Shown: positions 1 through 64,000 of the stretch, one piece after another
Numbering within the stretch: the stretch's first letter is position 1
How the letters are laid out: each line of letters starts with the position of its first letter
Source: Callorhinchus milii
Lineage: Eukaryota
Length of the DNA stretch: 64,000 bases
Assembly (NCBI RefSeq): GCF_018977255.1
Contig: NW_024704742.1
Location: 64,358,001 to 64,422,000, forward strand
Direction: 5' to 3'
Notes under the pieces: generated by a model
What the model was told of the DNA's origin: nothing
What the model saw: only the letters and a program-made list of their open reading frames with translations
Databases searched by the model: none
Made by a program: the position numbers and the translations under genes

Positions 1-1089
1 TGTTCACACCAGTCTTAGTCTTTACACTTTTCATGTGGCATAATTGCATATGCTTTTCCAAGTTTATTTGTGAAACATCAACTGGATTACCCTAAAATAT
101 ATACTCAGTATTTTTCACAAACAATTACATAAATAGGATTTGTTGATTATCGCTTATTCCTCACCTTTTCATAATGTTTGCCCATCTGCTAAGATAAGGC
201 CAGTTTAAGGGGTAATTCCTTTTTTTAAAAAAAGACTATACAAAAGTAACATTCAGACCATGTGTTAGGTTTAAATATTCTTATGGAAAATGGTAATTGT
301 GTTAGAGATGGTACAAAAGTGTGACAAAAGAATAGTACACGCCCAACTACAGAAGAATTAAGGTTTTGATACGTTTAACCATGGTGATGGAGTTTCTGCA
401 TGTGTCAAGACACCTGGCTAACCAAATAAAGATAGCATTTACATGAGTAAAAAACAAATTCTGGCTTTGCTGGTTTTCAAACTGATGTTAAAGACTTGTT
501 GGAATAAAAAGTCCATCACAAAATACAAAAATCTATTAATTTTACAGTTTAATCCAATTCTAGATCATGTAATTCTACAATTACACAGAATGATATGGCA
601 TGGAACATAGGAACAGGAGTAGGCTATTCAGCCCCTCAAGTCTGTTCTGCCATTCTATATGATCGTGGCTGATCTGTACCTCAACTCCAATTACCCATCC
701 TGACCCCATATGCCTTTACCTAACAAATATAATGAGGATAACCATTCAGCCCAACTAGTCTGGGTGTTTGTACTGCACATGTGCCTCTATTCCCTTCTGA
801 TTTGTGTATGCATCAAGATTCTGCTTAAATATTTTGATGCTTTTGATTCAACCACAGCATCTGACAGTGAGTGCCATGTTCTCGGTCCCCTCTGCGTGAA
901 GAAATTAACTAGGTGTCTAATGCACCATTCTACTACCAAAATACTAGTTTTAACTAAGCGTGCAGTGGAGAATTACATCACAATGAGGATGCTGAGCCGA
1001 TGTGTTCAAGGTGTCACAATTGTTTCCATCAGGGTTTTTGTTAAGGTTTTATGAATTCAGTACACTCAGTAATCAATACATGTACTTCA

Positions 1090-1555
1090 ACAACTGGAAC
1101 AAATTACATTTGTATAGTGCCTTACACGATGAGACAGGCGCTGGACAGTCAAGGATTTGGACCTAAGCTGGGAGTTTGGATCGGGAGGGTTGGAGAGCAG
1201 CAGGGTAGGGATAGCAGGGTGACCGAAGGCATGGTCAAAGAGGAGGATCTTGAGGCAAGGGAGCGGGAAGAGGCAAAGGGACTGTGGGATGGAGTTCCAA
1301 AGGGTGGGGGCAGAAAGGCTGAAAGCCTGACCCCCTATGATGAGGCGGGCTGGGCAGGGCTGGAGCCTGCTGAGAGGAGTGAGCTGACAGGTCTGTATGG
1401 AGTTAGCAGGTCACTGAAGAGCAAGGCCGCAGAGGGCTTTGAAGACCAGGATGAGGATTTTGAACCTCTATCCGCTGAGGGATGGGGAGCCAGTGAAGTC
1501 AGACACGGTTGAGGGAGCTTGGTGCGGAAAGGACATGAGCTCCAGAAATTTTCCA
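1090..1555 (-). mobile_element. L2-clade LINE 3' fragment; related copies at about 17660-18005(+), 22900-23290(-), 35715-36360(-), 41990-42240(-), 50500-50836(+), 58195-58430(-)
   Basis: Recurrent C-rich 3' segment. The 17686 ORF shows the remnant PTFWNSIP..L.L..SLASFKAHLKTFLF. Tails of the gcgctatacaaatgtaatttgttgttg type. Confidence 0.75.
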
Positions 1556-2342
1556 CCTTTATTTGCTGCCCAGAACAGGGTCTTTGTTATGTGCAGTGCA
1601 GTGTAATCGGTCTATATTGAGGTTGAGAACAATATCTAAACACACAAAGATTCAAGGGTACTGAGCTGGTTGGAAACAGGTTTGTGCTGCAGCTCCTGAA
1701 ACCAACAGTGGTACCTACTGGTTGAATGGGGGAGAGCTAATTCCCACACTATTTAGGACTGGCTCCATTGCAGATCAGCAAACTGGATAATAGGATTTTA
1801 AGCAAAATACAAATTAGTTCCTGCTAAGAAAATTGTCTGATCAGGAGTTATACTATTCCTATAGCAGCCCCATGGCTACTTTCATGTCAGAGACCAATGG
1901 GGGATAAATAGACATGCAGAAAATAGCATTCTACCATATAGTGACATTGACAGAAGCTTATTAGCAGAATTTTATAATATCAATTATCCTTGCATTTGAT
2001 ATAGCGCCTTTTCACATCATTGAGATGTCTCCAAGTGCTTGACAGAATAAAGTGAATTGACTAATATTTTGTGGGAAATTTTAGGTTGTTCTCTAATTGG
2101 AAGGAGAAAATTGACAAAATGCAGGGAAGAGGGAAGAAAAATCCTGAAAACTTTACTTTAAAATTGCCTCACACACCTCCCAGTTTAGTATTCAAGTTGT
2201 TTTGTAAACACATTGTCACAAAGCTGGACGTGACATCATATTTTGCCTTGCCCAGAAAGTAGCCAAGCTGTTTCATTTCTCACACATCCCCTTTGGTGTC
2301 AAAACAGTGGTTCTTTTGCTTGTTGTCAAATCATAAAAAAAA

Positions 2343-2762
2343 ATGTTTGATTGGAAAGAATACATTGAGACTGTTCTGAACGACAGTACCATTGAGGACA
2401 TCGCAATCGTGGGATGCACACCAAAGAACAAGATAGTTTGGGCTTGCAAACCTGACGGGGTACTTGGCAATGTGACATCTGTGGAAGTGGAAGTGATCAT
2501 CGACAAGGACAGGAAGTCAATTCTCCAAAATGGAATCACCATTGGTGGAAAGAAATATTCTGTTATCAGAGACAACATGATGCTAGAAAAAGATCCATCA
2601 ATGGATATCAGAACACTTGGTGATGAGGGGAAGAGTATCTGTATTGGGAAATCATCCAAAGCATTGGTGTTCTTGATGGGTCACAAAGGAGTTCACGGAG
2701 GGGTTTTGAACAAGAAGATGCATGATATGGTTGATTTCTTAAATAAAAATGGCAGTATCTGA
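2343..2762 (+). CDS. PFN3: Intronless profilin, PFN3-like, 139 aa
   Basis: Single ORF with profilin hallmarks: DWKEYI (poly-proline-binding W/Y), DIAIVG, VWA, GITIGGKKYSVIRD, DIRT, LVFLMGHKGVHGGVLNKK. The N-terminus and the short loop after DIRT resemble PFN3 rather than PFN1/2, as recalled. Good start context (AAAATGT). The symbol means 'PFN3-like'; orthology is not proven. Confidence 0.9.
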   Translation: MFDWKEYIETVLNDSTIEDIAIVGCTPKNKIVWACKPDGVLGNVTSVEVEVIIDKDRKSILQNGITIGGKKYSVIRDNMMLEKDPSMDIRTLGDEGKSICIGKSSKALVFLMGHKGVHGGVLNKKMHDMVDFLNKNGSI

Positions 2763-5700
2763 TTACTGGCAGGATGAAAGCAGATGAACCCAAATCTTTT
2801 CATGTTTTTCCACTGAGAGAGGGTGAGTAGGGTTCATATTAGGTTCATTGTGAGATACTGGCAAAGGGTTCTGCCATGTGCTTTCACAGAATAATGAGCA
2901 AATTACAATAATCGACAGCAGGTACCCCATTAACCCTGAAACTCACTGTAAAATGCTGTGTCCATATCTGGACATGGTTGATAGCTTTAGAAATATTCAT
3001 AGTCATGGTACAACAGCAGTATTAATACTCTTAAATGGTATGTGAACAAGTTTAAGTGGTATTTCAAATCAAAACATGAGCAAAAGCAACTTTGGGAAAG
3101 TGCATTACAATATTTAATATACAGTATTTAATATACAGTTCAGCAATGCTGCTATGAAGGTATTAACAGAAGCCATAAATGATCATAAGGCATTATACAG
3201 TAGAGGACCCAAAATCCACACTAAATGGGAGTGGTATCATTGCAAATATCAAAACAGTGTGGATAATTGGTCTCTATACTTATGTGTATTTATCTTTCTC
3301 CTCTCCCTCTCCATCTGTGGGTGTGCTTCAATAATCCTCCACTGTCAAGCACTCTGAGATGCTACCCTGCGTGGGGAGCGCTATATAAATGCAAGTTGTT
3401 GTTGTAGCTTATCCCTCTAATTATTAATTTACCTGAATTAGTCAGGTGGTCAGCAAAAATTAAATCATTTACCAAGGACAAGCCTGCATTTTCATGCCAA
3501 GGGAAGCAAACAATATGTTGTAGATCATATTTTATTAAGAAAACAAAACCTCAAAAGGCAAAGTATTCCTTCAGTTGGGTGTAATAAAATATTCCAGAAT
3601 ACTTTCCTCTGGTACACCCATTCTATTCAAGTTGATTGATACAATATGAAGTTCTTTTTTATTTGACTGCAATAGGTTTCTACAGAATGATATTTAGCAG
3701 AGACAAGTACACCAGAAATTTAACACATATCCTTCTGCAAGCCACAACACAGAGTACATTTAGGAAAAAATAAATTAGTGAACGCACCTTTAACAAAGAT
3801 AACACAAACCAAAATGTATCACTCTGTCTTTAAAATTACATTTGCCAAACAAAAAATGATCTTACAAATAGACATTGCCACGTTTTTTTTATTGTCAGTG
3901 AACAGTTATTCCAAATCAATTAGTGCAGATCTCTCAGATGATGCTTTTCAGTAGAACTCCTTTGCTTGGAAAGGAGTCTGCATTCCTCTAGGGGATGGGT
4001 TTATGAGTGTCCCATGGTACAAATGGACATCCCCCACCCCACCCCACCCCCAACCACCCACCCCCAACAAAAGGGCATAGCCTTTCTATCTAAAAGCATT
4101 GACAAATTTAAGTTTGTTTGATGGCGTTTTAGTGCCTCTTTGAGTATAGATTGGATATCACACATGTAATGATATGTTTGATAGTATGTTTCACAGGTTT
4201 AGCAATGCTCAAGACTCGTGAGTTTCTCATGAGTGCCAGCATTAACTATAAAGCTCTTTCAATGAAACAACCCTCTTTATTTTGGGGTTTCTCCAGAGAG
4301 GATTAAACAATCTGATCCCAATGCAACTGAAGGACAGAAAGAAAGAGCACCATATTTTTACAGCTTCTTATCATGCTGAAATATCTCAAAGTACTTTACA
4401 GTAATGACTGTAAAGTGTATTATTTGTTTTTATAGGAAAATAAAGCAGCCATGTTGTGCACATGAGGGTCTGAAAAAGAGCCATGATACGAATGACCAAT
4501 TTAATAGGGAGGAGAAATGGCCAGGCACTGGGAGAAACATTCGTCTCTTTTTGAATAGTGGAATAGGATCAGTAGCATCCACTTGAGAAGGCAACTTCAA
4601 CAATGCAGCACACCCTCAATGCTGTACTGGAGGGCCACCAACAACAACTTGAATTTATATCGAGCTCGTCACATAGAATTTTATCTTTAGCCATCATGTA
4701 CTGTGAGCTCAAGTCCTGATGTGGAGCATGAATCCACAAATTTATGATCTAGCTGTAAGACTGATACCAATGAGCCTAGCTTACACCTGGGAATTATTGT
4801 ACATTTAGGAGTGATTTAAGATGTAATATATTAGTCCATCACACTTTGTCAGAGACACAAGGTCCAAATCCTATTGATTTCAGCCTTAGAACCATGAGAA
4901 GTTTGAAGCCTCTGGGTGTGATTATTAGGAGACATTATCCCAATCCAATTCTAGCCAACTTTGGAGAAAGTGCAAACATCCCAATTGCCAACTTAATCAA
5001 GTTTAATTGAACACCTTTTACAGGGAGTCTAATTGCATTAATAGTCTCCAACCATCTCTCAACCCTCATCACTGCAGACGAAATACTTCTGTACAATCTG
5101 CTCCTTAAGAGTTGGACCTTTTACAACAATAACTTATTTTTACCTTTTGATCTTGAAAGTATTCACTCGCAAGGTTTGCAATTTGTTTTTGTATCAAGAC
5201 AAACAATACAAACATTCGCTGAGTATTTTGTGTGCCAGCTTGGTTCAGTGGTAGCACTCTCCTTGTTGATAATAAAAAAAGTTTTGCCTCACATCCCAGA
5301 ACATATTAGTGGAGTAACCAAAGTTGAAATACTCATAGTTAAGTGTTTTACTCTCGAGCATGACTTCTGAAGCACAGTTCTTTAAAAGCTATATCAATTC
5401 TATAATACTGTAATATGCACAAGGCAGCATGTTCTCTCATCCCAAACTATTGAGTTATCAATAGCAAAGCCTGTACAGAGCAAAAATAGACACATAAGTT
5501 AACATGAATCATTTTGAAGTTATTACAAAATGAAGAGAATGTCTAAAATTCAAATGAAACAAACTTTTACTTTGCTTATTGAAGATTTAATCTCTCCCTC
5601 CAGCCTCCTCCACCTATTCCCACATTGTGGACTAGAAATCCAGCCTTTTTTCCATAAACTACAGCAAAGTAAACCTCTCTGACCGTGTTTTTCCGGCACC

Positions 5701-5842
5701 GAGTCATGTCTTAAACTTCAAACACTTTTCAAAAGTAAAAATGGATGTAAACATATTCCTCTGTGTGTGCTTCTGTAAAAAAAAATGAACTGATTCTCTA
5801 TAGTTGCCACTTGTTGTGATTGCGTTGTAAATATCCCTAAGT

Positions 5843-6109
5843 CAGGGTGGTCCAACTGGTGGCCCGGGGGCCGCATCCGGCCCGGGGGATGATTTTATTT
5901 GGCCCGTGAACCATTCCCAACTTTGTTTTCCGACAAGCAAATACAAGCGACGTGGAAGTGTTGAGCCGATCAGGAGACAGTCACCGGGGTCTCAGGTTCT
6001 GCCTTGCAATGGGGACTGGCCAATCCGGATAAAATATTGCTTATGTGACCCACGGATGTTTCTCAAACTGGCCTCCAGCCCTCAGCAGCCAAAAGGTAGG
6101 ACCACCCTG
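5843..6109. mobile_element. Non-autonomous hAT (Charlie-like) DNA transposon
   Basis: 11-bp TIR CAGGGTGGTCC/GGACCACCCTG, subterminal GGCCC..GGGCCGCATCCGGCCC motif, and degenerate 8-bp flanks ccctaagt/atctaagg. Confidence 0.75.
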
Positions 6110-8714
6110 ATCTAAGGGATTGACTTCAGGAAATTGCCCCATTTTGAACTGAGCCCCAGGATTCTGATCTGACTACGAGCTGTTCGAACAGAGTTCTTTC
6201 TGCTAACAGCATGGAGGAAATCTAGATCAGCCACAGTCCTGCCCAAGTCTAAGCAAGAGATGAATGTCTCACACCACATTGCTAAACAAGGTAATGCCCT
6301 GCTAAACAAGGTAATAGCTGAGATGCAGCTATGGGCAGCAGAATTCTTGCCTGTAGAAAATTAATTAAAAAGCTACTTTAAGAAAATCTCACTATGTAAA
6401 ACATTCAAAACAAACCTTCAGGATATTAAAAATTCAACACAAGTATCTCAAAACGAGTCTACCTGTACAGTAATAAATATCAGTAATAAATATTAATTCC
6501 TCATCATAAACCTAATTCTTTAATCTTCCATGTATAAAGATTGACTACATCTGCGTTCTAGGCGCTTTTTATTACTTAATAAGAATATATTTTTATTCTT
6601 ATTTTTGTGCGAGTTTTGCCCACAAAATATACAGTCAATTCACTTTTCCGTGTATTCTATGAAGCGCTTTAAGATGTCTCAAATACATGATAAGACGCTA
6701 TATCAAATCCAAGGATTATTATTATTATTAATTGTGCATTGTTCATCTGCCCCCTGCTGACCAGGGAGGCAAGAAAACACTACATAGGAAGCATCATTGT
6801 ACAAGTCTGTTAGAGCTGAACCTCATATCTAGCAGCTTTTTCAATTCAGCAGACAAAGGCTTGGCGAATGTGAAATGATCAACTTAAATCTCTAATCTAT
6901 CTTTAGTCACCATTAAAAGCTTAAATATGACTTTAAAAGAAGTAGTTAGGTGTTGGGTTCACAAAGTGACAATAAACCTTACTCCCTAACTGCTGGTTCC
7001 CAACGAGGCACAGATTAGTCCCTATTGATATGACATTGCAAGAGAGGGCAACAGAACCATTACACATTAAGATTACAGCAGTAAACCTGAACCAGAAATG
7101 AGGTTGAATAATATATAAATAAATACAATATAAATACACATAACAATAATTAATCCAAGGGGGGGTGGGGGGGGGAAATCTTTCCGTCAAAGCTCCTCTT
7201 GCAGTTTTTTTGTTCTTTTCTTGAATTTCCTTTTGGTTTATAATTGTGAACGATTTGTCACAAATGTCAAAAAGACATCTGTGCTTTCTATTGAATCGGC
7301 AGGACTTACTGGTAAAAGAAATAGACCTTAAGACCCTGATAGGCAGTAACTGGTATAAATAACTGTGCAATAATGCAAACATGTTTTGAACTGAATTTTA
7401 AACCTTAAAAAAAAGCACAGTTAACTTCTCAAAATTGCTAAACTTGCGCTACAACTGACTATATATTGCATTGCAAAATAAGGCATTCTCTTACACAAAA
7501 TAATGTGTAAATTGTTGTCTGAATTTAAGAACAGTAACTAAAAATACGGAAGATGATTTGTTGTACTTATTGGGATCAGCTCACTGGTGATTTTAGCATC
7601 ACCATAAGTAACATTCGGCATTGATATTGCAACCAAATCTAAGATAAAAAATTAAACTGCCCGAATTTCTAAAAAAAAAGTCAAGCTCTATGCAAGTTGG
7701 AGGAAGAACAATATACATTAAACTGAAAAACGATTTACATAACTATAGTTGTAATGTGAAACAAGTGGCATTCTGGGCTGCTTAACAGAAGATGAAGCCT
7801 TGGCTCTTGCCCACCTGCACCAAATGCTTTCCGGAATTAGGCAAACAGGATGTGTCCCTCCAGGGGGAGAGAGCGCGTTCCATTCCAACACTCTATCCCT
7901 GGGATTTCCATGTGTAGGTGGGATGCAGGGAAATCTCAGTTTGGTTTGGAGATCTTAAGCATGGGGATGGGTTTCTGCAGGTGTCAAGACACCCGGCTGA
8001 CCACAAACAAATAACAGAAGATGACTCTTCCCAGTCTTACTTCCAGAGCTATTAAAAATCCATCAGCAGCTGAACGGCAGTGCAGGAGTGTGGCAGCACC
8101 ACAGCTGACAGCGAACACTCCATTAACAGAACACCTCAACATCAGAAGAGAATTGAGTCGGTTCCCCAGCACCAGTTACACATCTGGGACTCTGAATTCA
8201 GTGCTGTGCCTGTCAAAACCCTGACGTGCTCCCTTACATGATGTGCCAAGCTCAGCGAGAGTGCTGGCCACAGGGAGAAAAGGCAGAGGATGGCAGAGAT
8301 CCACTGTGCTCTGCTATATTGGTGACTCTGCAGATTTCCATCTCACTCCACTGATGTGGATTTTTGACCCATGGCCCCCAGAGACAAAAAGAAACAGACT
8401 ACAGTCTGCGTCTCCTGTCCCTAGCCATCACATCACCCTAGTTGCTGACGTTGAATGACCTAAACGGCAGCTTGAAGATTGAGTATTGTAAAGACTTAAT
8501 ATATTCATTGCAGTCAATATGCTGCACAAAATACATTGCTCTGAATAGTCCATTGTAGTGGAGAGAGAGCACTGTACTCAAAAAGCAACATCAGAATGGT
8601 AGTTGGACAGCCACCTGCCCTCAGTATCGACACCCATTCTGACCCTGGGTAATCTTAAGTACTGAATGAATGAAAGAAAACAAAGCGGTCTCTATATCTG
8701 GCAACATCGCTGGA

Positions 8715-8851
8715 TCACTGCAGCGCTCCTTTCCGCTTCTGTTCCAGCTCCTGTAACCGCTCCTCACGATTCTGAGCGTGCTGTGTTCCCACCTTGTGTG
8801 CTGTTTCTGTGGCTGTGATATCAATCTGGGCATATTTGGATGAACTTGCTC
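8715..8851 (-). CDS. DOK7: DOK7 long-isoform last coding exon (GASSSKYAQIDITATETAHKVGTQHAQNREERLQELEQKRKGALQ*)
   Basis: acacag|GA acceptor, open to TGA at 8715-8717. Matches the YAQIDI.ATETAH C-terminus recalled from the long human isoform. Confidence 0.9.
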
Positions 8852-10034
8852 CTGTGTCAAATAGATAAGCATCATGAGTAAATGAAGAAATGGGAATTTA
8901 AGAAAAACACACCTGGAACAGAATAGCAGGAAGCATGATTGAGGACAAAATATCAATACTGAGATAGTTAGCCAGACCCGGCCCAAAATCTAAAGATTAA
9001 ATTACTATGAACAAAGATTTCTGCTGGCCGTGTGCAGAATCCTACTGACCCAACTCTCCTCGTGGCTGCCAACACAGCGCTGGCAGCCTCACCGTGATCG
9101 CTGGCCTTCACTGTGACCAGGGATATCGACCTTGATACAGATTGAATCCAGTGAGCAGAAAATAGATCAGTTGCTATCTTCTGCTTGTGGGATTCAAACA
9201 ATTACAACATTAGTTGTGGCATTTACAAGCATTTTTGAAACACACACTAAATTATAATTACACTTAGCTGAACATTGTGGTTTATCAGACCGGCTAGCCT
9301 GAGCTTAAGTGTAGTTGCATTGAGATAGATGTATTGAAACAGTGATAATGTACTGAGACAGCGATATTCAGCGTGATACTGAGACAGGGATGTACAGATA
9401 GCTGTACTGAGATAGCTGTATTGAGATTTGTAATCCTTGCATTTGATATAGAGCCTTATCACGTCGTTGAGACATCTCAAAGCTCTCATAGGATATATTG
9501 TAAAGTGAATTAACTGTGTATTTTGTGGGTGAAACGTGGCAGCTAATTGCGCACAGCAGTGTCCCACAAACAGTCATGGATTGAGTAACCAATTTCTTTT
9601 TGAGGGATTATTACCCTGGGAAAACGATTCACCAATCGGCTTCAACCAGGTTCCCACTTACTGCTTGGTAAACTGGCCTGAGGTTTCGCCCTGGCCAGAA
9701 ATCAAACCCAGGTCCTCTCGATTTCGAAGCTTGAGAGATTGAATTGTAAACCTTATACTTACCTTTGTCTCCCGCTCCCCTCCCTCACCGGAGACACTTG
9801 CATCTAAAGATGTGAGGGGAGCAAGTGTTTGTAACATGACTGTCTGTAAAAGCAACTTTAAATATAGTCATATTGAGCGAGTGATATTAAGAGACACGTC
9901 TATTGAGTTGTATCGAGACAGAGAAATTGCTAATTGTATTGAGATAGTTGCATTGGACAAAAAGCTAAAGGCAGTAATAAACTCCTTTAACTTTGATGAA
10001 GAATTGTGATGTGCTACTCAGTTTGTTGTGTTAC

Positions 10035-10166
10035 CTCGAATTGCAGGGCTGGGTTCCTGGAGCTCTAGTTCCATGTAATGCAATTGTTTCTTTGACGCTG
10101 GGCTGACTGGGATATTCACATAAGTGACTCCTTCACAGCGAGGTCTATCTGCCACTGGAGCTTCAG
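10035..10166 (-). CDS. DOK7: DOK7 long-isoform penultimate exon (EAPVADRPRCEGVTYVNIPVSPASKKQLHYMELELQEPSPAIR)
   Basis: 132 nt, atccag|CT...CGAG|gtaaca. Matches the TYVNIPVSP..KQLHYM segment recalled from the long human DOK7 isoform. Confidence 0.9.
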
Positions 10167-10911
10167 CTGGATAAACAAACACTCCTCCTAGTGGGAGAGA
10201 GAAGATTTACAGAAAGTAATCATAATCAGCAGTTTTCTTTTCACTTTCCCTACCTAGCAAGATATAATAATTTTCATATAACAATAATCACATTTGGGAT
10301 AATCCCTTTCATGAAGGGAAAAGGGATGTCTGGAAGTGAAACAAAAACAGAAGTCGCTGGGAACACTCAGCAGGTCAGGCAGCATCTATGGAGAAAATGG
10401 GGTAGAGAACAGGGGATGATGGGTTACAGCCCTCTGGCCTCAATATTGATTTTGAAAATTTCAGACCATAACAGCTCACCTTCCCCCTCCCCCTCTTCTG
10501 TGACCATTACCACATCACCTGGGTCGCAGACACACTTTTTTATTCTCTGGTCTGCCTACTTTGTTGCAGAGGAAGTGGTCGGGTGGGTGGGTTGGTTAGT
10601 TACCAAGACCTGAACTATGTGACAAGGTTAGTCACAAGTTTTGCTGAAAAGGAACATTTGGTGCTATTTATTCAAACAAGTCAATTTCAAAACAAGTTGT
10701 TTTAATAACAACTTTTAACAGAGAAGTAGATAATTATTTGGGGAGGACACGTTTGCAGGGCTATGGGGAGAGAGCCGGGTAGTGGGAATGATTTGGGTAG
10801 CTCTTTTCAAAAGCCGACACAGACACGATGGGCCAAATAGCCTCCTTCTGTGCTGTATAATTCTATGATTCTATGATACTAAGTCAAGCACGTGCGTTTC
10901 AAGGTGTTTAC

Positions 10912-10975
10912 CAGATAATTTCTTTGTTTCAATGCTGCCTGAAGATTCGTCTTCTGAAAGAAGAAAGCCTTTCTC
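10912..10975 (-). CDS. DOK7: DOK7 long-isoform candidate exon (EKGFLLSEDESSGSIETKKLS)
   Basis: 64 nt, ttcacag|GAG...TCTG|gtaaac, phase 0 to 1; restores the frame into 10035-10166. Confidence 0.5.
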
Positions 10976-11994
10976 CTGTGAAGGCCAAGGTCAAAACATC
11001 AGTTGCAGAACAAGACAAATTGGATTGTAAATATGAATTGTAACGATTCTGCTAAAATCACATGTATTTATTTCCTCTCCAATAGATTTTCCTCCAATTT
11101 TTTCCCCTCTCCAAAAGATATTTGACTTTTTTCCTGCTAATGAGACACAGCTCCCCAGAATCCCCTCATCCACATTTACCTCACCTAAATGGTCATGATT
11201 CATGTGTGAACCTTGAGTGCAAATATTGCTGCTTAGTTGACAGTGGGGGGACATCACGCCCAAGCCAATGTTGTTCTTCCTTCTAGCTGGGGATTCTCAA
11301 TAATTTACCTTCTGGAAAGATTCCTGCTGCTTTTTCCAGCTAGGACGACCCTAGGACTATGGCTTGCAAGGTTAATAGGAGCTGAGTGGATGACTCCCTG
11401 CCCCCAGTGACTGGTCTGCCCCTTCCAGGTCCTGCTGTTGAGCCAGGCCGGGCTGTGCTGTCATCAGCAGTGCCCTGGAATACTGCGGCCCCACCTGGCT
11501 CAGGAACCAGACTAGAGACTGTCACAGAGGATTGGCTCCGTTCTATCTTTCCATTGACAAGCATGTCACCTTGGAACCAGTTCAGCTCAAAGGAGACCCC
11601 GCTTATCTCCCTCCACCCAAGCAGGATAGGCCATACTGATAGAAAGTGGGAACCCTGATTGGTTTTCTCAGTTTCTCAGAAATACTGAGTGCAACTGCAG
11701 CACCAAGTTCTGGGTGGGATCAGCTAATATGCAGAGATTGTAACCCGCGAACTTCTACTGAACAGCCTAGTGAGGCACTTGGAGCCAAGATTGTACCTTT
11801 ACCCACTGGGGCACCAGAAGAGATCAATCCATGGACCACATCTTCTGTCGTGACACTTCTTATGTCCACAAACCCCACCCCCAGCACCACAATGAACAAA
11901 GCATTAAAATGTAAACATATAGTGTTTAAATCTGTGTTCTTTTAGGTTATTTGCCAGCTGGGACTTTTTACTACAGAATTTACGGTGAAGTTAC

Positions 11995-12068
11995 CTTTTT
12001 TGGTTTAAGACCCATGACGTCCAGATGTGTCCCTTGCCCTTTATGGAGCTTTAAGCTGCCAGTTGGAC
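11995..12068 (-). CDS. DOK7: DOK7 long-isoform candidate exon (GPTGSLKLHKGQGTHLDVMGLKPKK)
   Basis: 74 nt, caacag|GT...AAG|gtaact, phase 1 to 0. In frame only when paired with 10912-10975. Confidence 0.5.
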
Positions 12069-12168
12069 CTGTTGCCAGAAACATCAAAACAATGATTTAC
12101 ACTGAAATTCTATATTATATTATTAGAATAGCCACATATATTATACTGTGATAGTGAGTGAACCTTAC

Positions 12169-12238
12169 CTTCTCCCTCTAACAATAGCTTCTGGTGTCCA
12201 CAGCTGGCCATATATTCATATCCACTGCCTTTCTCTAC
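12169..12238 (-). CDS. DOK7: DOK7 long-isoform exon (VEKGSGYEYMASCGHQKLLLEGE)
   Basis: 70 nt, ttacag|GTA...GAAG|gtaagg, phase 0 to 1; carries a YxxM motif. Confidence 0.72.
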
Positions 12239-12956
12239 CTGTAAGTCAAAGGTGAATCGATTGGTGAGACAATGTATAAGATACTCTCTGCTTGGCGATT
12301 TTTAAGAAAAGTTACAGAATAATATATTTTACAAAGACTTCAGTGAATACAATGAATGCATTCCTCTCATGTATCATAAATACATTTGAGCCATATCTAC
12401 AACTTACAAAAGATAAGAACAAGTGTACAGAACCAGAAAAGACTATTGCAGGCTATCTGTCTGGTCCCAGGATAAATCAACTATTTATCAATAAAATCCC
12501 AAAGAATAGGGTGGTCCCTCCTGGGCAAACGACAGGATGTTTGCTAGTCTGTGTTCTTATTACCATTACATGTGGTTTTATAGCTGATTCAACTCCAGCC
12601 GTACCTCAACATACACTCTGGGGTCCCTGAGCCTTGGCTCTTGCCAACCAGCAGCTAATCTTTCTGGGATTAGGTGAGCAGGGTGCGTTCTTTCTGAAAT
12701 GTGTTCTCCATTGCATAATGTGATATTTCCATACATGTGCGGAACTCTTATCAGTTTGGATTGGATACTTTGAGGTATGGTGATTAGCTTCCAAGTACAC
12801 CAGACACCCATCTGACCAAAAGAAATGCAAGCTGCAATCTACAGGCATTTAAAATCAAATCAAAGCTTATAATATATGACTGCTCTTTACATTGCCCCTT
12901 CTCCTGCAATTTCTCTTTGGTGTTATCTGAATGTTTTTCCTATTGAGATTTCTCAC

Positions 12957-13051
12957 CTCAGCTTGTTTATCTGTTGCCAGAGCCTCCATAAACTCGTACG
13001 TCTGTCCTGTTCCTGTCTTGTGCCTTTCCTCCTTTTTCTTTGGCTTCTTAT
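12957..13051 (-). CDS. DOK7: DOK7 long-isoform exon (DKKPKKKEERHKTGTGQTYEFMEALATDKQAE)
   Basis: 95 nt, cttcag|AT...GAG|gtgaga, phase 1 to 0; carries a YxxM motif. Confidence 0.7.
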
Positions 13052-15002
13052 CTGAAGCAGAGCACACACACAATTGCTATGCATGTTTCAAGATACGACA
13101 TGTCTGGTTGACAGTTAGAATGTTTGCTGTCAAAGGAAATGGCTCCACTCTCTGTTTTTGGCCTTGTGATCAGCAGCAGAATGTTTGAAATGTCTCATTA
13201 TCGACTGTAACCTAAATTAGTTCCTGACAACCTTTAAACTGGTGGGGGTGAGAGAGCGACAGGGGTGGGGGTGTGGGGGGAGGGATGCAAGAAGATTCTT
13301 AGATGAAAAGATTTAGTGAAGTCAACAGTAAATATTATTCTTATGTTCTAAATGAATCACAATGTGAGTGCAATAGAGATGTGTGAAGATTATTACACTT
13401 GTAACAATTGCACACAAGGAAAAAATGAGGCACAGTGAAGTTTTAAGAGATTTGTTCTTTATTTATTGTTCAGTTATCCAACTAGATAATAAACTGAGAC
13501 AAAGAGAAAGATAACACAAACGTGGAGAGCAGGAAGAAGAATTCTGAGAATCTATGGTTCATAAAAAAAATCAGTGAGCAGGAGAGTTAAGGAACAGAGT
13601 CAATAATAATAATAATCCTTTCATTTGATGTAGCACTTTATCACGTCATTGAGATGTCTCAAAACGCTTCACAGAATATTTTGTAAAGTGAATTGACTAT
13701 ATTTTGTGAACCAAACGCAGCAGCCAATTGTGCACAGCAGTGTCCCACAAATAGTCGTGGATTGAGTGACCAAATTATTATTATTTTTATTTAAAAACTC
13801 AGTTAGAACATAGTTAGCAATAGATAACAATAACTAATGTCACAATGTATTGTTTTCCAGGGAATATAAGAAAGTGCAGAATGAGCAAAGCCTAATCAAC
13901 CCATTGAGTCTGTTTCTTCTATGGACCATGTACAAATATACTCTATGTTGGGCTTCAACTCATCGTGTGGAAAGTCCTACACATATACTGTCTCACCCAA
14001 AAGCTTGACCACATATTCAGTGTCAATATATTCATCCATCTGACGATTTCACTCTTCATCTCCAGCCTGGTTCCTTCCACATACAACATTCTCCCCTCTC
14101 CCAAACCTAAGGACCACAGAACCCACAGAGTCTCTGGAATTACTTGTCCTCTGTTTCTGGTCTGAAATCTTTTTACTTACCATTTGCCTACATTACAATA
14201 TAAAGCAGAACACTGGGATTTAATCTGCTGGTGAGTGTTAGTGGAGAAGCAATGGTCCAGGTGAGACTATCTCATTCCTCACCTGGGAAACAATACATTG
14301 TGACATTGGACAAAGGTGATGTGTGCCATAATAATGGAGGAAATAATTTTTTAAAAATTTGCAAATTCACCTCTTTATAAGAAACAAAATACTTATCTTA
14401 CCATCACTATCTTCATCCAATTCCTTGCTGTCCCAGACCTCTCCTTACCACTGGGTGCCTCAAATCAAATGAGACCACTCTGTAGTCTGTAGCCATTCTC
14501 TCCCTTTTCCTTGTTCGACCATGTTTAGAATCTGGAGATGCTTACAGTTCAGTGCAGAATATGTTTGCTGTTTTACTGCCAGAGATATTTGCCCTAGTGC
14601 ATTTTATTTTAAAATCCCTGATTGTCCAGCGCCTTGGGACATCTTCCTGACGTGAAAGGCGCTATACAAATGTAATTATGTATCTCCATTTCTTCTTGCC
14701 ACAGAAAACCTTCTGCAAGTTCAAACTGAGTTTCCGAGCTGCGGCACAGAAGAAGACGATTCAGCCCATTGTGCCTGTGCAGGCTCTTTGAAAGAGCTAT
14801 CCAACCAGTTCCACTCACTCTTAACCCATAGCCTTGCAAATTATTTTTCTTTTTAAGTAACTATCCAATTCCCTTTTGAAACCTGCTATCAAAACTGCTT
14901 CCACCACCTTTTCAGACAGTGAATTCCAGACTGTAACAATGATCTCTAACAGTAGTATAACCACACATGTCTATGCTGTGAAGCTCAAACTGCTTCCTTT
15001 AC

Positions 15003-15176
15003 CTGTAGGATCATAAATGGCTGCTTCACTTGACCTGGGGAATGTCTGAGCCTTTCCAATAACAACAGATAACTTTTTTGGAGAGTTGACTTTGTAAATA
15101 GCTTTTGCGTCCTCAATGTTCCAGTGGCTTCGGAATTTACCTTCATGGTTTTTGAAACTCAGTGTCTTTTTGCCTC
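15003..15176 (-). CDS. DOK7: Possible in-frame cassette exon of DOK7 (GGKKTLSFKNHEGKF...SSEAAIYDPT)
   Basis: 174 nt, ttttgtgcag|GA...ACAG|gtaaag, phase 1 to 1 with no stop. No homology recognised. Confidence 0.4.
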
Positions 15177-18100
15177 CTGCACAAAAGCTTTAGACTTTAC
15201 TGCTGCAAATATGGGCTCATACATTGATGTGCTATTGCCTTCTGGGTATCGCTGTCCTTTGTTTTCTGTCTGTTCTGGTGTGTCTATGTCCTTTACAGTG
15301 GCTTTCGGGCTTCTCTGGCAATTGAATATAACCAGACAGTTTGCTTAGAGCTACAGAAATCTCACCGACTATTGTTAGAGATCCTGGTTTTGACACAAGA
15401 GCTGTTGCTGTCAGTGGATTCTCTCTCTTCAGTCACACCAGTGTACATGGCATTGAGACGTGCACTTTTGGCCTCCAACTTGGCTTTACATGCATCCTTA
15501 GCACATCTGTCTGGCTCACTATTAAGTGCAGCATTGTTCTGGGCTGCTCTTCGAAGGTTGCATAATTCAGTGATTTGGTCAACGAGCAAAGCTTTTCACT
15601 TCAAGCCTCCTCTTTGTTTGCACTGAGAGTTCCTGCTCTTTGTGGTACAAAATAGCCATAAACATTTTACACAGCAAATCACTTGCACCCTCTTTTCGAA
15701 AATAAAAGGACAAAAAAGAAATCCCTCTGGAAATGAAAAACGCAAATGGATGGTTACGGTGTCTATACCAATAATTCCTCATTTTAATGTAAGCGCATGG
15801 ATCCATTAGCAGTCAAGTGACTCCACACAACTTGAAGGAAATTCTTGACTTATTGATAAGAACCAAGTATTCTTTCTTGTGCTTCTAACAAGATGATCAC
15901 CAGATCTAGAAATGGGATGTAAGAGGTTTACTGTTCAGTCTGAGGGGCTACTTTGTGTCGAAATAGAGGATCTGCTGCTGTTCTTTTCCAGAAGAGAAGC
16001 TGGTGTTTGCTCAATAAATCAACTAGATAAATGACTTCTTTCAGAAGTTCAGAATAATATGAAGATGGATGAATGATCATTCCTTTTTCCCCTCCCTCTG
16101 CCCCCCGAAAAAGTCTATCAAATATGAATTGGTAGGTTTGTGTGTGTTGTAATTTGATTTTTTTGTTCAGAGAACGACTTATCAATATGTGAATATGTGA
16201 ATGGCTTCTTAAAGCTGTTCATAGGATGTGGAATGCCTTGGCGGGTGCAGTGATCCAAGGCAGGATCCACATTAGCTTTCAAGAAGGAACCAGATCGATA
16301 TCTATAATGGAACAAAATTGCAAGAGTATGGGAGAAAAGGCAGGTAAATGGAACTGAATGGATTGCTCTTTCAATGAGTGCAGCAAGGACACAACAGGCC
16401 AAAAGGTACTATTCGGTGCTATAAATTTCTCCGATTCTATGATTCGAAGTGTGGCGTAGACAGTTTCTCAGTGTTAAAGAAAGAGGAAGATCAGCTAAGA
16501 GCTGCACAACTTACTGCACACAGAACTTAGTTTTGTCTAAGAAATCGATAATTATGAAGGATGCCATAGCAGAAAATAAAGTTTTACTTAAAGGAAGTCG
16601 TTCCCTTCATTGACTGCTTCCCAATCCATCTTTATTATCCTTTATACAGTAGAAGGTTGCATGTTTATGCCATAACGTATGAATTCTAAATCAACCCTGG
16701 GCTTAAAGCCGTCCAAAATAACGGAAATTACAAAACAAACTAATGGCGGTTAATAAGTCCAATTGAGGTTATTACGCTGATAACAGTAATTTCTTTATGT
16801 CACAAACAAGGCAGAATTTCACCAGGATATTAAGACTGGTTACTTTATTTTACTCTCCAAATTCCTTCATTAATACTACTAAATTTATGATGGAATTTCA
16901 GGTCCATAATGTTATACAGCACATGATCAAGTTCACTTGTGCACCAGTTACGCAAAGACTTTGTCTTGGTTTGACGGGATTTCTGCATTGAATAATATAA
17001 TTTACATTAATATAGAGGCTTTTGTGTCAGGAGGATGTCTCAAAATGCTTGAGAATGCTGGCTGGGGGTGGGAGACGAGGAGGTGGGGAGGGTAAAGATG
17101 ACCGAAAGTGTGGTCAAAGGCGTATGTTTTAAGATATGCCTTGAACAAATGAAAGGAGAGACTTCGGGAGGGAGCGAAAAAATGCAGTTTAATAGCGTTG
17201 TAAAGATTACAAATTCAGCCCATGGAACATGATAATGATAATAATAATCATCTTTGCATTTGATATAGCGCCTTATCACGTCTTTGAGACGTCTCAAAGA
17301 GCCTCACAAAATATATTGTAAAGTGAATTGACTGTATATTTTGTGGGCGAAATCAGAGCTGATACGATGTGTGAGCAACACAACAAAGTATCCTCTGACC
17401 TCCAAATTCCCATCTGATGATGAATGTCTGTTGCAGTAAACATGCTTTACTGTTCATTCAGCTGCATATTCCAGATTCTCCTTCAGTTTCAACAATGAGG
17501 TCAAACATGTACCATTCAGAACCGTAATTCTCCAAGGATGATGAATATCAAATCCTGCCAGAAGCCTGATGAATGTCCCTCAATTCATGTTCAGGAGTTC
17601 CTCCCAATATTCTGGCCAACAATCTCCCTACCCATTGAAAAAAATGGGATTATTACTTCACTAATCTGCTCACTCCCTCCACTCGATGGCCACAGGCCTG
17701 TGCATGACCCCCCACACTGCCCAACCCACCATCAGTGGTCAGGTCTTCATCCTCTCTGACCCCACCTTCTGGAACTCGATCCCAGAGGGCCTCGCTCTCT
17801 CCCTTGCCTCCTTCAAGGCCCACCTCAAGACCTTCCTCTTTGACCATGCCTTCAGTCATCCACCCACCCCCCCCACCCTCCTTGCCCCCCACACCTCTTC
17901 ATTTCAGCCCCCAGCTCAGGTCCAATCCCTCAACTGCCCAGCGCCTTTGGATGTCCTTCAGATGTGAAAGGCACTATATATATATAATTTGTTGCTGTTG
18001 TTGTTATTATAAGTCCCTTTTGGCAAACACAGAAATAGATCATATTGGAGTGACAAGTTGATGTGGTGCCAGTTACTATCAAGATTTGATGTTTATGATC

Positions 18101-18216
18101 ATTTGCAAATCCAGGTGGTAACGTCTGTATTTTCACCTCCTCCCAATACACCACTAATCTATCAGTGGACAATACCTGAAACATAATAAGAAAGTTCTTG
18201 ACTTTGCTCAGCTTAC

Positions 18217-18268
18217 CTGGTACAGTTGGGGTGGATGAGGCTCCTCCTGGACTTGAGATTGTTGTTCC
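18217..18268 (-). CDS. DOK7: DOK7 long-isoform exon (GTTISSPGGASSTPTVP)
   Basis: 52 nt, aaaag|GGA...CCAG|gtaagc, phase 0 to 1, which fits the phase-0 donor in exon 7. Confidence 0.75.
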
Positions 18269-19229
18269 CTTTTACAAAAGAGACAGAGACACAGAATCAT
18301 TTGATGGATTAATTTACAAAACTGGAGCATTGAAACAGAACAAGGTCAGGTTAATTAGGATGAGGAAATTTGATTCAGAATAAATTTTCCTTTTGGAAAA
18401 TGAAAGTAACATGCATCACTAAAAAAAACAGAAACCATTACTTTGCACAGAATAGGTACTCAGTGTGTCACAGGCTGACCTCCTGGAACTCCGCTCCAAT
18501 GATGGTTAACGCTCATCAGCTCCCAGTGTCAGGATCCTCCTTCGGCTGCAATCATCTTCACGCGGGTTTTAACAGAGATCGATGCCAGAGCGGAGTTCCA
18601 AGGTCCAGCTAAGTACATGGGAGGGTGGGGGGGTGGATAGGGGAGGTGAGGGGGGGCCGGCAATGCTTGCGAACCAGCCTCCAAATTTAAGTCTGAGTTT
18701 GGTTTCTATATAATACTAGCATTAAATTTATCACATCATCCGAACCATATCAAAGCCTTCACACAATATATTGTAAAGTGATTTAACTGTGTGTATTTTG
18801 CACGAACGCATAGCCCAATTTGCACACAGCAACATCACACAAACAGCCATGGAATGACCAAGGAAATCCCTTGGATTTCAGGAAACTGGGAGAGAGAAAA
18901 TTTCCTTCTTTTTTTGAATTGTGCCATGGGATCTTTAATGTCCATCCAAACAGGCACTGACAGAGAATTTGGTTTAGCGTCTCATCCAAAGGACAGCTCC
19001 TCCAACAAAGCAACACTCCCCAGCATTGCATTGGAGGGTCAGCATAGAATATGTGGGTTACATCTTAGGGCAACAGGAATTTTGGTACAAAGAATGAGTT
19101 ATCGCTACCAAGAAAGCTTACACTTCAAAGCACTGTGCAGCAGCGCATTATAATATTGAAGTAATCAGTTCTCAAGTCTCCATTTTTTAAAATCTCTCAC
19201 AATCTTAACTTTTAATACAAAATGGTCAT

Positions 19230-19617
19230 AATAATAATAATCCCTGCATTTGATATAGCGTTTTAATCACATCGTTGAGACATCTCAAAGCGCTTCACAG
19301 AATATACTGTACAGTGAATTGACTGTATTTTGTGGACGAAACGCAGCAGCCAATTGCAAATAGCAGTGTCCCACAAACAGTCGTGGATTAAGTGACCAAA
19401 CTATTATAATTTTTAAAATGTATTTATTTATTTGTTTGCTTTTTGAAGGGATTATTACCCCGAGAAAGCGATCCGTCAATTGACAACTGGGTTCCTACTT
19501 ACTGCCAGGTAAACAGAGGCATGTGGAGTAAGGAAATTTGCCTGAAACCTGCCAAGAAATTGAACCCAAGTCCTCTCGCTTGCACGGCAAGTGCTCTAAC
19601 CAGTACACGACACGACT
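19230..19617 (-). mobile_element. Same SINE family, full-length minus copy; other - copies at about 9430-9725, 13602-13790, 26720-27053, 33995-34360, 35078-35430, 52888-53200, 56667-56967, 59045-59292, 60708-61030, 62202-62478, 63061-63368
   Basis: Reverse complement of the 47980 element, from the (AAT)n tail to the tRNA head. Confidence 0.85.
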
Positions 19618-21684
19618 AGACTTACTGGCTCAGATACCTGGAATCTTGGAGTTCCGGGTGTCAGACTACCCCCTTCCATCTTGTGAGCATAAGGATGAGA
19701 TTAAATAGATTGAAGAACGTCCCTCCCCCTGGTTCGGAGTCATGCTCCATCACTCTGAGACTCTACCCTACATGAAGAGTGATATATAAATGCAAGTTGT
19801 GTTTTTGTTGTTGTATCCCATTCAATAATGAGACAAATTGTACTGTATTTCAGTTTGCATTACATGCAACAAGTGTGCTTTATGTCAAAGTCACAGCAAT
19901 GCAATGAAATCCTTGACAGGACATGTCCTCTGTTTTGTTCTGAGCTTCACATTCCCTGTAACTCAATCCCTTGGCTTTCCTTGTACCCCAAAATAGATCA
20001 CCATCTGAACAAGGATCAATACTAATTTGGTTTCTATATGTTAGATATCTGTAGGTCAGCAGGAATTTTGGCACAAAGAATGAGTTATCACTACCAAGAA
20101 AACTTAAACTTCAAAGCATGGCCCCAGCAGGACATCATATCACTGAAATAATCAGTTGTCCCATCTCTAGTTTCCTATTGCAGTGCAAGCCTTTGATAGA
20201 TTGTTGTGTAATCTGACAACATTTTGTTGGAAGGCTGTCTCAGTTCTAAAGAATGAAATAAACATTCACATAGCGACTCAAACACAAGCACAATATGCTC
20301 ACGGCAAACCGCGAACAGCAAACAGGTGGAAAGGACAGCATCTGCAAATCATGAGTTACTGCGCTAAATGTGACTTTGGTTTGCACCAGATATTGCCAGA
20401 TTTTCCATCAATCGATGGAAACTCTGCTCACACACCCAGCAAAGACTGTGTTGCAGCTGCCGTTTTGCTTTTCCCGATCTTTACAGACCATTTCCATAGC
20501 TGAGAAACTTCACAAAAAGCAAAGAGAGAAAACACAATGTTTTTCTGTTTCCAAAGAAAAGGCCTCAAAAAAGAAAAGCTTGTAACGCAAAATGCCGGCA
20601 GCAAACAGCCTTCAGAGTCCTTAGGGTACTGATTAGAACACTTGTCTCAAAGCAAGAAGATTCAGGTTTGATAACTGGACAGGGCGAAACCTTGGGCAGG
20701 TTTTCTTACTCCACACACCTCTGTTTACCTAGCATTAAGTAGAAACCCAGCTGTTAGTCGATTGGCAGATCGCTTTCTGGTGGTAATAATCCCTCCAACA
20801 AAAAAAATTGGTCACTCAATCCACGACTATTTGTGGGATACTGCTGTGCGCTGTGCACAGTCAATACACATTATAATATATATTATGTGAAGTTCTTTGA
20901 GACATCTCAACAACATGATAAGGCGTAATATCAAATGCACAGATTATTACTATTACTATTATTTATTTTATTTTACAATCTTCGTTGCAAAATTTGGTGG
21001 CAAACTGCGTAATTTGAGGAGTAAATCTCAAATTGGAAATAGCACATAGCAGCTTCCAGTTTGTGCATGGCACATTTTCAATCTTATTTTTAGTCAACTC
21101 ACTCTATGGGTGGGAGAGGAGGATGGGGATGAGGCGGAAAAGATAATCTGTTGTAATGGTGATCCAAAAGGATTGCCTTAAACTGAAGGCATTTACAACT
21201 CAAAAAGAGAAAGCAGTTTCTCCCTGTGTTGTGGCCAACAATCCCCCAAATAAAAATTGGTGATTCACTCATGGCTGTTTGTGGGATATTGCTGTGAAGA
21301 CATCAACTGCCACATTATCTACAAATATACAGTTGTACATTTCACAGTAAAGTCCTGTGAATTGCTTGAGACATCTCAACGATGAGATAAGGTACTATAT
21401 CAAATGTAAGAATTATTATGTTTGCTCATTATCATGGAGTAAGGGTTCTTCAGGCTTGAGAGAAGACATCTCAGAGGGAATCTTATGGAGGTGTATAACA
21501 TTTTAAACATAAACAAGGTAAAAGAGACAGCATCAACAAGATAAACAGGTTCTGGGCTAGGTTGCCAACCCCATAGTACTGGGTATAGTTCAGGTCATTG
21601 CCTAGACCCTAAAATCAATGTAGAGCAAAGCTTTGAGGAAGATCCCGTGTTAAATGGTCAGCCATGACGTCCCACTAGATTAGC

Positions 21685-22050
21685 CAGGGTTCTTCAGACT
21701 GAATAAGAACATCTGAGAAGCAATTTTAAGGAATTATACATATGGTCAATGAGATTGAAAAAGAGAACTCAGAACAACCTTTCAGATACATCAAGGTAGC
21801 AGGACAGGAAAGCACAGATTCAAGGATGTGAAGGACAAATTAAGGATAGACACCCAAAAGCATTTCTTTATTCGGAGAATAATTAACAGCTGGAACGAGT
21901 TACCAGGAAGAATGATAGAGCCCAGAATCCTAGACTAATTTAAGAAACAGCTTGATGGTTCAATGGGAAGGTGAAAATGTTGGTGTTCTGGATGGATGGC
22001 ATCAGATGGGCCAAAGGACCTTCTTCATCTGAATCTCTCTTGTGATCTCG
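21685..22050 (+). mobile_element. Decayed CR1 LINE 3' fragment
   Basis: Similar to the reverse complement of 40010-40430; ends gatgggccaaaggacc-ttcttcatc. Confidence 0.6.
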
Positions 22051-24002
22051 TGCAAGTGCAAACACGAAGAATGTTCCTCCTTTTCCTCCTAGTTCTTCAG
22101 ATCAGACCAGTGGTATTTCACAAAGGAAAAAGTGTGAAAAACTCAAATTACAGTGATCACGTGCCAACCCACATCCCCTAATTGTTCAGTGACCACCCCA
22201 TCAAGGTTGTTTCCAATGTAGTCTCTAATGCACACATTAATGAATCAGAAGAAAGATTTCATATTTTTGAAACAACAAAGCACGCTTTCTTAAGTTCCTG
22301 TTTGGTCTACAAAATATCAGCCTGAGTGAAGGGTTTCCTCTGTGTTTGTTGATCATTCATTTCCTTACAACAAGAGGTAACACCTTTAATTCAGAGAAAG
22401 TTGAATAAGCCACACAAATAGGAAGTTCACAATGAAAATAATCGTACTAATTCATCACAAAACTTCCAAAATGTACAGCAATAGAAGACACTAATTCACA
22501 GTCTCGCCATCAAAACCCCTTTTAAAGTCAAACAGTTGACAAATGCCTTGGTTAGATTTCTCTGTTATAAATAGTTCACCAAAAAATGTATCTCATGGGT
22601 GAACAATAATATTTTACACAGTGTAGTCAGTCATATGAACTGAATGCACATCAGAAAAAATGGGAGCTATTGAGTTTGGAACAATTCAACAAAAAACTCA
22701 CGGCAATTGTGGTCATTCAGCTCCATGCATTGCCTACTTCATTAGTTCCTCTTAATTTGCCTAATATATTTGTGTTGGAAAATATTCCAAAATTCTCCAG
22801 AAATTCAGATTACAGAAAAGGATATGTAGGTTTTGTGAAATGGCTGATTGTTAAGAGAGGCTCCGATGGTGAGATTCCCTCTTTGAACACTTGACTATAC
22901 AACAACAACTTGCATGTACATAGCACCCTTCATGCGGGGCAGCATCTCGGAGCGCTTAACAGTGGCGGAGCCTGACCCCGAGCCAGGAGGAGGTGACTGT
23001 AAACACGGTCGAAGAGAAAGGTCTTCAGAGATGATCTAAAAGAGGGAAGGAGGGGACAAGGCAGAGGGATTGTTGGAGAGAGTTCCAAAGCTTCAGGGTG
23101 TAGTGGCTAAAAGCGCGGCCACCCATGGCAGAGTGGAGGGGATGGGGACAAACAGGAGGCCGGAGCCAGCCGAGTGGAGGCAGTGGTTAGTGGAGTGGGG
23201 GAGAGAGTAGGTTGGAAAGGTAGAGAGGTGCCAGGGCATGACGGATGTTGTGGACAAGTGAGAAGATTTTGAAATCATCAGTGGTAGTACAATGGACAGT
23301 AAAAAAGCTCTGAAACAGGTTTCAAAACGCACAACAGGAAAAGAAGACACTCTGTCCAAATGGAAATCTTCAGGCAAAGACAATCTATTACGTGCAGGTC
23401 ATGAAAGTGAAAAGAATTGTAGCTTACCTCCACCAAACACCTAGTCTTAAGTGTGCGCCATTGTTCATAGGTTATGTAGTTTGGGAAAAAAGAATGACTG
23501 CACTGGGGTAGGAAGAAGAGAAAGAGATTCAAGATTTGGATTGTGTTTGTAACTTTACATCCGCTTAAGCCATTATGAATTAAAAAGACCGTGCTACATG
23601 GTTTGGGAAATGTAAAAATGTCAGCAAACTCATTGATAACATTTCAGATGTTTTTAAAATAGTAATAGTAAGGCTTAGAGGATGTGAAATTACAGGCCTT
23701 TGCTGAGCAAAGAAGTAGACTTGACTATGACGATTCCCAACAAATAAAATAGCCTGCCAGCATTTAATATGAAATTGATTGGCGGCATATAAAAGGAAAT
23801 TAGATAAACACATGCAGAGGAAGGGTATTAGAGAGTCTGGGGAAAGAGAAATGAATTGGGTTTAGAGCAGATGGCCTCTTTGGGTAGCAAACACAGACAT
23901 TATTACAATGTGTCCAATGGCCTCCTAGTGCTTGTAGATGTTTATGATTCAGCTCCAACATATGGAATGGCCACTCGGACAAAATATCAGGACAGTCAGC
24001 AC

Positions 24003-24078
24003 CATAGAACAGTAATCCATAGAACAGTAATCCATAGAACAGTAATACATAGAACAGTAATCAATAGAACAGTAATCC
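24003..24078. repeat. Tandem repeat, 15-bp unit CATAGAACAGTAATC, 5 copies
   Basis: Directly visible; produces the HRTVI repeat ORF. Confidence 0.95.
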
Positions 24079-24384
24079 AGCATGACCTCTGGTGGTTGAG
24101 CCAGGGGAGAAATAAGACAACAAATAGGAAAGAAAGCCACAAGAGACCATATGAAAATAGTATCGACTGTAGCCTGTGGCAAACTGTCCCTGGCAAGAAT
24201 GCAGCTTATATAGAAACTGTCCAAAACCACAGTGATGGCACCCATTAAATTGCCACTGAGTAATCTTTGAGAATACCACAAGTGTTAGAGTACGTAAAGT
24301 AGTGACAATCAAAGATGAAGAAACAGCACACAAGAAAATCCCAAGGAAATAGTGGAGCTACACACAAGATAAACAAACTGTACA

Positions 24385-24630
24385 GACTGAAGAATCAAAG
24401 ACGATTTAGTGTTGGAAACACATGAGGAATCAGAGATAAAGGAACTGTATACAGTGAGGAATCAACAATAAAGGAATGAACGGTAAAGGAGCTGTACACA
24501 GTGAGGAATCAAGAGATAGAGGAACTGTACAGAGTGAGGAATCAACAGTAAAGGAACTGGATACATTGAGGAATCAATGATAAAGGAACTATACACAGTA
24601 CAGACTCAGTTATAAAGGGACTGTACACAA
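24385..24630. repeat. Degenerate tandem repeat, about 32-bp unit GAGGAATCAA..ATAAAGGAACTGTACACAGT
   Basis: tgaggaatca and aaggaactgta recur about every 30-33 nt. Confidence 0.8.
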
Positions 24631-27600
24631 CATTAAAGGGGGACACATAAGGAATTGTAGAAGAAAAAGATCTGCACAGAAACCAAGAACCAGGGTAGGT
24701 AACAGGTAAGTAACATGTGAGTGACGAATCAAAGGAGAAACTACACAAAAGTAACATAGCAACAAATTCAGACAAAATAGACCATTGGGCCATCTAGCCT
24801 ACCCATACGATTCCTGGAAATAAGAATGTTCACCTCTTGTCTGTTGCATATGGGACAGTTTTTCAGTGCCTTGGGACGTCCTCCCGACGTGAAAGGCGCT
24901 ATACAAATGTTGTTGTTGTTTTTCTAAATGGATTTTTCAGATTTTCAACAAGTTCAAATCATAGTTGAGTCGGACAGGTTAGTGTTGAAACTGAGCCTTG
25001 CAGAATAGCTACTGGAAGATAAAAGTGCCAAAGAGTTGGGGGTAGCTATGATGCAGTGCGGAAAGGACTGGGTCATGGTCAGGCGGGACATTCCCTGCTT
25101 TGGCTGCATTGTCAACGTCTACAACGCGAGTCTGAGGAACCATCGAGTGCAAAACAGGATGTTTGTCTGATCATTCAATCACAGGTGACACAACATGGAC
25201 TGTGGACACAAGGGAGGGTGAAAATAGTTTGAAAAATAATTGAAATAAAAAACGATAAGGTAGATCAATACATTATGACATCTATGCTATTTACACCTGA
25301 ATCTAATGTTCAGTGTTTCAATTAGAATGCAAGCGTACGTAATTCACAGTAAGGTACAGCCCATGTGATAAATTGCATTCAGATTAAATGCAGCAGACAG
25401 TGGCAAAGAGTTGCAATGATGATTAACACTTTCCATCTACATTTTGCTTCAATTACAATTTACCTCTGAAGTGAATACTTCAACTCTGTGCTAAATTGAA
25501 GTATGTCAAACCAAATATATAGGGTGGGTTCATCTGTATGAGTGCTGCTGTGCAGTAATGGAAAATTGTCAATTGTTGCTAATGCTCTGGATCTTCTCCA
25601 CTAAGCACTGGATTGAGATTGAACGTATTATGTAACAGTCCTTACAGCTTTCAGAGAAATCAATCTGGTCCTGTCTACTCATGAACACCAGACATAGAAG
25701 TCAGAGAGCACCATCTGAATTTTAGGCAAATCTGAGGCCAAATCCAGTCTACCTTGACCCAAATATCATTCTGCACTTTCTTGACCAAGAGGACCACCTC
25801 TGGAAGCACCCACCAACACGAGACGCAGTGGCAAAGAGTTAACCTCTTTCCAGAAATCTGTAACCTTGGATCATGACCAACTAATGTGGAAACGCATTCC
25901 TCAGTTTCTTCGTTCTCTCCAACAGTTGGGCAGGACTGCAGGCTTATGTAACTGGAACGAAAGGGAGTCTGGGAGCACCTGTGCGAGTGTCTCAACTGCA
26001 TGTCGTTTCATTTGCTGCGTGTCATCACAGATCGAGTGACACCCCAGAAACCCACCCATTCCCCATCAGCTAAAGTCTCTATTTGTTATGTTTTTGTTTG
26101 TATTGAGCTGACGTGTCCCACAGGAAAGTTGGATTTTTGGATTTCAGGTTCAATTTTGGATGCACTGAGAGAGAGACAAATATTAGGCTGATTCCTTCTG
26201 GTCATTACTTCTGTATTTTACCGCTGGAGTTAAAAGGCTACATTTTCCATCTATTTTCTGAGTTCTGTCTTGTTTTGCAGCAATTTTGTTTCATATGCTA
26301 ATTATTGGAAAATCAAGTCTCTCGTGTTGAAGCTGTTAAGGCTGTGACTGACCACTGCTCTCTGCTTTCTAACCCTAATTGAAAAGAACCCCCACTTATA
26401 CTACATGTTTGGTTGCAAACCACTGCCAAAATTGCTGCAATTCATCACGAGAGCAACATCTAAGCGCGGCATCAACATCTAATATTACAACGCATGTGGC
26501 AATAATTTTGCCTCTATTCCACAGCCAAAAATTACGTTGTTACTGAACTACCCAGAGGCTTCGGATTCAGCCTAGGCAGTCAGTGAAAACATAATTTTTG
26601 ACTGGTGGGGTGCAGATTTTGCCTCTCACAATGGATCATAGCTGGAAAATAAACATGAGATGGGAAAAATAATTCACAGGTCGTTGTTCAGCCTGCAATT
26701 TACAAGCCAAAAATAACAAAATTATCCTTGCATTTAACTTGTGCAAGATCATGTCTTCAAAATGTCTCAAAGCACTCAAAGCACCACATATTTTGTGGGC
26801 GAAACGTGGCAACCAATTGCGCACAGCAGTGATTGATTGACCAAACAGTCGTGGATTGAGTGACCAAATTGTTTTTAAGGGATTATTACCCCTGGAAAAG
26901 CGATCCACCAATCGACTAATAACCGGGTTACTACTTACTGCAAGGTAAACAGAGGCATGTGGAGTAAGGAAACTTGCCCAACATTTCGGGAGTTGAACCC
27001 AGGTCTTCTAGCTTGCAAAGGCGACTGCTCTTACCACTAAGCTACAGGACTCCACTTAAAAAAAATGGTGGGCACCCGGATCAGAAAGAAAGGAATCACT
27101 TACCTGGAGAAGTATGCTGCCATCTAGTGAGCGATAGTTTTACACTGTTGCTCATTCTGAAATGTGGCACTCTTTACCCCACTTTTTTTTTGTAAAGTCC
27201 TTCCTTCATTACATTGAAGTAGTCTAAACATATGGCGCTATAACATCAAAAATCACAATAGTCATAAAGAATAGTGGAAATGTAATAGTTCAGAGCACAA
27301 GGAAAATTTTGAAAGCCTTATCATGATAATTTGTTGTGCATGTTGCTATTTCCAGCTTGCTATGTAAATCCAAGTCCCATTGTCACTGGTTGCCAATGTT
27401 TATACTGGTGCTTTCATTTAGCGCATATTACTTTCAAGCCATGAAAATACTACATGAGAAGCCTTTTACAACAACAGCCCTGTGATGCAATATAAACATA
27501 TCTCTCCACCAAACAGAGGCACCGTGCCGCATTGCAGAGGCTCCAGTGTGATTAGAACCATAGAAATTACAGTCACAGCAGAAAGCCATTCACCCATCGA

Positions 27601-29965
27601 GTCTGTGATGTCTCTTTTAAAGAGCAACAGTTTCAGTTCCATTTATCGGCCTTTTCCACCAACCACTGTGGTTTATTCCTTTTTAGATATTTAGATAAAT
27701 AGGTTTACTAAAGGAGAATGATTATAAACTAGAACTACAAAAGGATTACAAATAATTACACTGGATAATTACAAATTGCAAAATTCTCGCCAACCTGCAT
27801 CTAAAACTCTCCAGGATTAAGTAAACAGCGCGCGTTGGGACATTAGTGATATTGAAAGTGCAGTGATTCTGTCCCGTTACAGTAAAATGCCCATTACTGT
27901 CACAGTGGGTTGATGATCGTTCCTACCTTAACAGGCAACTTACCAAACTAACACCAAGACATCCCAGAATGAAATATCCTTTTCTCAGCAATTCCTAAAT
28001 CAGCCTATCTCCTCCATGTTAAGCTGGCTTCTGAGGTGAACTGTTTGGCAACAGAATGGCAGAATAGAGTTAATCCTCCATTGCAATCTCAGTAGTCCAA
28101 TTCTTGAGCAAGGTGGGTCTTGCAATACTCCAGGGCACTGCAGATGACAGGCTAGCCAGCCTGGCTCATGGACAGTTCCTGGAGCAGTAAGTGGGAACAG
28201 AGATTCTTCCCACTCAGCTTCCTGTTAACCCTGTAAGCCAAAGTCCTAAAGGATAGGGTTCTCCTAACTGTCCAAGCAGTGAAAAAATTGCCAGTCAGCA
28301 TTCTCAATGGGAAGCTATGCAGTTTTAGCTTGTTAAATCTGGAACCTGCATAATCTGGGGTCCCCAAGTTTTTTGATTCTCCCCAAGCTGCGCCTAACAC
28401 TCTCCGTGATTAGGTAAACAGCTTATGTTCTTCCACGGAAAGAGTGCACATTCTATTCCAGACACAGGGAGAATTTCCACATGTGTATGTCGTGTATGTC
28501 CACATGACATACACATGTGGAATTCTCTGAGATAGAAATGCATAAGCATGTTGATAGGTTTCCACATGTGCACCCAGCTAACCAACAAAATGAATGAAAT
28601 TCAGACTAAACTGGGGCTGAGGATTTCCATTGAAGTTTGGAGTACAGAAAGCCACATTATTAACGGGGGGAAAATGTTCAGGAAAAGTATTCTTTACATT
28701 CTCCTTCCTTCAATCCTTAACCCTCCCACCAAACACTACTTGTTCTCACACAGCCCTCTTTCTCCCCTCGTCCCATTCCTTTCTTCCCTCACCCCACCCC
28801 AGCCCACACTCTGTTTTCCCCAAGCACTGTTTTACATGTCTCCTATTAATTCAAAGTCATACAGCTGGAGACCCACCACATCTGTGTCTCCTCGCCTGGA
28901 ATTTGATCACTTGGATACTGTATCCTGCAGATTGTCATTATACTGAGTGGGGATTAACATATTTCTCGGTCCTAGATGCTGATTCTGACACAACAATGTG
29001 ATTAAAATGTTTAGTGCCAGCCATGGCTCCAGGATTAGCATCCAACAGAGAGCCTAGCAGTAACCAGCCGACTGCGCTTCCCTCCTCCACCAAGAAAGAC
29101 GACCAAAGGTCAAGGGTTACAAATATAGCTTGTTTGTTTGTTTGGTCAGTCAAAATTGATAGCCTTACAAAATCATAAAATCATAAGATTAGTTCAGATG
29201 AAGAAGACCTTTCAGGCTGTCTGATCTCATAATACCAGAAAACCCACTCTACCATCCCCCCATCTCAGCATCAAGCTACTTTTGTTTGGAATCATACATT
29301 TAATATGACTTATGCAAAGTATGAATTATATGAAACTTGCATAGAATATAAACTCTTGAACTGTAATTTGAGCAGATGTACAATTTAGGGGATTATACGA
29401 TTTATACAGATCAGACTAACAATTTAATACAATGTATTGCAATTCAGGTGTCAACCTGGCTGAGCTGGCAGAACTCCTGCTTCTGAGTCAGAAGGTTGTA
29501 GATTCAAGCCTCACAGCAGTAATTTGATTTTATCGTCTCGGATGAGATTGCATTGTAGTGCTGAGGGTGTGCTGCATTGTTGGAGGTGCTGTTCTTCAGA
29601 TGAGGGACATTAAACCAAGGTCCCGTTTGCTTGTTCAGGTGGACATTAAAGACCCATGGCAATACAGAAAAAGAAAAGGGAGTTTCTCCTGGTCCCTAGG
29701 CCAACAATTCCCCAGATAAAATAGGTCATTCAATTTGTGACCATTGATGGGACATTATTGTGCCCAAATTGTCTGCCACTTTGCTGACAAATAATAGTAA
29801 TTCTTACATTTGATGAAGCTCCTTCCAGATCAGAATGACATCTCAAACACAGGATATACTGAAAAGTGGAATGACTGTATTTTGTGAGTGAATACAATCA
29901 TTACATTTCACAGTAAAATCCTGTAAAGCTCTTTGAGATGTGTCATCAACATAATAAGGCACTAA

Positions 29966-30556
29966 ATGATGATGAACCTTTATGAAACACTACTTAGAGT
30001 TCAGCTAGAGTACTGTGTTCAGTTCTGGGCCCCACACTTTAGGAAAGTATGTCAAGGCATTGGAGAAAGTGCAAAGGAGATTTACCAGGATAGTACCAGG
30101 AATGAGGGACTTCAGTTATCAGGAGAGGCGAGAGAGGCTAGGATTATTCTCCTTGGAGCAGAGAAGGTTAAGAGGAGACTTAATAGAAGTTTTCAAAATT
30201 ATGAGGGGATTCTATAGGGTGAACAAGGAGAAACTATTTCCACTGGGTGGGTCAGTAACCCGGGGACACCGATTTAAAATAGCTGTAAAAGAAACAGAGG
30301 GGAGGTGAGGAGAAATTTTTTCACAAAGCGAGTTGTTCAGATCTGGAATGCATTTCCTGAAAGGGTGGTGGAAGCCGATTGGATAACAACTTTCAAGAGA
30401 GAAGTAGATAGATATTTGGGGAGGACAAGTTTGCAGGGCCAGGGGGAGAGAGCGGGGGAGAAGAACTGATTTGGGTAGCTCTTTTCAAAGAGCTGACACA
30501 GACATGATGAGCCGAATGGCCTCCTTCTGTGTTGTAAAATTCTATGATTCTATGAT
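29966..30556 (+). mobile_element. 5'-truncated CR1 LINE: ORF2 C-terminus plus 3'UTR
   Basis: LEYCVQFWAPH / LEKVQRRFTR / ERLGLFSLEQRRLRGDLIEVFKI / TRGH.FKI split across frameshifts; ends in an ATTCTATGATTCTATGAT tail. Confidence 0.92.
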
Positions 30557-31893
30557 ACATCAAATATAAGGATTATTATTATTGATGATGATGATAATAA
30601 TAATCCTTCCATTTAATATAGTGCCTTTTACATCACAAGGCTGCTCGAAAGTGCTTACCTGTAAAGTGCAGTGACTGTGTGTTTTATGGGCAAATGACCA
30701 TTAAGTGAAAGACCAATTTCATATCTGGGGGATTATTGGATAGGGCTCCAAGAGAAACCCCCTTCTCTTTTTGATATAGTACCATAAGATCTGAAACATC
30801 CACCTGAACAGCCAGTTTAACAACTCATGCCAAGGATGGCATCTCAGACAAAGTAGTGCTCCCCCATTGGAGTGTCAATCTAGTCTGTGAGCTTAAAGTC
30901 CTGACGTGGGGCTTGAACCCAGAGTTCTCACAGATAAATTGTCAACATCTGCAACTTCTGCTTCCATTTCCCCCTATAGTTTGGGAGGATTATTATTTCC
31001 CAGCCAGTTTGACAGGTCCTTTCACACTACCGTCTTCATCTAGCCTCAATACTCCAACAAGACATCCAAGTCAATTGAACTCTATCAATTGCAACTCTGA
31101 AGTAGGCTCCAGGAGCACAAATGTTGAAATTGCCCTCACATTGAATCTGTTATGAAATGTCACAAATTTAACCCCCCGCACCCCACCCAACGATTATAAT
31201 AGATTATGTATATGAATGATCTGTTACAGTGCTTCAATTCTCTATTACCCTAACAGCAAATGTGGTCTCTTTTGCTGACTTTATTCATTAAATGTACTGT
31301 TATTTCTGAAAGGCTTGGCAACGTTCCTGCATATAAAGGCAGGCCCCCAGGCTGGAAGGAATAGTTTCACTTTTTGTGGAATCAGCCTAGCCATTGGAAA
31401 TTGTTGAAGATTTAGTGGTCTGAAATTCCTGTCAGTGTGATGATACAATATGATGCAAATTTACATTTGTGTAGTGCCATCAGGACTATCACAATGAGCA
31501 ATTATAATGGAGGAAAATTTCTGTTAGAGAGCTGACACCATCCATGTCCTACTCTTATTGAATATTCCTCAAGAATTTCAGGCCACAGAAGTCTCAGTCC
31601 TAGCCTGTAAAGGACATTTCTCCTTAAAATTTATAGTTATTCAGAATTGTGCAAACTTTTTTAAAAAGAAGCCGGTTTGATTTGGAAGTCGGTCCTTTTC
31701 GAAATCTGCGGAAAAACCCCTTCCAAATTAGGACTGAACTGAAGAATCTTTCCAGAATTCTACAGCATCTTAAGTTTTATGACAAGAAAATCTGAACCAG
31801 CTGGTCTCACGGCTCATAACCTGCGGAAACATTTGAGCCACAGACGATACAGAGCGAGTAGATCAAAGGGTTAAAGAGTGGGTTGGGGCTTAC

Positions 31894-32705
31894 CCTTAAG
31901 CCCCCGCAGATGGGGCAGGCGGTGAAGAGGGCGTGCGGGCTGCATACATCACACGTTTCCGTCGATCCCGCTCCAACAGGCAAAGCCACGTTGCTCCCTA
32001 TTTGTCCCTGTGGCTTCGGAAGTGACCAACGGGGCACGTAATCCAGGCACGGCTCATCAGACGAGTCTCTAGCACCTTCCTTCCCCTTGGCCTGACTCTC
32101 TGGGCTCAATAACTTGGGGTCACCAATATCCTGAGGAGCCGGAATCTGGTCCTTTAACGTGGAGGAAACTGGAGCCTTGGCTGTTGCTTCCTTACCAGCT
32201 GCCTGTAACACACTCCGCGGCGTGTCGTATAGATGCCTGGCAGAACTGGGAACCTGATACTCAGAACCAGTAGTCCTCAGCGTCTCGCTGTGCTGGCACG
32301 TGCACAAGCCCTGCTCTGGAGGCAAGTTCAATGGGAGGCTAAACACTGACCCGTACTCGTCAGCAGGGCCAATGTCCAGGCTCCCGGTGTAGGAAGAGAA
32401 GCTTCCGGAATATGACGAGTGGCTAGCCGTGGCAATGCCACTGTCGGAAGAGCTCTGGCGGCCCACTTCCTGTAGCTTCCGTGACCGAGGCGGCTTTAGT
32501 GGGGCTTTCGATCCCCGCATGACCTCCGCGTATAATCGTTCCTCTGCTGGATTCAGTCCCTTGGCAGCTGGTGGTGTGTGACCCTCTGGGAGGCTGCTCC
32601 CCGACAGCTGCTCAGGCCATATCGTCAGTCGGCTTCCAATACTCGCTGAATCCGACTGGCTGGTGTCTGAAGACTCGGTTGAGCTGGACAGGCTTCTGTC
32701 ATCTC
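31894..32705 (-). CDS. DOK7: DOK7 exon 7 (GDDRSLSSS...YQVP...YDTP...CPICGGLR). Read-through to TGA at 31807 gives a short isoform of about 552 aa
   Basis: cctag|GA acceptor. Contains RQSSSDSGIAT, the Crk-type YQVP and YDTP motifs and CPICGG, with an internal donor AGG|gtaagc at 31894/31893. Confidence 0.95.
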
Positions 32706-35700
32706 CTAGGGAGACAAGCACAAAGATCCACCCGAGTGCTCTAGAGAACACAACCTTCAACAAAACAGCATTCAATTCACGACAAAGCAAATTATCACCC
32801 AGAATGTGAACCCAGGAATGTAGGAATTGCTAGACGAAGAAAGACCAAGGTTCATCTAGTTCGCCTTCTACCATCCTGGTAGTCGCATGCTACAATAATG
32901 TGGATTATTGTGGATAGCAGTTAATTCTGCATGGATTAGTCTACAAAGGTTGTTGACTCAGTCCTGCACACTCCAAATACAGAAAAAACTCACATAAGTT
33001 GTGTCAGTCGGGACCATAACATTTAATGGTACATACCAAATTCCGAGTTGCAAGCAAACTATATAAGTCATATAAAATCTGATTTAATTAACAATCTTGG
33101 TCTTTCTTCGTCTACGTTACGTAACTTAATGCATCGGTATATGCGCATGCGATAGTCAAGATTACATTTCCCGCAATTCAGAGCTTCTTGACCCATCACC
33201 ATATGCACATTTGCTGGAAAACATTGGAATCGGATTAAATCACGGGAAATGAAGTTCTTCTGCACAAAGGTTGACGGATCAAGACTACATTTCCCGTGAT
33301 TCAATACAGCTGGCCAGAAAGTCCGCATGTGTCGATGGGTTAGGATGTAATTTCCTGTGTTTGAATACAACGGTAAGTATGGGAGTAATGGGTGGTGTGA
33401 GATTGGTGAGCTAGAAGGTGTTTAATACGAGTCATGCAAAGAAATCTATATGGTTTTGATAGGAAACTGCATGGGACTCACGTGGATGTATGACTTAGGT
33501 GATTATACGATTTATAAAGATTAGACAAATTAAGTTTTACTGTATTTCACAAGTTGTATTTAAAGTATTTGCACTAATATATAGCCTGTGTTGGGTATGT
33601 CAGCGACTATTCGGTATTTTGCGTACGTTCCTGGGTGAGCTCCCGGATATAACTTTAACCACTTAGCACAAACACAGCTTCACCCATATGCACATAACTT
33701 CCCACTCGAGTAAGGAGTCAGGCAGCCCAGCAATGCAGTGGTTTGGCGGTTTGCTTTGTGGGTTTGGGTTACAGGTGCTGAATCATCAGGAATGTCTGGC
33801 TCGCATGTCCGACAGCAATAAGAGGGAATGAACTACAGCACAGTTGAAACGCCAAGTTTCCTGACGCTGCTCAGATTAAACCATTGATTTTCGTAACATG
33901 GGCATGCCCCATCCTCCTCTCACACACACACACACACACTCCATCGCACTGTGAAGTGTAGTGACTGTGTTTTTGTTGGCAAACGCAATAGCCAAATTAT
34001 AATAATAATAATCCTTGTATATGATACAATGCCTTATCACGTTATTGAGAAATCTCAAAGAACTTCACAAAATATACTGTAATGTGGATTGATTATGTAT
34101 TTTGTTTGAGAAGCTCGTCAGTAAATTGCACACAGCAGTGTCCCACAAACAATTGTGGATTGCGTGACCAATTTTTTAGGGGATTATTATCCCCGGAAAG
34201 CTATCCGCCAATTGATAACAACCGGGTTCTTACTTACTGCTAGGTAAACAGAAGTGTGCGGAGTAAGGAAACTTGCCTAAGGTTTCACCCCACCTGGGAA
34301 TCGAACCCAGGTCTCTTGCTTGCAAAGCAAGCGCACTTATCACTATCCTATGGGACTTCACTGCAAATTGCACTCAACAACGTCCAACAGGAACATCAGA
34401 GTCAGTTCAAAGTCACAGATGACTCTCACTGAACTCTTGACTCAGAATGGGGAAGGAGAGGGGCAGTGTGGGCCGTGTGGGCAGTGTGGGCAGCGTGGGT
34501 CCACTTGGATTCAAATCCAGACGCCTCTGGTCCATGTCCGTAACGGTAAGTAAACAGTTAAACATCTGGATGGCCTCCAAAATCAGCAGAGAATGACAAA
34601 TGTAAATCCTTTTAATTTGCCAACTGTATAACGTGCAGAGATCCCTTAGAGACACAATTCCCGCGCCTAGAATGCAAAGCAGTTATTAACGCTACTGTAA
34701 AAGGTGAAACTCTGGAGTTGAGCTGGCTTTCAGCCACATTTTATACACTTGCAAATTGGAAGCCAGCACCTTTACTTTTAGAGACATTTAATGCAGCATT
34801 GAGGGGTCGGGCTCCAGGCAGTGATAATGAGCATTACTGCACCAGTTACATTTCCCCCCAAAGCAACCAGGTCTAACTCACTGATTCATAATTGCTAAAT
34901 CCCAGCCAAAATGTTATCAGAGAGCAGTGGGAAGATTCTCGGTTTGTTGGTGTGCCCAACCCACAGTCCATTAGAAAAGCTCTTAATATATTGGACCACT
35001 GCAAAAACAGGTCAACACAGCTATGGTTCTACCTGGGATAGAGAGACATTCTGAAAGAAAAGGTGGGAGTTCTTATATAATAGTAATAAACCTGGCATTT
35101 GATATAGCGCCTTATTACATCTTTGAGACGCTTCAAAGCACTTCACAGAATATTCTGTAAAGTGAATTTTGTGAGTGAAACATGGCAACCAATTGCGCAC
35201 AGCAGTGTCCCAAAATCAGTCTTGGATTGAGTGACCACATTTTTTTTCAATTTTGAAGGTATTATTACCCTCGGAAAAGTGATCCGACAATCGACTAACA
35301 ACCAGGTTCCTACTTACTGCTTGGTAAACAGAGAAGTGTGGAGTAAGGAAACATTTCACCCTGCCCAGGAATCGAACCCAGGTCCTCTCAGTTGTGAGGT
35401 GAGTGCTCTAACTAATAAGCTCCAGGACTCTTAATGTTGTCAAAAGGGAACCTTGGTTTGGACACTTTGTAGCAAATGTCAGGCTATCTCATCACAAGCC
35501 ATTCTTTATCTTAAGTATTCCACTGAGGGGAAGTACAAAGCAGGCCATCAACACATTATTGTGCATCTTTTTCTGCTAGCAACTGAGTGCCTCAATTCCT
35601 ACCCAAGGAATTACAAATGGACATTACTCAATTAATTCATTACTCAGTTCCTGGTACAGATTTGGATATTTGTAAAACAACTGTATGCCAGAAATTCCAC

Positions 35701-37851
35701 TTACAATACAGTATAAATGTACTATCTATATAACACCTTTACATCCAGAGGACATCTTGAGGCACTGAACAGTCTAAGGTTTGCACCTGAGCTGGGGTGG
35801 TGGCCAACGGGGTGGAAGGCAATAGACCGGAGGAGGGAAGATGGCCAAAAGCCCGGTCAAAGAGGAGGAACTTGAAGGAGGCGAGGGAATGGGCAACTTG
35901 AAAGGACTCTGGGATTGATTTACATAAAGTGGGGAAGATAGGCTAAAAAGCCTGACCGTCGATGGTGAGCCAGGGGACTTAAAGGAAGCCAGTGTGCGCT
36001 GGTCGGAGGGAGCAGCTGGATTTTTACGATTTGAGAAGGTCGCAGAGGTAGGTGGTGCAAGACTATGGAAGGATTTAAAGCTTAGGACAAGACCTTGGAA
36101 CACGATCTGCTGGGGGATGAGGAGTCGATTGAGCTGAGCAAGGATGGGTATGATAGGCTCCCGGAGCCTATTGCTGGAAAGGACACAAGCTGCAGAGTTC
36201 TAGATAGTCGGCATCTGGTGAAGGGAAGAGACAGGTAGTCCTATGAGAGTTGGTGTAGTCTAGCCTGGACGTGATGAATGTGTACGTTAGCGTCTCAGAG
36301 CTTTTGGGAGAGGGAGTGGCAGAGATGTTATGTTATGGAGATGGGGGAAAGCTGAGTGGGTCAGAGCACCAGTATAAAGTTTAGAAGCTTTTAAGATCAT
36401 TTGATTGTAAAATTTAAGATCGCACAAAATTGTGGAGTATTCTTCAATTGAGTTTTCATATAGTCTAGGCTGACTCTTGAATGCATTGCTGGGGGGTGCA
36501 CTGCATTGTTAGAGGTTACATCCTTCTGATAAGATGTGAAACCCAGGTCCAAGGAAGAGGGAAGAAGGAGAGGACACCATCCATGTCCGCATTGCACTGT
36601 AGAAGGCAGTGATTTGGGACTATTCAAATATCCGGACTCAGGTTAATTTGTTTTATACGAACAGTCACGGGGAAATTTATTCAATAAACCAAATTATTTA
36701 TATATCCTGTATTCAATTAACTGATCTATATTCTTAGATTAGGCACCTACATTGTTTGGGATTTCTAAATTCTATTCAATAAACCAAACCATGTGTTTAT
36801 CTAACTATTCAATTATCCAAATTTCTCTGTATAAAATGTGAGTCTCTGTAAGGGAGGGTGGGTGGGATGTGGATTTGGATGGATTTAATTTCCGCCAACG
36901 TGAAACCAGTGTAACTAGGAGACATAGAAGGTGCTGCCAGAGAGGAGTTTGATTGGCAACTGTGATGCCCTTGTCCTGCTGAAGGCAAGGACAGACTCAT
37001 GGACGTGTTAGACCCAGGAGTGAAGTTTTATAAATAGAGCAAGCAGCTAAAATAGCTCAGGAATTTAAAGAAAGAGACAGAAAGAGAGACAGCGGAATGG
37101 GTAAGAGCGACAGTCAGGCAAAGAGGAAGTTAAGCAAAAGGACTGAGGGCCAGGTGCAGAAAAGTGAGATATGAGTGATGATAATAATAATAACAACAAA
37201 AGTAATCCTTGCATTTGATTTAGAGTCTTTCTCTTCGGAGAACATCTCAAAGTGATTCACAGGATATACTGTAAAGCTTACTAACTGTGTAGTTTGTAGG
37301 CAAACGCGGCAGCCAATTTATACACAGTAATGTCCCACTATCAGCCATGAAGTGAATGACCAATTTTATCTGGGGGATTGTTGGCCAGAACACCATGAAT
37401 AACTCACTTCTCTTTTCAAATAGTACCATGGCATCTTTAAAGTCCACCTGAACAGGCCGACAATACGGCAGTTTAACATCTCATCTGTAGGAAGCACATC
37501 CGACACCACAACAAATCCCCCTGCACTGCACTGGAGTCTCAGCCTGAACTTGGTGAGTTCAAATTCCTGGTGTGGAGCTTGAGCCAACAGGTTCTGGCTC
37601 AGACCAGAGCGCTACCAATTCAGTTAAGCTGTCATGGATCTGAAGGAAATTCGCACAATAGGATAAAGTTTGTCCACCCTCTTTCAATTCAATACAAAAC
37701 AAATTGACATTTATATTGCGACTTTCATGTCCCAAGGCAGTTAACAATCCTGACTTGGTAGCCGAACTGGGGGTGTTAGATGAAGGGGGGTTATTATTTA
37801 TTATTATTATTGCAGTCACTTTTTGCATTTGCTAAAAGTTCCACTTCTTAC

Positions 37852-37959
37852 CTCCGCTGCTTTGTCGGCTGGTGTGAGAAAGAAGACTCAAACGTTTCTC
37901 CAGCTCCTGTGCTTCATGAGTAATTCTCTCCTCCATATAGGCTGGGTTTGCATTGGGAT
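37852..37959 (-). CDS. DOK7: DOK7 exon 6 (DPNANPAYMEERITHEAQELEKRLSLLSHTSRQSSG)
   Basis: 108 nt, ttag|AT...GGAG|gtaaga; contains LEKRLSLL. Translated by hand; absent from the ORF track. Confidence 0.95.
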
Positions 37960-39099
37960 CTAACATTCAACAAGAAAAAATAAAAGACTTGGCACAAAAG
38001 TACGAAACAACATAATTTTCTGCCTCTGATCTTCATTCCTGGGGGTTTTCTGACTCATTCCCTCCCTCACCTTGTTCAAGATCTGTCTCAAGGCCTACCT
38101 CTTTAACCATGCATTTGGTTATCAGGTGCCAAGCCAGGACTGTTATGCAAATTGGGACGTCCTCCCGACATGAAAAGCGCTACATAAATGTAAATTTGTG
38201 TTGTATTGCAATTGAGCTCAATCCTGTTTTCACAAGCACGCTATTACGCAGATGTTACTGGATAGCAATCATCACCATAAACCCTGGCTGATTTGTTTTT
38301 CACCTTATTTAACCCAAAGTGAGCTAAAGCCAATTGCAATTTATTTTTTGTGTTCATTTAGTGCAAATCTGACATGGTTCATAACTTTTGGAGGACGTCC
38401 CCAAGATTTTCACGAGGTATACTGTAAAGTGGAGTGACTGCGTTTTGTAGATGAATGTAGCAGATAATTTGCACACAGCAATGTCCCACAAACAGCCAAA
38501 GTGAATGATCCATTTTACCCTTTATATTTCACTGTATTTTTGAGCGATCTGATTTGGTGTTTGGATAATAGCCAGCAGGAACATTCATTCAAAATTGTGA
38601 AAGACCCCTTGCTGAGCGGGTGTATGATACTGGTGTACAGAGTTAATGATTTTAAAAAACTGTCAGGTGAATTTCCATGCCCTCAGCTCTGGAAGTAACA
38701 GACTGACTTCAATGCACATGTGAAGGGACTCATTTTATTTCACTTGAAAGGAATTTAAGCCCATTGACAAGATTACACACTGAACACCAGAGGATACCTG
38801 ATCCAGCTCTGGACAATTTCATTAATCACTGCCTATTTCATTCACCAGGACTAAATTATATCTTTTCACACCGAGTATCGTGTTCAGCGGGTGCTTTAAC
38901 TAACACTCAAACACTTCTCCCAAAGCTTCTTCTGAGCCAGACACCAGACAATCCTGGTTAACTTGTGCTCTGATTTTTTTCGTTCCTGTTAAAAGATTTC
39001 TGGTCTCTGGCCAACACCTTCCCCTAAAAGCATGCCTGAGACTGGCAGCTCCCTGTGTACAAACACAATGTCCCTTGATGCTGTCTATTACTCTACTAT

Positions 39100-39505
39100 G
39101 CATCAGCTTGGCTCAGTTGATAGCACTTTTGCCCCTGAGTCAGAAGGATATGGGTACAAGCCCTACGTCGAGCCTGTGAACTCACATAGTCTAGACTGAC
39201 ACTACAATGTGCTGGAGGGGTGAAACTTTCTTGGAGGTGCTGTTCTTTAGATAAGATGTTAAACTGGGGCACCATCCTCCTGTTCAGGTGGACATTACAG
39301 ATCCCATGGCGCTTTTCCTGGCCAACAATCCCCCAAATAAAATTGTTCATAGCTGTTTGTGGGACATTGCTGTGTGCAAATTAACTGCCGTAGACTCCTA
39401 CAAAAATTACAGTTACTACATTTTAACAGCATATGCTGTAAAGCATTTGAGAGATCTTCCCCACGTGAAAGGTGCTATATCAAATATAACAATTATTATT
39501 ATTAC
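39100..39505 (+). mobile_element. Older SacSINE1-like Deu SINE; other copies at about 29449-29820(+), 56245-56660(+), 37190-37632(-), 18720-19050(-), 59835-60215(-)
   Basis: Head tcagcttggctcagttg.tagcac..gcc.ctgagtcagaagg, body ggaggtgc.gt.ctt..gat.aga.gttaaac, then the Deu core. Family name is from recall. Confidence 0.7.
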
Positions 39506-40009
39506 TACATTGGAATAGTCCCTTGCTCAATACCACTCGAGTAATCCACTCAAGACTGTCAACTCTCGCACTGTAAATGGGCCACGCTGTATCAAAGCAC
39601 ATTATATTATTCTGTGAAGTGCTTTGAGACATCTCAATGATGTGAGAAGGTGCTATATCAAATGTAAGGATTATTAATATTATAAAAGGGGCCCGACAGT
39701 ACAGTGAAACCCATTTATTCCATGGAAAAATTAAGATACAATACATTGGAATTATTTTAACACTTGCTAGAAATATGGGATCTACCATCTGAATATGCTT
39801 ACACGTATACATGTGCTGTACCACCTGTCCCCAGTGCTACATAGAGGGGAATTGACAATATAGATGCTACATTTCTCTTTCTCTCTCTCTATTTTCTCCT
39901 CCATATCATCTTCCCAGTACCAAAAAAAAGGATCATGCTGTACAGACTGGAAAAGTCATGTGTTGTGAATTATGAATGACACGTCCACTTCCCCCAGTGT
40001 ATCACAAGA

Positions 40010-40430
40010 TTGGTTTGGATGAAGAAGGCTCTTCGGCCTCTCTGATCTCATCCCTCCAGGACACCCACCCTACCATCCGCCCCATCACAGTACTAAGTGC
40101 TTTTTAGGTCCAGTGTCCTGGCCTCCACCACCCTTCCCGGCAACCTGTTCTTGTCGTTGATTACCCTCTGAGTAAAGAAAAACTTCCTAGTGTCTGTCCT
40201 GAAATTGCCCTTTACAACCCTAAACCTAGGTCCTCTTTCCTACTGTCTTGGTGCAGCCTAAAATATTGAATTAGGTTTACCTTTTCAATCCCATTTAAAA
40301 TTGTATACAGCTCTATGAGGTCCACTCTGAGTCCTCTTGTCTCAAGACTGAAGAGCATTAGTTTATCTAGACGTTGCTCATAGGTCAATCCATAACACTG
40401 TGGATCATTCTTGAATCCCACCCTTCCCAA
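40010..40430 (-). mobile_element. Decayed CR1 LINE 3' fragment
   Basis: Minus ORF contains GLTYEQRLDKLMLFSLETRGLRVDLIELYTILNG. Confidence 0.8.
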
Positions 40431-41010
40431 TAAATTGATTAAGCACCCAGCAATGATTTATTTTTATCATGTGACAATCACCAAAAATATTAATTTTTTT
40501 GTTACTTATTTTTTTTAAATTTCCTAATCTAAACACGTTATGAAGAGGTTGCTATTTCTAGCGAGCGGTGCATTATACATCCCACTGATAATGCAGAACC
40601 CTGACACACAAAGTTCTGGTCCTGTGTTTTACCTACAAGTGCATGTTTATCTTCATTCCAACCCCAGGAGTGTTCTGATGTCCTGTGAGAATCACCAGCA
40701 CTAGACCAGGTTCAACCGGAACAGGTTCCCTGCTAACTCCGATTCCTTATCAAGAAATCCCCTTAGAAATCTGTTGCATGTTTAAACGCCCAAATTAGGT
40801 GCATCAACAGATCCTCTCTCTTCATTTTAATCTTAAAAAGGAGGCTAGGACATTTTTTGAAAAGCATTATTTCAAAACTCAAAATCACCCTAGAATAAAT
40901 TCCTCTGGCCCTCCCTCTCGCTGATGAGTTTTGTTTGGTCAGCCAGGAGTGTGACACATGCAGAAACCCATCACTGTACTTAAAGAGTATTGAAACCAAA
41001 CTGAGCAGTC

Positions 41011-41056
<46 letters not shown>

Positions 41057-41418
41057 ACCTACACATGGAGATTTCCCCTTGTCTGGAATGGAATGCACAC
41101 TCTCTCCCCACAGACACTTACCCTGCTTACTCAATCCCATAGAGTATTAGGTGCCGGTTTGGAATCAGACAAGGCTTGGGGACACCAGAGTATGTGTTGG
41201 GGTACTGCTGGAGTCTAACCAGCTAAAATTGCACAGCTTTACCATACCAGGCTTCCCCCTGCTTGTCCAGCTAGGACCACCCACCCATTTAGGCTTTGGC
41301 TTGCGGGGTTGCCCAGAATCTGAGTGAGAATAATCCCCGTCCCCAGCGAGATACAGAAATAAGTGCTGGACACGGCAGTTTCTTCGTGCCGCTGTTACTC
41401 TATACTTCCTATATTAAC

Positions 41419-41538
41419 CTGGTAGCACTGGCCGCAATCCAAAGGGTCCTTTAGTTGGAGAGATGCCTCTGACGATGCAGTCAAATAGTAAACTGATCTG
41501 CTCTCCCTCAGCACAAGACAGAAAGAAAACACCGGCCC
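41419..41538 (-). CDS. DOK7: DOK7 exon 5 (WAGVFFLSCAEGEQISLLFDCIVRGISPTKGPFGLRPVLP)
   Basis: 120 nt, acag|GG...CCAG|gttaat, phase 1 to 1. Confidence 0.97.
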
Positions 41539-42629
41539 CTGTCATAAAAACAGAAAGCAGCTTGTTATTCAGGCAGCCTGAAAAGCACTTCAAAATCCTA
41601 ATGATCACGTAACAGTAGCACAGCTCAATGTGCTGAGTGTAACACCAGTAGAGTGAATAATTTGAAACAAAGTTCAAATATACTTGCGTCAGGTTACTTC
41701 CCTGTTACTTTTGGAACTGGAACTCAAGACAGAAACACAGAGTTAAAATGATGTTGCGCTGAGCAATGACTTCTGTTTGTTGGAGCTGTAAAGTGATCTG
41801 TAAAAAACAGCTCCCACACGCATTAAATCCAGACGTCTCTGGGTAAGATGCTTAAACAGGGTTTCACAGTGAGCCTGTGCTGCTATATTCACCCACAAAA
41901 CATCCAGGACTGCATTTTATTGCGTGTCCTGTGAAGCGCTTTGGGATGTCCTCCTGATGTGAAAGGGGCTACACCAAATGTAAGGATTACAACAACAACA
42001 AATTACATTTGTATAGCGCCTTTCATGATGGGAGGATGTTCCAAGGCGCTAGAGAAGTCAAATTTGGATCCGAGCAGGGGGTTGGCATCAGGAGGGGTGG
42101 AGGGCAGGGAGACTAGGGGTAGGAGAGTGACCGAAAGTGCAGTCTAAGAACAGGTGTTGAGAGGGGTTTGAAGGAGGCAAGGGAGGGAGCGAGGAGGAGG
42201 GACTGTGGGATGGAGTTCCAAAGGGTGGGAGCAGTGAGGTGATTATATAAAATACATATATTTATATACATTACATGTTTACAGGGAATTATTAATCACT
42301 GGGTTAACTAGAATTCAGCAGTCTTATTCTCAATGAGCATCTTTCAAAATTGGAATTGGAAAGATTTGGTCAGTGTAGGTGCAGCTGGCAGCACACTGAG
42401 TCAGAAGGTTGTGGGTTCCAGCCCCCACATTGGAAATATTTCTTCCAATCTTCATTTGCTTTCCTACAAAACTGGGTTCAGCATTAGCCACCCATATACT
42501 CTCAGATCCTAAGACTGTAATGTCCCTGCTCCAACGGCTTTAACCCTGTTCACCCTGTAAGTAAGTACTCGGAACTTGAAGAATACATGGAATGTGTTTC
42601 CGCAATTCCAAGCATCTGTTTCCAGCTGA

Positions 42630-43170
42630 AGGGCAGGGCTGTGAGGATAAGCCGGTGAGAGCAGGCCGGTGGGGGGAGGGTGTTGGGGGCAGGGTGATGG
42701 GGGCAGGGCTGTGGGGGCAGGGTGGTGGGGGCAGGGCGGTGGGAGCAGGGCGGTGGGGGCAGGGCGGTGGGGGCAGGGCATTGGGGGCAGGGCGGTGGGG
42801 GCAGGGCGGTGGGGGCAGGGCGGTGGGGGCAGGGCGGTGGGGGCAGGGCGGTGGGTGCAGGATGGTGGGGGCAGGCCTGTGGGGGCAGGGCTGTGGGGGC
42901 AAGGTGGTGGGGGCAGGGCTGTGGGTGCAAGATGGTGGGGGCAGGGCTGTGGGTGCAGGATGGTGGGAGCAGGCCTGTGGGGGCAGGGCTGTGGGGGCAG
43001 GGCTGTGGGGGCAAGGTGGTGGGGGCAGGGTAGTGGGTGCAGGGCGGTGGGGGCAGGGATGTAGGAGCAGGGTAGTGGGGGCAGGGCTGTGAGAGCAGGA
43101 CGGTGGGCGCAGGGTGGTGGGGGTAGGGCGGTGATGTAGGGGCAAGGCTGTAGGGTAAGCCGGTTGGGGT
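42630..43170. repeat. G-rich minisatellite, about 15-bp unit GGGGCAGGGC(G/T)GTGG
   Basis: Tandem units are directly visible. The 15-bp period explains the six overlapping Pro/Gly-rich ORFs. Confidence 0.95.
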
Positions 43171-44324
43171 AGGGCCATAGGCATCGCCATAGGTAATAAA
43201 TGTCATTTTACCATTCAGGGTATTTTGTAACATATAAACTGATGGGGAAAATCCCCACCAGCCCCTAGGATTTCCTCCACAGTCATTTCGAAATTCCCCA
43301 CCAGTAACTTGCACTTCCATAATAATAATAATAATAATAATAAAGGTAATGGTGATTTTGTCAGCAGTCACCATTTAGGCAGGAATTACGGAATTTTAGG
43401 CAAATTTTACATAATATTATTTGATACACTATATGATTATTATTTCAATCATCCTAAGGTTTGAAACAAAATACATGAAGCATCGCTGCATCTGTAGCAA
43501 TCTGTTTTCAATGCTTTTGAATGTGGGATAAAAGTGCCCCTTTGAGTTCAGTCCCCACCAGTGACAATTCCTTAAAACATGCTCTGTTACCATTAATGAT
43601 CATTGGTTTAGCAAAGGGAAGCAGTGGCAGCTTTTCTGCACTCAGCAACTTCAGTAAAATCCAAGGTGGAACGAAAATAGTCATTGAGAGGACAAATAGC
43701 TAGCTGTATTAATAAGTGCTGTATTAATAATAAATCCTTGCATTTGATACAGCGCCTATAACATCAAAATGTCTCAAAGTGCTCCACAAGGAATTGCTGC
43801 AAAGTGAGGTGGCTGCGTATTTGTGGGTGAATGCAGCTGCCAATCTGTAGACTGCAATATTCCGCAAACAGCCATGAAGTGAATGAGCAACGTTTTGGAA
43901 GATGGTTAGCAGGGACACCAGGAAAAATTCTCTTCCTTTTTGAATAGTGTCATGAGATCTTTAACCCACAGCACTATTCCAAAAGGGAAGAGAATTTTAT
44001 ATCTACCTGAACAGGCAGAAGGCCTCTTAGCTTAACATGTCATTAAAGGCAGGTGCCTCCAACAATGCAGCAATAAACAATAATAATAACCTTGTATTGA
44101 AGGCTTATTATGTTGTTGAGACATCTCAAAGTGCTTCACAGAATATACTGTAAAGTGGGTTGACTATATTTTGTGGGCAAAACTGTACTCTGTGACCTAA
44201 AATTCCCAATATGGAACTCGAACCAACAACTTTCCAATTTAGAGCCATGCAGATAGCTTTCATGCAAGAGTAATAGAAATAATAGCTTTGCATTATTTAT
44301 GTGGCATCATTCATATGAAATATA

Positions 44325-44501
44325 CAGTAAACACCTGATAACTTGACCGTGGCTTAATTTGTCACTACCACTAAGTCATCATGCTGTCAATATCCTGGCT
44401 GCATTTATTTATGTATTTATGTATCTGTCTACCTCGCCACTCCTGATAACTCGTCGCTGACCCCTTTTCCCTTGCAGTGACGAGTTATCAGGAGTTTACT
44501 G
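44325..44501. mobile_element. Tc1/mariner-pogo (Tigger-like) MITE
   Basis: TA|CAGTAAACACCTGATAACT ... AGTTATCAGGAGTTTACTG|TA, with one mismatch in 19 bp and a TA duplication. Confidence 0.8.
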
Positions 44502-46594
44502 TACGTCTTAAAGTCAACTTTTAAGGTACATGGCAACAGCATGTCGAAATAGACAAGATAGTGATTTTCAACTTAAAAGTCTTAAAACCATATTATAACT
44601 ATACATGAGTTGCAAAGATTACGATTACTAAGTAGTTGAAATTAAGAGTATTATTATATCATAAGGGACTGGCTTGTTTGTAGTGGGTTAGAGAGGGAGG
44701 ATGGGGCAGGACTGTGGTGGGGTGGGGGGCTGCGCGGAGAGGGAGTCAACACAAGGACGTGGATCTGAAATAGAAAAATAAAATCATCAGATCACAAGAT
44801 AAGTTTGGATGAAGAAGACCCTTCAGGCCATTTGATCTCATCCTTCCAGAACACTCATCCTGCCATCTTCCATCACAGCATCAAGCACCAGTGCCCTGAC
44901 CTCAACCACCCTCGCTGGCAATCTGTTCCAGTCATTGAATGCCAAACTCCAAAATAATGACACTGATCCAACACGCACAGGTCAAGAGGTTATTTTGAGC
45001 TTAAGATAAACAAGCAAATTTGATCTCTTTAAAGTGCCAGTCCTTTGATGTCAGCTTTGATCCTTTCATCTGACTGTTTACAGACCTACAATTAGCAGCT
45101 ATTTCATAAAACTATAATCAAAACAATTCTGTTTTCACACGCCTCTTTATGTAGGACAGGTTTTACTCCTGGGCACAGATGAAGAAAATACACAAAATAC
45201 AGAGTCAATTCACTTTACAGTATATTCTGTGAAGCACTTTGAGACGTCTCAATGACGTGATAAGGCGCTATATCAAGGATTATTATTATTAAGAAGAAAG
45301 CTTCATGACAGTCAATGACTTTGAGATGAAAACAAAGTCATTTGAAGCTTTGTGACTGCCGCTGATAAATGTGGGAAATTAAATTGACCCCAGTGATAAT
45401 TATTTCCAGTGCTTTTCGTCTAGTGTTTAATGAGTGTTTGGGAGCAAACAACCTTTCTGCCCTCCCCCACTGAAATTTCAGTGTTGCTGACTGGGCTATT
45501 GCAGAACGGATCGATTTAAGGATCCTCACACTTCACAATTCACTTCAATTCCAGCGTCTCCCTGCACATCCCTCGTGCCCTCCGCTCCACCATCAGTGGA
45601 CGTGCATTCAGCAACTGTGCCCGAAACTATAGCACTCGCTGCCTCAATTCTTTTCTCCTACCCCCCCCCTTGCGAGTCTTCAGATCACACCTGAAAACCT
45701 ACTCTTCAACTGTGCCTATGGTCACTTCTCTGGCTCGACGTCAAGATCCACCACCATGAAGTGCTCCGAGACTCTACCCCAAATGATGGGTGCTATATAA
45801 CAAGCTGTTGTTGTTTAGAGGTGGTCCTAGTGAAGAGGGCAAATATTTTCCAAATATTCGAAACAGGACGACCAGTGACCAAAATCATAGTAGGATGCAG
45901 CTCTACCACAATATTTTCAATAGGATTGTTCTGAAGAGTCTGGCAATGGAGCCATCCGACAGAATCTTCAATCCAAAGCTAATTCTTCAAAAGAAGAACC
46001 TTTGATCAAGCCAAGAGATTTAGATACTAACATTTCTGGCTTGCCAAAAATAATTCTCTTATTTTAGAACAACACTAGTACCCCATCTCTAAACAACAAG
46101 AAAAATAATTCTCTCATTTTAGAACTGCTAAGTAAACAGGCAAGTTTCCTTACTCCACACACCTCTGTTTACCTATCAGAAAGTAGGACCCCAGTTGTTA
46201 ATCGATTGGCAGACCGTTTTTCTGAGGATAATAATCCCTTTAAAAAAATAAATAAAATGTAATAATAATTTTGTCACTCAATCCACAACTGTTTGTGGGA
46301 CACTGCTGTGTGCAATTGGCTGCCTGGTTTTGCCCACAATATACACAGTCAATTCACTTTACAATATATTCTGTGAAACGCTTTGAGATGTCTCAAACGA
46401 CGTGATAAGGAGTTATATTAAATGCAAGGATTGTTATCATTATATTGTTATAGAACAAGCCAGGAATTCCAAGTGAAAGCTTTGAAAGCTTTCAAAAGAG
46501 ACAAGTTGATTCTGAATAGTTTGGTCACCTTCAATTGTTTGACTGACTGTAGATGTTCAGCTGCGTGATATTGTAATACATTCCAGGTACTTAC

Positions 46595-46795
46595 AAGGAC
46601 CGCACCGGGAACCTCCTTCAAAAACAAAGCCATTGGGAATAGCTCCATAGCGTCTCATGTCTGAGAGCTTCCACTGCCCGATGATTGTTGGCGGAACATC
46701 TCGCACCAGCACAAAGATATTGTTACAGAAGTGAAGAGTAGCAGGTCCACATTCCAACTTGGTGCCGGGTAACACCGTCACGTTAAATCTGTGAA
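46595..46795 (-). CDS. DOK7: DOK7 exon 4 (VHRFNVTVLPGTKLECGP...FEGGSRCGP), IRS-type PTB domain
   Basis: 201 nt, tccag|TT...CCTT|gtaagt; contains the WKLSDMRRYG PTB motif. Confidence 0.97.
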
Positions 46796-47028
46796 CTGGA
46801 AAAACAACGTAACACTAAGGTCATGATTGCTGACTCTAAAACAGTTAAAACAACTAATAAATACATATTGCAAATTACAAATAATTAATAATCCATGTAT
46901 TTCACATCAGGAGAACATCTCAAAGTGCTTCACATGAAAAGTGCAATACAAAATGCAAGGATTTTTATTACTTTTATTATTATAAACACCTCTCAAAGGG
47001 TTACAGTCGAAACCAAATTAGAAGTTAC

Positions 47029-47259
47029 CTTCTCCAAGGCTGTAGCGGATCCGGATATCCCAAGCACACATGATTTCCTTGTTGTCTAACCCCAGGAGCA
47101 CAGTTTGTCCAAGACAGATGATGGCGAGTACGTGATTCACACCCTCCAATGATAGCCCAGGCTCCAGGCCACATATGTCTTCTAATGTCACACTATTCCT
47201 CTCCTTGTGTCCTTTGGTCTTCTCAGATTTGTCCTTGAACACCAGCATTAACAAACAAT
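47029..47259 (-). CDS. DOK7: DOK7 exon 3 (DCLLMLVFKDKS...WDIRIRYSLGE), PH domain
   Basis: 231 nt, ttcag|AT...GAAG|gtaact; lies within ORF 47018-47284. Confidence 0.97.
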
Positions 47260-47358
47260 CTGAACACAAATGAAACAGCATCAAACAGAATCAGATTCTA
47301 TTACATTTCTTTAGAAGTTTTGATTCCTCACAGGATTCTTCTTTTGGGGAGAACCTGT

Positions 47359-47680
47359 GGAGTCCTGTAGCTCAGTGGTTAGAGCACTCGCTTTGCAAGT
47401 GAGAGACCTGAGTTCAATTCCAGGCAGGTCAGGGCGAAACCTTGGGCAAGTTTCCTTACTCCACACATCTAATAATAATCCCTCCAAAACAAAAAACAAT
47501 AAAATTGGTCATTTTCAATCTAAGACTGTTTGTGGGACATTGCTGTGCGCAATTGGCTGCCGCGTTCGCCCACAAATATACAGTCAATTCACTTTACAGT
47601 GTGTTCTGTGAAGCGCTTTGGGACGTCCTCCCGACGTGAAAAGCGCTATATAAATGCAAGGATTATTATTATTATTATTA
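47359..47680 (+). mobile_element. tRNA-derived Deu-domain SINE, short variant
   Basis: A box (TAGCTCAGTGG), B-box-like GTTCAATTCC, Deu-like core tgtttgtgggacattgctgtgcgcaattggctgccgcgtt, L2-like tail and (ATT)n. Confidence 0.88.
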
Positions 47681-47979
47681 ACCCTCTTTATCTATCTTTA
47701 CATCCCACCTTAAAACATTCCCCTCGCTCCGAGACTCTATTCTGCGTGAAGGGTACTAAATAAATGCAAATTGTTGTCCTTGTAAAGCGCTCCTCTCTAC
47801 ATAAAGAGTGCTAAACTGTATAAATGCAAGTCATTGTTGATGCTCTCCATAGTTTCTAAAGCTTTCTCACTCATACAAAAGATTTCTGCACTTACTGAAC
47901 AAAATGCAGCCAAACCAGTGCAGCATATGGAAACACATGATTATTAACTAAAATTATTAGTACATTACATAAACAATGT

Positions 47980-48317
47980 GGAGTCATGTAGCGTAGTGGT
48001 TAGCATGCTCTCCTCGCAAGCGAGAGGACCCAGGTTCCGTTCCCGGGCAGGGTGAAACCTTACGCAAGTTTCCTTACTACGCACTCCCCTGTTTACCTCG
48101 CAGTAAAGAGGAACCTGGTTATTAGTCGATTGGCGGATTGTTTTCCGGGGGTAATAATTCCTCAAACAAAATGTGGTCACTCAATCCAGGTTTGCGGGAT
48201 ACTGCTATACACATTTTGCTGCCACAAAATATACAGTCAATCCGTGAAGTACTTTGAGACATCTGAATGACATGATAAGGCGCAATATCAAATGCAAGGA
48301 TTATTATTATTATTATT
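47980..48317 (+). mobile_element. Same SINE family, long variant; other + copies at about 20660-20965, 46130-46445, 49283-49623, 52385-52668
   Basis: tRNA head, then gcaagtttccttact..ctgtttacct.gcagtaag.aggaacc body, then atcaaatgcaaggattattatt tail. Confidence 0.85.
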
Positions 48318-50836
48318 CATAGTGAGATTCTAATTGAGGAAAAGTGATCTTCCCTCCGGACTACAAAAGCAATTCATAAGCACTTAGTAAAAATACTGGA
48401 GATAAATACTGTAGTCACGTCCAGTGTGTGCAGTTCATAAAGGATATTTGACTAAGATTGATGAGAAGGATTCTATTACACAAGGGTTGATGAGTCTCAC
48501 TAACTCACGGGTGACAAAGTCAGGACTGCACTGTGTGATCCTACATGGAAGCAGTATCTAGCCACAATGCTATTGACTATTGTGTTTCATAGTTTATTTG
48601 GGTTTAAAAATTAATAATCCTTACCTTTCACTTTGAAAGAATATCTCTAAACTGCTCACAGGATGTACTGTTAAGCTGTAAGGACTGTGTATTTTGTAGG
48701 CAGATGCAGTAGACAATTTGCACACAGCATCTCCCATAACAACCATGATGTGATTGAAAATTTTTATTTGGGGGGTTTTTGGCCAGGACATCGGGCAAAA
48801 CTCCCTTCTCTTTTGGAACAGTGTAATGGGATCTTTAACCTCCTTCTGAACAGACAGAGGTTAACATCTCAATGACGTGATAAGGCATTATATCAAATGT
48901 GAGGATTATGATTATTAAGTACGACATCCCCAAAACTGTACTGGAGTATCAACCTTGCTTACGATCAAAGTCCCAACATGGGGTTACAACCCACAACATT
49001 CTGACCCAGAGATGAGAATGGTACCAACTCAGCCAGGCTGAGAGAAAATAAAATTTTAACGATTATTTTTATGTTGCATAGAAATGGTTCCAACTGTGAG
49101 AGGACCCACATAGATATAGATAAAAACATAAAGGTTCAGAACCACACATCACAGTGGAGCGACAATAAATTGACATTCTTGTTCATAATACTTCAAACAC
49201 CGAAGATCAAAGGTAACATGAAAAGAAGAGTGAGATTCAACAACAACTTGCATTTATATAGTAGCATCTTTCACACAGGATAACATCCTGTATCATATTG
49301 GTTAGAGCACTCGCCTCGCAAGTGACCTGGGTTCGAATCCAGTCAGGGCGAAACGTTAGGCAAGTTTCCTTACTCCACATGTCTCTGTTTATCGAGCAGT
49401 GAGTAGGAAGCCGGTTGTTAGTTGATTGGTGGAATTCCGAGGTAATGATCCCTTCAAAAATAAATAAATAATAATAAATAATAATAATAATGTGGTAACC
49501 CAATCCACAATTGTTTGTGGGACACTCGTGTGGGACTATACAGTCAATTCACTTTACAGTATATTCTGTGAAGCGCTGTGAGATATCTCGAAGACGTGAT
49601 ATCAAATGCAAAGATTATTATTATCTCAGAGTGCTTTACAAAGGGGGAAAGTCTGAAATGGTCATAGGCATGGTCGAATAGGTTTTATTGTGGGACCTGA
49701 AGATAGAAGAGAGGGGTGAAATGGAAGGCTAGGAGTTCCAGAGCTAATGTCTGAGCCTTGGAGGTAGTTAACCATAAGAGGTCTGCTCAGGCCTGATATT
49801 AGATGGTATGTGTGGGGCCCAGACAGTCAGTCATCCGTTAAGCCACACAGACCAACTGGTTGCAGGTTGGAATCATAGTACTGAATTAGCTTAGCTCAGC
49901 TGTTGTGCCACTACGACAGGGCTGAGCAACCTTGGGTTCACAAGAGGAAAGCACGTTAGGGATCCTACACCCTTTTGCTGGATGATGTATGCTGGGACCA
50001 GGCGGTGAGGACAGAGTTGTGTTCACCTGTGATATCCCCTGTGGCCAAATGACTTGCCAGCTCTCAGAGTTCCCATGTTCCCATATGTGTGAGGTAGTGG
50101 GGTCATACCCCAGGGGAAATAGAAATAGAGTCAAACTTATACTAGAGAGAGGCAATAAATAGAAATAAAAAGAAACACAGATTGTTTTGTAATTCTTGTT
50201 TTTTCCTAATGATGCCTCGACAATATAGTTAAAGAAATGTTTATTTTGAATATTTAAATTTTGTTTTTTTAAAAGCAACCGTCATGGATCATGAAAAAAA
50301 AGTGCAAATTATTATATGATTCTTATTTTCAATGTATTACATTCGCAATGCAGCTCATTTCACTAAGCACCCCATGCAAAATGAAATGTGTGCTGTGATT
50401 TACAGCAAATGTTTTGCAATTGACTGCAGGAAAAAGAGTGAAAATGTTTATTTTAATAATACAAGTAGCCATTAATAATAATAATCCTTGTATTTGTATT
50501 AGCCATCCACGACCTTGCTCCTCTTTGACCTGTTAACTCCATATAGACCTGTTCTCTTCCTCCGCTCAGCTCCATGTCCCCTGCGCAGCCCGCCCCACCA
50601 TCAACAGTCGGACCTTCAGCCTCTCTGCCTTTGGAACTCCATCTCACAGTCTCTTAGCCTCCTTCCCTCCATCTCAAGATCTTCTTCTTCGACTGCACCT
50701 TCATCGACCCCCCTATCCCTATCCTCCCTGCCATCCACTCCTCCTGATCCTAACCCCTGCTTGGGTCCAAAACCTTGACTGTCCAGTGCTTTGGGACATC
50801 TTCCCAATGTGAAATGTGAAAGGTGCTATACAAATG

Positions 50837-51721
50837 TGTTAGATTATAGAAGTTGTAGTCTAATAATAATGAACATTAAACAAATGTAGAATGGAGAAAG
50901 TACTGACAGGCATGGGATAGGACACATCTGGTTTTCTCTGTTTTTGAAAGAATAACAGGACAGCTTTGGAATAGGGCAGAGGGTCACCTCTTATCAGTAA
51001 ATGACAACAAGCCCACAGAGGTAATGGTCCAAGGTAACGGTCGACACAGGATCTCGACTTAGCAATAAGTCGCTAGATTCTGACAGGGCGTGCCAAGCGA
51101 CAGAAGGCAACCCTCAAGAATAGCAACTAATGAGCAAATTGCTTAAACTAGAGGACCTTGGTACCATCCCGGGATACTGTTAAGAAATAACCAGTCACTT
51201 AAAAGGAATCCACATAATAAAATAACAAGCACCAGATACAGCCCTAAACTGATCAATCTCCTATCTTAGACAGGAAAAAGGGAAGACCTCGTGGAGACTC
51301 AGTCAGGTGGCACCAAGCCAAATGATTGATTAACCTGAGTACGTGACTGTATCAGAAGTGGGTAGAGGGGCCCTAGGAAGGACAAGGCAGTAGGTCGACA
51401 AACCGCTGAATAAGGCTAGGTAAAATACGAAGTGATTGGATATGTAAATACGGGATGTAATGGCAAGTCAGGCGACTGACTATAAGTAGCCGAAAAGAGA
51501 AGTGGAAAGCAGTCCGGAACGGTGCCAACAGACGGTGATGGAAGATCGAAAGCCTGAATAACTGAAGCAACTAAGAACCCTGTTCCAGACTCGCAGCGCT
51601 CAGTCTAGCGGCGTTGACAGTTGACTGCTGAAATAAGCGCGCTTCAATGGTATTTTGATTGAATAAACTTGGCTTAACAGATTTTACCTAAACAGATTGC
51701 TAACCTTTTTGATATCTAACA
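50837..51721 (+). mobile_element. Solo LTR, 885 bp, with a 4-bp target-site duplication
   Basis: Starts TGTTAGAT and ends ATCTAACA (8-bp inverted termini, TG..CA). Flanked by AATG on both sides (50833-50836, 51722-51725). AATAAA at 51662. It interrupts an L2-type tail (tatacaaatg|taatttgttgttg). Confidence 0.85.
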
Positions 51722-54574
51722 AATGTAATTTGTTGTTGTATTTGATTTAGCACCTATAACGTCAAAAATATCTCAAAGTGCTACACAAAATGCACTGATT
51801 GGGTATTTGTAGGCAAAAGTCCAGTAATAATAATCCTTGCATTTGATATAGCGCCTCATCACATCTTCAAGAGCTTCACAGAATATACTGTAAAGTCAAT
51901 TGACTGTATATTTTGTGGGTGAAATATACAGTCAATTCACTTCAGGATAATACAGTGGAAGCTCTCTGTAAATTCTGCATTGTCAGATGCTTAAAATGAA
52001 ACAAATTCTGCAAAGAAAGCTTTTTTGGTGTCATATCTGTTTTTTTTTAGCAATTAGAGATACACGTCAGTCATTTACATTGCATGAGGGAATAAGGGTT
52101 TATGCTTTTCGCTGTGAATATATTGCATACTCTGCTCAAGTGAGAACGATTGCATTGACGCATCAGCTGGCAAAAACAGTCGTCAGCCCCATGCATCTGT
52201 TAGTGCAAACAGCTGCAAAACATAGCAACTTCAAAGTTTCTTAATCCATTCACAAGATTCACTGTTCAACGCCTTTCATCAACCCTGTAGTACTCCAGAT
52301 CATTAAAACCTACCAAGAAAAGGGACTCTCTGCAAATCTCTATTCAATGTACTATATATTATATTATACTGTACATATTATATTACATTCGCCTCTGTTT
52401 ACCTAGCAGTAGGTAGGAACCCAGTTGTTAGTCATTTGGAGGATCACTTTCCGGGGGTAATAATTCCTTCAAAAAAATAAATAAAATGTAATAATAATTT
52501 TGTCACTCATTCCACGACTGTTTGTGGGACATTGTTGTGCGCAATTGGCTGCCGCGTTTCACCCACATAATACACAGTCAATTCACTTTACAATATATCC
52601 TGTGAAGCACTTAGAAATGTCTCATGACATGATAAGTCACTATATCAAATGCAAGGATTATTATAATTAGACAAATGGTCAGATTTATTATTGGGGTCTA
52701 CAAAGTTTCCTTAATTTACCTTCCTTACATTCTCTCATTTTAACGTATCTTTCTGCATTCCTGCATTCAATAATTCATCAGCTCCAATATTTTTTGGATC
52801 AGGGGAGAGAGTGTCTGACGTGCTTATCGTCATATCGACACATCATCGTGCTTAAGAGTGCCCACGCCAGACCAAGAAATCCACATATAATAATAATAAT
52901 ACTTGCATTTGATATCCTTATCACGTAATTCAGAATATACTATAAAGTGAATTGAATATATTTTGTGGGTGAAATGCGGCAGCCAATTCAGTGACCAATT
53001 TATTATCAATACTTTGAAGGGATTATTATCACTGGAAAAGCAATCCGCCAATTGACTAACCACTGGGTTCTTACATACTGCTAGGTAAACGGAGGCGTGT
53101 GGAGAAAGGACATTTGCCTAAAGTTTCGCTCTGCCTGGGAATCGAACTCGGGTCCTCTCGCTTGCGAGGCGAATGCTCTAACCACTATGCTACAGGACTC
53201 CATATGTATGTCACCTACACATAGTGATTTCCCTGTGCCTCCAATGGAGTGCACAGTCTGTAGGGCTGCACCCTGCTTATCTATTTCTACACCGCACCCC
53301 CCACCACCCCCAGTAGAAATACCTGAAACACTTTGAAAGGCTGTTTCATGGCAACTATAATATATATATATGCTGTATATATATGTGTGTATATATATAT
53401 TTATCACCCACCTATTCTGCAAACAAACTAACAATAGCCCTTGAATTTGATATAGCACCTTATCACGTTGTTGAGATGTCTGAAAGTGCTTCACTGTAAA
53501 AATAAATAACTATTTAATAAATTAAAAAACACAACTATTGGTAAGGTTAAGCATCAGAAATCTTTATATGAAAAAAATCACGCTTTGAGGTTGCGATTGA
53601 CCTCAAATGAATAGTATTACAGTCTAACCTAAAGGGTATTTTTTCATTACTAAAAAAAATTATAAATTGCCCAGATCGACTAACTTTTACGAGGTTTGCC
53701 TCTGGAGGTTTTGTTAATCTAGTACCATCAGTTCCAAGGGTAAAAAAATAACATTTTTTTTTCCCTTTAGGAACAAATATAAAAGCTTCACTGAAAACAG
53801 CAGGCGCTGTTGCTGTTTAAACTGATCATGTTCATTTCACGGCTCATCGCAATGGAAACATCCACACTTCTCAGGCAATCGTCTCAATTCAAAGGGAGAA
53901 TAAAATAAAATTTCCCAGTTTAAAACTTTGCCAAATCGTTTCCCCTTCCACTGTTCTCTTCACTTTTGCACAGCGATATTTTATCTCCCATAAAACTCTA
54001 AACAAATCAAGCCCCATTGTACTGATCTCATGTCTGCAGGTTGGAAAGCAGAAGGACAGTCTTTTTATTAAAGTTTTTCTTGTTTGCAAAGGTTTCAAAG
54101 CGCTGATCCAAAAATATGACTTGATCACAATCTGATTTTACAATTATTATTACAAACTGTTGTGGTTTCAGCAGGTTGTCGGGGTTTATTTTTGCCAGAA
54201 ATTTGTAGCCCAAACCAAATACTAGTCAACCAAATACTAGCCCAACAATTCTGCTTGGCCTCCTGTATGAGGAGCAAAGTGGCCAATTTAGTTAGGTTAG
54301 TGCTTTTGATACTGTGTAAGAAGATAAGGGAGGGAGTAAAACAAAACAAACATGTTTTGCAGATTTAGATTAAAAAAATTAAAAATTAGGCAAAGCCAAT
54401 TTTCAATCACTGTACAAAAAAATACACAAAACACCCATTTGGGTGTGAACCCGCCCAAAAAGGTAACATTGGCTACTGTGATCTAGCTGTCAAATATAGA
54501 AAAGTGAGTAAGAGAGAGGGAGAGAGAGAAGGGAGAGAGAGAGAGGGAGATAGAGAGATCTGCAGATCACGTAC

Positions 54575-54620
54575 CTGCCACTGGAGAAGGTTTCCTGAGA
54601 ACCATCCACCTACTTTTCCA
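54575..54620 (-). CDS. DOK7: DOK7 exon 2 (WKSRWMVLRKPSPVA)
   Basis: 46 nt, tgcag|TGG...GCAG|gtacgt, phase 0 to 1. Confidence 0.95.
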
Positions 54621-54732
54621 CTGCACAAACACACACGCACAAAAAGAGAAACACAGGCTGGTTAGTGAACCCCCTCACACCAGAGAGAATTCAATCCTCA
54701 AGCCTATCTCCCCAGCCCAGAGAGCCGCAAAC

Positions 54733-54786
54733 CTTTTTCCCGTCTTTGAGTCTGACTTGGCCCTCCACGACAACCGAATCCGTCAT
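54733..54786 (-). CDS. DOK7: DOK7 exon 1 (MTDSVVVEGQVRLKDGKK), start of the PH domain
   Basis: 54 nt from ATG to AAG|gt donor; matches the DOK7 N-terminus. Confidence 0.95.
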
Positions 54787-54910
54787 CTTCAGTCATGGTT
54801 CTCAACAGCTGCATTGACAGGGAGGTCACTTTCAAAATAGCTTTATGAGAAGCCACACACCAGCCTCTGAACAGCCATAGAGAGAGCTCCCTCTTTACTG
54901 ACGTCTCAGA
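54787..54910 (-). promoter_or_regulatory. DOK7 5'UTR / proximal promoter
   Basis: Directly upstream of the ATG. Contains E-box CAGCTG (54806-54811), TGACAG (54815-54820), an AT-rich MEF2/TATA-like CTATTTTGAAA on - (about 54830-54840) and a TGACGT half-CRE (54899-54904). Motif matches only. Confidence 0.45.
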
Positions 54911-55184
54911 CAGTTTTGCACAGCTTATTTATGAAAGAGAACACACTTAAAGGGGAGGATCTGCTCTCTCCCTCCCCCCATCCACCCATGCTCCAGGCAG
55001 AAATTATATAATCCTTTCATTTGATATAGAGCCTTGTTGTCTTGAAAAGTCTCAGAGTGCTTCACAGAGTTTCCCTGGAAGTGACTGTATTTGGAGGCGA
55101 AGACGTCAGCAGCCAACTTTGGTCACAGCAATGTCCCACAAACAGTCTTGAAGTGTGTGACTGTTTTTTTTAGTGGGTGTGCAT

Positions 55185-55197
55185 TTGTGTGTGTGTG

Positions 55198-55227
<30 letters not shown>
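55185..55227. repeat. Compound (TG)n(TC)n microsatellite; also (TA)n at about 41021-41052 and a GA-rich tract at about 54511-54558
   Basis: Directly visible. Confidence 0.9.
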
Positions 55228-55228
<1 letters not shown>

Positions 55229-57995
55229 GGGAGTTTGTTAGCCCTGACTTTCTTTTAAGAGCTGCAGAAAAGTAGCTTTGAATCTAAGAATGAGTTTCCA
55301 ACAATTTTCCAAATTCTGGAAAGCACTGAAATGCTAAGAAAATAGAGTCAGCCTAGATCCAGGTGGAATCATTTCTGCCTTAATACTGAGTGTGGGACGT
55401 CCTCCTGATGTGAAATGCGCTATACAAATGTAATTTGTTGTTGTTGAGTACCTTTCCCTTTAATAACCATCAGAAACAAAAAATCATGAAAAATGTTTCA
55501 TCATTGAAGGAGGCCATTCAGTGCTCCTCGTGTTTATCCTTCTGAGGGGCGGGGAGGTGAGTGGGATCCAAGGTAACATGCTTAGGAACTGAATGTCAGA
55601 ATCAAGCCAGCCCTCTGTGGTGGTCTCGGTAGTCCTGTTCCTGAGCCAGGTGGGTCCACATTATTCCACGGCATTGCTGATGATAGCACAGCCAGCCTGG
55701 CTCATCAGCAGAACCTGGAAGGGCAGACCAGTCACTGAGGGCAGGGAATTCTTCTACTCAACTCCTGTTAACCCTGCAAGCCAAAGCCCAAATGGTAGGG
55801 TGGTCCCAACTGAACAAGCAGCAGGAAAGCTTGCTAGACAGTGCTCTCAATGGCAAGCTAGTCGGTTTTAGCTGGTTAGACTCCAGCAGTTACCCCAACA
55901 CACACTCTGGGGTCTCCAAGCCTTGGTTTTTGCTAATCTACACATAAAACATTCTGGGATTTAGGTAAACAGGATGTATCCCTCCAGGGAGAGGGCGCAT
56001 TGCATTCCAACAATCTATTTCTGGGGTTTCCATGCGTAGGTGGGATGCTTGGTTTGGATACTGTTAAGGAAGGTGATGGGTTTCTGCATGTGTCGGACAC
56101 CCAGCTGAGAACCCCTCCCCACCCCTCACCAAAAAAACTCCAGGTGTACATTACTGCTCAGGCTGTTTGGCCTGAAGCCATTGTCTTAAAATTTAAGATC
56201 ATGCAGAATTTTGGAAAATTCTTACATTTATTCTCAATTTGCATGTCAGCCTGGCTCAGTTGTTGGTTATTTTGCCTTTGTGTTAGAAGCTTGTGGGTTA
56301 AAACCCCATGATTTTGATCTCACATTGTCCAGGCTGACACTCCAGTGCAAAGCTGGGGGAGCGTTGCATCATCGGAGGTGTCATCCCTCAGATCAGACAA
56401 TAAACCAAAATCCCATCTTCCTGTTCAGATGGACTTAATTTGTTGTCGACATTAAAGATCCCATGGAATGATTTGAAAAGAGAAGTTTCTCATTGTGTTC
56501 TAGTCCATAGAAAACATTGTTTTAAACAAATCAATAAACTAAAGCAAATAAAACTGGTTGTTTGTGGGACATTGTTGTGCACAAAATTTGCTTGCCACCT
56601 TCACCTACAAAACACTCAATTACTAAACTTTACAAGAGGCTTTGAGACCTCCTCCCGGTGCTGTCCATAATAATAATCCTTGCATTTGATATAATGCTTT
56701 CCAAGTCTTTGAGACGTCTCAAAGCGCTTCACAGAATATACTGTAAAGTGAATTGACTGTATATTTGTGGGCGAAACGCAGCAGCGAATTGTCCCACAAA
56801 CAGTCGTGGATTGAGTGACCAAATTATTATTGTGTTTTTTTTTCTTGAGGGATTATTATCAGGCGTGTGGAGTAAGGAAACTTGCCCAAGGTTTCGCCCT
56901 GCCGGGAATCGAACCCAGATCTCTCGATTGCAAGGCGAGTGCTCTAACCATTCAGCTACAGGAATCCACAAATTAGTAAAACAAGATGAAATCAATTCTA
57001 AGTTAACAAGAAATAGTAATGAGAAAAACATGACAGTTTCTCATCATAACCAAAATCAATTATAGATTACTTATGAAGGAGTTCACTGCCTATTCAAATA
57101 CCTAGTAAGATGCAGACGGTAAGCACTATGAGGGAACAAATTACTCCACAATTAAGTTTTATTATGTAAGATAAGGATTATTACTTTTTACGATGTAATT
57201 ATTACTTCTTACACAATGTAAGGATTATTACTTCTTACAATGAATTTAGACGTCACTTTCAGAAAAGATGGAAAAAAACTGCAGAAAAAAAGGCGGCCTC
57301 CAAATTTTGATTTGATAATTTGCAAAACAAACCAATACACCTTGAAACGCTGGAACTCTCTCCCTCAATCCCTCGAACTTTATCCCCTCCTTCCCCATCT
57401 TCAGATCATGCCTGAAGACCTGTCTCTTCGACCATGCTTACGTCACCTCCCGTCATGCTCCGCCACTGTCAAGAAGCACTTTGAAACAATCGGACGTTAA
57501 TAAAGCACTTTATTCAAACTCAAGGATTACAATACAAGTTCACACTTATATAACTCCTTTCATGTTGGGAGGATGTCCCAAGGACTACATAAAGTCCACC
57601 GATAATTAACATCGACTTTACTCCAATGCGGGTTCAGGAATACTGTTCCACAAATTTTACTATAAAAGCTCAATTTGCTTCCTTCTGTGCCATAGACATT
57701 CTATGATTCTGTGATTATCACAAACCGATCATTAACATGAGTGATATTTCTGCTGTATATTGGAAATACATAACAATAAGATCACTGTGTTAGAGATGAC
57801 CAATAGTTGTGTATTAAAGTACATTAGAGCTCTCCTACCATCTCCAAACAAAACACACCTTGTGTCACTACCAAACCTCTTGACTGTGCTTGATCTGAAG
57901 AGGAATGAACATTTGTCTTCACACCCACAAAAAAGAAAAAAAACACTTTTAACATTCTAGTGAAATAAGAATTCCTTGTAGTTGGGAAGATGAAT

Positions 57996-58178
57996 TTATC
58001 TTTCTTGGAGAGGATCCACCTTTTTGCCGAAGATTGTATTGCGGATCCAGTCCAGGTAAACGGAAACATCTGTGTATATTTGAGGAAGGTTTGATCTACA
58101 GTCTGTTCCCCAGCTGATAATTCCTATCACAAATGGAGTTTTCTTCCTGTAACAAACCAGTGGTCCTCCAATGTCTAC
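57996..58178 (-). CDS. HGFAC: HGFAC-like last exon (VDIGGPLVCYRKKTPFVIGIISWGTDCRSNLPQIYTDVSVYLDWIRNTIFGKKVDPLQER*), catalytic Ser replaced by Ile
   Basis: 183 nt, gtgtag|GTA, open to TAA; contains GGPLVC, GIISWG, YT.V and DWI trypsin motifs. Translated by hand. Confidence 0.92.
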   Translation of the reverse strand, partial: VDIGGPLVCYRKKTPFVIGIISWGTDCRSNLPQIYTDVSVYLDWIRNTIFGKKVDPLQER

Positions 58179-58589
58179 CTACACAGATACAAAAACAACA
58201 ACAATAAAAACAAATTACATTTGTATAGCGCCTTTCACATCGGGAGAACACCCTAAGGCACTGGACAGCAGGGATTTGGATCCGAGCAGGAGGTTGAGAT
58301 CAGGAGGGGTTGAAGACAGGGAGGGTAGAGGTAGGAGGGTGACCGAAGGCGCGGTCGAAGAGGAGGGTCTTGAGATGGACCTTGATGGAGGCAAGGGAGG
58401 GAACAAGGCGAAGGGACTGTGAGATGGAGTCAACCCAAGGAAAGATTTTCAGGATCTTAATGCAACAGAATACTTCTGAAACACAACAAAGTGGTGCTCG
58501 ACAGGCAAGCAATAACTTTACTGGTGTCTGGCCACCACAACATTTTGTTTTCTGTAGTGATTCTCCAGTGCTTAATTCTTAATACTCTT

Positions 58590-58810
58590 AGAATTACGCA
58601 GCACAGAAGGAGGCCGTTCGGCCCATCGTGTCCGTGCCGGATCTTTGAAAGTGCTATCCAAATTAATCCCACTTCCCCGCTCTCTCCCCATAGCCCTGCT
58701 GTCCTCCTAAAGTATCTACCTACTTCTCTCTTGAAAGTTGTTATCGAATCGTCTTGCACCACCCTTTCAGGCAATGCATTCCAGATCCAAACAACTTGCT
58801 GTGTGAAAAT
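58590..58810 (-). mobile_element. CR1 3'UTR fragment; related copies at about 10737-10878(+), 14740-14940(-), 16180-16445(+), 23740-23950(+)
   Basis: Matches the 3' end of the CR1 at 30310-30556 (gatgggccgaa.ggcctccttctgtg). Confidence 0.75.
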
Positions 58811-59345
58811 AATGACTTGTGAGACCTCAGATCTCCCCAGAGTTGAGACTTTGTAAATCAGCCTGACATGCAGAGGATTTCCTGTAGAAAACAGCTCTGT
58901 TTATTCCAGAGGTTTCCAGTAATACAACTCCTGAGGAAAGACCTTTTTTTCAATTATAAGCAACTGCGCAGTGAAAAGATGCTACTGTGGGAGACCATGT
59001 TATAACAGATCAGGCTTTGGTGTTGAAACAGTTCATACTAATGTTATAATAATAATAATCGTTGCATTTGATATAGCCCCTTATCACGTCGTTCAGACAT
59101 CTCAAAGGGAAGTGAATTGACTGTATATTTTGTGGGCAAAACGCACAATTACGCACACCAGTGTCCCACAAACAGTCGTGGATTGACATATTTTATCAAT
59201 TATTACCCCTGGAAAGCGATCGCCAATCGACTAACAACCAGGTTCCTACTTCCTGCGAGGTAAACAGAGTCATGTGGAATAAGGAAACTTGCCAAACCAA
59301 TCAGGTATACAGTAAGATACAGATCTGATGACTCCCAGCCGTCAC

Positions 59346-59497
59346 TCTAGTGCTATAACAGATCACAATCTAGTGTTATAACAGATCACAATCTAGTGTT
59401 ATAACAGATCACAATCTAGTGTTATAACAGATCACAATCTAGTGTTATAACAGATCACAATCTAGTGTTATAACAGATCACAATCTAGTGTTATAAC
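59346..59497. repeat. Tandem repeat, 23-bp unit TCTAGTGTTATAACAGATCACAA, about 6.5 copies
   Basis: Near-perfect head-to-tail copies with no spacers. Confidence 0.95.
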
Positions 59498-59580
59498 GAG
59501 TCTCTTTATTTAAAAAGCACAAAAGGCATAATTTCTCTGAATGTGTTGATAGCTTTCATAAGGCTACACAGTGTCCGTAC

Positions 59581-59720
59581 CTGGCAAGCATCAGTGACTC
59601 CCTTTAAATTTCCAGCGCACATCATTCCCAATTTTACATGATTGGGATAGGCTTCTATGCACTTCTCGTTTGAGATGAGGGTAACATTGCCATGTGAAAG
59701 CGATGAATACACATTTGAGC
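59581..59720 (-). CDS. HGFAC: HGFAC-like exon (GSNVYSSLSHGNVTLISNEKCIEAYPNHVKLGMMCAGNLKGVTDACQ)
   Basis: 140 nt, ttccag|GC...CAG|gtacgg, phase 1 to 0; contains MMCAG and DACQ (Asp189). Confidence 0.92.
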
Positions 59721-61296
59721 CTGGAAAATGGAGGCAAGAAAATACAAATGGAATGTGGTATAAATGATGTTCTGTTCAAAATCATAAAATATGTTAGTAA
59801 GCTGTCCTTTCATCTCTGGGATCTTCGTTTAATAATAATAATCTTGGTTGAGACATCTCAAAGTGCTTCACTAGATTTTACTGAAAATGTATTTGAATGT
59901 ACTTTGTAGACAATTGCATCATTCATTTTGACCATACCAAAACGTCCCACAAACATCCATGAAGGGAATGACCAATTTTATCTGAGGGATTTGTTGGCCA
60001 TGATACAGGGAGAAACTCCCTCCCTTTTGATGTAGTGCCATGGGAACGTTCTCCTGAACAGGCAGATGGGATCTCAGATTAACGTCTCATCTGAAGGACA
60101 GCACTTCTAACAATGCAGCGCTGCCCCAACACTGCATTGCAGCGTCAGCTCTGTTCAAAGACCCAACATAAAGGTTGAATACACAACCTTCTCACTCACT
60201 AAAAGTGAGGCTGACGATGGTGATGTGGAGGGGTGAGAGACCCTTGCTTTGCACAAAGTATCTCCTGCATTTCCTTACAAAAAAATACCATTACACGTGC
60301 CAGTAATTACTGAAAAACACTTTGAGGACAATACGATCAGGCATTGTAAAAATGATGCTGCAGGTGAAAATTCTGGTTAATCTGAAGGAGAATTATATGA
60401 GTCCAGTCTAGACTTTGGAACATCCTGTTCACTGGATTCCCCAGTTCCTCCCTACAAAAGCTGCAAATTATCTAGAATTCTGCAGCTCATATCCCCTCCG
60501 GCAAAAGGCTCAGAGAGCCTATCACACCCATCCTCGCTCAGTTCCAATGTCTCCCCATTCCCCAGCGGATCAAATTCAAGATCCTTGTCTTTGTGCTCAA
60601 ATCCCTCCATAGCTTGACACTAGTCTCCTGTGACCCCACCAACCCATCCGCTTCCTCTGCTCAACAAACTGCCTGCTTCTTGTCACCCGCCCAATGGACT
60701 CCACCACAATAATAATAATGCTTGCATCATGTCTTCAAGACGTCTCAAAGTACTTTACAGAATATATTGTAAAGTGAATTGATTGTATATTTTGTGGGCG
60801 AAACACCGTAGCCAATTGTGTGACCAAATTAATATTATTGTTTTAAGGGATTATTACACCCAGAAAAGCAATCCGCCAATCAGCTAACAACCGGGTTCCT
60901 ACTTACTGCTAGGTAAAAAGAGGCGTGTGGAGTAAGGAAACTTGCCTAAGATTTCGCCCTGCCCGAGAACCGAACCCAGGTCCTCTCGCTTGCGAGGCAA
61001 GTGCAGTAACCAATACACTATAGAACTTCCCAAATGAGCAAGCTTTCAGCCATTCAGTCCAGTCTCGGTAGAACTCCATCCTGGAGGCCCTCCTCCTCCT
61101 CCTCACATTTAGAACCTTTTCTTTTGGCCACACATTTGATCATCTTTTCCCACCACCCACTCACCTTCCTCAGTTCTCTCCACCCCCAGCTTGGGCTAAC
61201 AATCATCTCTTTGAGATGTCCTCCTGAAAGGCACTGCATAAATGTAAAATTATTTTGCATTGTTGTTGAGTAATGCAGTTGTTTTATTTCTCTTAC

Positions 61297-61437
61297 CATT
61301 GACCCGAGAGCCCCACACAGCAACTTTGCACACTTCACCTTCAAAGAAAGGTTTATTTTTAGCCACTAAACGTACAGTCTTTACAAAGTGTGATTTGGTT
61401 GCACAGCTGCCATTATTTTTCTGCAGCCTAATGAGAC
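61297..61437 (-). CDS. HGFAC: HGFAC-like exon (GLIRLQKNNGSCATKSHFVKTVRLVAKNKPFFEGEVCKVAVWGSRVN)
   Basis: 141 nt, ttccag|GT...AATG|gtaaga, phase 1 to 1. The LIRL....CAT.S.FV pattern is typical of the HGFAC/F12/plasminogen-activator group. Confidence 0.9.
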
Positions 61438-61533
61438 CTGGAACAAAGAAGGAATTTTGGTTAGAATGTGAAAATAAAGCAATGCTTCAAGGGAAATAGT
61501 TGAATTCTATTTAGGGAAGGCGAACATTTTTAC

Positions 61534-61673
61534 CTATATCATATTCCTTCCCGTTATTTGGGTTATGTAGGGGATACAACGTGTATGATTTTACTCCAAA
61601 CTCCTGCATGACCTCACTTGGCTCATTTATATAATGTTGACCCAACACAACTTTGATCATCTCTTTTGTTGGC
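61534..61673 (-). CDS. HGFAC: HGFAC-like exon with Asp102 (PTKEMIKVVLGQHYINEPSEVMQEFGVKSYTLYPLHNPNNGKEYDI)
   Basis: 140 nt, ttttcag|G...ATAG|gtaaaa, phase 2 to 1; the VVLGQH and FG..Y pattern is as in HGFAC. Confidence 0.9.
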
Positions 61674-62790
61674 CTGAAAACACAACAACAAAAAGGACTT
61701 CTAGATTCTGCAAACATCTATACAATTACAATTTAGAGTGCTTTTCATGTCAGGAGGACGTCTTGAAGCCCTTGGCAGTGCTGGCTGGACATGTGAGCCA
61801 TGGGGGATGGGGAGGGGAAAGATGACATAGGAACAGGAGTAGGCCATTCAGCTCCTTGAGCCTGTTCTGCCATTCTATTAGATCATGGCTGACCAAAAGC
61901 TCAATCACAGAGGTATGGACCTTGAGATGGGGAAAGAGGGGAGAACGTCCACCTCAGTCTAGCTTAATTTTCTAATTTCCTCCCCATTGATATGACTCCC
62001 TGCATTCCTGGTCCTCAGCCTCCTCTTGTTAGGTGGGGTTCCAGAGGCACTGCTTGTCCTCTGATACCTCACTCAAGTAACCATTGTTTCTGTGTAAGCC
62101 TTGGCAGTGATTGTCCACAGTCTATTTAACTGACATTGGTCACAGACACGCAATAACCCTCCCTCCCCATCAGACACACAATCAGTAGAGGGTGCTCTAG
62201 ATAATAATAATTATAATAATAATCCTTCCATCTGATATAGCGCCTAATCACGTTGTTGAGACGTATCAAAGCACTTCACAGAATATACTGTAAAGTGAAT
62301 TGACTGTATATTTTAAGGGTGAAACCGAGCAGCCAATTGCTCACAGCAGTGTCCCACAAACAGTCGTGGATTTTTGGGGGAAGGATTATTATTCCTGGAA
62401 AGTGATCCACCAAACAACTAACAACCAGGTTTTGTACTTACTGCTAGGTAAACAGAAGCATATGAAGTAAGGAAATTTACTTTAATAATTTATTACTTTA
62501 ATAATAATCATTTTATTTATTAAATAATTTAATAACAATAATAAATTGGTCATTTTCAATCTACGACTGTTTGTGGGACATTGCTGTGCGCAATTGGCTG
62601 CCGCGTTCGCCCACAAGTATACAGTCAATTCGCTTTACAGTGTTTTCTGTGAAGCGCTTTGGGACGTCCTCCCGACGTGAAAAGCGTTATATCAAATGCA
62701 AGGATTATTATTATTATGAACTTACTTTAGTAATTCATTACTTTAATAATAATAATTTGAAGCACTGCTTGATGCTGGTCATATACATAC

Positions 62791-63013
62791 ATTGAATGGA
62801 AGCAATGGGCAACAGTGAGCACCCAGCAAGGCTGGATAAGAATTCCAACGCAGAAAATATCCCCGTGATATATTGCTGCTAACGAGGGGAAGAAGCCAGA
62901 CAAGTCCTCTGACTCTGAAATAATACCCTGACGATTATTTGGTAGTGGTTTTTCATTTCTTCTCCATTTTGAAAGCAGTTGCAAAGGTCTTTCATTATTT
63001 GTGTCGAATAATG
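62791..63013 (-). CDS. HGFAC: HGFAC-like gene: linker, activation region and His57 exon (...RQGIISESEDLSGFFPSLAAIYHGDIFCVGILIQPCWVLTVAHCFHS)
   Basis: 223 nt, cttcag|CA...CAAT|gtatgt, phase 1 to 2. LAAIYxGDxFC is HGFAC-like. Upstream exons presumably lie beyond the window. The symbol means 'HGFAC-like'. Confidence 0.85.
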
Positions 63014-63660
63014 CTGAAGCACAACAGAAAAATGTAGTTATCTTGAGATAAAACTGAACTTAATAATAAGAATAATCCTTACATTTAATATAGAGCCTTA
63101 TCACGTCTTCAAGACGTCTCAAAGCTCTTCACAGAATGTACTGTAAAATGAAATGATTGTGGGAAACTTGGCAGTCAATTTTTTGCGCAGCAATGTCCCA
63201 CAAACATTAGAAGATTGTGTGACCAAATGTTTTTTTTAAAAGGGATTATTACCCTCAGAAAAGCGATCTGCCAATCGAATAACAACCGGGTTCCTACTTA
63301 CTGCTAGGTAAACAAAGGCATGTGGAGTAAGGAAACTTACACCTAACAATTCGCCCAGCCCGGGAATCAAACTTTTTTTGATGGTAACATAATTTTCCCA
63401 ACTTCACACATTGCATTGAAAATACTGAATATTTGGTATTTGCTTTTGGCTGCTGTACAAAGTTTCTATTTGCTTCATGTCTTACAGTTCTGAATTGTAT
63501 GTTTACATATTTTCAAAGCAACTTTACTAAAAAAAACTTTGTTAAATAAACTAATGTTTAATGGTCATTCTCGACTAACGTTGTCCATCTTACATCTGAG
63601 ACTAACTTCATTTTTTACTGCTGGAATCTTCTGGTTAAGTTAACTCCAGTTAAGTTAACT

Positions 63661-63980
63661 GGAGTCCTGTAGTTCAGTGGTTAGAGCACTCGCCTTGCAA
63701 GCAAGACACCTGGGTTCAATTCCAGGCAGAGCGAAACCTTGGGCAAGTTTCCTTACTCCACACAGAGCCTAATAATAATCCCTCCAAAAACAAAAAACAA
63801 TAATAAATTGGTCACTTTCAATCCACGACTGTTTGTGGGACACTGCTGTGCGAAATTGACTGCCACGTTTCGCCCACAAATATATGTTCAATTCACTTTA
63901 CAGCATATTCTGTAAAGCGCTTTGAGACGTCCTCCCGACGTGAAAAGCGCTATATCAAATGCAAGGATTATAATTATAAT
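63661..63980 (+). mobile_element. tRNA-derived Deu-domain SINE, short variant
   Basis: Closely matches the copy at 47359-47680. Confidence 0.88.
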
Positions 63981-64000
63981 CTAGAAGACGTGAAAAGCGC

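Follow-up and report, generated by a model that had tools for sequence, protein, structure and literature searches.

Profilin-1 and profilin-2a have introns in their coding regions, and human PFN3 has a single coding exon. The described marks of PFN3 are a short beta5-beta6 loop, the replacements F59L and Y128H, and the loss of Y133 and F139 (Behnen 2009, PMC2694148). The testis isoforms are counted as PFN3 and PFN4 (PMC8387879), and mouse PFN3 acts in the formation of the acrosome and the manchette, its loss leading to subfertility (PMC8632698). The human gene sits at 5q35.3 in the block RGS14-SLC34A1-PFN3-F12 (PMC3291538), and a survey of the genes downstream of Slc34a recorded Pfn3 in mammals and marsupials only (PMC4996343).

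The gene considered here, which we call copy A, occupies positions 2343..2762 on the plus strand of a 64,000-nucleotide stretch of the Callorhinchus milii genome (the window). Like mammalian PFN3, it has the short beta5-beta6 loop (three residues shorter than in PFN1/2 in our alignment), F59L and Y128H (as L61 and H127 in the chimaera protein and all six elasmobranch orthologues) and no aromatic residue at 139, it keeps W3, Y6 and W31 of the poly-proline groove as listed by Behnen 2009 (PMC2694148), and it has a convergent neighbour with a possible 3' overlap (SLC34A1 in mammals, PMC4996343; DOK7 here, on a weak hint). In contrast to mammalian PFN3, with which it shares 43-46% identity, it forms a separate lineage beside DOK7 and HGFAC, lacks the sequence block ASKPGGxLAAISPQEV, has K90 replaced by Leu and Arg135 by Asn, and retains an aromatic residue at position 133 (F132). 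Profilin-1 and profilin-2a share with copy A the fold (TM 0.86-0.90) and, on the same lists, the actin-face contacts R74, R88, H119 and K125; unlike it, they have a longer beta5-beta6 loop, F or Y at 59, Y128, K90 and a full poly-proline site. A further gene, copy B, coexists with copy A in elasmobranch genomes and, together with gar, sturgeon and coelacanth profilin-3, has the PFN3 marks as in copy A, but it lies on another chromosome (37 versus 3 in the skate) and keeps K90, a basic residue at 135 and Y133. The elasmobranch entries called 'profilin-3-like' and the coelacanth protein H3A465 are, on the tree, orthologues of copy A (78-86% and 53% identity, respectively).

The automatic 'profilin-3-like' names already cover copy A, without telling it from copy B. 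Polet 2007 (FEBS Lett) is reportedly the main profilin phylogeny. It and Pandey 2017, both outside our search, may mention the gene, and the papers searched included none that treats it as a paralogue of PFN3.

The profilin gene and its neighbours

The initial annotation had described an intact single-exon profilin lying tail-to-tail with DOK7, and both parts of this description held. A reading-frame scan gave an ATG-to-TGA frame of 139 codons without stop or shift, whose product matches the Pfam Profilin family (PF00235; E=1.5e-23, 83.7 bits against a cut-off of 25, residues 4-137) and, in the PDB, profilin-2 and profilin-1 (E=5e-33 to 2e-30); an AlphaFold2 model (pLDDT 81.7) reaches a TM of 0.89 to rat profilin 2a (2vk3). 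A contig of run X2, whose cover is even and DNA-like, matches 2002-2869 with 0 differences, its source possibly being that of the assembly itself. The sole database model for the locus, C. milii entry A0A4W3KAB7 (134 aa), is 99% identical to the frame over the aligned part and has the N-terminus MSPS. These four residues can be read at 2025..2036 (plus strand), within a repeat of which the window has up to 22 copies, and MLDWK occurs in six of six elasmobranch orthologues, in register with MFDWK of the window, one of the six having six extra N-terminal residues. Because all six orthologues match the frame's own start and MSPS lies in a repeat, we kept the reading in which the coding region, on this sequence, is a single exon, and we judge the MSPS start to be an annotation artefact.

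About 105 bases 5' of the ATG, at 2231..2238 (plus strand), stands the CRE/AP-1-like octamer TGACATCA. It is the single plus-strand copy in 64 kb, where about one per strand is expected by chance, and, the motif having been picked post hoc, a possible CREM-type germ-cell promoter site is a lead only.

The coding span of DOK7 covers 8715..54786 on the minus strand in 14 tblastn pieces running from 54,786 to 8,718, of which one exon matches Dok-7 in 3ml4 (E=5.8e-30) and the large exon is 100% identical to C. milii DOK7. Copy A and DOK7 are tail-to-tail because they lie on opposite strands and converge, their stop codons being about 5.95 kb apart. A DOK7 intron contains, at about 14,950-15,600 (minus strand), what is left of a large optional exon that is part of the DOK7 translation in several sharks; it is 33-42% identical over 39-73 residues to the long isoforms, is spread across frames and has stops, and the exon appears, from its sequence, to have decayed in the chimaera. 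A GC-rich 14-base minisatellite of 34 copies lies in a DOK7 intron at 42,653-43,133, and there are further short tandem arrays at 24,002, 24,472, 57,172 and 59,346.

On the 5' side of DOK7, at 57999..63013 (minus strand), five protease-domain exons belong to an HGFAC-type gene, the rest of which lies beyond the window. In single-exon PDB matches tPA and F12 came first, HGFAC trailing by no more than 4 bits. The exons (57,999-63,013) are open and correctly spliced, the catalytic His (TVAHC) and Asp (YDI) are kept, the Ser codon of the catalytic motif (DACQ|VDIGGPL) is changed to one for Ile, and the activation site reads RQGIISE; identity to a sturgeon HGFAC piece is about 26%. From its sequence, the protease appears to be either a paralogue that has lost catalysis or the second half of an HGFAC duplication, and doubled domains have been noted in elasmobranch HGFAC (PMC6337849). 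Sturgeon gene models (P0197, P0239) have HGFAC domains fused to DOK7, which suggests that the HGFAC-DOK7 order is also present in sturgeon. On the other side of copy A, inspection by eye of 1-2340 found no frame recognisable as LRPAP1.

Four of 12 runs, with coded tissues, were compared with the window, X1 being RNA-like by the tool's guess; in the runs on record as RNA copy A was not found. The contig depth of X1 is 27 at 7987-8853, 15-31 at 3381-7852, 3.9 at 2786-3075 and 2.6 at 2551-2812, over the 3' half of copy A, with none at 2295-2539. Because this cover fades from the last exon of DOK7, the pattern fits the tail of a DOK7 3' UTR better than a profilin mRNA and suggests that the UTR is about 5 kb long and trails into copy A; we place this probable feature, its strand being inferred, at 2551..8714 (minus strand), with its faint end reaching across the 3' half of copy A. 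Within 2,551-8,853, poly(A) words occur on the minus strand at 3531, 3658, 3888 and 4276. X6 and X8 gave no cover of the copy A frame, contigs being of a kind that shows neither strand nor absence. The X1 tail may recall the overlap of SLC34A1 and PFN3 in mammals (PMC4996343), which, with contigs that carry no strand, is only a hint.

Copies A and B in jawed vertebrates

A first protein search, which yielded 15 proteins from 20 candidates, separated into two identity tiers. The upper one consists of the C. milii entry and, at 78-86% to the chimaera protein, of six elasmobranch proteins (Heptranchias, Pristiophorus, Mobula, Scyliorhinus torazame, Cetorhinus and Leucoraja, with the database label 'profilin-3-like'). 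The lower one, at 55-59%, consists of eight proteins, namely shark and ray copy B, the profilin-3 of gar and one sturgeon protein. Both copies are present in Cetorhinus, Leucoraja and Pristiophorus. The best 120 of 439 matches listed from a profile search include PFN3 in coelacanth, amphibians, reptiles, birds, mammals and a salmonid, as well as H3A465, a second PFN3-type protein of the coelacanth, which apparently also carries both genes. Among these same 120 there is no tetrapod with two PFN3-type genes and no copy B of C. milii; the latter may be due to loss, an assembly gap or an annotation gap. Birds, turtles, crocodilians, lizards, amphibians, gar, sturgeon and salmonids all have PFN3 orthologues. 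In Amblyraja (P0016/P0017) and in Narcine (P0028/P0039) a single chromosome carries two B copies, which probably arose in tandem.

The proposal that the gene was retained in cartilaginous fish and lost in mammals needs widening on both sides. It is retained in cartilaginous fish, but apparently not only there, as H3A465 groups with it, and the annotated proteins searched yielded no copy A in mammals, nor in ray-fins, amphibians or sauropsids. Of the 148 other 50%-cluster representatives scored (40 listed), none had the A profile as its best among A, B and PFN2, and an ESM Atlas search with copy A returned generic profilin clusters only.

Identities set the two genes apart. Shark B, coelacanth PFN3 and a turtle protein are 67-76% identical to one another and 47-54% to elasmobranch A, and the block that copy A lacks is common to shark B, coelacanth PFN3 and tetrapod PFN3. 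The window frame is 53-60% identical to the PFN3 groups of shark B, gar, sturgeon, coelacanth and tetrapod (turtle), and 43-47% to PFN2; H3A465 is 53% identical to the chimaera protein and 53-56% to sauropsid PFN3. Between chimaera and elasmobranchs the large exon of DOK7 is 59-65% identical and copy A 78-86%; copy A is therefore better conserved than this exon of its neighbour, which argues for purifying selection on it.

The main protein tree comprises 75 rows and 137 columns and a second tree 32 rows; they contain no named PFN1 and omit Gekko and Pelodiscus (gapped models) and 45 of the 121 collected proteins, mostly redundant birds and teleost PFN2. In the 75-row tree the PFN3-type genes are separated from PFN2 with support of 100/100, which, with the loop, F59L and Y128H, bears out the initial description of the gene as PFN3-like. 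The chimaera protein, the six elasmobranch A proteins and H3A465 form a clade (100/93; A at 99/97 in the 32-row tree) in which the chimaera branches off below elasmobranch A, the position expected of a holocephalan, and shark B forms another (100/99). Tetrapod PFN3, mammals included, is one clade in both trees (99/97 and 97/94); copy B as a whole is weak in the 75-row tree (91/18) and broken up in the 32-row tree. The stem branch of copy A is long (0.3), as is the flagged branch of H3A465 (0.74).

AU tests were run on the 32 rows, eight in number and uncorrected, so that the rejections are modest. They reject a shark-only duplication, with shark A and shark B as one clade (p=0.017), a single clade of all sarcopterygian copies (p=0.028), tetrapod PFN3 and coelacanth A as sister groups (p=0.028) and a shark A that is separated from H3A465 and adjoins PFN2 (p=0.043); they do not reject a pairing of the two coelacanth genes (p=0.092), a single B clade (p=0.36) or the grouping of A with PFN3 of tetrapods (p=0.43) or of mammals (p=0.22). 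Two polarised columns favour shark B with tetrapods and one favours A with tetrapods. Taken as sequences, the A and B copies very probably diverged before the split of sharks and bony fish, a date that rests in part on the long coelacanth branch, and the branching order of A, shark B, ray-fin and sarcopterygian PFN3 is, on these alignments, star-like.

After the addition of 40 unnamed representatives, some of them PFN1-like, the PFN3-type group remained intact at SH-aLRT 85, and no representative from outside jawed-vertebrate PFN3 joined it. A jawless-fish PFN3 was not identified among the unnamed representatives, P0348 included; this candidate grouped with another unnamed lineage (P0250, P0309, P0313, P0318, P0327, P0348) that stands apart from PFN1, PFN2 and PFN3 at SH-aLRT 97, most of its members ending in LNxKAFxMA, and that is possibly another little-known group of vertebrate profilins.

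Chromosomal addresses and the origin of copy A

Two proteins were called as sharing a chromosome where an equal sequence size in bases was attached to both, a call that tells the chromosome and not adjacency, and in which a size taken from a multi-member cluster may belong to another member. Copy A and DOK7 are on equal-sized sequences in Heptranchias (141,859,166), S. torazame (275,710,820) and Cetorhinus (228,627,932), and skate copy A is on a sequence of 113,524,483 bases, the size of Leri_3C in the supplement of PMC10115646, where the baits Rgs12, Dok7 and Lrpap1 stand at 23.65-23.94 Mb. Copy A is thus on the DOK7 chromosome in all four testable elasmobranchs, Mobula and Pristiophorus being left out. 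PFN3 or copy B and DOK7 are on different chromosomes in nine of nine cases (whale shark, skate, gar, five birds and Mixophyes), a comparison from which Cetorhinus B, Acipenser sinensis and Calonectris were left out as unplaced or from different assemblies.

A second PFN3 near RGS14/GRK6, which the initial annotation had thought worth looking for, was not found there in the skate. Its copy B is on Leri_37C (13,149,398), with Rps11, Cpt1a-1 and Kcnc1-2, a chromosome listed as CLG-H 2-beta (PMC10115646 and its supplement), and the five placed 5q35 markers Nsd1, Dbn1, Prelid1, Pdlim7 and Lman2, a count that excludes Grk6, Rgs14, Slc34a1, Fgfr4, Mxd3 and Ddx41, are all on Leri_11C. SI Table 3 of the same paper gives 'LER1, LER3?' as I/Q 2-alpha, LER3 carrying the question mark, and LER11 (=GGA13, chicken 13) as I/Q 2-beta. 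Copy A, by RGS12 and HGFAC, and mammalian PFN3, by RGS14 and F12, are thus probably on 2R sister segments. In the best 120 of 439 matches, bird PFN3 is on sequences of 109-148 Mb, apart from one raptor with 43 Mb, and that of turtles on sequences of 212-218 Mb, which by their sizes we take to be chromosome 3. Chicken 13 is a microchromosome. PFN3 of birds and turtles sits on a macrochromosome and not at the mammalian address. PFN3 therefore has three addresses (mammal, skate, bird/turtle), which imply two moves on any model.

The pair HGFAC and F12, which stand in the paralogous blocks of the initial annotation, is dated differently by two papers, which derive F12 from HGFAC by a duplication just before lungfish rather than by a genome doubling (PMC6337849, PMC9368803); from their positions, we infer that the two are 2R paralogues. 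On the synteny of PFN3 nothing was found in the available parts of PMC4486697, PMC7269912 and PMC8455134, and six gene names had no match in those of the supplements of PMC8302630.

Copy A is a real, conserved, protein-coding and very probably ancient paralogue of PFN3, and we put the probability that the two are 2R ohnologues at about 65%. A single-exon ancestor of PFN3 would have stood beside the ancestors of RGS12/14 and HGFAC/F12 before the second, alpha/beta doubling of jawed vertebrates. The alpha copy would have remained by DOK7, evolving faster for a time, and would survive in chimaeras, sharks, rays and probably the coelacanth, being lost, or unannotated, in ray-fins and tetrapods. 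The beta copy would be PFN3 proper, in mammals still within RGS14-SLC34A1-PFN3-F12, and it would have moved away from there at least twice, to chromosome 37 in the skate and to a macrochromosome in birds and turtles. Of the earlier suggestion that copy A is the whole-genome-duplication sister of PFN3, the age (before the shark/bony-fish split) and the DOK7 chromosome (four of four) speak in its favour and the ohnology itself stays at likely; that the intronless PFN3 lineage preceded the vertebrate duplications would hold at most for the second of them, not for both.

The three addresses can also be read as those of a mobile gene, copy A being an ancient germ-line copy of PFN3, retroposed or DNA-transposed, that settled by DOK7 in a stem jawed vertebrate. 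PFN3 would then have been elsewhere (e.g., on a segment of the skate-37 type) and have come to 5q35 only in mammals, the look-alike neighbourhoods being a coincidence. A single-exon CDS, a stem branch of 0.3 of the sort frequent in new copies, a skate B outside the I/Q paralogon and the survey that found Pfn3 in mammals and marsupials only (PMC4996343) all agree with such a history, which we nevertheless think unlikely. It saves no moves, and it needs the mammalian copy to have landed by chance one or two genes away from RGS14 and F12, which are paralogous to the neighbours of copy A, RGS12 and HGFAC; our estimate for such a landing is of the order of 1 in 1000. We favour the ohnologue model because it alone explains, without coincidence, why PFN3 of mammals lies in surroundings paralogous to those of copy A. 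One or both moves would disappear if copy A and mammalian or tetrapod PFN3 were the true 2R pair and shark B, perhaps with the ray-fin and sauropsid 'PFN3', a third copy, and the weak monophyly of B and the failure of the AU tests to reject A with tetrapod or mammal PFN3 leave room for this. It is improbable, however, given the single tetrapod PFN3 clade in both trees, the closeness of shark B, coelacanth PFN3 and turtle to one another rather than to elasmobranch A, and the absence of a two-copy tetrapod from the best 120 of 439 matches; ohnology in a broad sense that admits this hidden paralogy is somewhat more probable than the ohnologue model by itself.

A narrower distribution, with copy A confined to cartilaginous fish and H3A465 an independent fast duplicate joined to it by long-branch attraction, draws on the branch length of H3A465, on its being no closer to the chimaera protein than to sauropsid PFN3 and on the non-rejection of the two coelacanth genes as a pair; we consider it highly improbable against the rejection of a shark A plus shark B clade, the support for A with H3A465 (99-100/93-97) and their common Tyr72 and common loss of Lys90. 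The initial annotation had named two outcomes that would undo its proposal, a recent retrocopy of PFN1/PFN2 and a translocated sole PFN3, and neither was found. The single exon, the lack of a C. milii B among the best 120 of 439 matches and the lack of mRNA evidence in the compared runs could be fitted to one or the other, or to a pseudogene, and yet such an origin is scarcely credible. Copy A as a recent retrocopy was rejected on its 43-47% identity to PFN2 and its intact orthologues in chimaera, sharks and rays, those of six elasmobranchs among them; the three-residue loop deletion, L59 and H128 are common to it and PFN3, with which it stays after PFN1-like and other unnamed representatives are added. 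Copy A as the one-to-one orthologue of PFN3 was rejected on the second copy held beside it in Cetorhinus, Leucoraja and Pristiophorus, which is closer to tetrapod PFN3.

Predicted function and meaning for the profilin family

Substitutions on the actin face distinguish the two genes further. K90 is replaced by Leu and no basic residue stands at 135 in any of the seven chondrichthyan A proteins, and all B proteins examined keep a basic residue at 135; Tyr72 and the loss of Lys90 are shared with H3A465, which has R and F at the PFN3-mark positions 59 and 128. Because shark B, gar and coelacanth PFN3 keep Y133, the double loss of Y133 and F139 is a tetrapod trait. The net charge is 0 in the window protein, +3 to +5 in mammalian PFN3 and +10 to +11 in the strongly basic shark B (pI 9.8). 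By these residues, copy A is predicted to have weak affinity for actin and for poly-proline, and the changes of Lys90 to Leu and Arg135 to Asn would weaken the basic actin/phosphoinositide patch further. By analogy with PFN3, copy A is most likely a low-affinity G-actin-binding profilin of spermatids that would act at the acrosome or manchette, and its expression is likely to be testis-biased.

Put together, copy A would be a further profilin of early jawed vertebrates and the 2R twin of PFN3, bound to DOK7 since before the split, deprived of part of the basic patch and with a distinct role in spermatids, while PFN3 moved independently in elasmobranchs and in the line of birds and turtles; this combination of claims we advance tentatively, as possible rather than probable. 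Both twins may lie under the antisense 3' UTR of a neighbour, DOK7 in one case and SLC34A1 of mammals in the other, and if this is true, such an overlap would be a recurring feature of the PFN3 subfamily.

Our findings add one gene to the ancestral profilin set of jawed vertebrates, date the single-exon PFN3 lineage earlier than the split of sharks and bony fish, and probably earlier than the second genome doubling, and correct the confinement of Pfn3 to mammals and marsupials in the survey cited above (PMC4996343). They are also a warning case, in which 'profilin-3-like' labels mix two paralogues and true PFN3 has changed its address. For spermatid actin biology the family offers a natural experiment, with a near-complete poly-proline and basic surface in shark B, a copy A that has lost basic contacts and a mammalian PFN3 without the aromatics. 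This is a refinement of a gene family and not a new mechanism, and it is relevant to the study of profilins, of spermiogenesis and of gene loss in vertebrates.

Follow-up and report, generated by a model that had tools for sequence, protein, structure and literature searches.

The elephant shark Callorhinchus milii appears to have a single ortholog of HGFAC, and the sequence of its protease domain predicts a protein that can neither be activated nor catalyze proteolysis. We think it probable that this is a maintained pseudo-protease which arose on the chimaera lineage. The elephant shark is a reference genome for early jawed vertebrates, and no dead HGFAC ortholog was described in the literature that we searched. 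The 3' end of the gene lies in a stretch of 64,000 nucleotides (the window), to which the positions below refer.

The protease domain and its active site

The protease domain is encoded by five exons (Table 1). All five have AG acceptors, the first four have GT donors, and the spliced exons give 274 codons with no stop ahead of the TAA at 57996–57998 (minus strand), which confirms the open five-exon frame of the original prediction. The Pfam family Trypsin (PF00089) matches residues 404–628 of the protein P0155 (E = 5.1e-45; 154 bits, with a cut-off of 20.6). Exon 5 matches the UniRef protein A0A4W3JGP7 and XP_042198043.1 at their C-termini with 100% identity. We found no alternative last exon or second protease domain in 124 kb: 4 of 20 tblastn HSPs were significant, and all of these were known exons.

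Table 1. Features of the protease exons and the neighboring DOK7 exon, in window coordinates. Arrows mark the activation cleavage position.
Feature	Position	Strand	Observation or basis
Protease exon 1	63013–62791	minus	Linker without cysteine, activation site NNRQG↓IISE, FC...AHC with His57
Protease exon 2	61673–61534	minus	VVLGQH motif; Asp102 at 61538–61540; HGFAC is the best solved-structure match
Protease exon 3	61437–61297	minus	Cys111 and Cys136 kept; Arg at the Cys122 position
Protease exon 4	59720–59581	minus	Carries Cys168, Cys182, Asp189, Cys191
Protease exon 5 and stop codon	58178–57996	minus	V193-D194-I195-GGP, SWG, Cys201, Cys220, Gln226
His57 kept	CAT 62805–62807	minus	Codon read from DNA
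Asp102 kept (YDI)	GAT 61538–61540	minus	Codon read from DNA
Asp189 kept (DACQ)	GAT 59590–59592	minus	Codon read from DNA
Gly193 (oxyanion hole) to Val	GTA 58176–58178	minus	HMMER alignment to human HGFAC
Ser195 to Ile	ATT 58170–58172	minus	HMMER alignment to human HGFAC; RNA contigs agree
Gly226 (S1 pocket wall) to Gln	CAA 58080–58082	minus	HMMER alignment to human HGFAC
Activation site R-Q-G-I-I-S-E (HGFAC: R-P-R↓I-I-G-G)	62913–62933	minus	Alignment to human HGFAC 1ybw
Cys122 to Arg	CGT 61370–61372	minus	Exon 3
DOK7 exon (PTB domain) in open frame	46560–46814	minus	phmmer against human Dok-7 3ml4, E = 2.4e-36

In the spliced frame, the diagnostic motifs read VAHC, YDI, DACQ, VDIGGP, and LPQIYT. 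Aligned to human HGFAC with HMMER, Val193, Ile195, and Gln226 face the G, S, and G of QGDSGGP and KPGVYT. The original prediction had named these three replacements along with the retention of His57, Asp102, and Asp189; the codons bear out all six, and the ATT of Ile195 is exactly where it had been placed. Gln226 would fill the S1 pocket, of which Gly216 is retained. By our own list of 25 universally conserved S1 positions, 22 are kept, and the missing ones are Gly193, Ser195, and Gly226.

The machinery of activation is altered as well. The P1 Arg of the activation site is now Gly, and Gly18 and Gly19 are now Ser and Glu. Because the linker has no cysteine at all and Cys122 is replaced, the interchain disulfide Cys1–Cys122 is missing on both sides. 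In contrast, the five intradomain disulfides keep their full set of 10 cysteines. (The changes to the activation site, Cys122, and the linker go beyond those noticed originally.) An active S1 protease would have Ser195 of the triad, Gly193 and Gly226, an Arg15↓Ile16-x-Gly-Gly site, and the Cys1–Cys122 link; this domain has none of these, and its catalytic apparatus is predicted to be dead.

Identity and architecture of the gene

Among solved structures, which are all that the ranking covers, the protease domain is most similar to HGFAC (198 bits), followed by factor XII (175–179), bat plasminogen activator (131), uPA (125), and tPA (120). Exons 1–3 each match HGFAC first among these structures, and the whole domain is ~43% identical to human HGFAC (hand count). 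Factor XII (8os5) is matched by the N-terminal part of the protein, FN2-EGF-FN1-EGF. The neighbor downstream, on this strand too, is DOK7; the human gene order is likewise HGFAC-DOK7. The Pfam IRS match of the DOK7 exon is weak (19.8 bits, with a cut-off of 22), and this exon was not among the matches listed in a genome-wide search with the IRS profile. The HGFAC/F12 domain set upstream, the closest structure, and the DOK7 neighbor agree with the HGFAC-type gene originally proposed, and by these features the gene is predicted to be the HGFAC ortholog.

Searches for homologous proteins found only a 106-amino-acid UniRef fragment of the same gene with exon 5 as the query; 0 of 20 candidates passed with exon 1 and 0 of 4 with the first kringle-B exon. 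In a search of representative proteins, the matches listed (150 of 19,294) were mostly multi-protease proteins; by blastp, 149 of them are at most 36% identical to the spliced domain, and no HGFAC ortholog was among them.

The protease exons are the 3' end of a gene with at least 17 exons that extends ~33 kb past the window. The original prediction had pointed to possible kringle, EGF, and FN exons beyond position 64000, and we found them: a doubled EGF-FN1-EGF-kringle module plus FN2. Pfam matches on the upstream exons and on P0155, together with the spliced gene model, give the domain order FN2-EGF-FN1-EGF-kringle-EGF-FN1-EGF-kringle-protease. From FN2a to the stop codon, the 17 exons form an open frame of 749 codons over ~33 kb, with no stop or frameshift, with canonical splice dinucleotides (33/33; AG acceptors and GT donors), and with all of the domain cysteines present. 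Paralogous exons of the two modules are equal in length (114/132/111/175/95 nt). In this model, the kringle-A donor and the second EGF exon form a phase 1 junction whose sequence agrees with the shark protein.

RefSeq already has a protein from this gene, XP_042198043.1, under the name "hepatocyte growth factor activator-like". It covers both modules but lacks the fourth EGF and the greater part of kringle A, although these exons are intact; sloppy splicing could account for this. Its N-terminus, MNKTFVCLLQ, sits directly before FN2. Scans for a signal-peptide exon gave just repeat-derived or unconvincing candidates. We rejected a poly-Leu "start" at ~103.3 kb, which is a TTA microsatellite.

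Maintenance, decay, and copy number

Of the sequencing runs marked "RNA?", two show a spliced joint. Contigs from X1 and X3, which are from two studies, join exon 4 to exon 5 at the predicted intron; a contig from X2 begins at the same place and probably has this joint too. Among the contig rows listed, which are crowded with repeats, this is the only joint seen directly; these rows include none between exons 1 and 2, 2 and 3, or 3 and 4, or between kringle B and exon 1. One X1 contig can be aligned as far as 63013, beyond which it has 27 unplaced letters; this fits use of the exon 1 acceptor. Contigs from X1 (record 2) and X3 (record 17) span the ATT codon of Ile195 with no other letters. The RNA contigs are of low depth (3–7). 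The gene is transcribed and is spliced correctly at exons 4–5, and the ATT codon of the original prediction stands up in RNA. Contigs from the DNA run X6 have no listed difference from the assembly in any of the five protease exons. All 11 X6 variants lie outside the exons, which is uninformative given an expectation of just ~1 exonic variant.

How long has the protease been dead? Of 14 residues involved in catalysis or activation, 8 are replaced, which would correspond to ~0.4 substitutions per site (0.16–0.78) under the assumption of neutral and independent loss at 14 sites that we picked ourselves. We also simulated substitutions in this coding sequence. The probability that no stop codon arises is 0.49 at 0.02 substitutions per site, 0.019 at 0.12, 0.0038 at 0.2, and 0.0002 at 0.3. 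With ~0.4 substitutions at the critical sites, the remainder of the frame is unlikely to have been neutral for that long. The pattern of loss also looks selective, as the intradomain cysteines are all kept and the interchain pair is gone on both sides. These observations suggest that selection has kept the gene as a non-catalytic multidomain protein.

The main alternative, which we consider rather unlikely, is that the gene is a unitary pseudogene, still transcribed but slowly decaying. HGFAC would then be dispensable in chimaeras, its protease domain would be eroding, and the frame would be open only because the genome evolves slowly. There are other activators of pro-HGF besides HGFAC, and we take the elephant shark genome to be slow-evolving. 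The many changes that hit function-critical positions of the protease, the lack of a recognizable signal peptide, the intact exons left out of the RefSeq isoform, and the low RNA contig depth all fit decay, and at a neutral distance as small as 0.02 the frame could be open by chance. Also, HGFAC is absent from the seven Callorhinchus ortholog rows of a 2019 survey (PMC6337849, supplement 2). By hand counts, the N-terminal modules are better conserved (45–55% identity to Squalus) than the protease domain (~41%); this is the reverse of the usual order and fits relaxed constraint equally well. On the other hand, inactivation long enough to change so many critical sites should have broken an unconstrained frame, and this one is intact over all 17 exons, with just three in-frame indels relative to Squalus (hand alignment). 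Neither the selective retention of cysteines nor the correct splicing of exons 4–5 is what decay would predict.

It is far less probable that the gene is a dead decoy duplicate and that an active HGFAC sits next to it or at another place in the genome. The original prediction had allowed for either a tandem duplicate or the only copy of HGFAC. At first sight, the second kringle, EGF, and FN1 set, 10–27 kb upstream on the same strand, resembles a tandem copy. But we found no protease exons belonging to this set within the 124 kb searched, and its splicing to the downstream set is in phase. This internal doubling within one gene is the published architecture of shark HGFAC (PMC6337849). Nor did we find a second copy in the C. 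milii assembly (1762 contigs), using searches that score the best candidates only, which fits the only-copy alternative. Protease exon 1 matched only itself among 19 candidates, as did protease exon 2 (1/1). The best non-self match of the first kringle-B exon was the uPA gene (44%), and the second FN1 had no further match below E = 0.4. The closest kringle elsewhere (C7:10338043) was rejected as a second HGFAC: it belongs to the uPA gene, with GDSGGP. Genome searches with the FN2 and FN1 profiles listed only whole-domain matches elsewhere and only the fibronectin gene, respectively; they are uninformative about a second copy because split or weak HGFAC-type domains, including those of this gene, score below threshold.

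Finally, we can practically discount an error in sequencing or assembly, or a null allele private to the reference animal. The window is from a single assembly, but nothing specific points to an artefact. The inactivating changes are numerous and spread across four exons, and the RefSeq and UniRef proteins have the same residues. The exon sequences are also borne out by contigs from RNA (two studies) and DNA (a third study); at a nearby position in the 3' UTR (C>A at 57858) these contigs differ from the assembly, so they are not simply from the same haplotype.

Proposed function and comparison with known systems

We propose that C. milii has a single HGFAC ortholog, which keeps the doubled chondrichthyan architecture. 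On the chimaera (holocephalan) lineage, its protease domain would have lost its nucleophile, oxyanion-hole glycine, and open S1 pocket, as well as the Arg-Ile cleavage site and both of the cysteines that tie the chains together after cleavage. Given these losses, the product would be permanently single-chain and zymogen-like, and unable to cleave pro-HGF or pro-MSP. The function most likely resides in the intact FN2/EGF/FN1/kringle array, and the protease-like domain would serve as a folded module for binding or for structure, as it does in HGF, MSP, and haptoglobin. The product may be secreted and may have a binding role. The decoy role originally suggested, for pro-HGF or HAI-1, looks unlikely as far as the active-site cleft is concerned; without an activation cleavage site, the S1 pocket and the oxyanion hole should stay unformed, and Gln226 would occupy the pocket. 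More tentatively, chimaeras may long ago have turned their only HGFAC into a retained, permanently single-chain, non-catalytic protein of plasma or matrix, in which the dead protease domain and the doubled FN/EGF/kringle array together gained a binding role, and HGF and MSP activation may be entirely HGFA-free.

If the gene is maintained, it would be a natural separation of the non-catalytic domains of HGFAC from its enzymatic function, and would put a date on one conversion of a protease to a pseudo-enzyme. A long-retained protein with its own binding role would repeat, in a recent and datable form, the step that produced HGF and MSP from plasminogen-like proteases. If the gene is instead decaying, then an entire vertebrate lineage can dispense with HGFA-dependent activation of HGF, as birds reportedly can with factor XII (PMC6337849). 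In either case, the RefSeq label masks a protein that is predicted to be incapable of acting as the activator.

The closest comparison is to elasmobranchs. HGFAC from Scyliorhinus canicula and Squalus acanthias has a doubled EGF-FN1-EGF-kringle before one canonical S1 domain (Chana-Munoz et al. 2019, PMC6337849). C. milii shares this doubled module, its junction sequences, and its cysteine patterns, with ~41–55% identity by domain (hand counts). The doubled architecture now extends from elasmobranchs to holocephalans, so the internal duplication would predate their split. The motifs of the two sharks are RPR↓IVGG or RPR↓VIGG, SAAHC, CLP, DACQGDSGGP, and PGVYT (PMC6337849, supplement 7). In other words, the sharks keep Arg↓Ile/Val-x-Gly-Gly, the linker Cys, Cys122, GDSGGP, and PGVYT, and C. 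milii has none of these. Also, the N-terminus of shark HGFAC is 55 residues long and includes a clear signal peptide (PMC6337849), whereas we found no such N-terminus in C. milii. The same survey reports canonical HGFAC domain forms from teleosts onwards (PMC6337849). As HGFAC is catalytically canonical in both of the sharks read and in human, its inactivation appears to be lineage-specific.

Human HGFAC (1ybw, 2r0l, and 2wub) is the best match for the protease domain, but it has one module instead of two, and the C. milii domain is predicted to be dead and non-activatable in comparison. Factor XII is the second-best match for the protease and resembles the N-terminal region.

HGF, MSP/MST1, haptoglobin, protein Z, and azurocidin are non-catalytic S1 homologs. 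Like the C. milii domain, they keep the trypsin fold and its disulfides and have replacements in the triad or the oxyanion hole. For instance, shark HGF and MSP read ERDYGGP at the GDSGGP motif (PMC6337849). These are old, conserved families with known partners, whereas the C. milii protein seems to be a lineage-specific conversion with no known partner. HGF and MSP still act only once they have been cut at an Arg-Val site; in contrast, the cleavage site of C. milii HGFAC is gone.

A single gene with a doubled module

The original prediction raised the question of whether kringle, EGF, and FN exons lie beyond base 64000. They do, and they join the protease exons in one 17-exon frame. A genome-wide kringle search (71 matches among 81 candidates) found two half-kringles on the same strand, 1.4 and 17 kb past the end of the window. 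We scanned the upstream minus strand for open frames of at least 25 amino acids with at least two cysteines; 258 of 481 frames passed, and at least four frames that span locus borders fell outside the scan. Pfam was run on 135 and then 105 of the upstream frames (the second batch took 29 of the 40 frames in locus L012). From 5' to 3', the domains are FN2, EGF, FN1, kringle (two halves), EGF, FN1, EGF, and kringle (two halves), with several half-domains scoring under the Pfam cutoffs. The fourth EGF, which we identified by reading the translation, spans the border between loci L010 and L011.

From FN2 to the stop codon, the model has 17 exons with AG/GT sites throughout (picked by phase), 749 open codons, and 56 cysteines. 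The twelve upstream exons encode FN2 (two exons) and then, twice, an EGF, FN1, EGF, and two-exon kringle; we refer to these repeats as modules A and B. Paralogous exons have equal lengths (114, 132, 111, 175, and 95 nt). The modules align over 199 residues with no gap and are 37% identical; the doubling is therefore old.

A tandem duplicate had been suggested, but the upstream set is the other module of one gene: it splices in phase, has a shark-like junction, and lacks protease exons. When we compared the spliced protease domain to 124 kb with tblastn, the only significant HSPs (4 of 20) were the known exons, and the other 16 had E ≥ 0.29. So, within these 124 kb, no second protease domain follows the first kringle and there is no alternative last exon. 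The single 749-codon frame and a RefSeq model that covers both modules speak for one gene and not two.

That model, XP_042198043.1 ("hepatocyte growth factor activator-like", 643 amino acids), ends with exactly the same five protease exons, and Pfam finds fn2, EGF (3 stretches), fn1, Kringle, and Trypsin in it. It uses an inner donor right after the first cysteine of kringle A, leaving out the rest of that kringle, and it also leaves out the fourth EGF exon. The omitted exons are open, with a full cysteine set and AG/GT sites. The first coding exon continues straight into FN2, and its hydrophobic stretch is short. Scans upstream of FN2 found no signal peptide, nothing better than the RefSeq start, and nothing that corresponds to the shark N-terminus of about 55 residues with its signal peptide. 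Both this entry and a UniRef fragment carry the species name Callorhinchus milii.

Locations of features. The window corresponds to G000:C1:64358001-64422000. Positions are in window numbering unless a contig (C1 or C7 of the assembly, G000) or locus is named; loci L009, L010, and L011 start at 64001, 74001, and 84001 when this numbering is continued past 64000 (ext).
Feature	Location	Strand	Remarks
Open frame	31810-32829	minus	340 aa; no Pfam match
Segment with strong GC skew	42001-44000		50% G+C; skew +0.33
Open frames	42512-43374	minus	220-274 aa in all three frames; no Pfam match
DOK7 exon	46560-46814	minus	same strand as HGFAC-like gene; E 2.4e-36 to 3ml4
Protease exon 5	58178-57996	minus	AG acceptor; ends in TAA
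Gly226 position	58080-58082	minus	CAA, Gln
Ser195 position	58170-58172	minus	ATT, Ile
Gly193 position	58176-58178	minus	GTA, Val
23-bp tandem repeat	59346-59497		6.6 copies, 99% matching; intron between protease exons 4 and 5
Protease exon 4	59720-59581	minus	AG acceptor, GT donor
Protease exon 3	61437-61297	minus	AG acceptor, GT donor
Protease exon 2	61673-61534	minus	AG acceptor, GT donor
Protease exon 1	63013-62791	minus	AG acceptor, GT donor
Interspersed repeat family	59046-59290, 60726-60943, 62210-62717, 63063-63338, 63793-63980	both	at least 6 copies; introns of HGFAC-like gene
Twelve upstream exons	C1:64423394-64448813 (L011:4949-6813, L010:7207-10000, L009:1394-9368)	minus	same gene; beyond window
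RefSeq first coding exon	L011 about 7050-7090 (ext about 91.05-91.09 kb)	minus	MNKTFVCLLQ
uPA gene	C7:10334500-10339863 (L016:4500-9863)	minus	FN1-like exon, EGF, kringle, active GDSGGP protease domain
Three exon-5-like protease matches and two tandem kringle sets	C7:26584449-26623168	plus	40 kb

Against solved structures, the protease domain is most similar to human HGFAC (198 bits), followed by factor XII (175-179), bat plasminogen activator (131), uPA (125), and tPA (120). The N-terminal part matches the FnII-EGF-FnI-EGF fragment of factor XII. Taken singly, protease exons 1, 2, and 3 each have HGFAC as their top match, while the last two have factor XII. An HGFAC-type gene beside DOK7 had been predicted; the best structure match and the DOK7 exon on the same strand agree with this. 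In human, HGFAC lies immediately upstream of DOK7. Also near the DOK7 exon, the 340-aa open frame could be a large last exon of DOK7, and the GC-skewed segment may belong to DOK7 or represent low-complexity repeat sequence.

Exon-by-exon searches of the assembly (1762 contigs) found no second HGFAC among the top-scoring candidates, which fits the suggestion that this is the only copy. Protease exons 1 (1 match among 19 candidates) and 2 (1 of 1) matched only themselves, and the second FN1 had no further match below E 0.4. Exon 5 had 40 matches, and its best paralogues, at 53-56% identity, are at the level expected of any S1 paralogue. The first kringle-B exon had 5 matches among 17 candidates; the best non-self match (44%) is the uPA gene and was rejected as a second HGFAC. 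Bar a few residues, this uPA matches the uPA-like Callorhinchus protein given in the supplement of PMC6337849. The 40-kb region of C7 looks like a kringle-protease gene cluster, possibly the HABP2-like genes of that paper.

Active site and read support

The five protease exons splice to 274 codons ending in TAA. As predicted, VAHC, YDI, and DACQ are present, and the altered motifs read Q-V-D-I-G-G-P and L-P-Q-I-Y-T; in the HMMER alignment, Gly193, Ser195, and Gly226 of human HGFAC face Val, Ile, and Gln. Three changes add to the original list. The activation site is R-Q-G|I-I-S-E instead of the R-P-R|I-I-G-G of HGFAC, Cys122 is replaced by Arg, and the 29-residue linker ahead of the activation site has no cysteine. 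The interchain disulfide has thus lost both of its cysteines. All 10 cysteines of the five intradomain disulfides are retained.

We aligned three runs marked "RNA?" (X1 and X2 from one study, X3 from another; none is formally recorded as RNA) and a DNA run (X6) to locus L015, whose position p is window position p + 57800. Contigs from X1 (record 2) and from X3 (record 17) connect L015 375 with 1778, which is the predicted intron between exons 5 and 4 (379-1780), allowing three shared letters. They show no other letters over L015 294/304-375, a stretch that contains the ATT codon (370-372). Expression and the ATT codon both find support in these contigs. A contig from X2 (record 8) begins at the same acceptor-side position and has 39 further letters unplaced, and one from X1 (record 5) aligns at L015 5063-5213 and breaks off right at the acceptor of exon 1, leaving 27 letters unplaced. 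Contig depth is low (3-7), and among the joints listed, that of exons 4 and 5 is the only one seen directly. X6 contigs cover exon 4, exons 3 and 2, and exon 1 without differences in the exons, and exon 5 has no listed difference. At window 57858 (L015:58) in the 3'UTR, X1, X3, and X6 all differ from the assembly by C>A. This is probably a common SNP, and it means that these runs are not merely the assembly's haplotype. Over the intron repeats, contigs pile up to a summed depth above 100,000 and swamp the joint and loose-end tables.

Comparison with sharks

In elasmobranch HGFAC, the numbers of EGF, FN1, and kringle domains are double those of the mammalian protein (Chana-Munoz et al. 2019, PMC6337849). 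Supplement 7 of that paper gives proteins from Scyliorhinus and Squalus, and supplement 2 has seven Callorhinchus milii orthologues, without HGFAC. The inter-module junction of the sharks (…P-D-P-C-L-S-x-P-C-K-N…) matches our splice model (…M-Y-D-P-C-Y-Y-Q-P-C-K-N…). Both printed shark proteins have RPR|IVGG or RPR|VIGG, SAAHC, HDIVLL, the linker Cys, CLP, DACQGDSGGP, and PGVYT. Judging by these sequences, the change of active site and activation site is lineage-specific.

We counted identities to Squalus by hand from the printed text, so they may err by a few: 98/238 (41%) for the protease domain, 17/38 (45%) for the third EGF, 40/83 (48%) for kringle A, 21/43 (49%) for the second FN1, 19/38 (50%) for the fourth EGF, and 46/84 (55%) for kringle B. 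The protease domain is therefore no longer the best conserved part. By hand alignment, it has three in-frame indels relative to Squalus (1, 2, and 1 residues), and it is about 43% identical to human HGFAC (about 102/239, also a hand count). Of the 43 residues that open the mature domain, Squalus shares 34 with human and the elephant shark shares 24. The elephant shark branch is thus accelerated.

Maintained or decaying

We lean towards the view that this is a transcribed HGFAC-like gene kept as a non-catalytic protein. Of 14 positions that serve activation or catalysis alone, 8 carry a different residue (Arg15, Gly18, Gly19, the linker Cys, Cys122, Gly193, Ser195, and Gly226) and 6 are kept (Ile16, His57, Asp102, Asp189, Asp194, and Gly216). 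Under free drift this would equal about 0.4 substitutions per site, a clock that assumes neutrality and depends on which sites we picked. We simulated stop codons on this coding sequence, leaving indels and splice sites outside the count. The probability that 274 codons stay free of stops was 0.49 at 0.02 substitutions per site, 0.16 at 0.05, 0.019 at 0.12, 0.0038 at 0.2, and 0.0002 at 0.3. These values argue for a frame kept open well beyond the loss of catalysis.

A transcribed unitary pseudogene would account for the low apparent expression, the failure of our scans to find a signal peptide, the stop four codons before the RefSeq start, and a RefSeq model that lacks the fourth EGF and most of kringle A though the exons are intact. 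The long open frame, canonical splice sites, and in-frame indels speak for maintenance. Also, fold residues are retained while exactly the catalytic and activation residues are lost, and the interchain cysteines were lost as a pair. We consider a pseudogene less likely.

Without an Arg-Ile site, the Ile16-Asp194 salt bridge could not form, and the domain would stay zymogen-like. Ile195 would provide no nucleophile, Val193 would upset the oxyanion hole, and Gln226 would occupy the S1 pocket. Such a domain would be unlikely to cleave pro-HGF or pro-MSP or to bind Kunitz inhibitors such as HAI-1 in a substrate-like way. As in HGF, MSP, and haptoglobin, any function should reside in the FN2/EGF/FN1/kringle array and on the surfaces of the folded protease-like domain.

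RefSeq already annotates the gene, and the doubled architecture has been described in sharks (PMC6337849). In the literature searched, including passages of PMC9643190, we found no account of the inactivated catalytic site, of the loss of the activation site, or of the doubled form in a holocephalan. Pseudo-proteases of the S1 fold are a known kind, with HGF, MSP, and haptoglobin among them.
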